From Patescibacteria group bacterium (GTDB lineage: Bacteria; Patescibacteriota; Patescibacteriia; Magasanikbacterales; GWA2-37-8), in NCBI GenBank assembly GCA_022710645.1, contig JAKLGL010000002.1, positions 212,176 to 276,175 of the forward strand: 64,000 bases of DNA, written 5' to 3'. Of the stretch, positions 1-64,000 are shown piece after piece. The position numbers were made by a program, and so were the translations under genes. Each line of letters begins with the position of its first letter. The first letter of the stretch is position 1. The notes under the pieces were generated by a model, which saw only the letters and a list, made by a program, of their open reading frames with translations, was not told the origin of the DNA and ran no database searches.

Positions 1-3000
1 CACTGGGAGAAAAGGTACCTAAAAATTTAATTTTTTCCGCAGATTGCAAAATACTTCCTTTAACACTTAATTTTTCATTTTGAGCTTTGGTGCCGATTCC
101 AATTTTATTGAAATTATATAAATTACTTCCTGAGATATAAATATAATCATTAAGGGCTGTCGCAGACTGGAATTGCCCATCAGAAGATATTGCTATAGAT
201 GTCCAATTTTTTATTCCAGTGGCGGTATTGGTAGCCCAAGTATTACCGTGATCTATTGAGGAAAAAATATAGCCACTTTGTAGTTCAACCGCTGATTGAT
301 ATTTACCGTCAGAGGACATAGCCACATCAGACCATCTGGTTGATTTACCTTTCGCAGACCAGGTATTGCCATAATCAGAAGATATATAAATATAATCCCA
401 GTCAGTAGCTGAACCCACAACTGCGGTTTGATATTTACCATTGGCAGAAATACTTACAGCACTCCAAGCATTTTCTCCGGCTGAAGTGCTAGTAGTCCAA
501 GTAATACCATAATCGGAAGAAACACGGATAGGACCATCCATCTCAGCTAATATTTGATATTTACCATCAGAGGACACGGCTGAATCTGTTGACCCAAAGG
601 CATTAGACTCTGACCAACTACCAGAAATACCATAATTGAAAGATCTAACTATACTACCATTACAAGTAGCCAATTGATATTTACCATCAGAGGACATGGA
701 AATAGAACTGTGGCAACCTGCAAAAGCACCTCTTCCTATACTCCATGTTTTACCATAATCAGAAGATACACGAATTTGATTACCTAAACCTGTGATTGTT
801 TGATATTTACCATCAGAGGACATAGCTGTTTTGGTGTAACCCCAACCCGGTGTAGTTGTTGTCCAGCTATATCCATAATCCGAGGAACTATATAACAAAT
901 TATTGGATGAATTTCCAGCAATTTGATACTTACCGTCAGAGGATATAGATATTGAAGCCCAGTTTATTTTTTGACTATCCGCTTTAATATGATAATCCGA
1001 CCAAACAGAGCCCACATCTATCGCCCAATTGTTTTCAGATATTTTATTTTTTCCAAAATACAATCCTCCTCCTTGATCAAAAATTAATTGATCTCTCACT
1101 GATACTCCGTTACTTGCCACAAACAAAGCACTGGTAGCTTGCCAACTTGCTCCACCTTGATTTACAAGCATTTGTCCAGATATACCAGAGGGTATAATAG
1201 GAGAACCATTTATAAAATAATTCCCAGAAATATTGACATTTCCTCCATAAGAAATATCAACATAGGAGGTATAAATAGGAGAATAATTACTAATCACAGC
1301 TTGAAAATTTCCTTCCGCTGACACAACTATACTTCTCCAAGTATTATTTATAAAATTTTTATTAACCCAAGTATTGCCATAATCTGAGGAAAAATAAATA
1401 CTTCCCTGGTCCGCATCATAACCATTGGATATGGAAATTGCGGTTTGATATTTGCCGTTAGCAGAAATAGCCACATCTTGCCATTTTCTTGCACCAGCAG
1501 AAGTGCTAGTAGTCCATGTATTTCCATAGTCTGAAGAAATATAGATATAATTAGCATCAGCATTCCAATGATTACCCGAAACTACAGTTTGATATTTACC
1601 ATCAGATGATAGAGCAACTGACCTAAACTCTCCGTAATAGCTGCTAAATTTTTGAACAAAAGTATTACCATAATTAGAAGATATGTAAATGTAACCACTA
1701 TAGATAACTGTTTGGTACTTACCATCTGAAGAAATTCCTACTGCAGGATTAGTCCCGGCATAAATCGTGTTGTTCCTTTTCCAAGTATTACCATAATCAG
1801 AAGAGGTGTGGACAAAACCATTCATTGCCACGGCTGTTTGATATTTACCGTCAGCTGAAATGGAAACAGATGACCAATTACCGGAATTATCTGTGGTCTT
1901 GTCTGACCAAGTAGCGCCATAATCAGAAGAAATATATACATCACCATCTCCATCTCCGGCCACAGCAGTCTGATATTTTCCGTTTGAAGAAATAGAAATT
2001 CCTACCCAGCTCCTTTGATCAGAGGAAGTGCTAATAACCCAAGTATTACCATAATCCGAGGATATGTATATATAATCATTACCTTTAGCAAGACTTTGAT
2101 ATTTGCCATCAGATGATATGGCTAAATCTCTCCAAAAAGCATCAAAGGCTTTGGAAGAAGTGACGTTCCAAATAGTTTCCATGTCTGAATTCCACATATT
2201 TTCTGAAACTCTAGTGCGACCAAAATATATTCCACCTTCTTGATTGGATAATAATTGATTATCAAAAAGAGAACTCCCTTGCACAGATAATAAACGCCCT
2301 GGAGCGTTATCACCAATACCAACATTACCACCCAAAATAGCAAAAGTATTATTTTGTGATAATGTTTGTGCGGTAGTGGTGCTCAAATTTATACCGAATG
2401 AAGAGTCGCCAAATACCCCCATCCCCGAACCCATTGCATAAGAAGAAATACCGGTTGAAGTATTATTAACACCTCCTAAGACAATTGAATAATCTCCGGA
2501 AACTAAATTATCTTGACCACCCAATATTACTGAATTTACACCAGAAGCTATACTTCCATACCCACCCACAATTGTCGCCCCCATACCAGAAGCTATATTT
2601 GCTTGACCACCAATAATAGCTGTAAAATAATTTGTTGTTGTGTTGTACCATCCACCTAATATAATTGAATCTCGTCCAAAAGCTTCATTATCATATCCGC
2701 CAATTATAGCAGAACGAAGACCACTAGCTTCATTGCTAAAACCACCACCAATAAAAGAACTTTCTCCCGAAGTTATATTACTATCCCCCCCACCAACAAA
2801 AGAATAGTCTCCTGAAGCTCTGTTTTGCATACCAGCAGCGAAACTCCAATTACCTGCTGTATTACTAAACGCATTAAGCATTGAAATACTGTTTGTTGTG
2901 TTGTTGATAGTTATTCTCCGCGTTGCCTCCCAACCAGAAGAACCATAAAAAAGAGTTTGCCCGGTCATTCCAGATGGCAATGAAGCGCCGGAAATCCCAA

Positions 3001-6000
3001 GCGAACTTGTATTTGTCCAATAAGGCAAAGAAGTGACCGGATTAATCATCAAAACTTGATTTGCTGTTCCACCAATACCGCCAAATTTAAGTGTGCCGTT
3101 ATTGTTGATGTCTAAATCACCAGCTACGGTAAGCAAACTAGATGGCGAAGCTGTGCCAATACCGATTTTGCCATAAGTATAAGAATCGGCAGTGGAGGTA
3201 TAAATATATCCTCGATCTCCCCATTCTCTAGAAACCATGGTTTGATATTTGGCGTCAGCGGACATGGCTACAGATTTAAGCGTATTATAACTAACATAAT
3301 CAGTGGTCCAATTATCACCAAAATTGTTTGAAATATAAATATAATTTGAAGTGATAGCCGTGCGGTGTTTACCATCTGAAGACATGGTAATGTCCACTAG
3401 ACTAGAAACATTAGTGTTTACAGTCCATGTTTGACCATAATCAGTTGAGCTATATATATAACCAGAATCCACAGCAGCAGTTTGATATTTACCATCTGAT
3501 GACATAGCTAGCGATTTCCAGTTTAAATAACCGTAATCAGTTTTAGCAGTCCAGGTTTGTCCATAATCAGAAGATGTGTATAAATATTCCCCATTAACAG
3601 AGGCTGTCTGGTACTTACCATCTGACGATATGCTTACATCGCTCCAATTTCTCCATGTATCGTTGAGTTTAACATTCCATGTGCTACCGAAATCAGAGGA
3701 AATGTATACTACCACATTTTGCAAAACCAATGTTTGATATTTACCATCTGCAGAAATGGCTACGTAACCAGGACCGCCAAAACTATGTATATTTGACCAG
3801 TTTAGTCCATAATTTGAAGAAGTATAAAGATTACCTCCGTTGTTCATAGCAATCTGATATTTACCATCAGCAGACATGGCCACTGAATTGGCTAAATATC
3901 CTTGCCAAGTATAATTCCAAGTTTGTCCAAAATCTGTTGATCTAAATATATAACCATTTTGATTTGCTATTGTTTGGTATTTTCCGTCCTTGGACATGAC
4001 AACATCTTCCCATTGATCATAATATGAAAAATTTTGTTGCCATGATTGTCCAACGTTTGTTTCTTGGAAAGTGTCATTATAAAGCATCGGATCCCAAAGA
4101 GAACCACCTGATGAAATATCAGAAAGTTGATTTCCATTCCAAAACAATTCTCCACCTTGATTGTATAAAGCATTGGTTATATCTCCCGGCAAAGCATCAG
4201 CAATGGTTAAACCATAACCTGTTTGAATTTGATTGTTAAATACAGCATTGCCAGTGAACAAAGAAGATCCGTCAACTGTCAAAAGACTACCTGGAGTGGA
4301 AGTACCAATACCAACGTTACCTAATTCACTTACAGAAATACCACCTTGTGTATTACCGTTGGTATTAATATTTAAAAGACCATTATTACGAATCTTGAAA
4401 GATACAAAATTATTATCATCATAAACTAAACGCAAAGAGTCGGAACCAAAACTTTCTGGAGTTTCATTTAAAATTTCAACTAAAGTAGATGTTGGCATAA
4501 CCAAAGGTGGTCCGTCCATCTGTAAACTACCACCATCAGTTGCTTCGTTGAAAGTTGTAATATTCTCTGCGGTGATAGCGTAATAAGACCAACCTTCTCG
4601 GTCTGTATAGATATTTATCAAATAACCATCCTCATCATCTACATTATTCCAACTCCAACTAATCAAAGTATCATCACTTGGTGTGGTTGTGGTTTGTCCA
4701 AATGGCAAATAATAAACAGGGTCGGAATAAACAATCTCACCGCCAACTTCACGATAAGAATAAACCCGGGCATTTCTTTGTGTCCCTGAAGGAAATCCAT
4801 TTCCACCTCCACTCACCCATTCAACAAAATCTAAATTTGAAGGTGTGCCAAATGTTCTAAATTCAGGCAAAGAATTAAATTCACTAAAAACAGTATTTGT
4901 TGTAAACGAATATAAAAACCAACCCATACCTTGGACATAGCCGTTATACAAATAACCATCAGCACCTTCAACTTCATCCCAACTCCAAACAGCCATATAG
5001 TCAGTATCTGGAGTTGAAGTGGTGTCAGGTGGAATAACATAATAAGTAGGATCAGAATAAATTCTACCATTAGCTGTATCTTTATAACTATAAATTCTAA
5101 CATTTCTTCCGGTTCCAGGCGGAATCATACCTCCCAAAAACGCAGACGCGTCTTCCCAACCTGTTAATTCAATATTTTGTGTGTTATTTACAGTAATGTT
5201 TTGAAAACTAGTGCTACTAGAATATACAGAATAGCTGTTATCCAAAATGCTTAATCTAGCTAAACTATTCAAATCCATTCCTATACCAACATTACCCAAA
5301 AGAGAAGTTCCTTGTTCAGATAAAGTAATAGTTCCTGTAGGGCTTTGGTTAACTGATAATTTTAAATTACCATTATTCAATACTTTGAAGGAAGAAAAAT
5401 TGTTGGTGTCATAAACAAACCGTAGCGAATCAATGCCGTAATCCATAATTCTATTGTTTGAGACATCTGGCGGACCATCATCGTTTATACTACCAGCCAT
5501 AAATTCAGCTAGTTCACTAACTGAATTTGCTGTAGTTGTACCATAATTATCCCAAACCATTCCATCCCCATCAAAATTTCCACCTATATTTAAAAGATAT
5601 CCGTCCACAGTGTCAGCAGAAGCTGTCCAACTCCAATCTATCAAACACCCTTGTTCTGCTGGGTCAGTTGTAGTTGTGATATTACTTGGAAGACCTAGAT
5701 AATTTTGAGAATAATATCTTGTCCCTAATATGTCTTTATAAGAATATATTCTAATATTTCTTTCTACAAAACCTGGCGGAAGCATCCTATAATAATCTTC
5801 TGAACAAACCCATTCATATTGTAAATCTGTTGGCGGACTAAAAGTTTCTGAAGTATAACTATCATCCGCAATAACCACTCTTGAATTATTATCGGTAGAT
5901 GTCCCAATCCCTACATTTCCATTAGCCAAAATACTTAATCGCTCATTTCCGCCACCACTGGCGCTATCAAAAATAGAAAATCTATCTTCAATTTGAGTCA

Positions 6001-7778
6001 AAGACCAAGTACTTGTTCCGAGGTTTATAATATTTGTCCAAACTTCATTCCAGCGAGCATCAGAAGCACCGAGACTATACAAACTCACGTTCCCATCTCC
6101 GCCAGTCATATCTGGTAAAATATTTTGCATTGTTGAAGTGCCGGCTACAGACAAAAGAGTGGTTGGGTTGGTAGTGCCTATACCGACATTACCATTATTA
6201 TCTATCCTCATCCTTTCGTTTGATGCCAAAGTCCCACCAGTATGAAATTTGATAGCGTTTGAAGAATTATTTTCAGCTATACCAATCGCTAATGATTTAT
6301 TTGAAGCATACAGATAGGAATCATTGGCTCCCACAATAGTAAAAAGTGGATTATTATATCCAGAACTATTGATACCTAAATCAACATAATAAGAAGTATC
6401 GGTTCCATTATTGGCTGTGGCAATATAATCAGTAGAAGCATTTCCTCCGGAAGATAAATTTTGATTATTTATTTGTGAATAAGTATTTGTGTTTGCAAAA
6501 AATGAAGCAATCGAATTTGGTAAAGCATTTCCAGCGCCAACTTGCAAAAGACTACCGGGAGTAGTTGTGCCAATACCAACATTACCACCATTAAAATAAG
6601 AAGAGCCATTTGAATTTAAATAAATTTTAGTGGAATTTGTATTTTTAACTGAAATATTTCCAGCACGATTCGCACCTTGACTAAGAGTAACTATACTTTC
6701 TCCGTTATAACCTCTAATATCTAAGGCATTTGTATAATTGGTAGTAACACTTAAAGTTAATAAACTGTTAGGTGCAGTGGTTCCAATTCCAACAAATCCA
6801 GAACTACTAACAAAGATATTATTGGTAGCAGTCCAATCTGCACCATCGTAATAAAGCGTCTGACCAATAGAACCACTTGGTAAAGAACCACCGCCAACAA
6901 TCCCCAAAGTATCTGTTGCTACCCAAGTTGGAGAACCACTATTTAACTGCAAAATCATACCATCTGATGATGGTACAATAAAATCATAGGCAGAACCATT
7001 GGAATAAACCAAAGATCCATTACTTCCAAGAGTAGAAGTTCCTGTACCACCTAGAGAAGTTAGCAAAATTCCAGAAACTTCAGAAGTAGATGATAAATCA
7101 ATAGTACTAGTAGACCAAACACCCCCAGAAACTTTTACTATACCAGTCCAATCAGAAGAGTTTGCACCAACGCCACCATAAGCCGAACTTATAATATCAC
7201 CTTGCCAAGTACCTGAAGTTATTAAACCAAAAGTTGAATTTCCAACAACTGACAAAAATCCTCCAATATATTGATTGGTAGAAGTAATATAAGTAAATTG
7301 AGCGGTTGTTGCAGTTTCCGTACCAATAGCTCCCGGAGCAGCCCAAGTTTTTCCTTCTAATTGTGAAGATGTAAAAGCAGCCGGCACGGCACCGAGAATT
7401 TTTCTCGGACTCATGGTTTCCAAAGAAGAAGTTCCGATGCTAACTTCAAGATAAAGTGTTTGATTAAAATCAACACCCGTCAAACTGGAAACATCTCCAA
7501 GCATCACCGAGAATAAACCATTACGCAAATTTACCAAATACGGAGTTGATGTTCTTTCTTCCGACCAAACAGCTGTACCGCCTGTTTCTTGATTAAACAA
7601 TTCAAATTTCATCATGTAATCTCCATCGGAAACAGGTCTATTGTTTAAATCAAAAAGTTTTCCTTGATAATTGATTTCAGGATTAAAAGCAGCATTTGCG
7701 GTTGCAAAAAAAGACATGGCAAATACCAAAAAAATAGGTAAACCTAAAATTACATTTTTCCTCCAAAAATTGCGCATA
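1..7778 (-). CDS. Giant secreted surface protein (partial; C-terminus beyond window start). It has a signal peptide, tail-fibre-like GNVGIGTTxP beta-helix repeats, three Fn3-like repeats, YadA/Hep_Hag-like G-rich repeats, and more than 20 BNR/Asp-box SxDxGxTW repeats.
   Basis: Manual translation of the reverse strand from the ATG at 7776-7778 (MRNFWRKNVILGLPIFLVFAMSFFATANA...) gives an uninterrupted frame to position 1. Recurring ISSDGKYQT...SSDYGNTWT modules keep the frame throughout. The gene is not in the ORF track because its stop lies outside the window. Confidence 0.8.
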
Positions 7779-7829
7779 AAAAACGCTATTTTTTGCTTAA
7801 TATTAGCTAAATTTTCTCTCTATGTGTAT

Positions 7830-7838
7830 ATTATACCA
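7830..7838 (-). promoter_or_regulatory. Extended -10 element (TGgTATAAT) about 45 nt upstream of the giant gene start
   Basis: The reverse strand reads aaaaaaTGGTATAATATacac. No good -35 is present, which is compatible with an extended -10 promoter. Confidence 0.3.
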
Positions 7839-7950
7839 TTTTTTGCAATCGCTGAAAATAGCTAAGATAGGCAAAAAAAAAGGCAAAACTGTGGATAAGT
7901 TTTACCGCCAGTCCATAACGTCTTTAATGTCTATAAAGTCTATAAAATAT

Positions 7951-7980
7951 AATAAAAAAACGGCCTTTTTACAGGCGTTT
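7951..7980 (-). terminator. Weak bidirectional hairpin (AACGGCC...GGCGTT) flanked by A and T runs, downstream of the 8054 gene
   Basis: The sequence is aaaaaaacggcctttttacaggcgttttttt. The stem has a bulge. Confidence 0.3.
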
Positions 7981-8053
7981 TTTTATTAAAAAATTTTTAT
8001 TGCTTTATTTTTCCGTTTTGTCCTTTATGGACTTTAAGGACTTTATGGACTTT

Positions 8054-9088
8054 TTACTTCATTATCTTCCACTTCTCTTCTTCGGAGATTAGATAATAAG
8101 TGTCTGTTTTTTTATTCGCAGAAATTGTAATGCTATAAACTTTTGGAAATAACAAATCGTATTTTTCACTTTTCCAGTTATCTACCACGGAAATATTTGT
8201 TATTACCACATTTTGATCTTCTACGTTATTCGGCGCTAAAATAGTTTTATAAGCGGAAATAAATTTATTATTATCAATTTTATTTTGAACATCGTTTGGT
8301 AGATTTTTATAAATATCACCAAATTTTCCTCTGGCTTCGGCATCCATAACGGAAATCAATAAATTATACATGTCCGGAGAAAAATACCAAGATAATAATT
8401 GATCGTTTTGTTTTGATGACAAAGATAAAATAACAGCCTTCTTTAAATTTGGATGAGTCAGATAAATACCTTCTCCTGATTTAACTTTATTAAAAACAAA
8501 ATAACCGGAAGCCGAAGTTTTAACAACCGTATCTCCGGAACTCAAATCAGCTTTAACACCTTGTAAAGTCAAAGGATCTATTAATTGACCTGAAACTTTA
8601 TTCAAAATCAATTCCGGAGCATCTTTCACTATTTTAAAATATCCGAGTTTAAAATTAAAAAACAAACCGGCAAACAAAGCCGCACCCACCAATAACATAG
8701 CAATAATAACATTAATTCCGAAATATCTGGTTTGTCTCGGAAAACCCATAGCCTCAGCATCCGCTTTTCTGGCCAAACGAACCATATTAATTGCAGCGAC
8801 AGCTACCAATAAAACCAAAACCCAGATGGTAATAGTGGAAATCGCCGGAACTACATTTGTTACTCTGTCTATCAAACCGAAATTTTCACTGCTGGTCGGA
8901 GTTGTTTCTTGTTTTAAAATATAAATCAAAGCTTCGTCGGTATTTCCGTATTCATCCTCCACCATAATAACATGAGGTCCTTCGGACAAACTTTTATCAA
9001 TCATTAAATCCCAATTACCAGAAGAATCGCTTTGCAAATCAAAAGCGTAAGGTTGAGGATTGCTGTTGGTTGTGGTGTTTTCTTCCAT
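8054..9088 (-). CDS. Hypothetical membrane protein (two TM helices, ~190-aa C-terminal extracytoplasmic domain), last gene of the surface operon
   Basis: 344-aa ORF. Hydrophobic segments are ISTITIWVLVLLVAVAAI and NVIIAMLLVGAALFAGLFF. There is a 3-nt gap to the upstream gene. Confidence 0.6.
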   Translation of the reverse strand: MEENTTTNSNPQPYAFDLQSDSSGNWDLMIDKSLSEGPHVIMVEDEYGNTDEALIYILKQETTPTSSENFGLIDRVTNVVPAISTITIWVLVLLVAVAAINMVRLARKADAEAMGFPRQTRYFGINVIIAMLLVGAALFAGLFFNFKLGYFKIVKDAPELILNKVSGQLIDPLTLQGVKADLSSGDTVVKTSASGYFVFNKVKSGEGIYLTHPNLKKAVILSLSSKQNDQLLSWYFSPDMYNLLISVMDAEARGKFGDIYKNLPNDVQNKIDNNKFISAYKTILAPNNVEDQNVVITNISVVDNWKSEKYDLLFPKVYSITISANKKTDTYYLISEEEKWKIMK

Positions 9089-9093
9089 ATAAA

Positions 9094-11496
9094 TTAGTAA
9101 ATCACCGCTTTTATTTTACTTTTTGGTGTTGCGTTGCCGTTGACATAAACACGACTGCCGGTTTCGTTTTGCACATTGAGTATTTTCAAAAAAGTTTTTG
9201 GTTTGGCTGGAGTTGTAACCGGTTTTGGTTTTACCGGAACGGAAGGTTTTACCGTCGGTACCGGGCATTCTTTAACAATCTCACGCACTACTTCAAATTG
9301 CGGAGACATTAATAATTCCGGACCGTAAACTTCATTACCGCCGGCTTTAGTCATCGGACGAAAATAATAAACTTTGCCTTTTTCCAAATTATTTATCAAA
9401 ACCGCATGATAAACGGAATTATCCAATCTTTCTATAGTGCTATAAGAGTAACCCAAATTTGTGTTTGTTTGATTCACGCTTTCTACCGGAGAAGTTCCAT
9501 AAACCACTCGCGAAGATCCGGCTATTGAAGAATACCAAGTTATCAATACGGTAGAACCATCAACTTGCGTAGCAAACGCATTATTCGGACTTATGTTTAA
9601 CAATGTCGGCGAACTTCCACCAGAACTCCCTCCCCCGCAAGCACCGCCCCCGGTTCCCACACATTTAAGCAAAGAAGTGCTCCAGGAAGTGTTACTGCCG
9701 CAATAAGAAGATCCGACGCAAGATCCCCCGGTAGAAACAGAATAAACATATCTGCTCATCACATTACCGGAATTGTCTCGCGTATAAACTATAACCGGAA
9801 TAGATTCACCGGCAATAAAATCATTTTGCGGATCCAAAACAAAAGCATAATCGTTTATATTTCCGGTACGAGCTGTTGTGTCTCCGGCATAATTACCTCC
9901 GTTAAAATCGGAAGAAGTGGAGAAAGATATCGTTTTACCATTGATTGATAAACTTCCGGCACCACCTCCATTGGTATAATAATCTCCGTTTATATAAAAA
10001 ATCGTATTACTCAAATCTATCCCTGTTCCGGTATCTTTGAGATGCAAAGAAATCTTATCATTTAAAGCCACAGAAGCATCATTTAAAGGAGATAGATTAT
10101 CAACAAAAGGGCTATCTGTATCAGCTGTGGAAAAAGTATAGTTATCAGTGGTCATAATATTTCCGGCCAAATCAGCGCAATCATACACACTTACCGATAC
10201 AGTCTCATTTTGCGCAAAATCCGTAGTCGGATTTATCGTAAATCGATAACCATAATCTATAGCTGTTACTGTAACCGTTCCCAAACCTTGTTGAAAAGTA
10301 GTTAAAGCAAAACTCGGAGAAGAAACATTTATTCGGCAAGTGCCAGCATTAACTCCCGTACCGGAGATATTACCGGGATATGTTTTTTTATCATTTAAAT
10401 CAATGACGATATTCGTATTAACACTGTTACTACCACTGCTTCTAACCGGGCTTTCCGCCACCACACGAGGCGCGACAGTATCCGCTTCAGTAATGAAAGT
10501 CCATGTTTTACTATCCATAATGTTCGGACCATTGGTATCACCTAACTGATTTTGCGCAGATGAAGCATAATCACGATAATTATTTACCACTACAGTATAA
10601 GTGGTGTTATATTCCCAATTACGCATATCACCGGAAATTCCGGAAGGAGAGCTCGGATTAATCGTAACATTACAGAGATTTGTTCCCCAAACACCAGAAC
10701 ATCCATAACTAGCTGACCCTATTTGACTCACGGAATTAAAAGTAATATTACCGGTAGCAGTATCTACACCTGTGCCAACACCGCTATTATCTCCCTCTCC
10801 GTTTTTACTATCTCTCAAATCAAAATAATAATCGTCATCAATCGCCACCCCCGATCCTCCTGAAACAGGAGACGGGTTTAAAGCGTAAGGTTTTTTTGTA
10901 TCAGCCCATAGATGTAATGAAAAATCTTCAGCATCATTCATAATATCTTCGCCATTGTAAGAAATATTACTTTCCGTGGTACTTCCAAAAGAACCTGTAT
11001 TAATATTTAAAGTCGTCGGAGCACCGGTGCCATAATTAACAGCTGTCGGTTTAATCACGGTAAATTGAACCGAACCAAAAGTACCTATTCCCGAAGAATT
11101 CCCCGAAGTACGATATCCGGTTGAACGAGTACGCCAAATATTACCTGAAACAAAAACTGTATTTTGTCCGGACCATACCGGAAAATAAGTTCCTGTATTT
11201 AAATTTGAAGAAGTTACAACCGAAGCATCATGATCTATCCAAATATTAGCCGAATTGGTATGTTCAGAATTTATCTGCATGGTAGCGGTAAAAGTCTGAC
11301 CGACATAATAATAATTATAATCAGACGGATTCCCAGTTCCCCCGTCACCAGTATTATCCGCTCCAGTAAAAGGTGATGATAGAAGTTGAAACCAATTATT
11401 TCCCGAAGGGGTAGCAGAATAAACAAGATTTGCAAACAAAAAAATACCGGCCAACAAGAACAGTGAAAAAAGTGTTTTCTTTTCTTTAAAAACCAT
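9094..11496 (-). CDS. Large secreted surface protein (signal peptide, G/S/T/N-rich beta-type domains, Fn3/PAP-like module, Pro/Lys-rich linker, Cys cluster)
   Basis: 800-aa ORF. N-terminus is MVFKEKKTLFSLFLLAGIFLFANLVYSA. It has an Fn3-like TVLITWYSS...VYYFRPMT module and a C-terminal PVPTVKPSVPVKPKPVTTPAKPK segment. Confidence 0.65.
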   Translation of the reverse strand: MVFKEKKTLFSLFLLAGIFLFANLVYSATPSGNNWFQLLSSPFTGADNTGDGGTGNPSDYNYYYVGQTFTATMQINSEHTNSANIWIDHDASVVTSSNLNTGTYFPVWSGQNTVFVSGNIWRTRSTGYRTSGNSSGIGTFGSVQFTVIKPTAVNYGTGAPTTLNINTGSFGSTTESNISYNGEDIMNDAEDFSLHLWADTKKPYALNPSPVSGGSGVAIDDDYYFDLRDSKNGEGDNSGVGTGVDTATGNITFNSVSQIGSASYGCSGVWGTNLCNVTINPSSPSGISGDMRNWEYNTTYTVVVNNYRDYASSAQNQLGDTNGPNIMDSKTWTFITEADTVAPRVVAESPVRSSGSNSVNTNIVIDLNDKKTYPGNISGTGVNAGTCRINVSSPSFALTTFQQGLGTVTVTAIDYGYRFTINPTTDFAQNETVSVSVYDCADLAGNIMTTDNYTFSTADTDSPFVDNLSPLNDASVALNDKISLHLKDTGTGIDLSNTIFYINGDYYTNGGGAGSLSINGKTISFSTSSDFNGGNYAGDTTARTGNINDYAFVLDPQNDFIAGESIPVIVYTRDNSGNVMSRYVYSVSTGGSCVGSSYCGSNTSWSTSLLKCVGTGGGACGGGSSGGSSPTLLNISPNNAFATQVDGSTVLITWYSSIAGSSRVVYGTSPVESVNQTNTNLGYSYSTIERLDNSVYHAVLINNLEKGKVYYFRPMTKAGGNEVYGPELLMSPQFEVVREIVKECPVPTVKPSVPVKPKPVTTPAKPKTFLKILNVQNETGSRVYVNGNATPKSKIKAVIY

Positions 11497-11532
11497 ACTT
11501 CTTATTTTTTAACGTTCTTATTATAACACGTT

Positions 11533-12189
11533 TTATTCTCCTTGCATATCCAAATTTTTGAGCAACAAACTCAAATCTACGGAATTCACAACAACATCTT
11601 GATTCACGTTAGCTCGAATTCCGCGAGTAGTCAGATCGTTTGCATCCAAATCATTTAACATTATACTCAAATCAACAGAATTGATCTCATTATCTCCCAA
11701 AGTATTTGGATCAACTCCCAATCCGCTAATATCTCCAGCTAAAAGACGCACTGGGCCCGTAACACCGTCGGCATTATCGGTTGTCGTAAAATTAAAAATA
11801 TTTAAACCATCTGGTATGGAAATATTTGCCAATTTTTTGGATAAATGTTGATGAGTTTTGATATAGACATCAAAATTACCCTCTGGAAGCGTATCTATGA
11901 TAATCGGCGATAATCTTTCACCTGCCACTGTGGTAGTTAACAAAGAGTCCATTTTATAAGCAATATTTTCCGTGCCCGGATCTTTAAAATACAGATAGAA
12001 AGTCGTATCCCAATTTGTACTACTAGCCCCTACTCTGCCTTCGGGTATCGCCCATTTAACTTCAGCTCCGACCTGTCTAGTAACGGTTAGTTCCACAGGA
12101 AAGCTTACGGAAGCGGCGGAAACAAAACTTAAACCGACGAAGGCGGTTAGAAAAGTTAGAAAGATAAATTTTGAGAAAGAAAACAACAT
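11533..12189 (-). CDS. Secreted protein with a C-terminal dockerin-like Ca-binding repeat pair
   Basis: It has a signal peptide. LGDNEINSVDLSIMLNDL and VNQDVVVNSVDLSLLLKNL match the dockerin DxNxDGxVNxxDlxlLkkyl pattern. Confidence 0.55.
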   Translation of the reverse strand: MLFSFSKFIFLTFLTAFVGLSFVSAASVSFPVELTVTRQVGAEVKWAIPEGRVGASSTNWDTTFYLYFKDPGTENIAYKMDSLLTTTVAGERLSPIIIDTLPEGNFDVYIKTHQHLSKKLANISIPDGLNIFNFTTTDNADGVTGPVRLLAGDISGLGVDPNTLGDNEINSVDLSIMLNDLDANDLTTRGIRANVNQDVVVNSVDLSLLLKNLDMQGE

Positions 12190-12214
12190 GTGTTTAAAAT
12201 TTCAAATTTCCAAA

Positions 12215-12982
12215 TTAGTTCATATACGCCGTAATCGTAATCTGCGCTCGGTATTTTCCCGAAACTTGCAGATGTTGATTTCCACTTTCCGCTTGAAAAT
12301 GAATTGTAGTAGTGGTGCCTTCCGGATCATTATAGTTTTCTGATGAGGCAATTGTTTCTAAAGTTTGAGACAAAGGTCCCCAACAAGCTCTTTCCGTATC
12401 ATTACCGTCAACAACATTACAAACACCGCTATTGTCTCTGTATTTAGAAACAATATCTATTCCTTCCGGAGTAAAACCAAAAACCGAAGTAGTTGGCGCA
12501 ATATCCCAAACAAAATCAGGGGCGCTTCCTACCGGTATATAATCATCAAAATAATAGGTGGTTGTATTGATATGTTGCAGAGCCGGCGAGGTGCTGGCAT
12601 TGATTTGTAAAGTATAACCAAATTCATTAGTCGTCATCACATGGGCATAAGAAGTACCTGTAGCATTTCCTCCGGTTAAACCGGGAATAGATGGTTCAAG
12701 AGTGGTAGAACTTGGTGCTGATAAAGCTATAAAAGCTGTTTTCATCTGTTGATATCCGGCGTGAAGAATAAAATTTGTACTACTACTGTAACCGGTGGCA
12801 ATTTCACCCATACTGTCTTCTTCTTGAAAACTATCAGAATTACTATATCCTCCGCCAAAATTTATAGAATCCTGTTGCATCTTAAAATTTGTACTTGTCA
12901 TTACTTGTGCCAAAACTGGCGTCGAGAAGACGCCAGTTAAAATAGCCGTAATAATTAAGATTTTTATTCCCGCCCTGACCAT
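12215..12982 (-). CDS. Small secreted protein, paralog B (WxL-like candidate)
   Basis: It has a signal peptide and an IPGLTGGNATG motif. Its ...QITITAYMN C-terminus parallels the 14062..14628 product. Confidence 0.55.
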   Translation of the reverse strand: MVRAGIKILIITAILTGVFSTPVLAQVMTSTNFKMQQDSINFGGGYSNSDSFQEEDSMGEIATGYSSSTNFILHAGYQQMKTAFIALSAPSSTTLEPSIPGLTGGNATGTSYAHVMTTNEFGYTLQINASTSPALQHINTTTYYFDDYIPVGSAPDFVWDIAPTTSVFGFTPEGIDIVSKYRDNSGVCNVVDGNDTERACWGPLSQTLETIASSENYNDPEGTTTTIHFQAESGNQHLQVSGKYRAQITITAYMN

Positions 12983-12986
12983 ATCT

Positions 12987-13991
12987 TTATGCTTGAGGTT
13001 TTTGTCCGATATTTATATGAACGTTTTTCTTAATCCAAACGATAAGCCAGATCAACAAAACTATACCAAGTAATGTCGGAACTACAACTTTCCACGGCAT
13101 TACCCAAAAAGTAACAATTTGCCTATCGATAACATCTATTTCTTTATTGGCATTATCGGCAGTATAACCACGATTCAAAAAGATTTCCGCTTTATAACGT
13201 CCGAGCATAAATCCATGATCCCAAGATTTTTTCATAGATCTCTCGCTACCGGGTAAAACATAATACGGGTCTATTTTTACTCTATCAACAACCGTACCGT
13301 AAAGATTTTTTATCTCCACATAACCATAAGGATTTAAATAGACGCTTCCGTTGTTTTTATAAGTATAAAACAATTCCATCGGTCCTTTTTGATATAATTT
13401 TTTATCAGTTTTAAAAGCGGTCAAAGCACCGTCTTCTTTTACCGGACCGCTGACACGAACAAAATACAAAACAGCAATTCTGGATTTGACATCAACACCG
13501 CCTTTTATTAAAGTCGGATCTGTTTTTTGATCTTCTACGTCAGGCTGCGTAGTCACTATCACCGAACCATACAAACCACCGGGAACAGCATCTTTTGGGG
13601 CCGAAATCTGCACGGCAATGGTTGCTCTATCTCCACTTTGAAGAGTAAATTCCATGGCTTCCGGTTTAATATAGTCTTTCAAAGAATAAGGCCCTTTCAA
13701 AAGACCAAGGAGTTGAATTGGCGAATCAATTTCATTTTTACCTTGAAAATCTTCTAATTCCAATTTGAATTTGCGCGCTTGAGGAAATCTGTTGGTTACA
13801 TTAATAAATTTCATTACCGATTGCGATGGATCCAAAACAATTTCTTGTTTACCAGGACCAACCACAAAATCGTTGGCCAAATTTACATTTTCCAAATTTT
13901 CTATTTTAATAGCTTTAGCCGGAATGCTATTGCCAAATAAAAAAACCAAGGCGATTACTAAAAGTCCCCCTTTAAGAAATCGTGTATTCAT
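12987..13991 (-). CDS. Cell-surface protein with DUF916/DUF3324-like (CscA-like) architecture: signal peptide, ~300-aa beta-rich ectodomain, C-terminal TM anchor with a basic tail
   Basis: N-terminus is MNTRFLKGGLLVIALVFLFG. The C-terminal TM is VPTLLGIVLLIWLIVWIKKNVH. Confidence 0.5.
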   Translation of the reverse strand: MNTRFLKGGLLVIALVFLFGNSIPAKAIKIENLENVNLANDFVVGPGKQEIVLDPSQSVMKFINVTNRFPQARKFKLELEDFQGKNEIDSPIQLLGLLKGPYSLKDYIKPEAMEFTLQSGDRATIAVQISAPKDAVPGGLYGSVIVTTQPDVEDQKTDPTLIKGGVDVKSRIAVLYFVRVSGPVKEDGALTAFKTDKKLYQKGPMELFYTYKNNGSVYLNPYGYVEIKNLYGTVVDRVKIDPYYVLPGSERSMKKSWDHGFMLGRYKAEIFLNRGYTADNANKEIDVIDRQIVTFWVMPWKVVVPTLLGIVLLIWLIVWIKKNVHINIGQKPQA

Positions 13992-14061
13992 AGATTGATT
14001 AAATTAATTTAACTTTATAAGATGAACGAAAAATTCGTTCATCTTAAAAATAAACTAAAGA

Positions 14062-14628
14062 TTAGTTCATTTGAGCTGTGATGGTAACCAAAGAAGCATA
14101 TACTCCGGTTGGTTGTCCTTTTGAACTACCTACGAAAGCTCGAAAATTCATTGTGGAAGTTGTTCCAGCAAAAGAAGTTTCTGTACTACTTGCGGTAATA
14201 CTTTGAGGAGTACCCGGGGTAAATGCAGTCCAAGAACCTCCATCATAATTATAAGAGAATTCTGCAACATCTGCAGCATCTGTAGTGCCATTAGCAAAAG
14301 TATCTCCATTTCCATTGGTCAAAGTAGTAGCATCAGCTGTCATAGAAAAACCATCACTATTGTTGGTTCTTACAAGACATTCTTTTGCACCTGTAGCTGT
14401 ACCACCAGTCATACCAGGTATCGGTAATGAAAGAGTGGTAGTAGATAAATCACAGGTAAGTGTGATTTCAGCGGTAACTTCTACTTCTACCGGATATTGT
14501 AAGCTAATATCAGCTCCAATGGTACTGGTACTTACTGTATCAGCGCTAGCAAAGCCACCTTCAAAAAGCATAAAGCCATTGAACATAACTACTGCGCCGA
14601 TTAAAACATAAGACAAAATCTTTTTCAT
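14062..14628 (-). CDS. Small secreted protein, paralog A (WxL-like candidate)
   Basis: It has a signal peptide and an IPGMTGGTATG motif. Its C-terminus is VTITAQMN. Confidence 0.55.
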   Translation of the reverse strand: MKKILSYVLIGAVVMFNGFMLFEGGFASADTVSTSTIGADISLQYPVEVEVTAEITLTCDLSTTTLSLPIPGMTGGTATGAKECLVRTNNSDGFSMTADATTLTNGNGDTFANGTTDAADVAEFSYNYDGGSWTAFTPGTPQSITASSTETSFAGTTSTMNFRAFVGSSKGQPTGVYASLVTITAQMN

Positions 14629-14877
14629 AATTTATATATGAATGTACTATTTTTTATGACCCGTTTATAAGACGGGAAAATTTAATAATCGATTATTAAC
14701 TCTTTTTTGCCTTAAAAATCACCCCGACCTTTCCTTTGGTTTTTTAAGACAACTATATTATAACATTTTTTTGTTTTATTCCCTATTTAGTCGGTTGTGG
14801 ATAACTAGCAAAGAGTTTGTAAAGCCTGCCTGCCGGTAGGCAGGTCCATAAAGTCACCAAAAAGAAAGTTGCTGTTT

Positions 14878-15939
14878 TTACCTCTTCTTTGTCGTTGTTG
14901 GTGTTGTTGTTGCTACTTTCTCTTCTGGCAAGGTGGTGGTAGCGTTTGGCACAGTCGGCACTTCTATATTAGCCCCATCAACTTCTGTTTTTGTCGGTTT
15001 AAAAGGAGTTTTGTCACAATAAAAATTCATTTCCGTACAACCCAACTGCAACCATTCATAAATACGACTCGGGTCCTCATCTATTGCTATATAGACTTGA
15101 TAAACATACGGAAATTGCTTGAGTGTATTTTCTATTTGAGATAAAAATTGAGCACTACCGCAAGAACTGTTGGCGCTCGGAATCAAAGTGCGCAAATCTT
15201 TCATATTTACCAAAGCTACATTTTCAACCACACGAACATTTCTCAATATTTTGGCGGTTGTGCTATTGAAAAAAGATTGATAACCGTTTTCTTTTTCTTG
15301 ATCTGACGGTCCGGCAAATAAAGCACGCAAAGTTTGTTCTTCATAGGAAGCCGTACCACTGACCATGCGTTCTACAGGATAAACCAATCTGCAATCCAGC
15401 ATTTCCGGATTTTCTTTGATATTGCTGAAATAAATTTTAAATTTATCGATTTTAAATTCTTTTCCCGAATCTATTTTGAAATTTTGCAAAACCTTCCCCA
15501 CTTCTCTATTTAATAATCCAAAATGTTCCATCTGCGGAGATGAATAAGGATTATCCAAAGTTCGAACCAACACAAAAACATAATCATTGGTATAAGAGAA
15601 AACTTGTTCGTTTAAAATCAAGTCTTTAGAATTTTTATAATTTTGCCAAGTTTCAAAAGGATAAACATACAGACGAAAAATGGAATATTCTTGTCCCGGT
15701 AATTGATTGTAAACAAAGGATAAAACACCAATATTATTTCGTTCTTCTTCCGTCAAACTGAAATTACCAAGCCAACTATCGGGAAATTCCAAAGAAAAAC
15801 CGTATTTATCGGAATGATAATTTTTTTTGGTATAACCCTCCATCTTCTCTGGGCCGTTTTCATTCTTAATACATCCGGTTAAAACAAAGCTCAATGTCAA
15901 AAATAATATTATAAAAATCGTCTTTTTCAATAAAGGCAT
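14878..15939 (-). CDS. Lipoprotein with a GerMN-like domain
   Basis: Lipobox is LTGC. The LVYPVER...TLRALFAGPS...VYQVYIAIDEDPS region resembles GerMN/Gmad2. Confidence 0.55.
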   Translation of the reverse strand: MPLLKKTIFIILFLTLSFVLTGCIKNENGPEKMEGYTKKNYHSDKYGFSLEFPDSWLGNFSLTEEERNNIGVLSFVYNQLPGQEYSIFRLYVYPFETWQNYKNSKDLILNEQVFSYTNDYVFVLVRTLDNPYSSPQMEHFGLLNREVGKVLQNFKIDSGKEFKIDKFKIYFSNIKENPEMLDCRLVYPVERMVSGTASYEEQTLRALFAGPSDQEKENGYQSFFNSTTAKILRNVRVVENVALVNMKDLRTLIPSANSSCGSAQFLSQIENTLKQFPYVYQVYIAIDEDPSRIYEWLQLGCTEMNFYCDKTPFKPTKTEVDGANIEVPTVPNATTTLPEEKVATTTPTTTKKR

Positions 15940-15972
15940 AAATAAATAAATAAAAAAAATGTTTATGGGTTA

Positions 15973-16001
15973 AGTATACCTCAAAAAATTTTAAAAATCA
16001 A
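15973..16001 (-). promoter_or_regulatory. Sigma70-like promoter TTGATT-17-TATACT for the surface-protein operon
   Basis: The reverse strand reads TTGATTtttaaaattttttgaggTATACT, about 35 nt upstream of the ATG at 15939. Confidence 0.35.
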
Positions 16002-16002
16002 T

Positions 16003-16029
16003 TAAAAAAGCCCCCGAAAAACGAGGGCT
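16003..16029 (-). terminator. Intrinsic terminator of the upstream ncRNA
   Basis: The reverse strand reads AGCCCTCG-TTTTT-CGGGGGCT followed by TTTTTT. Confidence 0.5.
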
Positions 16030-16633
16030 CCGACTAAAGAACTGTAGCGGACAAGGAGGAGACTTTCGATCGTCCAAATTTCCGATGATCAGTCGGAAAC
16101 ATAGACAGGACAGATCTAGTCCTTTGCAAGGTTGGGCCCGGTATTGACCCTTTCAAAACATCGGTAAATACCTCACCTTTGCTTGAGGTACGGGAAAGGT
16201 CAGAGCTTCGCCGTCATTTCAGAGAGAAGGCAAATTAATGGCTTGCCTTGTCGCAACTCTCTCTTTTATTCAGGAAAAGCACCCTTCACAAAGAAGTTCT
16301 CAAAGGAGCGGTCGGCAACACCTATTTTGGTGAATTTTTTTGACAACACCTCTGAGTGGGTGTTGAAAAACAGACTGTGCCGAAATACGGCGTAGCGTCT
16401 TTCTTTGTACTCGCGGATTTTGGACCTATTTTCTGCATAGAGTCCAACCGACTTACACCCTATTACGGGAAGTACGATTTACAACCTATTACGGCGTAGA
16501 AAGACGTACTAATCTGCCAATTCAAACGGATGGAAAGGATGATTCCGTCATCCGATTTTTGCCAAACCGCGATGATCTTTGACGATCATCACTTCTTTTA
16601 CCACCGACATTTTGTCTAAAGAACAATCCCCTC
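16030..16633 (-). ncRNA. Candidate structured ncRNA (~600 nt) of unidentified class, GC-enriched, promoter-to-terminator defined
   Basis: No ORF of 60 aa or more exists on either strand. GC content is clearly above the flanks. It has nested hairpins (GAGAGAG...CTCTCTC enclosing AAGGCAA...TTGCCTT), a long-range pairing CGTCTTTC/GAAAGACG, and direct repeats TACGGCGTAG and CCTATTACGG. Confidence 0.35.
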
Positions 16634-16647
16634 CTTGAATGCACACC

Positions 16648-16675
16648 ATTATAAAACTTTTTTTTCAATTGTCAA
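16648..16675 (-). promoter_or_regulatory. Consensus sigma70 promoter TTGACA-16-TATAAT driving the ncRNA
   Basis: The reverse strand reads TTGACAattgaaaaaaaagtttTATAAT. Confidence 0.45.
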
Positions 16676-16690
16676 TCTGTGGATAAAAAA

Positions 16691-16722
16691 ACGCCCCGGG
16701 TTAAACCCGAAGGCGTGAGGAG
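16691..16722 (-). terminator. Intrinsic terminator of the response-regulator gene
   Basis: The reverse strand reads ACGCCttcgggtttaacccggGGCGT followed by TTTTTTT, immediately after the stop at 16726. Confidence 0.5.
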
Positions 16723-16725
16723 AAT

Positions 16726-17103
16726 TCAGCACATATGACGAAGTACTAAATTTTTCAGTAACTTCATCTCAAAAGGCTTGTCTATTACCACATGTTCGCT
16801 TTTTGCGCGCAAATACATGTGGGACAAAAGGTCGGCGGTGACGACGACAAAAAATATTTCATCCCCGACGATTTTCAGATCTTCGCGAATTTTGTCTATT
16901 ACCTCCAGCCCGTTCATTTCGGGCAAAAGCAAGTCTATCAACCCCACCTTTATTTGTCCTTTATGCAGGACATATTGATGGATAGCCTCTTCTCCGGAGG
17001 CTGCGGTAATGACTTCAAAATCATTGCCCGCAAAAATCATTTTGAACAACTCAAGAGTCGTCTGGTCATCATCAACGACCAGTAAACATTTTCTTTTGTC
17101 CAT
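16726..17103 (-). CDS. Stand-alone response regulator receiver (CheY-like REC) domain protein
   Basis: LLVVDDDQTTLELF...LIDLLLPEMNGLEVIDKIRE is a typical REC domain. Confidence 0.75.
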   Translation of the reverse strand: MDKRKCLLVVDDDQTTLELFKMIFAGNDFEVITAASGEEAIHQYVLHKGQIKVGLIDLLLPEMNGLEVIDKIREDLKIVGDEIFFVVVTADLLSHMYLRAKSEHVVIDKPFEMKLLKNLVLRHMC

Positions 17104-17206
17104 GACACCCTCCGATACAAGTTAAAGAACAATCAAATTATAATAACACAAAACCAATAAAAAATCAAGAGTCTTACTATTCTCTTGATTTTTAAAAAAT
17201 TAATTT

Positions 17207-18244
17207 TTATTCTTTACCGTGAGCTATACTTTCTTTCATCCCGGCGGAGGTAATGGTAATAAAATCCGCTTTACCTTTGATAGCTTCAATATTTTCCGCA
17301 CCTATATATGTCATACCCGAAGCCAAACCACTTAATACTTTCTGAACGACTAACGAAACCGGACCTTTGAAAGGCACTATTGTCATTTCTCCTTCTACAT
17401 GGACTGTTTCATCAATTTTTTGACCATCCATTTGCATCTTTTTTATAGTTGCCGCAAAACTGGCCATACCACGAAATTCCTTAAACTCCTTTCCATCTTT
17501 GATAATTATTTTTCCCGGAGACTCCGCAGTTCCAGCAAACATCGAACCCAACATTATTGTATCCGCACCGGCGCCAATAGCTTTGGTCAAATCCCCCGGT
17601 TGTTTTATCCCGCCATCGGCGCAAATAGGCACTCGGCCTTGAGCCGCTTCATAAGCATCCATTATTGCAGTAATTTGCGGTACTCCTGCTCCGGTCATAA
17701 TTCTCGTGGTACACATCGCGCCAGGACCAATCCCAACCTTTATCGCATCAGCACATTTATGAATAAAATATTCCGCTGCATCTTTGGTCGCAATATTTCC
17801 CGCCATTACATCAATATGAGGATAATTTTGTTTTATAAAATCCAAAACTTTTCCCATACGTTTACAATGTCCATGAGCTACATCCAAAACTATAATATTT
17901 ATTCCGGCCTGCGAAAGTGCTTTTACTCTTTCTTCAAAATCTTTTATACCAACCGCGGCCGCTGTAATCAAATTGTGTTTTTTAACTTCTTTGATTTGTT
18001 GCGCTTGATCTTCAATAGATAAAAAACGATGAATAATCCCCAGGCCTCCTAAACGCCCGATAGCAATAGCCATTTCACTCTCACAAACCGTATCCATATT
18101 GGCGGCCAAAATCGGCATATCCAATTCATAATTTTTGGTGACTTTGGTTTTAAAACTGACATCTTTACGTGAAACGACTTTGTTATACTTCGGAACTATC
18201 AAAACATCATCAAAAGAATAACCGGAACCAATAATACGAGCCAT
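17207..18244 (-). CDS. guaC: GMP reductase / IMP dehydrogenase family protein without a CBS pair (GuaC-like)
   Basis: 345-aa IMPDH/GMPR barrel with [12 protein letters not shown] and catalytic Cys-loop motifs. It lacks a CBS insert. Confidence 0.7.
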
Positions 18245-18378
18245 ACAATTAAATTTATAAAGTTATAAAGTTGAAAGTTATCCAACCTTATTGATATTAT
18301 ACCCATCTTTAAACTCTGACAAGGGTATGTATTAACAATTGACTTTTCTTCATTTTTTGCTATAATATTTGAAGTTTT

Positions 18379-18450
18379 GGCCCGTTCGTCTATCGGCTAG
18401 GACATTGCCTTCTCAAGGCAAGTAGAGGAGTTCGATTCTCCTACGGGCTA
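18379..18450 (+). tRNA. tRNA-Glu (anticodon CTC)
   Basis: 72-nt cloverleaf. Acceptor GGCCCGT/ACGGGCT. D-loop contains GG. Anticodon stem TTGCC/GGCAA with loop TTCTCAA. T-loop TTCGATT. Confidence 0.8.
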
Positions 18451-18459
18451 CAAAAAAAA

Positions 18460-18492
18460 TACTGATTCCTTCTGGAATCAGTATTTTTATTT
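18460..18492 (+). terminator. Bidirectional intrinsic terminator (CTGATTCC-TTCT-GGAATCAG plus T-run)
   Basis: It follows the tRNA and lies downstream of murF on the other strand. Confidence 0.5.
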
Positions 18493-18518
18493 ATTTTATT
18501 AGAGGAGAGTCAAACCTT

Positions 18519-19820
18519 TTATTTTTTCATCCAATGTTCTTCTTGCCTTACCAACAACTCCCCCGCTTTTTCCGGTTCGGCCATTACTTCTTTTACTATT
18601 TTTTCCATTCTTTTTCCTTGTGATCCTTTTACTAAAATAACATCACCCTTTTCCATTTTATTTTGTAAAAATTTTCCGGCGGAAACACTGTCGTCAAAAA
18701 CCGCAATTTTATTTTCATCCATCCCCGCTTCTTTGGCAGCTTGGGCGGTAAATTTTTTACTCGCTTCACCTACAGTTATCAAAAAATCAAAGTCTGATTC
18801 TACAACTCGAAAACCTATTTCTCTATGTGCCGTTTCCGTATCCGCGCCAAGTTCCAACATGTCTCCCAAAATCGCAATTCTTCTACCATTTTCTTGCGGA
18901 ACAATTTTACTCAAAACATTCATAGCGCTTCTGACAGCATCCGGACTGGAATTATAAGTATCATCAATAATCAAAGTTTGTTTAATTCCGGGAATGATAC
19001 GCATATGTCCGGCGAGCGGTCTGATATTTCGTAAAGCCAACGCTCCTTCTACCAAATTTATTCCGAAAATATGACCTACTACCAAACCGGCCAATGCCGC
19101 AGGAATAAATTGTTCAGCTATAAAACCCGGTAGAAAGACCGGTACTGTATTACCATGAAAAGAAACTTTGAAATTTAACCCTGTCGGCCAATTGGTTTTT
19201 TCATCCGTAATCACATTGATATCAGTAGCTTGAAAATCAGCTCCGTCTTTGAAACCGTAAGTAAAAGTTTCCGCGTTGGTTTTGGAATTTTGCATCACCA
19301 TTTCATTGTCAAAATTCAATACTGCAAAACCATCTTCTTTCAAATGAGAAATTATCAATCTTTTTTCTTGCGCGATTTTTTTCACTGTTTTGAAAAATTC
19401 TATATGCGCACTGCCAATAAAAGTTAATACTCCTACTTTACACGGAGCGATATCTACCAAATAAGCGATGTCTCCGGGTTTATCCGCACCCATTTCCAAA
19501 ACCAGAACATCCGGATAATCAGCGTCGCGTTTAAAACGCAAAGCAAAAGCTTTGATAAAAACTTTGAACCAACCCAACAAATCTTTACCCGGAGTTTTTT
19601 CTACTCCGATTATAGTCAACGGTAAACCGATTTCATTATTATAATTTTTTTTGTTGGAACGCACGTTAAATTTACTTCCCAACACCGCGGCTATAGCTTC
19701 TTTGGCCGAGGTTTTACCTATCGAACCTGTAATTCCCACAATATCAGGACTGTATTTTTTGATAATTTTCTTCGCACAATTGCGAAGTAATATTTGTAAA
19801 ATAGTTTTCAACATAAACAA
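18519..19820 (-). CDS. murF: UDP-N-acetylmuramoyl-tripeptide--D-alanyl-D-alanine ligase
   Basis: Mur ligase P-loop IVGITGSIGKTS. Confidence 0.8.
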   Translation of the reverse strand: MFMLKTILQILLRNCAKKIIKKYSPDIVGITGSIGKTSAKEAIAAVLGSKFNVRSNKKNYNNEIGLPLTIIGVEKTPGKDLLGWFKVFIKAFALRFKRDADYPDVLVLEMGADKPGDIAYLVDIAPCKVGVLTFIGSAHIEFFKTVKKIAQEKRLIISHLKEDGFAVLNFDNEMVMQNSKTNAETFTYGFKDGADFQATDINVITDEKTNWPTGLNFKVSFHGNTVPVFLPGFIAEQFIPAALAGLVVGHIFGINLVEGALALRNIRPLAGHMRIIPGIKQTLIIDDTYNSSPDAVRSAMNVLSKIVPQENGRRIAILGDMLELGADTETAHREIGFRVVESDFDFLITVGEASKKFTAQAAKEAGMDENKIAVFDDSVSAGKFLQNKMEKGDVILVKGSQGKRMEKIVKEVMAEPEKAGELLVRQEEHWMKK

Positions 19821-19873
19821 ACAAATTTAAAGATTTAAAAATTTAAAGATTTAAAGATTATTCGTTAATCTTG

Positions 19874-19896
19874 CAATCTTTAAATCTTGTAATCTT
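19874..19896. repeat. 23-bp element caatctttaaatcttgtaatctt, copy 1 (downstream of ftsI)
   Basis: Exact second copy at 21685..21707. It is embedded in AAGATT/AATCTT-rich intergenic DNA. Confidence 0.7.
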
Positions 19897-19909
19897 GTAA
19901 TCGGTACTC

Positions 19910-21679
19910 TTATCTATCCTCGGGGATTCCATAATAATCCATCGTAAACTTTGCTATTTCTTTGAAAATCGGACCGGCTGTACCCTCCGCCCAAAGTCTT
20001 TGCGGTTTTTCGTATTTTATAACCATGACCACTTCCGGATTTTTGGCCGGTAAAAATCCGGCAAAAGTATGATTTGTTTCTCCGGTTTCACTATAACCTT
20101 TCGGTCCGGGAATTTGAGCTGTTCCCGTTTTTCCAGCGACAAAATAATGTTCCATTTTAACGGAATTAGCATATGTTTTTTCAACCACGGATGTTAGCAT
20201 AGCTGACAATAATTTTGAAGCGCGAGCGGAAATAACTTGATTGATAGTTTTCGGTTCGATAATTTCCATTTTACCGTCACTTCTTTTAATCTGATCGACA
20301 ATTCTAGGTTGAATCAATTTTCCACCGTTAGCTATAGCGCTATAAGCCGCAGCCAATTGAATTGGCGTTACTGTAATACCTTGACCAAAAGACGCTTGCG
20401 CCGGTCCGATTTGCGATTTTTTTTCAATATTACTCAAATTACCGGCAATCTCTCTATCAAGTTCTATCCCAGTCTTTTCACCAAAACCGTATTTACGAAC
20501 ATAATCCAACATTCTTTCTTGCCCTATTTTTTCCGCCACCCACATCATTCCCGTATTAACCGAATTTTCCAAAACATTAGTCATGGTAATAGTGCCATAA
20601 CATTTTTTCATCGCATTGCGAATAGTATATGGACCGTATTTCATCTCACACGGATCATTAAACCATGTATCCGGATTTACCAATTGCAGATCAAGCGCCA
20701 TACCCATTACTATGGGTTTGAAAACCGAGCCCGGTTCATAAGGAGTAAAAATCGTTTCATTGTTATAATTTTTTATATCTTCAACTTTTCCATAATTATT
20801 CGGATCAAACCCTGGCAAAGAACACATAGCCAAAACAGCTCCGGTCTGGGGATTCATTATAACCAAAGCCGCAGATTGAGCTTTATATTCCTCTAGGCCT
20901 TTTTTCAAAGTTTCGCATGCTTTATATTGTAAAGCTCTATCTATGGTTAACACCAAACTGTCTCCGTCTTTAGCTTCAATAGTAGTCATATCCGCAAGTG
21001 TAATCCAACTACCGCGAGCTCCGCGTTCACCAAACAAATATCCACTTTTCCCGGCTAAAACCTTATTCCAATATCCTTCCGCCCCATAATTTCCTTGCAT
21101 ATTTCCATCTGAATCCATATTACAAAAACCCAACACCGAGCCACCTAGGTCATTTTCCGGATAAAATCTATACTCTTCGGCAGAATCATAAATTCCTTTT
21201 AGATTAGCTTCGTGAATTTTAACAACAGTTTCTTCGGAAATTTTACGGGCCAAAGATTCAAACGGATCGTTTTCTTTCGCTAATTTTGCCCGAACAATTT
21301 CTCTCTTTTCAATATCCAATTGTAAAAGTTCAGCCAACTTTTCCGTTGTACTATTGATTTCGTTTTTTTCTATTTCTTTGGGCACGGCGTAAATCTGATA
21401 ATATTGTCGATTGATAGCTACCGGATAATTTTCCCCCGTTCGCGTATCTTGAAAAAAAATAGAGCCTCTTTTGGGATGAATTTTTTGATAAATTTCATGA
21501 GTACTCATCGCCAAAGTTTGGTAATAATCATGTTGAAAAACTTGCAAATAAAAAAGTTTGCCTGCGAGCAATAAAGAGGCTATGGTAAAAAACAAAACCA
21601 TCATTCTAAGTTCAACCGAATTGTTCTCCTCGCGGTTAAACATAATAAAATATTGCAAGATTAATAAATTTTCAAACAA
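19910..21679 (-). CDS. ftsI: Penicillin-binding protein 2 / FtsI-type transpeptidase
   Basis: It has the SVFKP, SVN and KTGTAQ transpeptidase motifs plus an N-terminal TM. Confidence 0.8.
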   Translation of the reverse strand: MFENLLILQYFIMFNREENNSVELRMMVLFFTIASLLLAGKLFYLQVFQHDYYQTLAMSTHEIYQKIHPKRGSIFFQDTRTGENYPVAINRQYYQIYAVPKEIEKNEINSTTEKLAELLQLDIEKREIVRAKLAKENDPFESLARKISEETVVKIHEANLKGIYDSAEEYRFYPENDLGGSVLGFCNMDSDGNMQGNYGAEGYWNKVLAGKSGYLFGERGARGSWITLADMTTIEAKDGDSLVLTIDRALQYKACETLKKGLEEYKAQSAALVIMNPQTGAVLAMCSLPGFDPNNYGKVEDIKNYNNETIFTPYEPGSVFKPIVMGMALDLQLVNPDTWFNDPCEMKYGPYTIRNAMKKCYGTITMTNVLENSVNTGMMWVAEKIGQERMLDYVRKYGFGEKTGIELDREIAGNLSNIEKKSQIGPAQASFGQGITVTPIQLAAAYSAIANGGKLIQPRIVDQIKRSDGKMEIIEPKTINQVISARASKLLSAMLTSVVEKTYANSVKMEHYFVAGKTGTAQIPGPKGYSETGETNHTFAGFLPAKNPEVVMVIKYEKPQRLWAEGTAGPIFKEIAKFTMDYYGIPEDR

Positions 21680-21684
21680 TCTTT

Positions 21685-21707
21685 CAATCTTTAAATCTTG
21701 TAATCTT
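21685..21707. repeat. 23-bp element caatctttaaatcttgtaatctt, copy 2 (upstream of ftsI)
   Basis: Exact match to 19874..19896. Confidence 0.7.
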
Positions 21708-21715
21708 TGAAATTT

Positions 21716-23536
21716 TTAAAAGATTCCTTTCGCTTTTCTTTTCGCTTCATCCACGTCCAAAGTCATTTTTCTAATTCTGATACTTTGCGGTGTAACTTCC
21801 ACCAATTCATCATCTCCGATATATTCCAAAGAATCTTCAAGTTCCATAATTTTTGGCGCATTGAAATGCTCAGTAACTCCATGTCCTTTACTGCGCATAT
21901 TGGAAAGTTGTTTTTCTTTACAGACATTTATGGACAAATCGCCCTGACGAGCATTTTGTCCCACCACCTGCCCTTTATAAACTTTTATTCCCGGACCGAT
22001 AAACAAAACACCTCTATCTTGAATATTCATCAAACCGTATGTATTACTTTCGCCGGTTTCATGAGCCACGAGAGAGCCTTGTTCCCTTTCTTTCCAAGCA
22101 ACGTTATCTTCTTGATAATCAAAAAAACAAGTATTCATGATCCCCAAGCCTTTGGTGTCAGTCAAAAATTCACTGCGATAACCAAATAAACCGCGAGTCG
22201 GAATAATAAACTCCAAAAAAGAAATTCCTCTCTCATTGGCCATATTGGTCATGGTACCGTGACGATTGCCTAATTTTTGGATAACTATTCCGGCAAAATC
22301 TTCGGGTACTTCCACAAAAACCTGATCAAAAGGAGCCAGTTTTTTACCATCCTCTTCTTTCATTATAACTTGCGGACGAGAAACCTGCAATTCAAAACCT
22401 TCACGACGCAATCTCTCTATCAAAATAGCCAGATGTAATTCTCCACGACCGCAAACAATCCAACTCCCGCTGGAATCAGTATCGCTGACTCGCAGCGCCA
22501 TATCAGTTTCCAATTCTTTGTATAAACGTTCGCGAAGTTGACGTGAAGTGGTAAATTTACCTTCTTGTCCGGCAACTGGAGAATCATTTACCGAAAAAGT
22601 CATTTTTACAGTTGGTTCTTCAATATTGATAGTTGGAAGTGCAATAGGTTCATTTACATCGGCAATAGTTTCACCGATATTGATATCAGCAATTCCAGAA
22701 ATTGCAGCGATATCTCCGGCTTTTACTTCAGATACTTCTGATCTTCCCAAACCGTCAAAGGTCATCAAACTGGTCATACGATATTTTTTCATTTCACCCG
22801 TACGATTAATGTGCATCACATCTTGATTGGTTTTGAGAGTACCGTTATAAACACGACCAATAGCAATACGGCCTTTGTAGTTATCACCCACGATAGACAC
22901 AGTTAACATTTGAAGCGGTTTATTTTCATCACCACTTGGTAAAGGAACTTCTTTGATAATAGTTTCAAAAAGACAAGTTACGTTCGTCATTTTTTCTAAT
23001 TCCGGAGTCAAACCGGCTTTACCAGCTTTAGCACAAGCATACACTACCGGGAAATCACAGATTTCATCACTAGCGCCAAGCTCAATAAATAATTCCAAAG
23101 TTTTATCGAGCACATATTGTATTCGAGCATCAGGTTTATCAATTTTATTTACCACTACGATAACTTTCAATCCGAGCGCCAAAGCTTTTTTCAAAACAAA
23201 ACGAGTTTGAGGCATAGGCCCTTCTTTGGCATCAACCAATAACAAACAACCGTCTGCCATCTTGAGCACACGTTCTACTTCTCCGCCAAAATCCGCATGA
23301 CCCGGAGTATCAATAATATTAATTTTTGTGCCATTGAAAACTACTGAAGCAATTTTAGAAAAAATAGTAATCCCACGTTCTTTTTCCAAATCATTGCTAT
23401 CCATAATACAAACAGCATCTTCATTTTCTTTATTAAGTTTAGTCTTACTTTGACGCAACAAAGCATCCACGAGTGTGGTTTTGCCGTGGTCAACGTGAGC
23501 AATAATAGCGATGTTACGAATATTTATCTTTGACAT
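21716..23536 (-). CDS. typA: Translational GTPase TypA/BipA
   Basis: AHVDHGKTTLVDALL G1 motif. Confidence 0.85.
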   Translation of the reverse strand: MSKINIRNIAIIAHVDHGKTTLVDALLRQSKTKLNKENEDAVCIMDSNDLEKERGITIFSKIASVVFNGTKINIIDTPGHADFGGEVERVLKMADGCLLLVDAKEGPMPQTRFVLKKALALGLKVIVVVNKIDKPDARIQYVLDKTLELFIELGASDEICDFPVVYACAKAGKAGLTPELEKMTNVTCLFETIIKEVPLPSGDENKPLQMLTVSIVGDNYKGRIAIGRVYNGTLKTNQDVMHINRTGEMKKYRMTSLMTFDGLGRSEVSEVKAGDIAAISGIADINIGETIADVNEPIALPTINIEEPTVKMTFSVNDSPVAGQEGKFTTSRQLRERLYKELETDMALRVSDTDSSGSWIVCGRGELHLAILIERLRREGFELQVSRPQVIMKEEDGKKLAPFDQVFVEVPEDFAGIVIQKLGNRHGTMTNMANERGISFLEFIIPTRGLFGYRSEFLTDTKGLGIMNTCFFDYQEDNVAWKEREQGSLVAHETGESNTYGLMNIQDRGVLFIGPGIKVYKGQVVGQNARQGDLSINVCKEKQLSNMRSKGHGVTEHFNAPKIMELEDSLEYIGDDELVEVTPQSIRIRKMTLDVDEAKRKAKGIF

Positions 23537-23666
23537 ATATTTAATTTACGCAATAATATCATACTTTAGCGAAAAAAGCAAGGGTGATTGTTAAAATATT
23601 GAATATTGAATATTAAAAAATAAAGGAGCCCGGGTGGACTCCTAAAAAATGATTTGGTATTTATAT

Positions 23667-23894
23667 TTAGCTTTTTTTAAAAAACTTACTATAAATCACT
23701 ACTAACGCTACCAAAATCATTATTAAAATAATTCCAAAGGAAACAATAAACCATACTAAAGTTCCTTTAAAACCAATGACGCGACCATCAAATACAATTA
23801 TTAACACCCAGGGAATAATATTTGATCCAAGAAGCGTATTGGATACTACTTTAAAAACACTTAACCAATTAATTTCCTTGTTTTTTTCTTTCAT
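23667..23894 (-). CDS. Small hypothetical membrane protein (2 TM)
   Basis: 75-aa hydrophobic ORF. Confidence 0.35.
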   Translation of the reverse strand: MKEKNKEINWLSVFKVVSNTLLGSNIIPWVLIIVFDGRVIGFKGTLVWFIVSFGIILIMILVALVVIYSKFFKKS

Positions 23895-24071
23895 TTTTAT
23901 TCTCCTTGAACAATAGATTGCTAAAGATCAACGGGATATCATAACACATTTTAACACTTTTGTCAAGGGGTAAAAGTGGCTAAGATTAGCAAAATTAAAA
24001 TTTAAAAGATTTGAAAGATTACAAAAATTGAAAAGATTGTTGATATTTTGGCTGAGATTAGATAAAAAACT

Positions 24072-24099
24072 AAAAAACCGCTTATTTCAGCGGTTTTTA
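24072..24099 (-). terminator. Intrinsic terminator after the acetyl-CoA synthetase gene
   Basis: ACCGC-ttatttca-GCGGT flanked by A and T runs. Confidence 0.45.
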
Positions 24100-24124
24100 T
24101 ACTTAATACTAAATACTTGATATT

Positions 24125-26134
24125 TTATACTATCCTCACATCAACCAAACTAACTCCATTTTCATTACAAAACACCGGATTAAAATCCATTTCCTTAATT
24201 TCCGGATGATCTATCGCCAATTTGGATATGGCCAAAATCGTCTTTTTGAGAGCTTCAAAATTTATGGCTTTTTGTCCTCTGGCACCTTTCAAAATATTTA
24301 TACCTTTTATTTCTTGAATCAAATTTTCAACATCGTTTTCATCAAGCGGTGCAACTTTCATAGAAACATCTTTGAGAACTTCTACAAATATTCCACCCAA
24401 ACCAAAAACTATAGCCGGACCAAAAACCGCGTCGCGTTTCATACCGATTATCACTTCCCTACCTTTGACCATACTTTGTAATAACATCCCTTGAATTTTG
24501 ATATTTGCAAATTTTTCAGAAATATTTTTTGAAATTTCCTCCCAAGCTTTTTCAATATCTTCTACGGTTTGTAAATTTAATTTCAATCCTCCAACATCGC
24601 TTTTGTGTAAAACTTTATCTGTGATAGCCTTGAGTACAAACGGTCCGTTCATTTTTTCCATAGCAGAATTTATTTCATTTTTATCAGACAACAAAATTCC
24701 GGAAGTTGATTGTCCGACACTTTGCAATAATTTTTCCGTTTGCGCATAATTCATTTGATCAACAACAACTTCTTCTTTTTTCTTTTCTATGGCTATTTTA
24801 TTTTTAAAAGATAGATAATCAAATACTTTCACCAAATCTATAGGATCGGAAAAGTAAGCAATATTTTTTTGTCGGAAAATTTTCAAAGCCGAATCTATTT
24901 GCGCGCCTCCGATAAAAAGCGGTAGAACTGTTTTTTTCTTATTTATTTTGGCAATTATTTTTGCAGTTTCTTTGATTTGCGTCATCTTTTGCGGAGTTAG
25001 GATTACCGCCAACGCGTCTATATCTTTGACTTTGCTCAAAATTTTCAAAGCACTTTCATATCTATCACTCAACGCGTCACCGATAACATCCACCGGATTG
25101 CCGACTGCCGCGGTCGCAGGCAATACTTCACGCAAAGCGTCTTTTGTTTTTTCCGTCAAAGTTGCCAAATTTAAACTTTGTGAAAGCTCCAATAAATCCG
25201 CCAAGATGATAGACGGTCCCCCGCCATTGGTAATTATACCGATGTTTTCAAGCGGTTGGTAAATTCCAGCGTTAAACAATTTTAACAAATCAAACATTTC
25301 GGAAATCGTTTCTACGTTAATAACTTTGGCTTGCGCGCAAACAGCTTCAAATATTTTATTTTCCGAAGCGAGTGATCCGGTGTGCGACGCTACGGCTTGC
25401 GCTCCTCGCGCTGTTTTACCGGCTTTGAGCACTACCAAAGGTTTAACCGCAGTGATTTTTTTCGCCAATTCCAAAAATCTCTTTCCATCTGATACAGCTT
25501 CCAAATACATTACGATAGCTTTGGTTTTTTCATCATTTAAAAGATATTCCAGAAAATCGTTTTCCGTAAGTCCGGCTTCATTGCCGACAGAAATAAAATT
25601 GGCAAAACCGATATTTTCTTTTTTTGCAAAATCAAGCATAGAAGTCCCGACTGCGCCCGATTGTGAAATCACGGAAATGTTTCCAACTTTGGGAAGTTCG
25701 TCGCCAAAAGTGGCATTGAGATTATCGTGACAATCAAAAATACCCAAACAATTCGGACCAATGATTTTTATTCCGTATTTTTGCGCAATCTGCTTGATTT
25801 CATCTTCGCGTTTTTTTCCTTCTTCTCCGGTTTCTTTGTAACCGGCGGTAATAATAATACAATATGGAATTTTCTTTTCTCCACAAGAATTCAAAACCGA
25901 AGGTACTATTTCCGGTTTGACGGCAATCACCGCCAAATCAACTTCTTCTTTTATTTCCATTACCGCAGAAAAAACTTTTTCACCCAAAATTTCTTTTTCA
26001 CTTGGGTTAACCAAAAAAATTCGGCGTTTATTTTTGTCGGCCAACAAATTAAAACTCAAAGCATAACCAATTTTTTCTTTGTTGGCAGATGCACCGATAA
26101 CCACTACTCCTTTGGGGTTAAATAGGTTGTCCAT
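24125..26134 (-). CDS. Acetate--CoA ligase (ADP-forming), fused alpha/beta
   Basis: N-terminal CoA-binding motif GVVVIGASANKEKIGY. Succinyl-CoA-synthetase-like and ATP-grasp halves. Confidence 0.8.
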   Translation of the reverse strand: MDNLFNPKGVVVIGASANKEKIGYALSFNLLADKNKRRIFLVNPSEKEILGEKVFSAVMEIKEEVDLAVIAVKPEIVPSVLNSCGEKKIPYCIIITAGYKETGEEGKKREDEIKQIAQKYGIKIIGPNCLGIFDCHDNLNATFGDELPKVGNISVISQSGAVGTSMLDFAKKENIGFANFISVGNEAGLTENDFLEYLLNDEKTKAIVMYLEAVSDGKRFLELAKKITAVKPLVVLKAGKTARGAQAVASHTGSLASENKIFEAVCAQAKVINVETISEMFDLLKLFNAGIYQPLENIGIITNGGGPSIILADLLELSQSLNLATLTEKTKDALREVLPATAAVGNPVDVIGDALSDRYESALKILSKVKDIDALAVILTPQKMTQIKETAKIIAKINKKKTVLPLFIGGAQIDSALKIFRQKNIAYFSDPIDLVKVFDYLSFKNKIAIEKKKEEVVVDQMNYAQTEKLLQSVGQSTSGILLSDKNEINSAMEKMNGPFVLKAITDKVLHKSDVGGLKLNLQTVEDIEKAWEEISKNISEKFANIKIQGMLLQSMVKGREVIIGMKRDAVFGPAIVFGLGGIFVEVLKDVSMKVAPLDENDVENLIQEIKGINILKGARGQKAINFEALKKTILAISKLAIDHPEIKEMDFNPVFCNENGVSLVDVRIV

Positions 26135-26138
26135 AGTT

Positions 26139-26912
26139 TTATAATTGCTCTTCAAAAGTTGGTTTATCCACTTCATAAAAAATACCTAAAGGAATTTTTT
26201 CCATTTCTTGAACTTTTTCCATCGCCCATTTCAAATCGTTTTTTGGTAAATTGGAATCAATCTGATAAACTTTTTCTTTGAAATAATCGCGAGTGTCGGC
26301 AAAACTGATGCATGGTTGGATAATTTCCAAATGAGCAAAACCTTTGTGTAAAATCGCTTTCTTCATCACTTGCATCAAAAAAACCATATCTCCGGTATAA
26401 GCGCGAGCCACAAAAGTGGCGCCGGAACTAAGCATCACCAAAGATGGATTAATCGGTTCTTCTATACTACCACCGGGAGTTGATTTTCCTTTATAACCTT
26501 TTTTAGAAGTAGGTGTCACTTGTCCGGTAGTCAAACCAAAAACTTGATTATTATGCACAAACAATTTGATATCACTATTTCTCTTTGAAGCATGGACCAG
26601 ATGTTCCATACCCTCAGCATAAGAATCACCGTCGCCGGAAAAAGCAATCGCCGTCAAATCCGGATTTCCCAATTTAACTCCAGTCATTGTCGGCACAACA
26701 CGACCATGAAGGGAAATAATACTGTTTACATTTACATAATCGGCTATTTTGCCGTGACAACCAATCCCGGCTCCGACAACTACTTTATCTTTTTTTATTT
26801 TTCCTTCATTTATCAATTCAGTCAAAGCATTTTTAAAAGCGGTCAGAATCATAAAATTGGTGCATCCCGGACACCAAGTATTTTTTGCTTTGGTATTTAA
26901 ATCTACAGTCAT
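26139..26912 (-). CDS. 2-oxoacid:ferredoxin oxidoreductase beta (TPP-binding) subunit
   Basis: WCPGCTNF...GIGCHGK...GDGD TPP-binding motifs. Confidence 0.8.
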   Translation of the reverse strand: MTVDLNTKAKNTWCPGCTNFMILTAFKNALTELINEGKIKKDKVVVGAGIGCHGKIADYVNVNSIISLHGRVVPTMTGVKLGNPDLTAIAFSGDGDSYAEGMEHLVHASKRNSDIKLFVHNNQVFGLTTGQVTPTSKKGYKGKSTPGGSIEEPINPSLVMLSSGATFVARAYTGDMVFLMQVMKKAILHKGFAHLEIIQPCISFADTRDYFKEKVYQIDSNLPKNDLKWAMEKVQEMEKIPLGIFYEVDKPTFEEQL

Positions 26913-26913
26913 A

Positions 26914-28614
26914 TTAAAATATTTTATCTATTTTTTTAGCTAATTCCATCGGCTCAAACGCATAAGTATCGTATTTCAAAATTTTATTTTTAATTTCTAT
27001 CCCGATTTTTTCACGAATTAAACTAGCTAATGCGGCAGTATAATTTAATTCTATATCCGCAATTTTTTTCGCGCCTTTCAAAACACCGATCAAACTTTTA
27101 GTAGGCAACGGTTCAAGTGTTAAAACTTGCACAGCTTTTATAGATTTTTTGGTATGTTTAATAGCTTCCAAAACCGCACCCTTGGTAGAACCCCAAAAAA
27201 TAACAACATTTTTACTTTTTTTATCACCATAAATACGAACACCTTTCATTTTAGTTATTTCTTTTTCCAAATTTTTCATTTTTGCAAATCTTTTATCAAA
27301 CATTTCTACCGTCATTTCTCCGCTTTCACTTATCAAACCGTCTTCGCTATGTTCGTAACTATTGGCCTTGACAATTGTATCCGGAGTTCCCGGAAAACAA
27401 AGCGGTGAAACACCATCTTTACTAAAAGCATACCTAACATAATTTTTTCCGCCTTTACCCATTTTGATTTTTTCCGGTTTGATTTTGATTTTTTTCAAAT
27501 CCGCATTAGATAAACTTTCAGATAAATGTTTATCGAGCATCAACATCACCGGTAATTGATATTGCCAAGCCAAATTCATCGCTTTTCCACCGAGTTCATA
27601 CGCTTCTTGTTGATCACCAGGCGCCAAAACAATTCGTGGAAATTCACCTAAAACCTGACGAGCAAATTGTAAATCACCTTGCGCAGTTCTAGTTGGCACG
27701 CCGGTTGACGGGCCCGGACGTTGAGATTCTACAACTACAGTCGGAATTTCCGCAATTCCAGCCATACTGAGAGCCTCAGTCATCAAAGCAAATCCTCCGC
27801 CGGAAGTACCGGTCGCAGTACGAGTTCCGGCAAAAGCGCTTCCCAAAACCATATTGATAACCGCCACTTCACTTTCCGCTTGTGTAACTTTCAAATCATA
27901 TTTACTGGCTTGTTTGGCCAAATGATGCAGAACGGAAGTTGCCGGAGTCATCGGATATGCAATATAATTTTTCATCCCCGCTGCCACCATTCCTTCACCG
28001 GTCGCCGCATTACCGTCAATAATTTGTCCTTTTATTTTTTTATCCGGTTTGTCAAATTTTATTTTATCAAAATTTTTATCTTGCAAATAATCAAAACCTT
28101 TTTTTGCCAAATCAATATTAATCTGGGCTTTGGTTCCAAAAATTTCCGTAAAAACCAGGTTTAAATCTTCCAATGGTAGATCGTAATAATAACAAAGTGA
28201 ACCCAATGCCACCGCAGTCCGTGCTAAAGTCGGCGCGTTTAATTCTTTGGCATAAGAACTTATCGGCAAACTTATCAATTGACCCGATTTTCCGGATACA
28301 GAATTTAAATTATTATCAAAAAATATCACCCCGGTTTTTTTGAGTTCATTTCTGTGTATATCTACTATTTCTTGATTGAGCGCAATAATCGCGTCAAGCT
28401 CCCGATAATCGCTATAGATTTTTTCTTTACTAAAAGAAACTCGACAAAAATTATGTCCACCACGAATCAATGATGGATATTCCATGCTGGCAAAGACATA
28501 ATAGCCCATTTTACAAAGCAAACGCGCCAAATTCACCCCCGCCTCTCGCGCTCCGTCTCCGGCTTGGCCACCAATCAAAATCGTATAAATTTTTTCTCTT
28601 TTATTTTTTAACAT
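26914..28614 (-). CDS. 2-oxoacid:ferredoxin oxidoreductase fused gamma-alpha subunit
   Basis: N-terminal gamma-type GGQAGDG region followed by alpha-subunit domains. Confidence 0.75.
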   Translation of the reverse strand: MLKNKREKIYTILIGGQAGDGAREAGVNLARLLCKMGYYVFASMEYPSLIRGGHNFCRVSFSKEKIYSDYRELDAIIALNQEIVDIHRNELKKTGVIFFDNNLNSVSGKSGQLISLPISSYAKELNAPTLARTAVALGSLCYYYDLPLEDLNLVFTEIFGTKAQINIDLAKKGFDYLQDKNFDKIKFDKPDKKIKGQIIDGNAATGEGMVAAGMKNYIAYPMTPATSVLHHLAKQASKYDLKVTQAESEVAVINMVLGSAFAGTRTATGTSGGGFALMTEALSMAGIAEIPTVVVESQRPGPSTGVPTRTAQGDLQFARQVLGEFPRIVLAPGDQQEAYELGGKAMNLAWQYQLPVMLMLDKHLSESLSNADLKKIKIKPEKIKMGKGGKNYVRYAFSKDGVSPLCFPGTPDTIVKANSYEHSEDGLISESGEMTVEMFDKRFAKMKNLEKEITKMKGVRIYGDKKSKNVVIFWGSTKGAVLEAIKHTKKSIKAVQVLTLEPLPTKSLIGVLKGAKKIADIELNYTAALASLIREKIGIEIKNKILKYDTYAFEPMELAKKIDKIF

Positions 28615-28618
28615 AAAC

Positions 28619-30367
28619 CTATTTTTTAATTTTTATTTCGCTTTTTTTCTGTGGAACAAAATCCACTTCAAACATGGCTTTTGTGATTTTTTTATCTTTT
28701 AAAAATTCTTTATAAACCTGCTGAACTTGCGGATTTTGATGCGCCAAGCGAATTTTTTTGGTTTTATCTATTTGATAAAGAGATAACGCTCTTTTCTGAC
28801 GAATATCTTCCGTAGTCGGAAGCGGTTGTCCGCCACCACCGATACAACCGCCGGGACATGCCATCACTTCCACAAACTGATACTTTTTCGGATCTGTTTT
28901 GAGTTCATCCAAAATAATTTTCGCATTTTTTAATCCGTTGACCACAGCCACGCGCAATTCCACGCATTTGTCTGCACCAAAAGTTACCGGCTTGCAAAGT
29001 TTGATAGTAGCACGTTTTACACCATCTTCACCGCGCACTTGTTCAAAATCAACTTTTTCCAAATCACGGCCAAATAAACGATAATAAGCTGTACGCAAAG
29101 CACTTTCCATTACTCCACCAGATGCTCCGTAAATAACTCCGGCGCCAGACGGATCACCCAATGGATTATCGGCCGGACTTTCTTTAATTGTTTTCAAATC
29201 TATTTTTTTATTCATCAAAACTCTCGCCAATTCTCGCGTAGTCCAAACATAATCTATCGGTTTCAGACCGTTCCCAAAATTTAATTCCGGTCTACTAGCT
29301 TCGTATTTTTTTGCCGTACACGGCATAATAGAAACCATCACTATATTTTTGGGGTCAATATTTTGTTTTGGCGCAAAATAATTTTTTACCAAACTTGCCA
29401 GCATCATTTGCGGAGATCTGGCATGAGAAATGTTTTTACGAAATTCCGGATGATAAAATTCCACATATTTCACCCAGGATGGACAACAAGATGTAAATAT
29501 CGGTAAATCTTTTCCAGCTAAAATTCTTTCTACAGCTTCTCCGGCTTCTTCCGTAGTAGTAAAATCTGCGCCGACTGAAGTGTCAAAAACATAATCAAAC
29601 CCGAGTTTTTTTAAAGCGGCCGATAATTTATCCGTAGCTATCGAGCCATACGGCATGCCAAATTCTTCCCCAATACTAGTTCGGATAGACGGAGCAAACT
29701 GTGCTACCAAAATTTTTTCGACTTTTTTTAAAGCCAATACTTTTTCCATTTCTTCGAATTCCCCGTCGCTTTTTATGGCGCCGGCGGGACAATGGACAAC
29801 GCACTGACCGCAATAAACACAGTCTTTATCTTTACTTTTACTCGGTTCAATAGAAATGTCACTACCCCTATTTTCGATCTCATAATATTCCACCGGACAA
29901 ACTTCCACACAATTGCGACAGTCAATGCATTTTTTACCTTCAAAAATTATCGGTCCGAATTGTTTACTCGGTCTTTTTTCTTTACGGTTCGGAAAACGAG
30001 TTATTTTCGCGCGCACGGGTTTTTGATATTGCAACATTCCGCAACGTTTATTCCAAGTACAATTATCACAATCCAAATGATGCTCTCCAAAAATTAATTC
30101 CAAATTTGTTTTGCGACTACGACGAATTTCTCTGTCTTCGGTCGTGATTTCCATACCGTCTTCAACCGGTGTAGAACAAGAAGTAAAAAGCCCGTTTCTA
30201 CCTTTTATTTTCACTACACACATTCGACAATTGGCTTTTACTTGCAAATCCGGATGATCGCACAAACTGGGAATATAAAAACCGTTTTCTTGCGCCACAT
30301 GCAAAATACTTTTACCTTCGGCGCATTCTATTTTTTTTCCGTCTATTTTAATAGTAACTTTTCTCAT
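28619..30367 (-). CDS. hydA: [FeFe]-hydrogenase catalytic subunit (N-terminal 2Fe-2S and 4Fe-4S domains plus H-cluster domain)
   Basis: H-cluster signatures FTSCCPSWV, MPCTAKKYE and EVMACPGGCIGGGGQP. Upstream ferredoxin-like Cys clusters. Confidence 0.8.
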   Translation of the reverse strand: MRKVTIKIDGKKIECAEGKSILHVAQENGFYIPSLCDHPDLQVKANCRMCVVKIKGRNGLFTSCSTPVEDGMEITTEDREIRRSRKTNLELIFGEHHLDCDNCTWNKRCGMLQYQKPVRAKITRFPNRKEKRPSKQFGPIIFEGKKCIDCRNCVEVCPVEYYEIENRGSDISIEPSKSKDKDCVYCGQCVVHCPAGAIKSDGEFEEMEKVLALKKVEKILVAQFAPSIRTSIGEEFGMPYGSIATDKLSAALKKLGFDYVFDTSVGADFTTTEEAGEAVERILAGKDLPIFTSCCPSWVKYVEFYHPEFRKNISHARSPQMMLASLVKNYFAPKQNIDPKNIVMVSIMPCTAKKYEASRPELNFGNGLKPIDYVWTTRELARVLMNKKIDLKTIKESPADNPLGDPSGAGVIYGASGGVMESALRTAYYRLFGRDLEKVDFEQVRGEDGVKRATIKLCKPVTFGADKCVELRVAVVNGLKNAKIILDELKTDPKKYQFVEVMACPGGCIGGGGQPLPTTEDIRQKRALSLYQIDKTKKIRLAHQNPQVQQVYKEFLKDKKITKAMFEVDFVPQKKSEIKIKK

Positions 30368-31383
30368 AGCATTTTTTTATCTCTCTTGTTTTTATAAATC
30401 ACTTTGACACTTTCCAACATGGAATCAATGGGCAAATAAACACTTTTACCCAAGGGACAAAAAGAAGTGTCTCTCATTGTCCTTAAAACCACACGTAACA
30501 AAACCATATCTATTTCCTCTCCGCCGTCCAACATTTCTTTGAGGCGATAAAGACCTTCGCGACACGGCACACATTTACCGCAATTATACGCAAAGAAAAA
30601 ATCAACCCATTTTTTAATCAATTTTCTAGTATCGGTTTTTTGCAAATTATGTATAATTATACTGCCCGCGCCGCGAACCGGATGGTTCAATTCTTCTTGG
30701 GTCAAAATTTCTCCCGCTGCTCCCCCACCTTGTTGGACAAAATATTCAAAACGTGGAACATTTTTGGTTGTTTTCAAAATCTCTCCAATCGACATATCAA
30801 TTGGCAATTCGTAAACTCCTTTTTTGGGCGCATCTCCGCTAATACAATAAAATCTTTTATTTTCGTATTCTCCGCGAACTATCTTAGCTATTTCATAAAA
30901 AGTTTCCACATTATTGATGAGGGTCGGGCATCCAAATAATCCGAAATCCGTCGGATACGGGGGTTTCAGACGAGGTTCCGGTCTGTCACCTTCTATAGTT
31001 TCCAAAAGAGTGGTTTCTTCTCCGCCGAGATATCCTATTTTTTCCGCAGTCAATTCTATCGGTAATTTACCGATCTGTTTTTTCAAAATATTTTTAAATT
31101 TTTTCAAATAATCGGAACGTAAATAAATATATGCTTTATCTGCGCCAAGTTCATCCATGGCTATCTTGATACCTTCGATAACCAATTCGGGATAGTTTTG
31201 CAATATGAAGCCGTCTTTAAACATACCCGGTTCACCTTCAGCACCGTTACAAATCACATAAACCGGTTGATTAAATTCTTTCAAATGGCCTTTGGCGACA
31301 CTAAGCCATTTGAAGGCTACCGGAAATTCGGCTCCGCCCCGCCCGAGCAATTTGGCAGTCTGAATTTTATTGATAATTTTCAT
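30364..31383 (-). CDS. NuoF-like NAD(P)H-binding FMN flavoprotein subunit of the hydrogenase (short form)
   Basis: GRGGAEFPVAFKW, CNGAEGEPGMFKD and CGKCVPCREG motifs. ATGA overlap with hydA. Confidence 0.75.
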   Translation of the reverse strand: MKIINKIQTAKLLGRGGAEFPVAFKWLSVAKGHLKEFNQPVYVICNGAEGEPGMFKDGFILQNYPELVIEGIKIAMDELGADKAYIYLRSDYLKKFKNILKKQIGKLPIELTAEKIGYLGGEETTLLETIEGDRPEPRLKPPYPTDFGLFGCPTLINNVETFYEIAKIVRGEYENKRFYCISGDAPKKGVYELPIDMSIGEILKTTKNVPRFEYFVQQGGGAAGEILTQEELNHPVRGAGSIIIHNLQKTDTRKLIKKWVDFFFAYNCGKCVPCREGLYRLKEMLDGGEEIDMVLLRVVLRTMRDTSFCPLGKSVYLPIDSMLESVKVIYKNKRDKKML

Positions 31384-31435
31384 AAATTTTTACTTTTTAA
31401 TCGCAAAAATATTATATCATTTTATCAAATTAATT

Positions 31436-31468
31436 ACAAAAAATCCGCTTTTTACGGCGGATCTTTTT
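31436..31468 (-). terminator. Intrinsic terminator downstream of the HU gene
   Basis: ATCCGC-tttttacg-GCGGAT flanked by A and T runs. Confidence 0.45.
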
Positions 31469-31486
31469 GCTTTATAATTTTGAAAA

Positions 31487-31768
31487 TTATAGAACTGCGT
31501 CTTTGGCAGCTTTGGCAACGCGGAATTTTACCACAGTTTTGGCCGGAATTTTGATAGTTTCACCGGTAGCTGGGTTACGACCCATACGAGCGGCTCTTTT
31601 GATTTTAATCAATTTTCCAAAACCAGGAATCACAAATTCGTTTCCTTTTTTAACTTCTTTGTAAGCAACGTTAGTCATTGCATCCAAGAAATTAGAAACT
31701 TCTTTTTTGCTCAAGTTGGTGGCTTCGGAAAGCACGCTCAACAATTGAGACTTGGTCATTTTTGCCAT
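31487..31768 (-). CDS. hup: HU family DNA-binding protein
   Basis: ...MGRNPATGETIKIPAKTVVKFRVAK is the HU arm motif. Confidence 0.85.
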   Translation of the reverse strand: MAKMTKSQLLSVLSEATNLSKKEVSNFLDAMTNVAYKEVKKGNEFVIPGFGKLIKIKRAARMGRNPATGETIKIPAKTVVKFRVAKAAKDAVL

Positions 31769-31936
31769 AGTGGTAAAAATTAACTTAAATTAATAAATGA
31801 ATTATTCTGCGGGTGGAAATTGGATTTTCCTTAACCCACGGTTTATTATACACCAATAAAATCAATAGCAACAGCCCCTCCCCTGTGGAAAACCCTTTAT
31901 TTATAATACTATTTAACGAAAAAATCAAAAAACCCC

Positions 31937-32563
31937 TTATTTTCTGTGATAATTTTCACCAAAAATTCCGCCTTCAATCAATCTTTTGTCCGTTTCTTTA
32001 TTGATTTTTTTGATCTTTTTTTCCACAACAGGTTCATTTTGTGGCAATATTTCAATTGTGTTTTCCTCCGGTTTTTCCATCTCTTTTTGATGTTCTTTTT
32101 CCCATTCGTTCCAATCAAAGCTATCAATCGAACCTTCATAACCTATGCTTTCAAAATATTCTTCTATCAAAGAATCCGGGAGTTCCGGTCTTTCTTCCGG
32201 AGGAAAATAATGAACATTATTTTTCAAATATTCTCGCACTTTTGAAAACTTTATTTCATCACCGATAATTTTTTGCATGTCTTTTTCCCTTCTGTTACGC
32301 TCCATTCTCTCTCTCCTTTCTTCTCTTTTTCTTTCTTTTTCTTTCTCTATGTACTTCTCCGCCGCTTCACATGATTTGTAATAAATAAACCCCGACACTC
32401 TGTCAAATAACTTCTCTTCCTCCAAAGCTATTTCTCTAATTTCTTTCAAATATTTATCCCGGGTATCGGAAACACACTTTTTTAAATTTAATTTTTTGTC
32501 CTTGAGACATTGTTTGGCTACTTCTTCCGATATTTTTTTTATCAATTCAAATTTTTTACTCAT
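31937..32563 (-). CDS. Hypothetical highly charged (KE-rich) protein
   Basis: 208-aa ORF with an ERKREERRERMERNRREK segment. I recognise no domain. Confidence 0.45.
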   Translation of the reverse strand: MSKKFELIKKISEEVAKQCLKDKKLNLKKCVSDTRDKYLKEIREIALEEEKLFDRVSGFIYYKSCEAAEKYIEKEKERKREERRERMERNRREKDMQKIIGDEIKFSKVREYLKNNVHYFPPEERPELPDSLIEEYFESIGYEGSIDSFDWNEWEKEHQKEMEKPEENTIEILPQNEPVVEKKIKKINKETDKRLIEGGIFGENYHRK

Positions 32564-33273
32564 ATTTTTACTTTGCTTTTCAAATATTTTAATCTTTTAT
32601 TTTCTGCAAATCTCTCTATTGCATAACGCAACATGGTTCGCGGCATTTGTTTGTAATGTTTTTTCAAAAATTCTTCTTCCGTTTTTTCTCCGCAACGTTT
32701 ACCGACTTCGCGGAGCATCCAACCGACAGCTTTATGCATCAAATCATGTTTATCGTTCAAGAGTATTTGCGCTATTTCAAAAGTCAATCTGCTTTCGCCT
32801 TTTTTAATATAATGAAAAGTGGATAAAATCGCAATTCGACGCTCCCACAAATTTCTCGATTGCGCCAATTTAAACAACACTTTTTTATCTTTATTTTCCA
32901 AATAAGGTCCGATAATTTTTTCCGCGGTCAAGTCCACCAAATCCCAATTATTTATCCGCTTGGTATTTTTCAAATAGAATTTATAGATCTCCGTTTGTTC
33001 TGCGGGGGTAGCTTTGGGATATTTTAAAACCAAAATTAACAATGAGGACAAGCGCTCTTCATGATAAGGACTTTGGAGTAATTTCTGTAAATCCGATAAA
33101 TCCAAATCAACAAAGTTTTTTATTGTCATTCTGATATCCGGAACAACCACTCCCAAAAATTTATCCCCTTCTCCGTATTGTCCTGGTCCGGTCTTAAAAA
33201 AACGCGATAGAATCACGGCTTTTTCTTTACTCGCTTTTTTATTTAATTCTTTTTTTAACAATTTAATAGACAC
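32560..33273 (-). CDS. DNA alkylation repair enzyme (AlkD-like HEAT-repeat glycosylase family)
   Basis: The GWMLREVGKR motif and its size match the AlkC/AlkD family. Confidence 0.65.
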   Translation of the reverse strand: MSIKLLKKELNKKASKEKAVILSRFFKTGPGQYGEGDKFLGVVVPDIRMTIKNFVDLDLSDLQKLLQSPYHEERLSSLLILVLKYPKATPAEQTEIYKFYLKNTKRINNWDLVDLTAEKIIGPYLENKDKKVLFKLAQSRNLWERRIAILSTFHYIKKGESRLTFEIAQILLNDKHDLMHKAVGWMLREVGKRCGEKTEEEFLKKHYKQMPRTMLRYAIERFAENKRLKYLKSKVKI

Positions 33274-33280
33274 AAAAAAA

Positions 33281-33724
33281 TTATTCTTTTATTTTACATT
33301 TTTCTTTACTTGCCATATCGCTTAACAAACAAGGGTTGACATCACTACACTCACCCTCGTATTCGATTTCCACTTTAGCACATTTAGCTCCGCAAGAGTT
33401 ACCGTAAGTTTTACCATCAACACCACAAACCGGCGCGTATTCCATGGTACAAATACAATCTTCTGTGATTTTACCGGAAGAAGTGGAATTTAAGATATCA
33501 TTTTCAAAACTGCAAGGACCGTCATAACGTTTTGTCGCCCCCGATTGTTCCATAAAACATTCATTAACATAAGTAAAATCATCAACAGCGCAAACCGGGG
33601 CTTTTATGGGCGGACAATCTTTAATGTTTTTTGTCAGTTGACGAAAATAGGATAGGCTACTGCAATACGCGGTCAACCCGGCTAGCGTAGCCACTATTAA
33701 TAAAACTAAAATCTTTTTTATCAT
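33281..33724 (-). CDS. Secreted protein with two Kazal-type protease-inhibitor-like domains
   Basis: Signal peptide. Two CPxxxAPVCxxDxxTYxNxC...C and [25 protein letters not shown]...C modules. Confidence 0.6.
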
Positions 33725-33880
33725 ATAGTAATGTTTAAACTACTCTGTTTATTGTATTACTTCATAAAGATTAAGTCAAAAAATAAATTTCACAAAAACG
33801 ATACTTATATTGACAATATGTCTTATTTTTGCTATACTTTTCCATTAGTTCCTTTAACAACTTTTTTTAGGAGTTTCTCC

Positions 33881-34423
33881 ATGAAAAAGCACAATTTCGA
33901 AAAGATCGCCTATGTCGTCGGGATTGTCACTTTTCTCGTCTATGCCTTTATTTATTTCTCTTTGGGTGTTTTGCCTAAAGGGAACTTTTTCGGCCATTTC
34001 ATTTACAGTCGCGGTTGGGATGTGTTTCTGTTGCCGTTATCCATTATCGTCTATGAATTTATCCTGAATTTCAGGTTGGTTCACGATGTGGATGATAGCT
34101 ACCAGGTGCACACGATAAAAGACTTCGTAAACACTTGGATTTGGGTACCGCAAAACATCGCTGCCGCCGGATTTTTTTTCGGAATATTGATGGGATTTTT
34201 CTACGGTTTCCTCAACGCTCTGATTTTGGTACTGACTGGCTACCTGATTATTCCGATAATCATGATGACAATGGTATTGTCGATAATCGGCATACTTTGT
34301 CTATTGATCATTGGAGGAGCAACTGTGGCTTTGGCTACTTATCCCTTATGGGAAAAGTATGTCAAGCAAGCTATCGAATCTTCATCGGAAAAAGACGAAG
34401 AAAAGATCATTATTCATCGATAA
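33881..34423 (+). CDS. Hypothetical polytopic membrane protein (only plus-strand gene in the window)
   Basis: The ggag motif precedes the ATG at 33881. The track ORF starts upstream at 33731 but lacks an RBS. It has several TM helices and is followed by a terminator. Confidence 0.5.
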   Translation: MKKHNFEKIAYVVGIVTFLVYAFIYFSLGVLPKGNFFGHFIYSRGWDVFLLPLSIIVYEFILNFRLVHDVDDSYQVHTIKDFVNTWIWVPQNIAAAGFFFGILMGFFYGFLNALILVLTGYLIIPIIMMTMVLSIIGILCLLIIGGATVALATYPLWEKYVKQAIESSSEKDEEKIIIHR

Positions 34424-34434
34424 ACTTTCACCAA

Positions 34435-34460
34435 CCTCGGATTTTCCGAGGTTTTTTTAT
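34435..34460 (+). terminator. Intrinsic terminator (CCTCGG-atttt-CCGAGG plus T7)
   Basis: Directly after the stop at 34423. Confidence 0.55.
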
Positions 34461-34462
34461 TC

Positions 34463-34503
34463 AAAAAAACAGTTCGTCTAATCTAAGGCGAACTGTTTTT
34501 CTT
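34463..34503 (-). terminator. Intrinsic terminator for dnaJ (ACAGTTCG...CGAACTGT)
   Basis: Convergent terminator pair between the plus-strand gene and dnaJ. Confidence 0.5.
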
Positions 34504-34505
34504 TT

Positions 34506-35606
34506 TTATAGTTCATTTTTTAAATCTTCCAATTTCTTTTTCAAATCTCTATTTATATGTTTCGGCACTCTGATTTTTATTTTAACATAATGATCACCTC
34601 TGCCTTTTTGTCTCAAATAAGGAATACCTTTTGCTTTAAGACGAATCATCTGCCCTGATTCTACACCTTCGGGAATCATAATTTTTTCCATACCATCAAG
34701 CGTTTCTATTTCCACTTTATCTCCCAAGACCGCTTGCGGAAATGAAATTTCACAATCGGTTAAAATATCATAACCGTCGCGAGAAAAATATTTATTCTTT
34801 TTGATGTGGGAATGAACATATAAATCTCCACTCACTCCGCCATAAGGAGAAGCTTCTCCGTATCCGGTTAAGCGAATAGATTCGCCATCGTTTATGCCAG
34901 CGGGTATTTTAACTTTAAAAACATTATTTTTTGTTACTACACCATCCCCGCCGCAATGTTTACATTTCGTATTCGGCTTTTGTCCTTGTCCGTGGCAATC
35001 CGGACAAACCACCGCTTGTTGTATAGTGCCAAAAATCGTACGTTGATTATGTAATACCTGGCCATGTCCGCCGCAAGTGGCACATTTTTCCAACTTACTT
35101 CCCGGTTCTGCTCCGTTTCCATTACAAACATCGCAAACGGTTTTCTTGCGTAAATTTAATTCTTTTTCTATGCCAAACGCCGCTTCTTTAAAATCCAATT
35201 CTACATCGACTTCTATATCTCTTCCGCGAGCTCTGCCGCCCCGGCCACGGGATCCGCTACCAAAACCAAATAGATCTCCGAAAATATCTCCAAAATCGTT
35301 TCCACCGAAATTGAAATTAAAATCCCCGCCACCTTGACCGCGCGCCGCGCGCATAAAATCTTCCCAGCCCATACCACCACCAAACCCGCCTTGTTGTTCA
35401 AAATCAGCTCCAAATTGATCGTACTGTTTACGTTTTTGTTCATTTCCTAAGACTTGATAAGCTTCATTTGCTTCTTTGAATTTAACTTCATCACCACCCT
35501 GTTTATCAGGGTGGTATTGATGAGCCATTTTTTGAAAAGCTTTGCGAATTTCATCCTGGCTGGCGTTTTTATTTACGCCGAGTATTTTGTAATAGTCTTT
35601 TCCCAT
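34506..35606 (-). CDS. dnaJ: Chaperone DnaJ
   Basis: J-domain HPD motif (YHPDK), G/F region, four CxxCxGxG zinc-finger repeats. Confidence 0.9.
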   Translation of the reverse strand: MGKDYYKILGVNKNASQDEIRKAFQKMAHQYHPDKQGGDEVKFKEANEAYQVLGNEQKRKQYDQFGADFEQQGGFGGGMGWEDFMRAARGQGGGDFNFNFGGNDFGDIFGDLFGFGSGSRGRGGRARGRDIEVDVELDFKEAAFGIEKELNLRKKTVCDVCNGNGAEPGSKLEKCATCGGHGQVLHNQRTIFGTIQQAVVCPDCHGQGQKPNTKCKHCGGDGVVTKNNVFKVKIPAGINDGESIRLTGYGEASPYGGVSGDLYVHSHIKKNKYFSRDGYDILTDCEISFPQAVLGDKVEIETLDGMEKIMIPEGVESGQMIRLKAKGIPYLRQKGRGDHYVKIKIRVPKHINRDLKKKLEDLKNEL

Positions 35607-35608
35607 AA

Positions 35609-37504
35609 TTATTTAACCACTTCCCCTTCTATAGGACCTTGGTCATCTTTCTTTTCTTCAGTTTTATTTTCCGCGCCCGGTTGTTGTGCTTGTTGATTCT
35701 GTTGATATAATTTTGCGCCGACAGCTTGAGCATCTTTACTCAAAGCATCAGCTGCTTTTTTGATAGCTTCCACATCGTCTTTATCTTTCACGTCTTTAAG
35801 CGCTTTAACACCATCTTCCACTTTTTTCTTTTCTTCTTCGGAAATAGCTATTTTTTTCTCTTCAATTTCTTTCATCATTTTTTCCGTAGTATAAATCATG
35901 GTATCGGCAATATTACGAGCTTCAATCAATTCTTGTTTTTTCTTATCTTCATCAGCATGGGCTTCAGCCTCTTTTTTCATTTTTTCAATTTCATCTTTAC
36001 TCAAACCTGAAGATGATTCAATACGCACTGATTGCTCTTTGCCTGTGCCTTTATCTTTGGCTTTAACATTGAGAATACCGTTGGCATCAATATCAAAATG
36101 CACTTCGATTTGCGGTACACCGCGAGGAGCCATCGGAATTCCATCAAGCATAAATCTGCCCAATGTTTTATTATCTCCCGCCATCGGACGTTCACCTTGC
36201 AAAATATGAATTTCAACACTCGGTTGATTATCAGCAGCTGTCGAAAACACTTGAGATTTGGAAGTCGGAATAGTTGTATTGCGTTCAATTAATTTTGTCA
36301 TTACTCCACCCATGGTTTCAATACCCAAAGATAACGGAGTAACATCAAGCAATAAAACATCTTTGACATCTCCTTGTAAAACACCGCCTTGCACTGCAGC
36401 ACCAGCTGCCACCACTTCGTCCGGATTAACGGTAATATTCGGTTTTTTACCGAAAAATTTTTCCACTACAGACAAAACTAACGGCATGCGAGTCATACCG
36501 CCAACCATCACAACTTCATGTAAATCATTGGTTGATAATTTTGCATCTTCAAGAGCTTTTTTAACCGGAATCAAAGTTTTTTGTATCAAATCTCCAACCA
36601 ATTCTTCCAATTTAGCGCGAGTCAATTTCATCACCAAGTGTTTCGGACCGGTAGCGTCAGATGTGATAAACGGTTGATTGATTTCACTTTCTTGCGCAGT
36701 GGATAACTCTATTTTTGCTTTTTCCGCAGCTTCTTTGATACGTTGCAATGCCAAAGTGTCTTTACTTAAATCTATACCTTGATCTTTCTTAAATTCATCC
36801 AAAATCCAATTGATAATCACTTGATCAAAATCATCTCCACCTAAATGAGTATCGCCATTGGTAGAAAGTACTTGCACAGTATCAGCGGAAACATCCAAAA
36901 TAGAGATATCAAAAGTACCGCCACCTAAATCGTAAACTGCAATTTTTTGATCTTTCTTTTTATCAAAACCATAAGCCAAAGCAGCTGCAGTAGGTTCGTT
37001 GATAATACGCAAAACTTTCAAGCCCGCAATTTCACCCGCGTCTTTGGTAGCCTGGCGTTGAGAATCATCAAAATAAGCTGGCACAGTAATAACCGCTTCA
37101 GAGATTTTTTCACCCAATCTTTCTTCCGCATCAGCTTTCATTTTTTGTAAAACCATAGCAGAAATTTCTTGCGGAGAATATTCTTTTCCTTGCATCAAAA
37201 CTTTTACCGCTTCGCCGGATTGCACAATTTTGTAAGGCATTAATTTCAAATCGCGTTGCACTTCTTCGTCACTATAACGACGACCAATAAGACGTTTGAT
37301 TGAATATAATGTATTTTCCGGATTGGTCACGGCTTGACGTTTGGCCAATTGTCCGACCAATCTTTCACCTGTTTTAGAAATCGCAACGATAGAAGGAGTT
37401 GTGCGGTTTCCCTCTTTATTTTCTAAAACTTTTGGCTGACCACCTTCGATAATGGCCATACAACTATTTGTTGTACCCAAATCAATTCCTAATACTTTAC
37501 CCAT
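35609..37504 (-). CDS. dnaK: Chaperone DnaK (Hsp70)
   Basis: [18 protein letters not shown] and other Hsp70 signatures. Confidence 0.95.
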
Positions 37505-37531
37505 ATGTGTATAAATTAAGTTTATTAATTA

Positions 37532-38107
37532 TTATTTATTAATTATTACCTTAGCTACTTTGATAATTCTATCTTTAGTTTTGTACCCTCCGTCAACTTC
37601 TTTTAAAATAATATGCGATTCTATTCCTTCTTGTTCTTCTTCACTTACAGCTTCGTGAATTTGCGGATCGAATTTCTCACCCACGGTTTTTATTTCTTCC
37701 ACTCCGTGATTTTTCAAAATATCACCAAATTGTTTCATAATGTATCCGATGCCGTCTATCCAATTTTTGAAAGCTTTGTGTTCCTCATTATCGGTATTTA
37801 CTTCCGGATGATGATAAAAAGCTTTTTTGAAATTTTCATAAACCGGAATAAAGTCTTCCAATATTTGTATTTCACTCATTTGCACCCATTCACTGCGACG
37901 AGTAGATATTTCATTTTGTAAATTCTTGTAATCTGCGAGAGCTCTCTGCCAACCGGCTTTGTATTCATCGGATTCCATTTTGTGTTTTTCACAATCTTTA
38001 CAAACATTTTTACCAAAAAAACTTTTTTTTGGTTTTTCTTCTTCTGTCTTTTCTTTTTCATCTTTTTCTGTTTCTTCTTGATTATTATTTTTTTGTTCTT
38101 CACTCAT
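37532..38107 (-). CDS. grpE: Nucleotide exchange factor GrpE
   Basis: C-terminal GrpE beta-domain ...DPQIHEAV... Confidence 0.8.
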   Translation of the reverse strand: MSEEQKNNNQEETEKDEKEKTEEEKPKKSFFGKNVCKDCEKHKMESDEYKAGWQRALADYKNLQNEISTRRSEWVQMSEIQILEDFIPVYENFKKAFYHHPEVNTDNEEHKAFKNWIDGIGYIMKQFGDILKNHGVEEIKTVGEKFDPQIHEAVSEEEQEGIESHIILKEVDGGYKTKDRIIKVAKVIINK

Positions 38108-38108
38108 A

Positions 38109-38831
38109 TTATAAACTATTTAATATTTCACTAATTTTTTGTATCAAAGCGTAATTTCTTTTGTAATCCATTCTATTTAAACCTACCATCATCAACATGT
38201 CCGATTTATCTTTACGCACACGAGTGGCCAAAACGCTCAAATCTTCCCCAAATGGTTGTTCCGTACCAAGAAAAAATCGAGGGTCGTCCATAATCATAGT
38301 TTCAAAATCATCCAAATATTCTTCACAATTATCAAAAACACTAGAAATATTCACTATCAATTCCGGTTCTGTAAATTCTTTTTTTCCAAACAGGTTTGAG
38401 AGTCCGGTATAATAAACTTTGTCCGGGCCATATGCGTAAATAATAGCTTCTCCGCTGATTTGCGCCAAACCCTTGGCCAAAGTTCTTACCCCAGTTTCAA
38501 AATCCTGTTTTTCACCGGTCAAAATTTCTTCAACTTTTTTTTCATCTTTACCACTGATTTTTACGCCACCCAAATTCATAGTATTGATATAATGACGATA
38601 ACCGGCGGCAGTCGGTACTCTACCGGCACTGGTATGAGGATGGGTCAAATATCCGATTTCTTCCAATGCTCTCAAATCATTGCGAACAGTTGCTTCACTC
38701 CAATCAAGTCCTTCTTGTTTAACCAAAAACTTTGAACCAACCGGTTGAGCTGTTTCTATGTGGGTTTCTACCACCAGTCTAAAAAGTTTTTCCTGGCGTT
38801 CGTTTAATTTTTTTTCTTTGCCTTTGGGCAT
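38109..38831 (-). CDS. hrcA: Heat-inducible transcription repressor HrcA (short, 240 aa)
   Basis: N-terminal winged helix LNERQEKLFRLVVETHIETAQPVGSKFL...TVRNDLRALEEIGYLTHPHTSAGRVPT. Confidence 0.75.
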   Translation of the reverse strand: MPKGKEKKLNERQEKLFRLVVETHIETAQPVGSKFLVKQEGLDWSEATVRNDLRALEEIGYLTHPHTSAGRVPTAAGYRHYINTMNLGGVKISGKDEKKVEEILTGEKQDFETGVRTLAKGLAQISGEAIIYAYGPDKVYYTGLSNLFGKKEFTEPELIVNISSVFDNCEEYLDDFETMIMDDPRFFLGTEQPFGEDLSVLATRVRKDKSDMLMMVGLNRMDYKRNYALIQKISEILNSL

Positions 38832-38838
38832 AATAAAA

Positions 38839-38865
38839 TTATCACTCTATATTCTTGAGTGATAA
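38839..38865 (-). promoter_or_regulatory. CIRCE-like operator TTATCACTC-N9-GAGTGATAA
   Basis: Perfect 9-bp inverted repeat with a 9-nt spacer between the -10 and the hrcA ATG. It is a variant of the consensus TTAGCACTC-N9-GAGTGCTAA. Confidence 0.7.
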
Positions 38866-38892
38866 TATAACATACGAAAAAGCAAGCGTCAA
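38864..38892 (-). promoter_or_regulatory. Sigma70-like promoter TTGACG-17-TATATT for the hrcA-grpE-dnaK-dnaJ operon
   Basis: The reverse strand reads cTTGACGcttgctttttcgtatgtTATATTatcactc. The -10 overlaps the CIRCE left arm by 2 nt. Confidence 0.5.
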
Positions 38893-38956
38893 GAGCCTAA
38901 TTTTGGCTAAAAATAAATTAAAAAAGATTATCTTAAAACTTATCCACAACAAAAAA

Positions 38957-38990
38957 CCACTCTTAATTTAAGAGTGGTTTTTATCTTTTA
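38957..38990 (-). terminator. Intrinsic terminator (CCACTCTT-aattt-AAGAGTGG)
   Basis: Flanked by A and T runs, after the SPFH gene stop. Confidence 0.5.
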
Positions 38991-38996
38991 TTTTTT

Positions 38997-39581
38997 TTAT
39001 TTAACAGTTGTTTGACTAATCATGGAAATTTCCGACAATAACACATTTTCCACATAAATTCCGCGCGTATAAAATATCTTTTCCAATTCGTTTTTTAATT
39101 CTGTTTCCACAATATCGCGCTTACTGCCGATAATATCAGGAAAATCAAACCGAGAAAAAACCATGCGCACACGTGAACGAATCGTCGGGCGAACAATTTT
39201 AGCTACAAAATCTTCACCGATAGTTTGCCAAAGAGACGGTATTTGTTGCACATCCAAGCGTAACAATATAGTCCCCTCTACTCCCACTCTTTTTCCGTCT
39301 TGCGCCACCGCAGCTATCGGGATATCCCCCATCGCGCGTTCGTTTTCCGGATTAAACTGACGAGAAATACTATATTCCAAAGTTTGAGTATTAAAAAGTT
39401 TGGCTTTTTGCCAAAAAGGAATTTTCAAATGTAACCCCGGAGTTAATACTTTTTTGAGCACTCCGTGACCCATGTCGTAAACACAGGCAACATAACCCGG
39501 TGGAACATAAATAAAAAAACCTTTAAGCACATCCTCCATTACGAAGGAATACATTAATTTGTCGAGTGAATCTCCAGCCAT
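38997..39581 (-). CDS. SPFH/Band-7 (prohibitin-like) domain protein
   Basis: VLTPGLHLKIPFWQ...TRxQ-type SPFH core. Confidence 0.55.
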   Translation of the reverse strand: MAGDSLDKLMYSFVMEDVLKGFFIYVPPGYVACVYDMGHGVLKKVLTPGLHLKIPFWQKAKLFNTQTLEYSISRQFNPENERAMGDIPIAAVAQDGKRVGVEGTILLRLDVQQIPSLWQTIGEDFVAKIVRPTIRSRVRMVFSRFDFPDIIGSKRDIVETELKNELEKIFYTRGIYVENVLLSEISMISQTTVK

Positions 39582-39592
39582 ATTTTGCTAAT

Positions 39593-40297
39593 TTAAGCCG
39601 TTTTTCCATCTTTTTTAACCGGGAAAAACGTAATTCTTATTAATCTAAGTATATCAGAAAACATCATAGAAGTCAAAATAAACAAGGATTTGACCATAGG
39701 AAGAGAATAAAGAAAAAGAAAAACAAAAGCCGGAAAAAGAAAAAGGAAATAAAGTTCGGATTTATCCATATCTTTACGTCCGAATTCTTCTATAAAAATA
39801 GAGATAAATAAATACAGGGCGCAAATTCCCGGCCAAATCCAATCATGGGTTCTGCTGATGTTAAAACCATAAAAATCAATATTTACTTTACCTACAAGAT
39901 TATTTCCTTCATATAAAACATTAACCGTTCTGTCCCCCATCATACCACCGACAAAAACTTGATAAAGCAAGAAAAAGACCAAACCTTGAATAAGTAGAGA
40001 AGTAACCTTGGCCCAGGGAGAAACTCTGTATAATTTTATTATTCTTCGCGCTTCTTCTTTTTGCGCCACTGGATCATTTTTGAAAGCACGAGCTGCGGTA
40101 AACGCTTCCATTTCCACTTTTTTTTGACGATTAACATCTCGTTCGGAAATTATAGATAACGGCAATAACAAAAGTCGAAGCATTACTGTCATAGTTATAA
40201 CCGCATAACCCATATTACCGGCCGTCAGATTGTTATAAATCCAAACCAACAAATTAAAAACCGGCTGATACAATAGAGAAAACCAAAAATCAGGCAT
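39593..40297 (-). CDS. yidC: YidC/Oxa1-family membrane protein insertase (short form)
   Basis: 234 aa with multiple TM helices. It has the conserved charged loop and the LLYQVF...GGM region. Confidence 0.7.
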   Translation of the reverse strand: MPDFWFSLLYQPVFNLLVWIYNNLTAGNMGYAVITMTVMLRLLLLPLSIISERDVNRQKKVEMEAFTAARAFKNDPVAQKEEARRIIKLYRVSPWAKVTSLLIQGLVFFLLYQVFVGGMMGDRTVNVLYEGNNLVGKVNIDFYGFNISRTHDWIWPGICALYLFISIFIEEFGRKDMDKSELYFLFLFPAFVFLFLYSLPMVKSLFILTSMMFSDILRLIRITFFPVKKDGKTA

Positions 40298-40366
40298 AGG
40301 ACGTGTGAGTTATAAAGTTTATAAAGTTAAAAATTATAAAGTTAGAATTTTAATTATTTTTTGTTT

Positions 40367-40442
40367 GTCATTCTGAGCAAAGCGAAGAATCTGTAATAAG
40401 CTGTGTTTTTTCTTGCAGATCCTTCACTGCGTTCAGGATGAC
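40367..40442. repeat. Imperfect inverted repeat (27-nt arms, 21/27 matches, 22-nt spacer): gtcattctgagcaaagcgaagaatctg ... cagatccttcactgcgttcaggatgac
   Basis: Arms are 40367-40393 and 40416-40442, in the intergenic region upstream of yidC. Confidence 0.5.
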
Positions 40443-40478
40443 AATCAACACAAAAAAACTTTATGAACTTTACAAACT

Positions 40479-41171
40479 TTATAACTTTACGAACTCCATT
40501 ATATAATTCTTAATTTCCAATTGTTCTTCCAAACTATTTTCCAATTCAATCGCCATGTATTCCGGAAAAAAATCTTTTGGATAATTTTTCAAATAATCCA
40601 TTTCCGACAAATTTTCCAAAGTATGAAAATCGTAACGCATTTCTTCGGGTTTTTCTATATCTCTACGTTGTTCTTTTTTGATAGCACTTAAATGAGCGCA
40701 ACCGATTTTATGATTTTTGATCATTCTGATAGATTGTTCGTAGCGATCTGGAAAAAGTAATCTGTCATTTTCAAGGTGTGAAAAATCTATACAAATACCG
40801 GCATATTCATTCAATTCATCTTCTGGAAAACCTAAATGAGTATTTTCCAAAAAAATAAATTCTTTTTTGTATGTATCCCAAGAACTTTTTAGAGGATACA
40901 ACCTCTCGGAATGCGTATTAAAAACTTTGGTATTATAATTTTGGCGAAGCCATTCTATTTCCGCTTCTTCAATATCATTGCGTAAATGAACAAACGGTAT
41001 TTCTTTTAAACCTGTTTGTTTCAACATTTTATAAAGTTCTTCTCTCTCTTCTCGTTTTAAACAAGTTGGAAAAAGAGCGATTTCTTTCAAACCCAATTTA
41101 TCTATTTCTTTTATTTTTTCTTTCCAATTTGAACCAAAAGTAGTCGTAATTGTCGGCAAAATATGTTTCAT
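40479..41171 (-). CDS. Hypothetical protein, possibly a xylose-isomerase-like TIM-barrel (sugar phosphate isomerase/epimerase) family member
   Basis: ICIDFSHL resembles the cLDtGHa motif of that fold. The assignment is weak. Confidence 0.35.
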   Translation of the reverse strand: MKHILPTITTTFGSNWKEKIKEIDKLGLKEIALFPTCLKREEREELYKMLKQTGLKEIPFVHLRNDIEEAEIEWLRQNYNTKVFNTHSERLYPLKSSWDTYKKEFIFLENTHLGFPEDELNEYAGICIDFSHLENDRLLFPDRYEQSIRMIKNHKIGCAHLSAIKKEQRRDIEKPEEMRYDFHTLENLSEMDYLKNYPKDFFPEYMAIELENSLEEQLEIKNYIMEFVKL

Positions 41172-41173
41172 AG

Positions 41174-41956
41174 TTATTTCTCTAAGACAGTCACACTTTT
41201 CACAATAACCGGATTTATCGGAGTTGAATTTTCGCCAAAAGCGTTTTTTGTCACCGGAGCTTCCGCAATTTTATCTACAATATCCAAACCTTTTATCACT
41301 TTCCCGAAGATAACATAATTTTGAGGAAGCGGATAATCGCGATGCATGATAAAAAATTGAGAACCATTGGTATTCGGACCGGAATTGGCCATTGCGATAG
41401 TACCACGAGAATACTCTCCGTTAAATTTTTCATCATCAAATTTATACCCCGGACCACCGGTTCCATCACCGTTTGGATCACCGCCCTGAATCATAAAACC
41501 GTCGATAACGCGATGAAAAATAGTATTATTATAAAATTTATTTTTTGCCAAATAAACAAAATTGTTTACCGTAACAGGAGTGGTGGAAGCGGACAATACT
41601 ATTTCTATATCCCCCTCACTGGTACTTAAGATAGCTGTATATTGTTTTGTTTTATCTATTTGCATTGAAGGTTTTGATAAATTCATAATTTTTTTTGTAG
41701 TTGTAGGTTTAGTTAATTCTTCATTTTGTTTTGTCGATGGCTCTATCATCTGTTGTTCTTCCGCTAATTGCGACGAAGTGTCTGTTTTTTGACCCAAGCT
41801 TTCTATTTTTTCTTTCAAAATTTTATCACTGTCTTTAAAATCATCCATAGTAATTTCTTCTTTCCCGTTTGGTTCATAACTTCCAGCCATCAAATTACAG
41901 CCGGTCAAAAACATTATGCTAAAAATAAACAAAATAAACACTGTTATTTTTCGCAT
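41174..41956 (-). CDS. ppiB: Cyclophilin-type peptidyl-prolyl cis-trans isomerase, lipoprotein
   Basis: LTGC lipobox. HRVIDGFMIQGGDP...FFIM cyclophilin motifs. Confidence 0.85.
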   Translation of the reverse strand: MRKITVFILFIFSIMFLTGCNLMAGSYEPNGKEEITMDDFKDSDKILKEKIESLGQKTDTSSQLAEEQQMIEPSTKQNEELTKPTTTKKIMNLSKPSMQIDKTKQYTAILSTSEGDIEIVLSASTTPVTVNNFVYLAKNKFYNNTIFHRVIDGFMIQGGDPNGDGTGGPGYKFDDEKFNGEYSRGTIAMANSGPNTNGSQFFIMHRDYPLPQNYVIFGKVIKGLDIVDKIAEAPVTKNAFGENSTPINPVIVKSVTVLEK

Positions 41957-41961
41957 AAAAA

Positions 41962-42117
41962 TTATTTTTTAAATTTAGCAAGCTCAGCTTCAAATTCCTC
42001 AAAAGTAATTTCTACATATTTTTCTTTGCTTTGATGACAAGTCGGACAAATTTCCGGCGGATTAACTCCGACGTGGAGATCCCCGCAAATTGTACAAAGC
42101 CAGTATTTTTTCTGCAT
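41962..42117 (-). CDS. Small rubredoxin-like zinc-ribbon protein (51 aa), not in the ORF track
   Basis: MQKKYWLCTICGDLHVGVNPPEICPTCHQSKEKYVEITFEEFEAELAKFKK has the CxxCG...CPxC rubredoxin knuckles. Confidence 0.45.
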   Translation of the reverse strand: MQKKYWLCTICGDLHVGVNPPEICPTCHQSKEKYVEITFEEFEAELAKFKK

Positions 42118-42324
42118 AAACAATATAAATTATATACTACTATCTTAACATTTATTATGAAAAAAAACAACTAAGAAAACAAAAAAGTAGCTTATATTAG
42201 CCACTTTAAGAAACAAAAACAATTTTTAGGATATTTTTGTAAGCTATAATTTTGTTTTATAATACCACATAACAATATTATAAAAAATTTATATTAATTT
42301 TTAACTAATGAATCTAACCAAAAC

Positions 42325-42918
42325 TTAAAATTTAATCCCATTCTGTTTTAATTCTTTCTTCAATTGATCTACTGACTGGAACAAAATTGTTTTCATTCCT
42401 AATTTCTTAGCTGGAATCAAAACTTTTTCTTGATCATCAATAAAGATACATTCATTTGCTTGAGCACTTATTTTGTCTAAAGCGATTTTATATATTAATT
42501 TGTCCGGCTTAATAATACCGATTTCATGAGATAAAATTAAATGTTTAAAATACGAATACCAACCTTGTTCTTTATACTTAACCGAATTTAACAAATCAGA
42601 ATTTGATAGTATTGCAAGAACGTATCTTTTTTTTAAAATTTTAACTAAATCAAGCATCTCTTTTGTTGGTGCCCAAGTGGTTGTCCATGCTTCAACAATT
42701 TCTTTCATCTTTTCTTCAGAAATCGGCACTTTAAAAAAATTTTTAAAGCAATCAACATAATCAATTAAGCCTTTATTATAATTAGCATCAAAAGTAATTC
42801 CGTTACTATTCGAAATCTTTTTATTAATACCTAAAATTTTATAAGATTGATTTATAAAATTAACTGAACTGCCGCTCATATAAACCCCTCCAACATCAAA
42901 TATAATTACTTTTAACAT
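42325..42918 (-). CDS. HAD-superfamily hydrolase
   Basis: Motif I IIFDVGGV plus C-terminal DD motifs. The gene is AT-rich. Confidence 0.6.
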   Translation of the reverse strand: MLKVIIFDVGGVYMSGSSVNFINQSYKILGINKKISNSNGITFDANYNKGLIDYVDCFKNFFKVPISEEKMKEIVEAWTTTWAPTKEMLDLVKILKKRYVLAILSNSDLLNSVKYKEQGWYSYFKHLILSHEIGIIKPDKLIYKIALDKISAQANECIFIDDQEKVLIPAKKLGMKTILFQSVDQLKKELKQNGIKF

Positions 42919-42949
42919 AGAATGTTATTATTAATCTATTCTCTCATAA

Positions 42950-42985
42950 AAATACCCCAGCTTCAAGTCAGGGTATTTTTTAAAA
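42950..42985 (-). terminator. Intrinsic terminator (ATACCC...GGGTAT)
   Basis: aaaaATACCCcagcttcaagtcaGGGTATtttttaaaa downstream of the 43131 gene. Confidence 0.45.
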
Positions 42986-43130
42986 GCGGTGACGATGTCC
43001 GGAACTTTGAACCGATGAGACGACTAAACTTCGGTAATCTTGATAAAAGTATACAGAAACTAAAGAAAATTTATAGGAAAAAACCAGAATGGTTTGAAAT
43101 TCCTAATTTTGCCCAAAAGACCTACTGATA

Positions 43131-44276
43131 TCATTCCAACAATCCAGGAAAGTTTTTCAATACAAACTGTTCGAAATTATCAACCTCTTTGACTGGTCGA
43201 TTTTGATAATCGCAGTAAAGCCCAAAAATCAAATCTCTTAATTGGTTCTTTTCATATTTTTCAAAATATTCTTGAGATTTATTTTTGAAATCTTCAATCG
43301 TTGTTATTTCTAGCTCCGCACATCTGACTTTCAAACTTTCGCTTTGTGCTAGAAATTTCTGAAATTGTTCTTCGGTAATACCAGAAATTTTTCGCACAAA
43401 ATCTTCATAAGATTGCGGTTTTTCTCCCTTCTTAAAAACATCATTGTAGGTTCTTATAAATTCCTCACATAGTAAACTAAAATATCCTTCACCGTAGTCT
43501 TGCTTTAATTTTTCACTAGCAAGCTGTGATACCTTTTCTTTTTGTTCATCTGTCAGTAATTGAGATAACTTTTCTACAATAGGATTTATAACACTATGTG
43601 AAAACTCATGATCTAAATTATCCAGATTTTCTATGTGAGTTTTTAAGACCAATTCTTGGCTAAATATAAAAGCAGCTCCGGAATCTTTTTTATACAGCGG
43701 ATCAGTCGGCATTAAGGAGATTTTTCTGATCTCTGTTTTTTTTGGATCGGGTCTGAAGAATGCAATTAATTGTTCAATTCTTACTCGTGTTTCGGACGAA
43801 ATTTCTTCCCGTGCTTTTTTATCTTTTTCAATTTCAACGGCTATTTCCCTGAATAGTGGTGACAAAGAAAAAGAATGCTCAAATGATTCAAGCACCCGAA
43901 AGAGTTTTTGCTGAAGCTGTTCTGGATTTTCAATATAAGATTTATGTTTTCTGATAACTTTAAATGCGCCTTCGTTTCTTTCTGGATGCCCATAAGTAAG
44001 AGCTAAAATATATAAAACTTCCTCATCAACACCATTTTCCTGCAAAACCCTATTCTCATCCAAAAATTCAGAAATATCAGAACTTAATGGGTTCTCCTGA
44101 AAATATCTTTTTGCTTTTTCAGATACAGGACTATCAGAATTTCCCCATTCTGGATTTTTGGCTTTCAGAATCGCAGAGAGTAGTTGTGCGCCATTTTCTT
44201 CTTGTATTAAAATCTCTGGAGTTTTTAAAACCTCAGGGCTGGTTTGCGATTCAATTTTTTGCTCAAAATTTTCCAT
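43131..44276 (-). CDS. Hypothetical protein with an HExxH motif (possible zinc metallopeptidase)
   Basis: 381 aa. It has an LDHEFSHSV motif, no TM or signal peptide, and low GC. Confidence 0.4.
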   Translation of the reverse strand: MENFEQKIESQTSPEVLKTPEILIQEENGAQLLSAILKAKNPEWGNSDSPVSEKAKRYFQENPLSSDISEFLDENRVLQENGVDEEVLYILALTYGHPERNEGAFKVIRKHKSYIENPEQLQQKLFRVLESFEHSFSLSPLFREIAVEIEKDKKAREEISSETRVRIEQLIAFFRPDPKKTEIRKISLMPTDPLYKKDSGAAFIFSQELVLKTHIENLDNLDHEFSHSVINPIVEKLSQLLTDEQKEKVSQLASEKLKQDYGEGYFSLLCEEFIRTYNDVFKKGEKPQSYEDFVRKISGITEEQFQKFLAQSESLKVRCAELEITTIEDFKNKSQEYFEKYEKNQLRDLIFGLYCDYQNRPVKEVDNFEQFVLKNFPGLLE

Positions 44277-44376
44277 AGTTCGAATCCATTGTGGGTTCAG
44301 CTGTTTTTGTTAATTTAGTTTTTAAAAATGCACCGCAAAATAAAGGGATTTTGGCTACTATTTTCAAAACTACTAG

Positions 44377-44459
44377 CGGAGAGAGAGGGATTCGAACCCT
44401 CGAAACCTTTCGGTTTACACGCTTTCCAAGCGTGCGCCATCGACCACTAGGCGACCTCT
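44377..44459 (-). tRNA. tRNA-Ser (anticodon GGA), class II with a long variable arm
   Basis: The reverse strand reads GGAGAGGTCGCCTAGTGGTCGATGGC-G-CACGC-TTGGAAA-GCGTG-TAAACCGAAAGGTTTC-GAGGG-TTCGAAT-CCCTC.... Acceptor 3' pairing is imperfect in my reading, so the ends are approximate. Confidence 0.7.
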
Positions 44460-44513
44460 CCAGTATTTTGATGTCTCAAATAATATCAAACTGTAAGAAA
44501 AAAGTCAATTATT

Positions 44514-44546
44514 TAAAACTACCGCCTTTTTAACAGCGGTAGTTTT
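44514..44546 (-). terminator. Bidirectional intrinsic terminator (CTACCGC...GCGGTAG)
   Basis: Between the tRNA-Ser and the LOG gene. Confidence 0.45.
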
Positions 44547-44560
44547 AAAAATATTATTTT

Positions 44561-45886
44561 TTACAAATATTGCTCCAATTCCTCGGGACTGTCTATTATA
44601 CTTATCAACTCTTTATCGCTTTGAGAAATGGTTTTGAAATCAGTATACAAACCGTTAATAATATCTCTCATCGGTTCCCAAAATTCTTTTCCATATAATA
44701 CAATTCTTATGCCAGCGGTTTTTTTGGTTTCAAGCAAAGTCAAAACTTCAAATAAATTATGCATGGTACCAAGCGAACCTGGAAAAAATACCAAGACTTC
44801 CGAAGCGGCCATCAATGTCATTTTTCGAATAAAAGGAAAAGTAAAGCCCATGGTTTGGTTAACATATTTATTCAACAATTCTTTATATTTCATTTTCATA
44901 AAAACTCCGATACTTTTACCCCCGTTCTCTATCGCCCCTTTGTTGGCAGCCTCCATAACCCCCATTCCGCCTCCGGTAATAGTAACAAATTTTCTTTTTG
45001 CCAATATTTTACCAACTTCATAAGCTTCGTTATAATATTTTGTTCCGGGTAAAATATTTTTTGTACCCAAAACCGTCACACTTCTCATAGGGACATTTTC
45101 CGTCAAAAATTCAAAACTGTTTACCAATTCCGCCATAATACGAAACATACGCCAGTTTGCTTCGCCTTGCATATAAGGATTTTCCGTAGTATCGGATTCT
45201 ACAGTGGTGACATCCTGAGCGTTTTTTAACAATTCCAATACCTCATCAGCCGTATTTACCAAATAAAAAGAATCTAGGACTTTCGAATCCAACGCTTTTA
45301 TTTTTTCGCAAGATTGCTGTCTGACAAAATTGATAATAGGTTGCCAATAATCTTTACCTACCATGATCACCGGCATTTTTTCCATTTGATTCATCTCCAT
45401 GGAATCTATGACTTCAAAAAATTCATCCAAGGTTCCGAAACCTCCGGGCAACAAAATAAGGCCGTTTGCCGGAGCTGTCAACATTACTTTACGAGTATAA
45501 AAATATTCCAAAGCTATGGATTTTTTTACATAAGGATTTATGCGTTGTTCAAACGGCAACTGTATATTGATACCTATACTTTCACCTCCGGCTTCATAAG
45601 CTCCTTTATTGGCCGCTTCCATAATACCGGGACCGCCACCGGTAATCACGGTAAAACCGTGTTGCGCCAATTTATACCCAATCTCTTGAGCTATTTTATA
45701 ATATTTATTATTAGCCGGAATACGCGCCGAACCCATCACCGTCACTTCATTTTTTAATTCCTTCAAAAATTTCAACCCTTCAACCATCTCCGAAACCATA
45801 CTAAAAATTTTCCAACTATCACGGAAATTTACGAGATTTCCACCAGTAATTATATTTTGCGCCTGGTTTTTATTGTTTTCGGACAT
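44561..45886 (-). CDS. Tandem-duplicated LOG-family (TIGR00730, cytokinin-riboside-monophosphate phosphoribohydrolase-like) protein
   Basis: Two full LOG modules, each with GGGPGIMEAANKGA / PGGFGTLDE-type motifs. The start is probably MSENNKNQ rather than the TTG at 45925. Coordinates here may be off by about 1 nt. Confidence 0.7.
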   Translation of the reverse strand: MSENNKNQAQNIITGGNLVNFRDSWKIFSMVSEMVEGLKFLKELKNEVTVMGSARIPANNKYYKIAQEIGYKLAQHGFTVITGGGPGIMEAANKGAYEAGGESIGINIQLPFEQRINPYVKKSIALEYFYTRKVMLTAPANGLILLPGGFGTLDEFFEVIDSMEMNQMEKMPVIMVGKDYWQPIINFVRQQSCEKIKALDSKVLDSFYLVNTADEVLELLKNAQDVTTVESDTTENPYMQGEANWRMFRIMAELVNSFEFLTENVPMRSVTVLGTKNILPGTKYYNEAYEVGKILAKRKFVTITGGGMGVMEAANKGAIENGGKSIGVFMKMKYKELLNKYVNQTMGFTFPFIRKMTLMAASEVLVFFPGSLGTMHNLFEVLTLLETKKTAGIRIVLYGKEFWEPMRDIINGLYTDFKTISQSDKELISIIDSPEELEQYL

Positions 45887-45896
45887 ATATTTATTT

Positions 45897-47366
45897 TTAA
45901 TCTTTTTTCGTAAGAAATTTTCCAACTTGCAACAATAGACCTTCTTTCATTTTATCACCTATAATCTGGGTGCCTATAGGTAATCCTTCGGCGGTAAAAC
46001 CTGTCGGTACGGACAAAGCCGGATACCCGGCTACGGCCGCGGGAGATAACATCACATCCGCCAAATACATTTGCAAAGGATCGGATTTTTTTTCTCCCAA
46101 TTCAAAAGCCGGAAAAGGAGAAGTTGGCGCGATTAAAATATCAACTTCTTTAAAAACTTTTTCAAAATCTGATTTGATTAAAGTTCGGACTTTCTGAGCT
46201 TTTTTGTAATACGCCTCATAATAACCGGCTGACAAAACATAAGTTCCGATAAGAATACGTCTTTTGACTTCTTCCGGAAAACCATTAGCGCGAGAAACCT
46301 CGTATAATTCACTCAAACTTTTAATTTTCTTTTCACGAACCCCGTAACGTATTCCATCCAAACGAGCCATATTGGAACTATCTTCACTTGGCACGACAAT
46401 ATAATAAACCGCCATTGCATATTTCGTATGAGGTAAACTTACTTCCACTATCTCCGCGCCCTGTTCTTTAAATTTTTCTATTTGATATAAAACATTTTTC
46501 TTTATTTCTTCATTTATTCCTTCAATTTCAAAATATTCTTTGGGTATACCGACAACTAATTTGGATTTTTTTCCACCAGAGGCGGATCCGCCTTGGGCGG
46601 AAATTTCTTTTTCCGCAATCAAATCATAATTATCAACCGTCGCAACAGTGGTTGTAGCATCCTTTTTATCGGTTCCGGCCATATATTTCAAAACGATAGC
46701 CAAATCTTCGGCAGTTCGCGCCATAGGACCAACCACATCAAGAGATGAAGCCATGGGCATTACACCGTAACGTGAATTACGTCCGTAAGTAGGACGTAAA
46801 CCAAAAACCCCGCAAAAACTAGCCGGCTGACGAATAGATCCGCCTGTATCTTCGGCAATGGAATAAAAACACATGTGATCAGCTACACTGACCGCGCTTC
46901 CGCCAGAGCTTCCACCGCTGACTTTTTTTAAATTATAAGGATTTCTTACCGCCCCGTACATACTGTTTTCGTTACTGGCGCCGTGACCAAAAGCATCACA
47001 ATTGGTCTTTCCTATCAAAACTCCTCCGGCCTTGCGAATTTTTTCCACCACTGTAGCTTCAAAAACCGGGGTGTAGTTGTCCAATATTTTTGCCGCAGCC
47101 GTAGATCTTATATCTGCCGTGGCTATGGAATCTTTTACAGAAAAAGGTATGCCCGTTAACTCTGTCGCCTGTCCGTTTTCAATCATTTCATCCGCCAATT
47201 TTGCCTCGGCTATTGCTCTATCTTCGCTAATCGTAATAAAAGCATTTAAATCTTTGTTTCTTTTTTTAATTTGCGCTAAACAAGCCTGCGTTAATTCAAC
47301 ACTGGTAAACTGTTTCTTTCGTAAACCTTCAGCAGCCTGTTTTAATGTCAATTTGTGCAATTCCAT
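45897..47366 (-). CDS. gatA: Glutamyl-tRNA(Gln)/aspartyl-tRNA(Asn) amidotransferase subunit A
   Basis: Amidase signature GGSSGGSAV. The likely start is MELHKL at 47366, which abuts the gatC stop. Confidence 0.85.
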   Translation of the reverse strand: MELHKLTLKQAAEGLRKKQFTSVELTQACLAQIKKRNKDLNAFITISEDRAIAEAKLADEMIENGQATELTGIPFSVKDSIATADIRSTAAAKILDNYTPVFEATVVEKIRKAGGVLIGKTNCDAFGHGASNENSMYGAVRNPYNLKKVSGGSSGGSAVSVADHMCFYSIAEDTGGSIRQPASFCGVFGLRPTYGRNSRYGVMPMASSLDVVGPMARTAEDLAIVLKYMAGTDKKDATTTVATVDNYDLIAEKEISAQGGSASGGKKSKLVVGIPKEYFEIEGINEEIKKNVLYQIEKFKEQGAEIVEVSLPHTKYAMAVYYIVVPSEDSSNMARLDGIRYGVREKKIKSLSELYEVSRANGFPEEVKRRILIGTYVLSAGYYEAYYKKAQKVRTLIKSDFEKVFKEVDILIAPTSPFPAFELGEKKSDPLQMYLADVMLSPAAVAGYPALSVPTGFTAEGLPIGTQIIGDKMKEGLLLQVGKFLTKKD

Positions 47367-47367
47367 A

Positions 47368-47667
47368 TTATTCTTCCGTTGAATTTTCAAAAACTCCGGG
47401 GACAACCAACATGCCGGCATATTTTTCCGGAAATTGTTTAACAAGTTCTTGATTAAAAGAACATTTTTTTATTTCGTCATTACGCCAAACATTTTTCAAA
47501 TCATTTACTTCAAAAGTCGGCTCGACTTTTTCCGTATCAACTTCGTTTAAAATTTGCATATAATCAAGCACTACCGATATTGTTTCGGTATGTCTTTTTT
47601 CTTCTTCCGAAGTCAAACTGATTTTCGCCAAATTGGCAATTTTTTTTACATCTTCCAAAGTAATCAT
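47368..47667 (-). CDS. gatC: Amidotransferase subunit C
   Basis: 99-aa GatC. Confidence 0.8.
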   Translation of the reverse strand: MITLEDVKKIANLAKISLTSEEEKRHTETISVVLDYMQILNEVDTEKVEPTFEVNDLKNVWRNDEIKKCSFNQELVKQFPEKYAGMLVVPGVFENSTEE

Positions 47668-47673
47668 GTTTTT

Positions 47674-49113
47674 TTAAATTTCTTTAACTACTAAAAAATT
47701 AACTTTTCCTTGTAAGCCGACAGGTTCACCGCCTATCATCACCACTCTTTCTCCTTTGTTACCCAATTTATGTTGTCTGACATAATTTACAAAACCACGA
47801 GTCAAATCTTCTACGGTTTTACATTTATTCAAAACAAAAGGAACAATGCCCCAAGAAAAACAAAGTTGTCTACAACCTCTTACTGTTTCAGTCCCAACCA
47901 AAACCATTTTTTCCGAACGAAAACGACTGACCAAGCGCCCGGTTTTTCCCGTTGCCGAAGCCACCAAAATCATTTTAGCGTTTATTTTTTTTGCCAGTAA
48001 AGGCGTCAAACTGGAAATCGATTTACTTATAGAAGTGCTTTCTTTGTATGAAATCAAATTAAAATCATCATACTTGGATTTCTCCGTTTGTTCTATAATT
48101 TTTGCCATTGTTTCAACTACCAATACAGGATGTTTTCCGACAGCTGTCTCATTGCTAAGCATCAAAGCGTCGGCATGATCTATTACCGCATTGGCAACAT
48201 CGGTTATTTCTGCGCGAGTAGGGCGCAGTTTTTCTTGCATGGAATCAAGCATTTGGGTGGCTACTATAACCGGTTTGGTCGCTTCATTGGCTTTGTCAAT
48301 AATTTTCTTTTGTAAAAGCGGTAATTGAGACATATTTGTCTCCATAGCCAAATCTCCGCGAGCAACCATTACCCCGTCGGTTTCCGCTATAATTTCATCT
48401 AAATTATCTATGGCTTCATGTTGTTCTATTTTAGAAACTATGAAAATAGGCTGTTCATTTTTAATTTTCATTTTCTTTTCAAACGACAAAATGGTTTTTC
48501 TGGCTTGAATTATGTCATCAGCCGATTTTACAAAAGATAAAGCGACTGCATCTACTCCGAGTTTTATGCCAAATTTTAAATCCTCCTTATCTTTTTTACT
48601 CAAAGCCGGGATATCTTTTAGATCAGTATCGGGCAAATTAATTCCTTTATGCGAAAAAACCGCACCTCCTTGGATGACTTTACATTTTATTTTATTTCCA
48701 AAAACCTTTTCTACCGTCAATTCTATATTGCCGTCATCTATCAAAATAGTGTTTCCTTTTTTAAAATGTTTTTGTAAACCCGGATAAATCAAAGGTAATT
48801 CTCCATCTTTATAATTTTTTTCTCCTACGGCAATAACGGTTTTTCCGCCATTTACCAATTTTATTCCTGTTTCCGGCATTTCACCTATACGAATTTTAGG
48901 ACCTTGTAAATCCTGCATAACAGCTATCGGCACATGAAGTTTTTTCTCCGCTTGTCTTATATTTTTTATCAACAGTTCATGACTGGAATAAGAACCGTGC
49001 GAAAAATTTAAACGAAAAACATTAACTCCGGCTTTTACCATTTTTTCTATTATTTGATATTCTTGACTACTCGGTCCTAAAGTCGCCACTATCTTGGTTT
49101 TTTTTTCAAACAT
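47674..49113 (-). CDS. pyk: Pyruvate kinase
   Basis: KIVATLGPSS...NFSHG and other pyruvate kinase motifs. Confidence 0.9.
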   Translation of the reverse strand: MFEKKTKIVATLGPSSQEYQIIEKMVKAGVNVFRLNFSHGSYSSHELLIKNIRQAEKKLHVPIAVMQDLQGPKIRIGEMPETGIKLVNGGKTVIAVGEKNYKDGELPLIYPGLQKHFKKGNTILIDDGNIELTVEKVFGNKIKCKVIQGGAVFSHKGINLPDTDLKDIPALSKKDKEDLKFGIKLGVDAVALSFVKSADDIIQARKTILSFEKKMKIKNEQPIFIVSKIEQHEAIDNLDEIIAETDGVMVARGDLAMETNMSQLPLLQKKIIDKANEATKPVIVATQMLDSMQEKLRPTRAEITDVANAVIDHADALMLSNETAVGKHPVLVVETMAKIIEQTEKSKYDDFNLISYKESTSISKSISSLTPLLAKKINAKMILVASATGKTGRLVSRFRSEKMVLVGTETVRGCRQLCFSWGIVPFVLNKCKTVEDLTRGFVNYVRQHKLGNKGERVVMIGGEPVGLQGKVNFLVVKEI

Positions 49114-49124
49114 AATTTAAATAA

Positions 49125-49523
49125 TTAGCGTAACAACGCTTTTAATTGTTCTTTTTTAGCTTGGTCTATAGGTAATTGTTTTAATAAAGCATCTAAAAAT
49201 GCTCCTTGTTGTGCGCTTCCATCTTTACAAACATCCACTCCGGCAAAAACATCGGCCGCTCGCAAAAGATTGTTGATACCCGGCAATAAATAGAAGAAAC
49301 CGATTATTATCGGAATTAAAATTACAGCCACTTTTAAATAATCAAAAAACGAAGACCAAAAAAGTTTACGATTTATTTTACGATTTTGTTCGTAAATAAT
49401 TTGCGACCATTTTAAATTATTGGTCAATAATTCATTGAGTTTTTCCAAAGTTACAGGATTTTCAGTTCGTATCTTATCACTTTCTACCTCTTTTTGTTTT
49501 TCAATTTTTTCATCTTCTGCCAT
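49125..49523 (-). CDS. Hypothetical membrane protein
   Basis: 132 aa with one TM. Confidence 0.4.
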   Translation of the reverse strand: MAEDEKIEKQKEVESDKIRTENPVTLEKLNELLTNNLKWSQIIYEQNRKINRKLFWSSFFDYLKVAVILIPIIIGFFYLLPGINNLLRAADVFAGVDVCKDGSAQQGAFLDALLKQLPIDQAKKEQLKALLR

Positions 49524-49535
49524 AAATATTTATTT

Positions 49536-49982
49536 TTAAGAGATTTTTTTAACCTCTTTTTCAAAATTTTTAACATCTTTAAAGTCGCGATAAACACTAG
49601 CAAAACGAATATACGCCACTTTGTCAAAAGTTTTCAGATGCTTCATTACCAATTCTCCAACTTCCTTACTGGTTAATTCACGTTTCTTTTTCTTTTGAAT
49701 ATCTCTTTCTATAGCATGTATAAGTTTGGAAAAAGATTCTTCGGTAAAAGATCTTTTGGTTAACGGTATTCTCAAACTTTTCTCCAATTTTTCGCGCATA
49801 TAAGCTTCACGACGTCCGTCGTTTTTGATTACCACCAAATCCAAAAGCTCGGTTTCTTCTTTGGTTGAAAAACGGTAATGACATTTATCGCATTCTCGAC
49901 GACGACGAATAACCATCCCATCGGAACTGGGACGAGAATCAACGACACTTGTTTCTTTATTATTACACACCGGACAATACAT
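49536..49982 (-). CDS. nrdR: Transcriptional repressor NrdR
   Basis: MYCPVCNNKETSVVDSR zinc ribbon plus ATP-cone. Confidence 0.85.
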   Translation of the reverse strand: MYCPVCNNKETSVVDSRPSSDGMVIRRRRECDKCHYRFSTKEETELLDLVVIKNDGRREAYMREKLEKSLRIPLTKRSFTEESFSKLIHAIERDIQKKKKRELTSKEVGELVMKHLKTFDKVAYIRFASVYRDFKDVKNFEKEVKKIS

Positions 49983-49992
49983 AATAAAAAAT

Positions 49993-51339
49993 TTAATTGT
50001 TACCCATTTTTTTTCTCAAAAACGCCGGTATTTCCAATTCACCCGCCTCTTCTTCGGTTGCGGCTTTAGGAGCCAAAGATGCGTTCTTAAAATTACCTGC
50101 GGAATTTACGGGAATATTATTGTTTATTGTTGAACGATTAAAAGAAGTGTTTTTTTCTTCTTCTTTGGTTTTTTCCACTTTATGAAAACCTCCAAAAAAA
50201 TTTCCTATTCCCGTAACTTCCTTTTCTTTCGGAACGGAAAGTGTAGAAAAATTGTTCTTCTTTACCAAATCGTTAAATTTTCTCTCTTCTTCTTCTTTTT
50301 GTTTCTGAACTTTGAATCTATCCGGATTGGAAATTCCGGTATAAACCGGTCGTACAGATATATCTTCTTCGGAAAGATAACGACGGTGATCGTCAAAACC
50401 GGTAGCTATTACCGTAATTTTTATCTTGCCACTCATGGTTTCATCTATCGTAACACCAAAAATTACTTTTGCATCTTCAGCAGCCGAAGAAGTGATTATT
50501 TTCGCGGCTTCATCTATTTCGTGCATCATCAAATCCGGCCCTCCGGTAACTGTAAATAAAATCCCGGAAGCCCCATCAATGGAAAGTTCCAATAACGGCG
50601 AAGAAATAGCAGCTTTAGCAGCTATTGCAGCTCTATTTTCACCTTCTCCTATTCCTATTCCCATCAAAGCCGAACCTGTATCTTGCATAATGGTTTTCAC
50701 GTCCGCAAAATCAACATTTATCATTCCGTGCACGGTTATGGAATCGGAAATACCTTGAACGCCTTGCCTTAAGACATCGTCAACAATATTGAAAGCGTCA
50801 AGTAAAGAAGTTTTTTTATCGATAACTTGCATGACTCTGTCATTTGGCACTGTAATAATAGTATCTACATATTTTGCCAAATCTTCCCAACATTTTTCAG
50901 CTATTTCCTTGCGTTTCGGACCTTCAAAAGAAAAAGGCTTGGTAACAACCGCTACTGTTAAAGCTCCGAGTTCTTTGGCGATTTCAGCTACTACCGGTGA
51001 AGCTCCCGACCCTGTTCCTCCTCCTAAACCGCAAGTAATAAAAACCATATCGGCATCTTTGAGAACTTCTCTAATTTCATTTTGAGATTCTTCAGCCGCA
51101 CGACGACCGACTCCGGGGTCCATACCCGCTCCCAAACCGCGAGTTACGGTTTTTCCAATGTGTATTTTTTGCGGCGCGCTATTGTGATGTAAAGCTTGTA
51201 CATCCGTATTCATGGCGATAAAATCTATTCCGCGAATTCTGGCCGCCATCATTCTATTTATAGCCGAGCCGCCCGAGCCTCCGACTCCGACAACTTTTAT
51301 CTTGGCAAAAGTTTCCAATTCAGGTTTTACTTGTGGCAT
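49993..51339 (-). CDS. ftsZ: Cell division protein FtsZ
   Basis: GVGGSGGSAINRMM and GGGTGSGASPV tubulin signature. Confidence 0.9.
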   Translation of the reverse strand: MPQVKPELETFAKIKVVGVGGSGGSAINRMMAARIRGIDFIAMNTDVQALHHNSAPQKIHIGKTVTRGLGAGMDPGVGRRAAEESQNEIREVLKDADMVFITCGLGGGTGSGASPVVAEIAKELGALTVAVVTKPFSFEGPKRKEIAEKCWEDLAKYVDTIITVPNDRVMQVIDKKTSLLDAFNIVDDVLRQGVQGISDSITVHGMINVDFADVKTIMQDTGSALMGIGIGEGENRAAIAAKAAISSPLLELSIDGASGILFTVTGGPDLMMHEIDEAAKIITSSAAEDAKVIFGVTIDETMSGKIKITVIATGFDDHRRYLSEEDISVRPVYTGISNPDRFKVQKQKEEEERKFNDLVKKNNFSTLSVPKEKEVTGIGNFFGGFHKVEKTKEEEKNTSFNRSTINNNIPVNSAGNFKNASLAPKAATEEEAGELEIPAFLRKKMGNN

Positions 51340-51352
51340 AAATTTTTTCTTA

Positions 51353-51385
51353 GAAAACGAACACTTTTTGTGTTCGTTTTTCTGT
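51353..51385 (-). terminator. Hairpin/terminator in the ftsA-ftsZ intergenic region (ACGAACAC...GTGTTCGT)
   Basis: Flanked by A and T runs. It is a possible partial terminator/attenuator upstream of ftsZ. Confidence 0.4.
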
Positions 51386-51448
51386 TTATTTATTAAAAGA
51401 AAAATTACACCCTTATTTTATAATTAAACACTCGGAGTGTCAAGAAAA

Positions 51449-52687
51449 TTAAAGGCGAAATTTACCGAAAATATTTTTTATTTTTTCCGAAAAACTCTTG
51501 CTATCGTGCATTTGTTGCTCCAATACATAATCAGCTCCCCATTTTACCAAACTTATAGCCGTAGTGTATGCCGGGTCGTTAATTTTATCTGTCGCCGCTA
51601 TCAAGCCGTAAGGTAACCCCAGAGATGCCGGTAAGCGTAGATACTTTCTGGCAATCTCCAACACACCGGGTAATTTAGCGCTTCCACCGACAAAAACAGC
51701 GCCTGCCGGCAACATACCACTCTTCCCTATTTTCTTCAATTCTTTGTCTATCATAAACATTATTTCTTCAACCCTTGCAGAAATAATCATAGCCATTTCT
51801 TTTTCTTTAACTTTATCATGATCCAAAGAACCAAATTCAAATAAATCATAATCGGCACGGCTATTTAAAGATTCGTTTGTACAAATTCCGTGTTCAATTT
51901 TCAATTTTTCCACTACATCCACATGGTTTCGTAAACCAACAGCCAAATCATTGGTAATATGCACTCCTCCTACAGGTATTACCGCTAAATGTAATAACTC
52001 TCCTTCTTCATAAACTATCAAAGATGTAGTTGTTGCTCCTAAATTGACCAAAACGACTCCCAATTCTTTTTGTTTTGGACTTAATACAGTGTCGGCTATC
52101 GCAATAAGAGATAGAACCATTCCATCAATATCAACTCCGGTACGATAAACAGCTCTGGTTAAATTTTTGATTTGCGAAGATTGACCTAAAATTATTTTTG
52201 TATCAACTTCCAAACGGACACCGGTCATACCTACCGGTTCTTTTATCCCCCCTTGTCCGTCTACAATAAAAGATCTGGGGGTGACATGTAACACTTCATA
52301 ATTCAGAGGTGTGGCTACGGATTTTGAAGATTCGACAGCCCGCCACTTATCGCTTTCCGTAATTTCATTATCGGCTTTTGAAACAACTGAATAACCGCGA
52401 CTGTTTTGAATCAAAGTTTGCGCTCCCGGTATTCCGACAAAAACACTTTCAATAGGGGTTCCGGTAATATGTTCCGCTTGTTCCAAACAAGACGAAACTG
52501 AAGAAACTACATCCTCTATATTGGTAATAACCCCCTTGGAAAGTCCTTCCGAAGGAGCTTCAGCACAACCCAATATCTGAACTTCGGCCAAACCTTGTTT
52601 GTGCAATATCAAATTACCGACAGCCAATCTGACGGCTTGAGAACCTATATCCAAACCAACCAATAAATTTTGCGCTGTTCTTCGCAT
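51449..52687 (-). CDS. ftsA: Cell division protein FtsA
   Basis: Actin-like ATPase with LLVGLDIGS and other FtsA motifs. Confidence 0.85.
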   Translation of the reverse strand: MRRTAQNLLVGLDIGSQAVRLAVGNLILHKQGLAEVQILGCAEAPSEGLSKGVITNIEDVVSSVSSCLEQAEHITGTPIESVFVGIPGAQTLIQNSRGYSVVSKADNEITESDKWRAVESSKSVATPLNYEVLHVTPRSFIVDGQGGIKEPVGMTGVRLEVDTKIILGQSSQIKNLTRAVYRTGVDIDGMVLSLIAIADTVLSPKQKELGVVLVNLGATTTSLIVYEEGELLHLAVIPVGGVHITNDLAVGLRNHVDVVEKLKIEHGICTNESLNSRADYDLFEFGSLDHDKVKEKEMAMIISARVEEIMFMIDKELKKIGKSGMLPAGAVFVGGSAKLPGVLEIARKYLRLPASLGLPYGLIAATDKINDPAYTTAISLVKWGADYVLEQQMHDSKSFSEKIKNIFGKFRL

Positions 52688-52691
52688 ACTT

Positions 52692-53069
52692 TTACATTAA
52701 TTCATTGATAAGACTAGCCATGTGCGGCCAAAAAATAATGATCCCAACTATCAAAGCTCCCAATGCCGTCATAAAAACCGCCGCGGCCATAACATCTTTT
52801 ACAGCTTTCACATAATGATGCAAACGCGGTTTCAACAAATCGGTAAACTGTTCCAAAGCCGTATTAAATATTTCCATTACCAAAACCATACTTATCAAAA
52901 GGACGATAATTATCCATTCTGAACGACGTAACTCAAAAATATAAGATAAAAATATTGTTACAAAACCCAAAAGTATTTGCAAACGAAAATTAGGTTCCGT
53001 ACGAAAAACAAAAATCAACCCTTCCAGAGCGGTTTTAAAACTTGAAAATAAACGCTTCAACGAAAACAT
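52692..53069 (-). CDS. dgkA: Diacylglycerol/undecaprenol kinase (DgkA family)
   Basis: 125 aa, 3 TM. EIFNTALE motif. Confidence 0.7.
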   Translation of the reverse strand: MFSLKRLFSSFKTALEGLIFVFRTEPNFRLQILLGFVTIFLSYIFELRRSEWIIIVLLISMVLVMEIFNTALEQFTDLLKPRLHHYVKAVKDVMAAAVFMTALGALIVGIIIFWPHMASLINELM

Positions 53070-53084
53070 AAAAATTTAAAAAAA

Positions 53085-53513
53085 TTATAATAACGTTTTT
53101 TTGACTATTTTTTCTTGAATTTCAAACATCTTTTTTTCTTTGGTTTTAGTATTATGATCATAACCTGTCAAATGCAATAAACCGTGTGCTAGCATGCGGA
53201 CAAATTCTTCTTTTATCGGAACTCCATATTCTTTTGCTTGTTTTTTTATTTGCTGATAAGAAATGAAAATTTGACCTAAAAAATCTGTTTTTATTTTTTT
53301 GTCTTCTCTGAAAGCAAAAGATAAAACATCCGTAGTTTTATTTCTCCCCCGATACTGATAATTTAATCTTTTCATTTCATTATCACCAATTATTGCCACT
53401 TCGGCCGCAATAAACTTACATTTTGTTTCAGAAGAAAAAAACTTAACCGTTTTTTCAAGCAATTCTTTTTTTATAGGACAATTTATTTTTTTAAAATAAT
53501 CTATAGTAAGCAT
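53085..53513 (-). CDS. ybeY: rRNA maturation endoribonuclease YbeY
   Basis: HGLLHLTGYDH zinc motif. Confidence 0.8.
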   Translation of the reverse strand: MLTIDYFKKINCPIKKELLEKTVKFFSSETKCKFIAAEVAIIGDNEMKRLNYQYRGRNKTTDVLSFAFREDKKIKTDFLGQIFISYQQIKKQAKEYGVPIKEEFVRMLAHGLLHLTGYDHNTKTKEKKMFEIQEKIVKKTLL

Positions 53514-53523
53514 GTTTTTGATA

Positions 53524-54669
53524 TTATTCTTCGCTGTTTTCAGTGGTAGTGGATAAAGTATTTATCAACTTAACCTGATCTTCTAAAACGGTTTGATTGT
53601 TTATTTGAAAATCAAAACTTCGCGCCAACAAAGCAAAGACTGACTTATAATTCACAATCGAACTGTCGGTGGTGTGATAAAGTAAAACATAAACTTTATT
53701 ATTGTATACAAAATAATAAACTAGACCGTCATCTCTGACTTTACCTAAATATTTAGATCTTGTTTCAAAATCTTTTAAAGCCGTAAAATCTTGATTCAAA
53801 GCCATTCTGGTAAACCAAGCGTTAAAATCTTCTCCTTCTTTCAAATCGGAAACTCTGACTTCTATATTTTCACCACTAAGCGTACTAAACAGTATTTGCC
53901 TTTCTTCTTCATCCACACTTCCGATAGCCCAATGAATCGGAATTTGCAAACGATAGCCAAAATTGGGATTTTCATATGATTTTACCAAACCCGAATCGAT
54001 TAATTTTTGAGGTTCAAAACCTTTTGGATTGTACAAGTTAAATATTTCAACCCCGTCCGGATATTTATCTTTGTCCGTATCAAAATCTCCAGGATCGGTT
54101 TGAAATTCTTCTTCGGCCAAATCCGTCAAACCATCTTCGTCCAAATCAGCGCTTTCAGCCAATAGTGTCGAAGGGAAATCTAACGGCAACTCTTTGATAA
54201 CAACTTCCAAAGTTGTGGTCTGAGGTTCGGAAATAACAGGAATTTCAACTGAAGAACTGTTAATTAAATTGTTTTCAATGGTAGTGGTGGGTAAAACGGT
54301 TATATCTATAAAACCATTATCGGAAACTTCCGGCTGCTGAACGTTAAAATAATTTTTCCAATAATAATATCCGCCAAAAATCAAAATTGTTGCGAAAAAA
54401 ATCAATCCGGCAAAAACAGCCAAAAATTTTGAATTGGTAAACAAGTTGGTCAAATGCCAATCCCCTTCCGCTCCGGCGGCGGTTTTGGTAAAAAATATTT
54501 TCTTCTCTTGCGGGGTCAATTTTTCCGTTTTATCTTTTTTAAAATCAACTTCCGATAATACGTTTTTAAAATTGACAACCGGATTTTTTCCCCCGTAAAA
54601 ATCATCCGGAATAGTGTTGACTGTTATAGAGCTTTCGGGCAATAAATTGTCTTGTTTTTTGCCAAACAT
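53524..54669 (-). CDS. Membrane-anchored protein with TSP3-like Ca-binding repeats and a C-terminal globular domain
   Basis: ~80-aa cytoplasmic N-terminus, one TM. DLDEDGLTDLAEE and DTDKDKYPDGVE motifs. Confidence 0.5.
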   Translation of the reverse strand: MFGKKQDNLLPESSITVNTIPDDFYGGKNPVVNFKNVLSEVDFKKDKTEKLTPQEKKIFFTKTAAGAEGDWHLTNLFTNSKFLAVFAGLIFFATILIFGGYYYWKNYFNVQQPEVSDNGFIDITVLPTTTIENNLINSSSVEIPVISEPQTTTLEVVIKELPLDFPSTLLAESADLDEDGLTDLAEEEFQTDPGDFDTDKDKYPDGVEIFNLYNPKGFEPQKLIDSGLVKSYENPNFGYRLQIPIHWAIGSVDEEERQILFSTLSGENIEVRVSDLKEGEDFNAWFTRMALNQDFTALKDFETRSKYLGKVRDDGLVYYFVYNNKVYVLLYHTTDSSIVNYKSVFALLARSFDFQINNQTVLEDQVKLINTLSTTTENSEE

Positions 54670-54672
54670 ACA

Positions 54673-55416
54673 TTATTGTGATTTTTCATTGTTAGGAGTA
54701 GTGGAAACATTTTCCTCGGTCGTGGAAAAAATCTTGCCTATTCCCAAAGGATTGTAACCGTTTTTAACCTCCGTACCGTCGTTAAATCCATCTCCGTCCG
54801 TATCCGGATTTAGAGGATTAGTCTTCCAAATTATAACTTCATCACCGTCTATCAAGCCATCACTATCGGAATCCGGTTTATTTTGACCTGTTCCCAATTC
54901 TTTTTCGCGAACATCATCCAAACCGTCCTTATCGCTATCTATAGGTTCTCCAAACAAGACTTCATCCACCTTCATATCTACCACAGCATCATCGGTAGTG
55001 GTTTGAGTTTCCGAAGATAAAGGAGTTTTGATCTCGGCTTTGGTTTCCGAATTATCGTTTTTTTCTTTTTGGGTTTCATCTACGATAATAATTTGGCTTT
55101 TAGCCGATAAAAAATTATCATAAATCCAAAAGCCCCCGATGGCGATTCCGGCCAAAAGAACACCTATCAATACTATGAGGATTATCTTTCCCAAAATAGG
55201 TTCCTTTACTACGTACTTTTTTTCATCATTTACCAAAACTGTCGGAGTGGTTTGTTGATAATCAAAATTTTCTTTTTTCTTTAACATCCCAGCCTCCAAA
55301 GCGTTTGGCGCTTCGTTCTTAATCGTATCATCAAAATCTCCGAACATATCTTTCGGTTCTTCTACCGGTAAATTTTGCGGCGGGATGCCGTTATTAAATT
55401 TTTCATCGTCAAACAT
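54673..55416 (-). CDS. Membrane-anchored protein with three TSP3-like repeats
   Basis: One TM. DSDKDGLDD, DSDSDGLIDGDE and DTDGDGFNDGTE. Confidence 0.5.
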   Translation of the reverse strand: MFDDEKFNNGIPPQNLPVEEPKDMFGDFDDTIKNEAPNALEAGMLKKKENFDYQQTTPTVLVNDEKKYVVKEPILGKIILIVLIGVLLAGIAIGGFWIYDNFLSAKSQIIIVDETQKEKNDNSETKAEIKTPLSSETQTTTDDAVVDMKVDEVLFGEPIDSDKDGLDDVREKELGTGQNKPDSDSDGLIDGDEVIIWKTNPLNPDTDGDGFNDGTEVKNGYNPLGIGKIFSTTEENVSTTPNNEKSQ

Positions 55417-55454
55417 AAAAATAAAAATTAACCTAATTTCAAAAAAATAAAAAT

Positions 55455-58400
55455 TTAAAAAAGCGGATTACACAAACCGTAAGGCGGAACCAACAAAGGT
55501 GTAAATCTTGTATTTGGCGGGCAGCAAAAACCACTGTCAGTGACAGCTTTTTGTCCTAACGGACATTCGTTGTATTGTAATTTACAATCCGAATTACACC
55601 AAGAACAGGCCGAATACCCGTTTGGAATTATACATTCTACCCCGTTTTTCACACCATTGTCGCAAGTTTCTCCTTGTTCGCTTTGTAAGACTTCATTGCC
55701 ACAATTTTTGTCTTCTTGAGGTTCTGTTTCAGAGGAAGCGCCCGTATTTTTCATACAATATTGATTACATGCTTTATCTTCTCCGTTTTCCTTGCCATTA
55801 TCACATTCCTCTTCACCATTAATTTTTTCATCACCACAATATCCTCCCGGACCTTTACAGTTCCACGCGCAAGAATAACCGGATTTAAAACTGTATTCTC
55901 GACAAGTCGGATTTTTAATAATACCCAGAATATCTCCCGCAAAACTTTCAGCATCGTCCAAGTTTTTAACAACTTTAAAAATACCTCCGGTATTTTTTGC
56001 CTCATTAGCCAAATCAGAATTAATATTACCCCAACCTATACCAAACATGCTTACTTTTATTCCTCTTTTTCCAGCTTCTTTTATAGCTTCAATTGCAGGA
56101 CTGTCTGCATTAGGCTCTCCGTCTGTTACTATAATCAAATTTCTATTCGAATAACTCCAAAGAGGCTCTGAAGCAGAATTAAATTTATCATTTATTACAG
56201 TAAATATAGCTTCTCCGGTAGGAGTGTTTCCGGAGGGATTACGTGAATTTCTTAAATTTAGAACTATATTTTTATTTAGATATAAATTATAATCTAAAAA
56301 TTCATAAACATAACCAGTTTGATATCCCATTTCTCTGATCGTATCGCCATAATTTATTTTTCCTATATTACCAGCTCCACTACCTCCAAAGAAGGAAGCG
56401 CCAAATTTAACTTCTTTAGCATCAATAATTTTCTCCATCGCCACAGGTACAGTCGAAGTTACCACAGACCATCTCATAGGATTTTCCGTGGAAATTATTG
56501 TATTCTGACCATTCAAAGGCCAAGTCATAGAGCCGGATACATCTATTAAAAAATAAGCCACCGCATTTTCATAGTCTGGATTAATTCCTGAAGAAAAAAC
56601 ACATTTATTCAATACTGTATCTGTATCGCAATATTCTCCAACATCCAATCTCCCGTTTCCACAAACCGGTGTGGTTGTCGGACGACAATTTGTCCAGCAA
56701 AAACCCAACTGACCGTTATTTTCTCCATCATCACAAAGCTCTCCCAATTCAATTTGAATTTTACCGTCACCGCAAGTCCCCAATGAAGAGCACTCTAAAT
56801 TACTTACTGTGGAAGTGCTTTTACAATCATTGGAACATTTAATTCCTGAATAATTACCTTTCGGATTGGTGGCGCAAGGAGAAATATTACTGCTCAAAAT
56901 TTTACCGGGCGGATCACATTTTTCTCCTTTATTAACATTGACCACTCCGTCACCGCAAATACCTTGTTGACTTGACATTATTTCTGACTCGCAAAAACTA
57001 CTCTGAACAAAATTCGAACCCAGCCCGAATTTGGTTCTGATAGAACTCCAAGCCGAATTCTGTAAGCCGTCTTCTTCTTTTGTCCATCTTAAGCTGTAAT
57101 TTCCGGAATTTTCATCATTAATATAACCGTAAGCTAAAGAATTTTCTCCGCAAGCAAAGCTAAACCTCATATCTTCTGCGCTCCAACCGGTTTGAGGGTC
57201 GTGTAATTGACAAATATTTTCAAATTTAGCGTTATAATCGCTTACAGATCCGCCAAAACCGGTTCCGGCATAAAAATAAATTTCATCCATTTGCCCTTTG
57301 AATCCCTCTCCGATAATCACGTCTTCATTGTTATCACCTATCCTGATTTGATTTTTATCGGCGATATTGTGGGGTTGTATTCCTGTTTTTACCGTTTGAA
57401 ACTCTTTACTATCAACAACCATATACATCAAACCGGAAGAAGTGGCGTAACGCACCAAAACATGATGCCATTTATTCAAAGATAGAGGCTCATTCGTATC
57501 TATGGCAAAATATTGTTTGGAAGCCAGAGAATCATTTGAGGCGGGAAAAACAGCAAAACGCAAGGTACCGTTATTGGCTATCGGAGAAGTACCGGCAAAA
57601 CTCAATTTATCATATTCAATCATAAATCCTCCGAGAGTATTATTTGTCGCCGTATCCGACCAGCCTCCTTTTTTGATTAATATCGCCGGAGTTTGTTCCG
57701 TAGGTTTAAACCAAAAAGATAGCGCGAAATTTTCCAAATCAACATTATATCTATCAAGATGCTTTAAAACAATCTTTTCATTACCCGAAGAAAAACCGAA
57801 ACTCTGACCATGACCGAGACCGGTTGCAAATTTTACACCAGAATTAATGCCGTTATTTTTTATAAGAGAATAATCGGTAAAATCTCCTTCCCCTGCCCAA
57901 TAACCCGCTTTTCCAATTTCGGAAGGCACCGGACCGCAATCATTATCAATAACACACCCTTTTCCTGAATTTTTTAAACATGTGCCGGCTGAAGCCAATT
58001 TATTCACCGGATCTATTGGCAATGATTGACCTAATTGAGAACCCAGTTCACTCTTCCAAGAATTTTCCCAAATACTAAAAGCCCTATTGTTCAAAAAAGT
58101 ATTTTCTGTTATTTTCGGATAATTTCCACCGTTGTTTGCGGCATAAGCAGACAAAGAAATTTTCAATGTTCGCATATTTTGCAAACGTTGATAATTTCTT
58201 TGTATCTTCTCTTTTTGGTTCAAACAAACAGGTTTTCCAGGAATTTTTGCACAATCCAAATCAGTATCGCAAATACCGGTCGGATCATCATCAAAAATCG
58301 TATCTCCGCAAGCTTTACTACTATAATCGCTGTTTAAATTCTTATTAAATTTGAGATTATTTAGTATTTGATCAAAGACATTTTTTGTCTGAGCGTCGGC

Positions 58401-61400
58401 ATATGCGCTTAAACTGAGTAAATAAATATTTGAATAAACATTTGAAGACACGTTTAAGGCCGCTATATAGACATTGTTTCCAGTTTGATCTACGGCAGCA
58501 TCATAACCGTCTATTTTCAAAGTATTAAATCCGGAATACCCTTTCGCATTAAGCCATTCGTTTAATGTTAGATGTTCATCATTTCTGAAAATTTTGATAC
58601 CTATAGCATCGGCATTTTTATCGTTGGTTAACAAATAATATTTCAAAAGATCTATTTCAGCCGTAGTGGTAACTATCGGTTTCATATATGGTAAATCGTC
58701 TTTTGTTCCTAATGCTCCGTTATCAGCGCAATAAAAAGCGCTAAAATTGGTAAACGGACCTTGGTTGTTATTTGCCCCCGTAAAACCGGTAGCCGTGGTT
58801 TCCGGATTAAAATCAAAATTAAAAGCATCGTAATTTTCAGAACTGTCGTCAAAAGGCCAAACTTTTTGACCGTTTACTTCAAACGGCGGCCAAGGATTTT
58901 CACAGAGAAAAACCGTTATCCTACTTCTACCTTTAACATTTGACTTGGTTGTTGAAACAACGGAAAAAACATCTCCTTCACCGTTTTGATTGCCGGAAAT
59001 AACGGTAGTGGTACTATTGTTTAATTGACCGCTCAAACGAAAAGAATTACTATTATCTTTACTCCAAATATAATCCCATGAATAGGCCGGAGTTCGTTGA
59101 ATCAATTGAGAATTTTTGGCTTTAACGACTGCTTCAATGGTGGTGTTGGTATTTGCTTTGGTAAACAAAACCGTAGAGGGCACGACATCTACCGAACCCA
59201 CTTCGCAAACTTCATTTATACCCCAAGTGGTAAAAGTAAATTGAAAAGGATATTTTTTGCCGTTGATTAAGTTTTCACCGATACTAACACCTTTATCGTC
59301 TTTAATACCGTTTCTTAAAATAACTTTGTACGTCGTAGTATTACCAAAAAGAGCTTTTTCCAAAGAAATACTTACATCAAAAGTTTTATCTACGCTATTA
59401 TAAGAAACTTTCGGCTCTCCCATAAATTCCCCCGTGCACCATTGCGCCGAAACTTTTTCCAGACTGAAAATCCTTTGAAAAAAACCAACGGTTATTGTCC
59501 AAAACTTTTTATACCATGGTAAAACATCATTATTATTCAAAAGAACCAATTCGTCATTATTTATAATTTGTGTTCCCGAACAAAAAGACGAAGGGGCTGA
59601 TCCATAATCTCTGGCAATCAACAAGTTTCCTTTTAAAGTTGAAACATCTATTGGTCTATCAAAAGAAACTTTGATAACAGTATTTGGACAAACACCTTCT
59701 TCTTTATCTTCCGGGTAAGTGGACATTTTAACAGGTCGAGGATAGCAGCAAGAATTTTTTCCTACTCCATAATTAGCATTACCGGTCGCCATTTGGCACT
59801 CTTCATCGGTTTGATACCCGCAAATCAAATTAAATTTTCCCGTTGCTGATTTGTTTTTTGTCGTCAGCACCGCTCTTATCTGCGCGGTTTTTAACGGATT
59901 ATCATCATCAAAAAATTCTCCGACCGCCGTAGTCAAAGACCAAGGAGAAACAAAATTATTTTCACCGTATAATTTTTCTTCACAATAAGCATCTTCATCT
60001 GTTGAAACTTTTTTATCTCCGCAAACCGATGGCAGATTTTTGAACAAAGAAGAACCTGTTTTGGTTTTATTGGCAAACAAACAAGCGGAAGTACAATTTG
60101 AACCACTATCACAATCTTCATCGGGTTCCAAAACACCGTTTCCACACTGACTAACGGCCAAAGAACATTTTTGTTCAAAATCTTTTTTTCTTTTGGAGAA
60201 ATCAGTATCTGACTCCGAACCGACTTTATTATGATATAAATCATAATTATCACTACACCATTTAGAACTCAATACCGTGCCTTGATGCAAACAATTTGCG
60301 GAACAAAACATGGCGGAATCGTTTCTCCCCGCATTACCGACAATTCCCAAATCGCAATCTTCTTGCGCGCTCACCAAACCGTCTCCACACTCGGCGGCTC
60401 CGGTATCAAGCGGATTTAATTTTTCTTTAGGTAAAGATCCTGTCTTAGTTTTAGAAATAGATAAACAATCAAAACCGCAATTACCGCCTGTATAAGTATT
60501 AGGGGTATCGCAATCTTCGCCAGCCTCAACTTTACCGTTACCGCACATCGGATAATTATAATTATAAACTCCTTTGATTATGGTACTTCCTCTTTTTAAA
60601 CAATTGGTCAAACAAAAAGGATTGTTTCCGGCCACCACAAAAGCCGAAGTAGTAGCTACTTGAATATTTGAACTGGACCAGCCCCAATTAAAATCATAAG
60701 GATCTATTTTTTGTCCTTTGGAACTGCATTCATCCGGGGCGCTATAAACCTCAGATGCAAATATTTTCTTTTCACCTATAGCGTAAGCATTGAAAACTTT
60801 GGGTAGAACTTCCACCCTATCGGCATCGCAAAGTTTCTCTTTGGTTTTAAAACGCCAAACAAAATTTCTTGCAAAAGGAGAACCTTTGATATTATTGTCG
60901 GAATCTGAACCAGCGGAAAACAAAGTGCCGGAAGAAATATTAACTATATAATAAGTATTTGTAGATAAAGTACCTACACCTAAATCTAGAACCAAGTTAT
61001 GAAAACCTGACTCGGCGGTAAAACTAAAAGCGTTACTCACACTACTGGTTACAGCACAATCGGCTCCATCATTACATTTGATAAGTGAAACACTACCGGG
61101 TGTAAAATTATTTGACATAGCCAAATTAAACTTGGCAAAAACAACCGAATTTGGACAGGCAATAAAACAATTTGGCGCATATTCTATAATTTCCGGTTTA
61201 CTCAAATCTATTATCAATTCCCCTTCGCCTGTTTTGGAAATAAGATTTTTGGAGGCCGTAGCTTCAAAAACAGCTGCGCTTTCCGAAAGACCAGCAACTC
61301 CGACAGTGTTAGCTAAAGCAGAAACAGTGGAAGTGTTTTTATTTATCGCTCCAAAAATATTCGCAAAAGTCGGATTTTTGGCGTTCCATAACCAATTATA

Positions 61401-64000
61401 TCCGGTCATATTCATAGCGATACAATGATCACCCATTCCAACTCCTTTGAAATAAAAAGGCAGGGTATCTTCTCCTTGATCGGGATTATTTTTATCCTTT
61501 CTGTCCAAAACCGGAGATTCCAAAAATTTGGTCAGATAATTTTGAGGATAAACGGCCACATTACTTAATACACAATCTTTATTTCCTGTTTTAAAAACAT
61601 AACAATAGGCCGAATTGGTTATGCCGCAAGGTTTATCAATAGCCAATTTTTGCGCTCTGGTCGCATCATCGGATTGAATAGCATTGGTTAAAACAACTTG
61701 ATACCAAGTATCGGAATTCCAAAAAACATTTTCTCCTTGCGGTCTGGAGGTAATCACAGATTTATCATCCATGTTTTCCGTTATTCTCTGAATATCAACC
61801 GCTTGTCCTAATGTTTTACAAAAATTATCGTCGGATTTTTCCGGCCCTTCTTCACATTTATAAACTATAAAACTTCCGCTATTTACCGTATTTTTATTGA
61901 CACTAGCGCTTATTTCAACGGTAAGATCGGCGGATAAACATGTATTTTCCGCTTCTTTGTTTAAAACCCTGTTTGGAGCCGGCGTTGGCAAAGTACTATC
62001 ATCCGCACTACAACGTTCAACAACATGCGGGGTTTTCGGAAAAGTTTTTGTGGTAAATCGCCACATATATCCGGCTGATTTTGTTTCTCCTTCACATAAC
62101 TCACTTTCAGATTTGCAAACACCTTTTTCTAATCCGGCTTTACAACAATGATAATTTGTTTGCTCGCAAGTATTGTTATTTTGGGTGCAATCGTTAACTG
62201 TAAAATCTATTGGGTTACTAAATTTGGCGTCCTCGTTTCTTTTTACTCTGACTGGACCGCTTTCTCCGCCAACGGGAGTATAAGCTTCTACTCTTTTATC
62301 GTTGATAGTATAAGTAGTACTGGCAATTCCTTCCGGACCTTGCCAAAAATATATTTTTGTTTTTTCTTTATCTGTTCCAAAATATTCACCATAAGCGGTA
62401 ATCGTTCCGTTATTTGGTAAAGGCAACGGACCTTCCGTAGGTTCCAATTTGCAAATACCCGGAGCCGGAGTAGTATTTCTTAAAGTAAAGTAATCTTCTC
62501 CCAAACTTCCGTCTTTTCCGCTCGGAATCACTTGAACTCTATATTTTTCATTTGCTTTAAGCTCTGTATTTTTTGGAAATTTAACAATTATTTTTTTATC
62601 TGTCCAAAAATCTTTTGAACCGCAAGCCTCCGGAAAATCAAAACTACCCAAATATTTTTTTGTAGTATCTCCTTCGTAAAAATAAACTATACCGGAACTG
62701 CTACCAAAATTCTTTCCGGAAATAGTAATGTATTCTCCCTGACCACCCTCTTTCGGAGTAATATCGGAAATTATCGGCAAGCTGGCCGAATAGGCGTTTA
62801 CCACATTCAAGCGGACAGTATTGCTTTTCAAGCCGTTTTTCTCTACATAGGTCGTATAACTTCCGTTACTTAAATTCGGAATAGTGGAAATAAAAATCTG
62901 TTCGGAATTAAAATTAGCTATATTTAAATTTTTCTCCTCTTGCGGACCTAAAATTATTCTGGTTTTCAATACGCTTTCAACAGTGCCGAAATTTTTTCCT
63001 CTATATTCCACATTTTTGGCAAAAGAAGAAACAGTGGAAGGTAAAACCGCACACAAAGAGGGTTTCGAACTTAGGTTCGCATCATAAATAAAATGCTGTT
63101 TAATACTACGCACATCCGTACTGTCACCTATTTTTGTATTGGCAATTTTATTATTTGCGGATTTAACCAATACCGGAGCGCCCGAAATTCTATTATTTAT
63201 TTCCGAAGGTACTTCCACTATTATTTGATTATTTATCCAATTGCTTCCGCCGCCACAATTAACCACTTGTGCCACAGTCCACTCATTTAAATTGGCAACA
63301 TCGGAACCTGCTGTTTTTCCTAAATAAACAGTACCGGCCACATTACCAAAATAAGCGCCGGAAATAGTCATGTAATTTCCCGGAGCTCCCTGTAAAGGAT
63401 CAAAATTTGTTATACGCATGACATTTTCACATTTTCCGTTTACACAAGCCCCGCTGGTACACTGGTAATCTTCCTGACAGTTTCCTCCTTCACAAGTTAA
63501 ACACCCGCCGCCGCAATCCGGACCGCTTGGCGGATTGGCTTGAGTTTCTCCTTCATTTAATATTCCATCAAAACAATGACCAGGTAATAAACTTACGGTT
63601 TTTACGTCTATTCCCATAGCTGAAGACCAATCAAATACGGATGCGTTCAACGTGTGTGTTTGTCCCGTGATTTTTTCAGTCGGCCAATTAACGGTAATAA
63701 CACCTGATTTTTGACAACCTGTAAAAGACGCTCCATCCAAAAAATATCCATCCACCAATAAGCTGACATTTTGAATTCCTAAATCGTCTTCAAAAGTCAA
63801 AGTAACCGGAACCGTATCACCTTGACGTAAAACTCCCAAGTCATTTATTTTGATTGTCGGAGCGATTCTATCAACACCCTCGCCTGTAACAAAAGAGATG
63901 TCTTGACAATTTCCTTTACTGGCGGAACAAACAAGTTTTTTTCCATCAGTACTTTCAACATTGCCGTTAGCCCCCTCAAAAACCAGTTTGTAATCTGTTT
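55455..64000 (-). CDS. Giant Cys-rich multidomain surface protein (partial; N-terminus beyond window end) with IPT/TIG-like, LamG/ConA-like, pseudopilin-like, VWA and Myxococcus-type Cys-rich repeats
   Basis: The track ORF 55455..63839 begins at a TTG. The frame stays open to 64000 (…TDYKLVFEGANGNVESTDGKKLVCSASKGNCQD…). VWA MIDAS DVSGSM at ~56526-56543. LamG-like at ~57150-57760. GspG-like YAANNGGNYP at ~58050-58230. Multiple CGNG/CGDGxxxxxExCD repeats. Confidence 0.8.
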   Translation of the reverse strand, partial: TDYKLVFEGANGNVESTDGKKLVCSASKGNCQDISFVTGEGVDRIAPTIKINDLGVLRQGDTVPVTLTFEDDLGIQNVSLLVDGYFLDGASFTGCQKSGVITVNWPTEKITGQTHTLNASVFDWSSAMGIDVKTVSLLPGHCFDGILNEGETQANPPSGPDCGGGCLTCEGGNCQEDYQCTSGACVNGKCENVMRITNFDPLQGAPGNYMTISGAYFGNVAGTVYLGKTAGSDVANLNEWTVAQVVNCGGGSNWINNQIIVEVPSEINNRISGAPVLVKSANNKIANTKIGDSTDVRSIKQHFIYDANLSSKPSLCAVLPSTVSSFAKNVEYRGKNFGTVESVLKTRIILGPQEEKNLNIANFNSEQIFISTIPNLSNGSYTTYVEKNGLKSNTVRLNVVNAYSASLPIISDITPKEGGQGEYITISGKNFGSSSGIVYFYEGDTTKKYLGSFDFPEACGSKDFWTDKKIIVKFPKNTELKANEKYRVQVIPSGKDGSLGEDYFTLRNTTPAPGICKLEPTEGPLPLPNNGTITAYGEYFGTDKEKTKIYFWQGPEGIASTTYTINDKRVEAYTPVGGESGPVRVKRNEDAKFSNPIDFTVNDCTQNNNTCEQTNYHCCKAGLEKGVCKSESELCEGETKSAGYMWRFTTKTFPKTPHVVERCSADDSTLPTPAPNRVLNKEAENTCLSADLTVEISASVNKNTVNSGSFIVYKCEEGPEKSDDNFCKTLGQAVDIQRITENMDDKSVITSRPQGENVFWNSDTWYQVVLTNAIQSDDATRAQKLAIDKPCGITNSAYCYVFKTGNKDCVLSNVAVYPQNYLTKFLESPVLDRKDKNNPDQGEDTLPFYFKGVGMGDHCIAMNMTGYNWLWNAKNPTFANIFGAINKNTSTVSALANTVGVAGLSESAAVFEATASKNLISKTGEGELIIDLSKPEIIEYAPNCFIACPNSVVFAKFNLAMSNNFTPGSVSLIKCNDGADCAVTSSVSNAFSFTAESGFHNLVLDLGVGTLSTNTYYIVNISSGTLFSAGSDSDNNIKGSPFARNFVWRFKTKEKLCDADRVEVLPKVFNAYAIGEKKIFASEVYSAPDECSSKGQKIDPYDFNWGWSSSNIQVATTSAFVVAGNNPFCLTNCLKRGSTIIKGVYNYNYPMCGNGKVEAGEDCDTPNTYTGGNCGFDCLSISKTKTGSLPKEKLNPLDTGAAECGDGLVSAQEDCDLGIVGNAGRNDSAMFCSANCLHQGTVLSSKWCSDNYDLYHNKVGSESDTDFSKRKKDFEQKCSLAVSQCGNGVLEPDEDCDSGSNCTSACLFANKTKTGSSLFKNLPSVCGDKKVSTDEDAYCEEKLYGENNFVSPWSLTTAVGEFFDDDNPLKTAQIRAVLTTKNKSATGKFNLICGYQTDEECQMATGNANYGVGKNSCCYPRPVKMSTYPEDKEEGVCPNTVIKVSFDRPIDVSTLKGNLLIARDYGSAPSSFCSGTQIINNDELVLLNNNDVLPWYKKFWTITVGFFQRIFSLEKVSAQWCTGEFMGEPKVSYNSVDKTFDVSISLEKALFGNTTTYKVILRNGIKDDKGVSIGENLINGKKYPFQFTFTTWGINEVCEVGSVDVVPSTVLFTKANTNTTIEAVVKAKNSQLIQRTPAYSWDYIWSKDNSNSFRLSGQLNNSTTTVISGNQNGEGDVFSVVSTTKSNVKGRSRITVFLCENPWPPFEVNGQKVWPFDDSSENYDAFNFDFNPETTATGFTGANNNQGPFTNFSAFYCADNGALGTKDDLPYMKPIVTTTAEIDLLKYYLLTNDKNADAIGIKIFRNDEHLTLNEWLNAKGYSGFNTLKIDGYDAAVDQTGNNVYIAALNVSSNVYSNIYLLSLSAYADAQTKNVFDQILNNLKFNKNLNSDYSSKACGDTIFDDDPTGICDTDLDCAKIPGKPVCLNQKEKIQRNYQRLQNMRTLKISLSAYAANNGGNYPKITENTFLNNRAFSIWENSWKSELGSQLGQSLPIDPVNKLASAGTCLKNSGKGCVIDNDCGPVPSEIGKAGYWAGEGDFTDYSLIKNNGINSGVKFATGLGHGQSFGFSSGNEKIVLKHLDRYNVDLENFALSFWFKPTEQTPAILIKKGGWSDTATNNTLGGFMIEYDKLSFAGTSPIANNGTLRFAVFPASNDSLASKQYFAIDTNEPLSLNKWHHVLVRYATSSGLMYMVVDSKEFQTVKTGIQPHNIADKNQIRIGDNNEDVIIGEGFKGQMDEIYFYAGTGFGGSVSDYNAKFENICQLHDPQTGWSAEDMRFSFACGENSLAYGYINDENSGNYSLRWTKEEDGLQNSAWSSIRTKFGLGSNFVQSSFCESEIMSSQQGICGDGVVNVNKGEKCDPPGKILSSNISPCATNPKGNYSGIKCSNDCKSTSTVSNLECSSLGTCGDGKIQIELGELCDDGENNGQLGFCWTNCRPTTTPVCGNGRLDVGEYCDTDTVLNKCVFSSGINPDYENAVAYFLIDVSGSMTWPLNGQNTIISTENPMRWSVVTSTVPVAMEKIIDAKEVKFGASFFGGSGAGNIGKINYGDTIREMGYQTGYVYEFLDYNLYLNKNIVLNLRNSRNPSGNTPTGEAIFTVINDKFNSASEPLWSYSNRNLIIVTDGEPNADSPAIEAIKEAGKRGIKVSMFGIGWGNINSDLANEAKNTGGIFKVVKNLDDAESFAGDILGIIKNPTCREYSFKSGYSCAWNCKGPGGYCGDEKINGEEECDNGKENGEDKACNQYCMKNTGASSETEPQEDKNCGNEVLQSEQGETCDNGVKNGVECIIPNGYSACSWCNSDCKLQYNECPLGQKAVTDSGFCCPPNTRFTPLLVPPYGLCNPLF

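Follow-up and report, generated by a model that had tools for sequence, protein, structure and literature searches.

Positions 16641..16000 on the minus strand are best read as a gene of its own that encodes a large noncoding RNA with a compact fold, from an undescribed family, with a probability of roughly 0.8. That the locus produces a real, independent structured RNA of a new family is rated as slightly more probable still. The window is the whole stretch of DNA that was analysed, 64,000 nt from a Patescibacteria group bacterium (GCA_022710645.1, contig JAKLGL010000002.1, positions 212,176-276,175 of the forward strand). An earlier sequence-only reading had proposed an independent promoter-to-terminator unit in a gap between two minus-strand genes, and the analysis bears this out, since the unit has its own signals and those of the neighbours are separate. 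The features of the locus are as follows.

16694..16712, minus strand: terminator of the upstream response-regulator gene, the boundary on the upstream side
16678..16686, minus strand: exact match to the DnaA-box consensus, TTATCCACA, 2 nt upstream of the -35 hexamer
16648..16675, minus strand: sigma-70-type promoter, TTGACA, 16-nt spacer, TATAAT
16000..16641, minus strand: predicted primary transcript of ~640 nt, from the promoter and terminator positions
16000..16031, minus strand: intrinsic terminator of the RNA gene, hairpin 16031..16007 followed by a U-run
15973..16001, minus strand: promoter of the GerMN lipoprotein gene, the boundary on the downstream side
14878..15939, minus strand: GerMN lipoprotein gene, downstream of the RNA gene

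The promoter that had been described as a textbook one (TTGACA-16-TATAAT, 16675..16648) matches the consensus at 12/12 positions and is the top site in a 4-kb scan; hexamers and spacing are kept in all homologues. The terminator, GGAGCCCUCG-UUUUU-CGGGGGCUUU with a U-run, is as strong as claimed (10 pairs, six of them G-C), and a strong terminator followed by TTTTTTATTGC is found at the matching place in every homologue. Its U-run adjoins the -35 element of the GerMN promoter. The transcript ends were placed from sequence, the 5' end ~7 nt past the -10 hexamer and the 3' end within the terminator U-run, and the homologues in the lineages L003 and L014 can be aligned with the window RNA from end to end. 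The proposed terminator of the upstream gene was found at 16712..16694, and the RNA is thus not the 3' UTR of the response-regulator gene. A promoter-like site of the downstream gene was likewise found at 16001..15973. It reads TTGC(T)TTTT...GGTAAAAT/TATACT and is kept in all homologous loci, including those of L011/L012, which have no RNA at this site. The reported GC enrichment of the gap also holds (44-46% inside versus about 28-38% in the flanks). The genes around the RNA are a guaC-like gene, a receiver-only response regulator (directly upstream), GerMN, a Mur ligase and a PBP; the only Pfam match of the downstream gene is the Germane (GerMN) domain.

The RNA is probably produced abundantly, judging from these signals. 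The candidate DnaA box lies at the equal position in 8/8 RNA-carrying lineages, L014 having the variant TTATGCACA. We infer that DnaA binds TTATCCACA, and through this conserved box beside the -35 element it may tune transcription of the RNA. A replication origin, prompted by the same box, was considered and rejected: there is a single box in a GC-rich region with no turn of GC skew.

In about 10 related lineages, recovered from independent JGI, NCBI, ENA and Logan assemblies, the GerMN homologue is preceded by the same unit of promoter, RNA and terminator. So far the RNA is known from one small group of Magasanikbacteria-like bacteria that are uncultivated and have small genomes, and the suggestion of a lineage-specific RNA stands, with these lineages of one clade and no Rfam family. 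It stays beside GerMN where the upstream neighbours differ (L007, L010). It does not occur at this site in the near relative L011/L012 or in the more distant clade L162, and it is therefore not essential at the clade level. A genome scan with the pattern of DnaA box and promoter placed the RNA at L017, L034, L037 and L038, of which L017 is the only added lineage; its other matches are unrelated promoters. A metagenome scan with promoter and GTTCTTT, sifted by nhmmer and the DnaA-box filter, gave nearly all chance matches and, among the matches listed, one true member, L093, which is identical to L014.

Three forms of the RNA can be distinguished. Type A comprises three lineages (the window, L003 and L014). 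Types B and C resemble it in promoter and position and in having the end-closing stems P1-P3, with an end-closing helix equivalent to P1 in each. The interiors of the three types cannot be aligned, nhmmer matching the first ~80-130 nt only, and an unfiltered search of the type B and C loci with a covariance model of type A domain II and hairpin H28 (R1) returned type A members only. As far as sequence comparison goes, homology of the three types is supported for the promoter and P1-P3 only. A UGCRACAA motif and look-alikes of GUGAAGGGUGC/GUAAGAGGUGC across the types are not collinear and were set aside as unproven. The genes flanking the RNA loci show mosaic, recombination-like relationships. 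Identity of the response regulator reaches 87% within L001/L003 and likewise L005/L008, and is 21-36% otherwise. A co-inherited module of regulator and RNA was rejected, as the type A lineage L014 has a third, very different regulator without the phospho-acceptor Asp, and L007 and L010 carry the RNA without an adjacent regulator.

The rich internal structure that had been noted is supported by the folding energy, with a minimum free energy z-score of -10.7 relative to shuffled sequences for the minus strand and -4.7 for the plus strand. The corresponding scores are -6.1 for type B and -4.3 for type C. The consensus fold of type A has 198 pairs in 33 helices. The two ends of the RNA are joined by a ~31-bp interrupted rod, P1-P2-P3, which leads to the four-way junction of P3, P4, H23 and H28. 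From this junction extend domain I (309 nt), domain II (98 nt) and a hairpin. Its parts are given below.

16625..16635, minus strand: P1 5' strand, AGGAGGGGAUU, pairs with 16064-16054 and closes the ends
16618..16624, minus strand: P2 5' strand, GUUCUUU, pairs with 16125-16119
16602..16614, minus strand: P3 5' strand, CAAAAUGUCGGUG, pairs with 16166-16154
16290..16598, minus strand: domain I, ~309 nt, closed by P4 (AAAGAAGU/ACUUCUUU), helices H5-H22
16192..16289, minus strand: domain II, closed by the invariant H23 (GUGAAGGGU/ACCUUUCCC), includes H26/H27
16168..16191, minus strand: hairpin H28, fourth arm of the junction
16154..16166, minus strand: P3 3' strand, UACCGAUGUUUUG
16134..16150, minus strand: hairpin H29, GGGUC-AAUACCG-GGCCC, loop nearly invariant
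16119..16125, minus strand: P2 3' strand, AAAGGAC
16068..16116, minus strand: variable arm H30-H32, between the P2 and P1 3' strands
16054..16064, minus strand: P1 3' strand, AGUCUCCUCCU

Across the type A sequences 93.8% of the cells are paired, compared with 40-52% when the partners are slid, a percentage that is inflated because three distinct sequences served both to predict the structures and to score them. The inflation weighs less on the slid controls and on the number of two-sided changes, although these are not a formal R-scape test: 44 pairs have changes on both sides versus 2-9 in the slid controls, and 0/500 shuffles reach this number. In type B, with covariation drawn from 4-6 distinct sequences from which the structures were also predicted, 92.6% are paired and 29 pairs are changed on both sides versus 3-7 in the slid controls. 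Compensatory changes in the compared sequences demonstrate that the predicted fold is kept; homologous regions without covariation would have spoken against the earlier proposal. The excess of G·U over A·C cells (72 versus 5) fixes the strand of the RNA.

Among the single helices, P1 has 11 pairs, all of them paired in every sequence (100%) and four with changes on both sides, and P3 has 13 pairs, two of them with such changes. P2 is the sole helix with its sequence kept, with small changes, across types A, B and C. It reads GUUCUUU(G)/(C)AAAGRAC in types A and B, ACUCUUUG in L007 and GUGCUCUU/AAGAGCAC in L010. Domain I contains repeated CCGUAAUAGG hairpins, and its helices H8, H10, H12, H15, H18 and H20 have 2-5 two-sided-change pairs apiece. 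H12 (16509-16499 with 16403-16392) is the long-range helix CGUCUUUC/GAAAGACG that had been picked out in the earlier reading, and two of its pairs are changed on both sides. The direct repeats noted at the same time were confirmed (TACGGCGTAG occurs twice) and extended by a 20-nt repeat of 90% identity. Domain II carries an invariant 9-nt bulge, GUUGCGACA. The strands of H28 are GUACCUCA/UGAGGUAU in the window, GUGCCCGA/UUGGGCAU in L003 and GUACUCGC/GCGAGUAU in L014, with four pairs changed on both sides. The arm H30-H32 is longer in L014, most members of type B lack it, and in L160 an insertion lies at that point. By eye, short palindromes were seen in its apical loop (UGAUCA in the window, GAUC in L003), too weakly conserved to count. 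Two other short matches were discarded: the P1 3' strand contains an anti-Shine-Dalgarno-like CCUCCUU, which is not kept in relatives (these have CUUCUUCC and CCCUUCC), and the complementarity of GUCAAAAAAAUUC to the GerMN promoter spacer is A/T-rich and missing in relatives.

A search with the 4227 covariance models of Rfam 15 placed the RNA in no described class, with no family at the gathering threshold or, with relaxed filters, at E≤10. At the gathering threshold the whole window yielded two tRNAs only; at E≤10 the 901-nt region gave sub-threshold matches only, of 14-24 bits and centred on the two terminators, and six homologous loci gave tRNAs and noise at E≤1. The exclusion of tmRNA in the earlier reading was upheld by ARAGORN, which reports only a tRNA-Glu in 15500..19000, and by the lack of a tmRNA model match. 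RNase P RNA was correctly dismissed as well, because no model match was obtained and the P4 pseudoknot and universally conserved regions are missing. The conserved strands of the RNase P P4 helix are GAGGAAAGUCC... / ...ACAGAA.CCGGCUUA. The weak RNase P resemblance that had been remarked upon, GUGAAGGGUGC, is the 5' strand of the invariant internal helix H23 with ACCUUUCCC as its partner. For SRP RNA, too, the negative verdict is sustained by the lack of a model match and by the architecture, a four-way junction with large domains. The 6S, ROOL and GOLLD models did not match the window region or the six homologous loci. The OLE model (RF01071) gave no match, and the oapA adjacency of OLE is not seen, the neighbours being GerMN and a response regulator. 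ROOL and GOLLD usually reside in prophages or beside tRNA clusters. A tRNA lies 1.7 kb from the RNA in the window and directly upstream of it in L007; similarity searches against phages, plasmids and IMG/VR gave no match. Of the earlier comparison with OLE, ROOL and GOLLD, the size and complexity stand, but homology to any of them does not. No nuclease, reverse transcriptase or recombinase gene was found within the 3-4 kb flanks of the homologous loci, and a guide or partner RNA (IscB/TnpB omega RNA, HEARO, retron, bridge RNA, tracrRNA) was rejected for want of an adjacent partner-protein gene. Full-text literature searches returned no paper describing this RNA.

Could the RNA belong to a known large family (RNase P, tmRNA, SRP, 6S, OLE, ROOL, GOLLD, HEARO) and, owing to its distant host lineage, have diverged so far that the covariance models missed it? 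Patescibacteria are sparse in the Rfam seed alignments, and GUGAAGGGUGC and a GAAAGUC near the 3' end look like known elements. Yet the models and ARAGORN remained negative even with relaxed filters, and the look-alike strings lie in helices that do not match RNase P elements: GUGAAGGGU pairs locally with ACCUUUCCC, and GAAAGUC spans the P1 junction and 3' strand and is not conserved (AAAAGCU in L003). Moreover, housekeeping RNAs keep a universal core, whereas here the whole interior changes between close relatives and L011 has none at the site, which makes this explanation very unlikely. A long structured 5' leader, attenuator- or riboswitch-like, that controls GerMN with the terminator as a regulated switch would account for the linkage of RNA and GerMN in about 10 lineages even with differing upstream genes, for the shared strand and for a terminator only 60-70 nt before the GerMN start. 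On the other hand, GerMN has its own promoter between that terminator and the start codon, conserved even where the RNA is lacking, which argues that the RNA is not its leader. In addition, no alternative antiterminator pairing was seen, no riboswitch, T-box or leader family matched, and to our knowledge 640 nt far exceeds any known bacterial leader. The A, B and C interiors differ wholly despite 65-80% GerMN identity, which would be unexpected for a ligand-sensing leader. A leader is accordingly judged improbable.

The core of the RNA is 77% identical to the window in L003 and 66% in L014, while four-fold synonymous sites of guaC and GerMN are only 36-52% identical and saturated; this comparison of sequences demonstrates purifying selection on the RNA. 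A decaying gene or mobile-element remnant (pseudogene, MITE-like element or intron fragment) with no RNA function might explain the complementary ends, which resemble terminal inverted repeats, together with the mosaic flanking genes and an interior that varies by lineage. But the element is present in a single copy in the window, at one fixed locus, and retains a consensus promoter and terminator in every lineage; it shows no protein similarity and no match to an intron or IS-associated RNA family. Conservation far above that of synonymous sites and compensatory substitutions in the end stems and internal helices, which selection on DNA repeats is not expected to produce, leave a remnant with very little probability, and a MITE specifically was rejected from the single copy and the compensatory changes in P1. 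That the locus encodes one or more small proteins, with the structure incidental, is hardly credible. Mechanical ORFs of 20-119 aa do exist, and gene callers predicted differing ORFs in L004, L008 and L010, but the called ORFs vary in strand, frame and position between lineages. The statement that the gap has no ORF of 60 aa or more fails literally, as a 70-aa ORF with a TTG start lies on the plus strand (16183..16395), but it is not retained in the homologues. These have no ORF in common, hence no conserved small protein, and the longest spurious ORF has no homologue but itself among 5.8 billion proteins. Mismatches split by codon position as 48/58/52 and 67/68/79, without three-base periodicity, and 8/23 gaps have a length that is a multiple of three. 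Substitutions and gaps alike demonstrate that the predicted RNA gene does not code for protein.

For the stand-alone RNA gene, then, a role as a trans-acting scaffold or in self-assembly can be proposed tentatively, by analogy with other large RNAs. The paired ends would yield a long-lived RNA after trimming of the 3' tail and terminator, and this RNA would act in trans, with a structural or scaffolding role, and would be either protein-bound or self-assembling. It would be neither a cis regulator nor an antisense RNA, nor a ribozyme with a universally fixed core. Its working surfaces are likely to be the junction core and the invariant single-stranded patches, namely the GUUGCGACA bulge, the AAUACCG loop and GUCAAAAAA. 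The peripheral arms may be replaceable, since the sister forms B and C keep the promoter, position and closing stems with interiors that cannot be aligned with type A. A bolder and rather unlikely proposal is a new large functional RNA class of ultra-small Patescibacteria, in which a catalytic or self-assembling rod and junction core would carry the A, B and C interiors as cassettes under diversifying or balancing selection. It draws on the circulation of the forms among lineages with mosaic flanking genes, and phage defence, cell-to-host interaction or self-recognition would be examples of roles.

Few bacterial noncoding RNAs of more than ~500 nt have intricate conserved folds (rRNAs, group I and II introns, OLE, GOLLD, ROOL and HEARO), and such size and complexity have historically signalled catalysis, ribonucleoprotein machines or, recently, RNA-only assemblies. 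The host genomes measure about 1 Mb, with a contig of 906 kb in one relative, and in genomes of this size 0.8 kb of noncoding DNA is unlikely to be retained without function. As far as the searches reach, this candidate-phyla-radiation group has no described large RNA family of its own. The finding is limited in reach by its hosts, a narrow clade without cultivated members; the RNA itself is a concrete, well-bounded experimental target, with three natural variants of one scaffold to compare.

With OLE RNA the window RNA shares a length of about 600 nt, many conserved helices, the stand-alone bacterial gene and a housekeeping or cell-envelope-related gene setting. OLE, however, has a highly conserved sequence throughout Bacillota and is linked to oapA, whereas the window RNA occurs in Patescibacteria, adjoins a GerMN lipoprotein gene and has an interior that changes from one close relative to another. 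ROOL and GOLLD resemble it in size (~580-800 nt) and in their ornate multi-domain fold, but the window RNA has a fixed chromosomal locus with no sign of a surrounding prophage. OLE forms a homo-oligomeric complex, and ROOL and GOLLD are reported to self-assemble into homo-oligomers made of RNA only (PMC12286853). By analogy, an RNA-only homo-oligomer is one way in which the window RNA might work. RNase P RNA is likewise a stable RNA with its own strong promoter, ends paired in a closing stem and a many-branched interior; the window RNA is ~200 nt longer, and conservation of its interior fails even inside a single genus-level clade. The ends locked in a long interrupted helix, the independent transcription and the probable abundance recall 6S RNA and other end-paired regulatory RNAs. 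Yet 6S RNA is a single rod of ~180 nt whose central bubble mimics an open promoter, whereas the rod of the window RNA leads to a four-way junction, beyond which lie about 430 nt of additional domains.

The minus strand was read over 15700..17000 of the window, and the following features were located:

16726..17103: upstream gene, a receiver-only response regulator of 125 aa, with its own terminator at 16712..16694
16686..16678, minus: TTATCCACA box, 2 nt upstream of the -35 element
16675..16648, minus: promoter TTGACA-16-TATAAT
16031..16007, minus: strong intrinsic terminator of the RNA gene, with a U-run to 16000
16001..15973, minus: promoter-like site of the downstream gene, directly after the RNA terminator
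14878..15939: downstream gene, a lipoprotein with a GerMN domain, 353 aa

The promoter agrees with the consensus at 12/12 positions and is the top site of a 4-kb scan. The approximately 640 nt that follow have a G+C content of 44-46%, compared with about 28-38% in the flanks. Relative to dinucleotide shuffles, the minus-strand RNA folds with a z-score of -10.7 and the plus strand with -4.7. The minus-strand element is an autonomous promoter-to-terminator unit. Because the promoter, the terminator, the GC-enriched gap, the separate signals of the neighbours, the folding, the long-range helix CGUCUUUC/GAAAGACG and the 10-nt direct repeats were all found again in the window sequence, the observation made in the sequence-only reading is confirmed. 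The exception is its statement that the gap holds no ORF of 60 aa or more, which is literally wrong: a mechanical 70-aa TTG ORF, the sole sizeable one of the gap, lies on the opposite strand.

The RNA had also been described as of unknown class and not RNase P, tmRNA or SRP RNA, and the searches bore this out. With cmscan against Rfam 15 at gathering thresholds, the whole window gave two tRNAs only, and no family was assigned to the 901-nt region at E≤10 either, where the only matches were weak (14-24 bits) and lay around the two terminators. Six homologous loci searched at E≤1 yielded tRNAs and noise only, and ARAGORN found no tmRNA. BLASTN against phage and plasmid collections and pattern scans of IMG/VR gave no match, and a full-text literature search found no description of such an RNA. 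The RNA showed no clear defining feature of any known family; it is like the few "large ornate" bacterial RNAs in size and complexity, yet unrelated to them. We consider it very probable (about 0.85) that it is a real and independently transcribed structured RNA of a new family. No such RNA was found described from the phylum group of the host. As a new family it is of high specialist interest, tempered by the narrow, uncultivated host range and the small number of sequences.

Homologous loci were collected through GerMN homologues that are 65-78% identical. In all lineages collected but one, the unit lies directly upstream of GerMN and comprises a TTATCCACA box, a promoter, 600-690 nt in which no ORF is conserved, and lastly a strong terminator with a U-run that leads into the conserved GerMN promoter (TTTTTTATTGCTTTTT...GGTAAAAT). 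The RNA stays beside GerMN though the upstream genes change, to a tRNA and a Mur ligase in locus L007 and to infB on the other strand in L010. In a close relative without the RNA (L011/L012), the site is occupied by apparent tRNAs, a small L33-like ORF and a 118-aa ORF, and the GerMN promoter is kept; in a more distant GerMN clade (L162) the gap is absent altogether. A genome-wide scan with one genome per species gave four RNA loci, all but one from lineages already found via GerMN. The family is real but, with about 10 lineages, narrow. The window itself matches the MAG GCA_035454185.1 (NCBI label Candidatus Magasanikbacteria) and one JGI metagenome contig, and in one relative there is a contig of 906 kb, which fits a very small genome. 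By eye, L011:283-1449 (also L012) has what resemble four tRNA genes, and there the small ORF is Cys-rich and ribosomal protein L33-like. Two short RNA-bearing contigs, L034 (CAYUIA010000050.1) and L037 (CAYWMO010000076.1), are labelled "uncultured Gammaproteobacteria bacterium"; since their sequences are nearly the same as L005 and L003, two loci of the Magasanikbacteria type, they were probably misbinned or mislabelled.

The RNAs were sorted by nhmmer into three types:

Type A: the window's own locus (L001), L003 and L014
Type B: L005, L008, L017 and L007, with L160 and L161 as 3' fragments
Type C: L010

Promoter, position, size, terminator and closing stems are common to all three, and helix P2 is near-identical throughout, GUUCUUU(G)/(C)AAAGRAC. 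Types C and A also have the first approximately 130 nt in common. The rest of the interiors cannot be aligned between types, and a covariance model of type A domain II matches type A only. This split is discordant with the flanking genes. Identity of guaC across types A and B is 81-90%, and the gene downstream of GerMN is 88% identical between L003 (type A) and L005 (type B) and 90% between L001 and L013, with about 48% in other pairs. By their downstream genes, L014 (type A) is closest to L010 (type C) and vice versa (78-87%), and response-regulator identity is 87% inside pairs and 21-36% across them. The mosaic of neighbours in L001, L003, L005, L008, L010, L013 and L014 suggests frequent recombination among lineages. 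The interiors would reflect either very fast turnover in some lineages or alternative cassettes moved by recombination.

Core identity of type A to the window is 77% for L003 and 66% for L014, while for the same genome pairs the identity at four-fold degenerate sites in guaC and GerMN is only 36-52%, a saturated level. At the sequence level this comparison demonstrates purifying selection on the RNA. RNAalifold applied to the three type A sequences gave 198 pairs in 33 helices. In an independent count, 93.8% of the type A cells were standard-paired, compared with 40-52% when the 3' partners were slid by 1-3 columns, and 0 of 500 shuffles matched the type A pairing values; type B was 92.6% paired. 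As few sequences were available and the structures were derived from the same ones, the pairs kept through two-sided changes, 44 in type A against 2-9 in slid structures and 29 in type B against 3-7 in slid controls, are strong support and not a formal covariation test. The divergent type B fragment L161 carries further compensatory changes in the 3' domain. G·U exceeds A·C by 72 to 5 in type A and by 86 to 11 in type B, the bias that folding of the minus-strand RNA should produce.

In the window, the predicted type A fold is arranged as follows, with checked coordinates:

16635-16625 with 16064-16054, minus: helix P1
16624-16618 with 16125-16119, minus: helix P2
16614-16602 with 16166-16154, minus: helix P3
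16598-16290: domain I, 309 nt, closed by P4, with at least 18 helices including the long-range helix H12
16289-16192: domain II, 98 nt, closed by the invariant H23 (GUGAAGGGU/ACCUUUCCC), with an invariant 9-nt bulge GUUGCGACA
H28: hairpin, a junction arm
H29: hairpin between the P3 and P2 3' strands, with a nearly invariant AAUACCG loop
16116-16068: variable arm between the P2 and P1 3' strands

Together, P1, P2 and P3 would make an interrupted rod, about 31 bp long, that links the 5' and 3' ends. Beyond P3 lies a four-way junction with nearly no linker nucleotides, whose other arms are P4, H23 and H28; outside P1 there are a 22-nt tail and the terminator.

That the locus encodes a small protein is contradicted by periodicity, indel and homology tests alike. 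Substitutions by codon position number 48/58/52 and 67/68/79, without codon periodicity, and the majority of gap lengths are not multiples of three. The homologues have no common ORF, gene-caller ORFs at the locus vary between assemblies, and the longest of them has no relative among 5.8 billion proteins. The sequence-only proposal of a structured RNA thus withstood both examinations of the homologues, which have compensatory pairs in types A and B and no conserved coding signal; the alignments demonstrate a conserved multi-domain fold. Decay of a mobile element or pseudogene is likewise contradicted: the element is single copy in the window and at a fixed locus, its conservation exceeds the neutral level, and its end stems carry compensatory changes.

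A divergent RNase P, tmRNA, SRP, 6S, OLE, ROOL or GOLLD RNA is unlikely, as relaxed model searches were negative on seven loci and the interior is without any universal core. Nor is the RNA likely to be a cis leader of GerMN, because GerMN's own promoter is conserved also at loci that lack the RNA, and the RNA interior varies whereas GerMN does not. We tentatively propose a trans-acting structural or scaffold RNA, which may form the core of a ribonucleoprotein or self-assemble into a particle. Its consensus promoter would give high, largely constitutive expression, and the paired ends would shield a mature RNA trimmed to about 580 nt. Whole arms appear to be exchanged while the junction core and some single-stranded patches stay fixed, and the RNA is dispensable at its site in the close relative; for these reasons the scaffold role is preferred to a ribozyme built on a universal core, to a cis leader and to an antisense regulator. 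As a self-assembling particle it would resemble the ornate RNAs, for which complexes have recently been solved (PMC12286853).

TTATCCACA, which is identical to the DnaA-box consensus, lies 2 nt from the -35 element in 8/8 RNA lineages. This position suggests a putative site for input from DnaA or another factor. With at most one mismatch the box is over-represented in the window (36 matches against 20.5±4.2 expected). Exact copies number four, at least two of them intergenic:

16678-16686, minus: exact TTATCCACA copy
14796-14804, minus: exact TTATCCACA copy
7890-7898, minus: exact TTATCCACA copy
38940-38948, plus: exact TTATCCACA copy

The pattern TTATSCACA-NN-TTGAC-N17-TATAAT was found at 25 loci in a scan of 185,579 species genomes, and about two thirds of these loci belong to Patescibacteria of several classes. 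At one Patescibacteria locus (L024) the arrangement drives a tRNA, and eight further loci are a single orthologous Apilactobacillus locus. Box-promoter loci are L016, L019, L020, L024-L026, L028, L031-L033 and L036. In these small genomes, TTATCCACA may commonly serve as a regulatory site close to promoters.

Several smaller features were seen in the loci. The response regulator at L014:910-1341 (143 aa) has G for the phospho-acceptor Asp (IGTCSPEMMGL vs DLLLPEMNGL) and is probably a pseudo-receiver. Type B tails, from the P1 3' strand to the terminator, carry two to three tandem CGUACCUUG copies (L005:3210-3290, L008:3340-3400, L160:150-180), a repeat that type A tails are without. L005:3350-3500 holds an extra insert of about 150 nt, placed after the RNA terminator and before the start of GerMN. 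It has two hairpins (CCCGATTAAATCGGGA, GTCCCGACTTAGTCGGGAC), bordered by the inverted repeat CTCAAAACTCAAATCTCAAAAC / GTTTTGACTTTTGACATTTGATTTTTGAG, and may be a small element that inserted here. The 1.5-kb gap of L010 has several GCATTCGGAT(A/T)A-type motifs upstream of the RNA promoter (L010:1991-2650) and a triple AAATACGTATTT tandem repeat downstream of the RNA (L010:3400-3460). At L028:4116-7870, the 23S rRNA gene of a Niyogibacteria MAG contains a group I intron (Rfam Intron_gpI, 76 bits). The window also has two giant minus-strand ORFs, one of more than 2606 aa at 1-7819, which is cut off by the start of the window and carries a signal-like segment at its N terminus, and one of 2794 aa at 55455-63839; both are probably large surface proteins.
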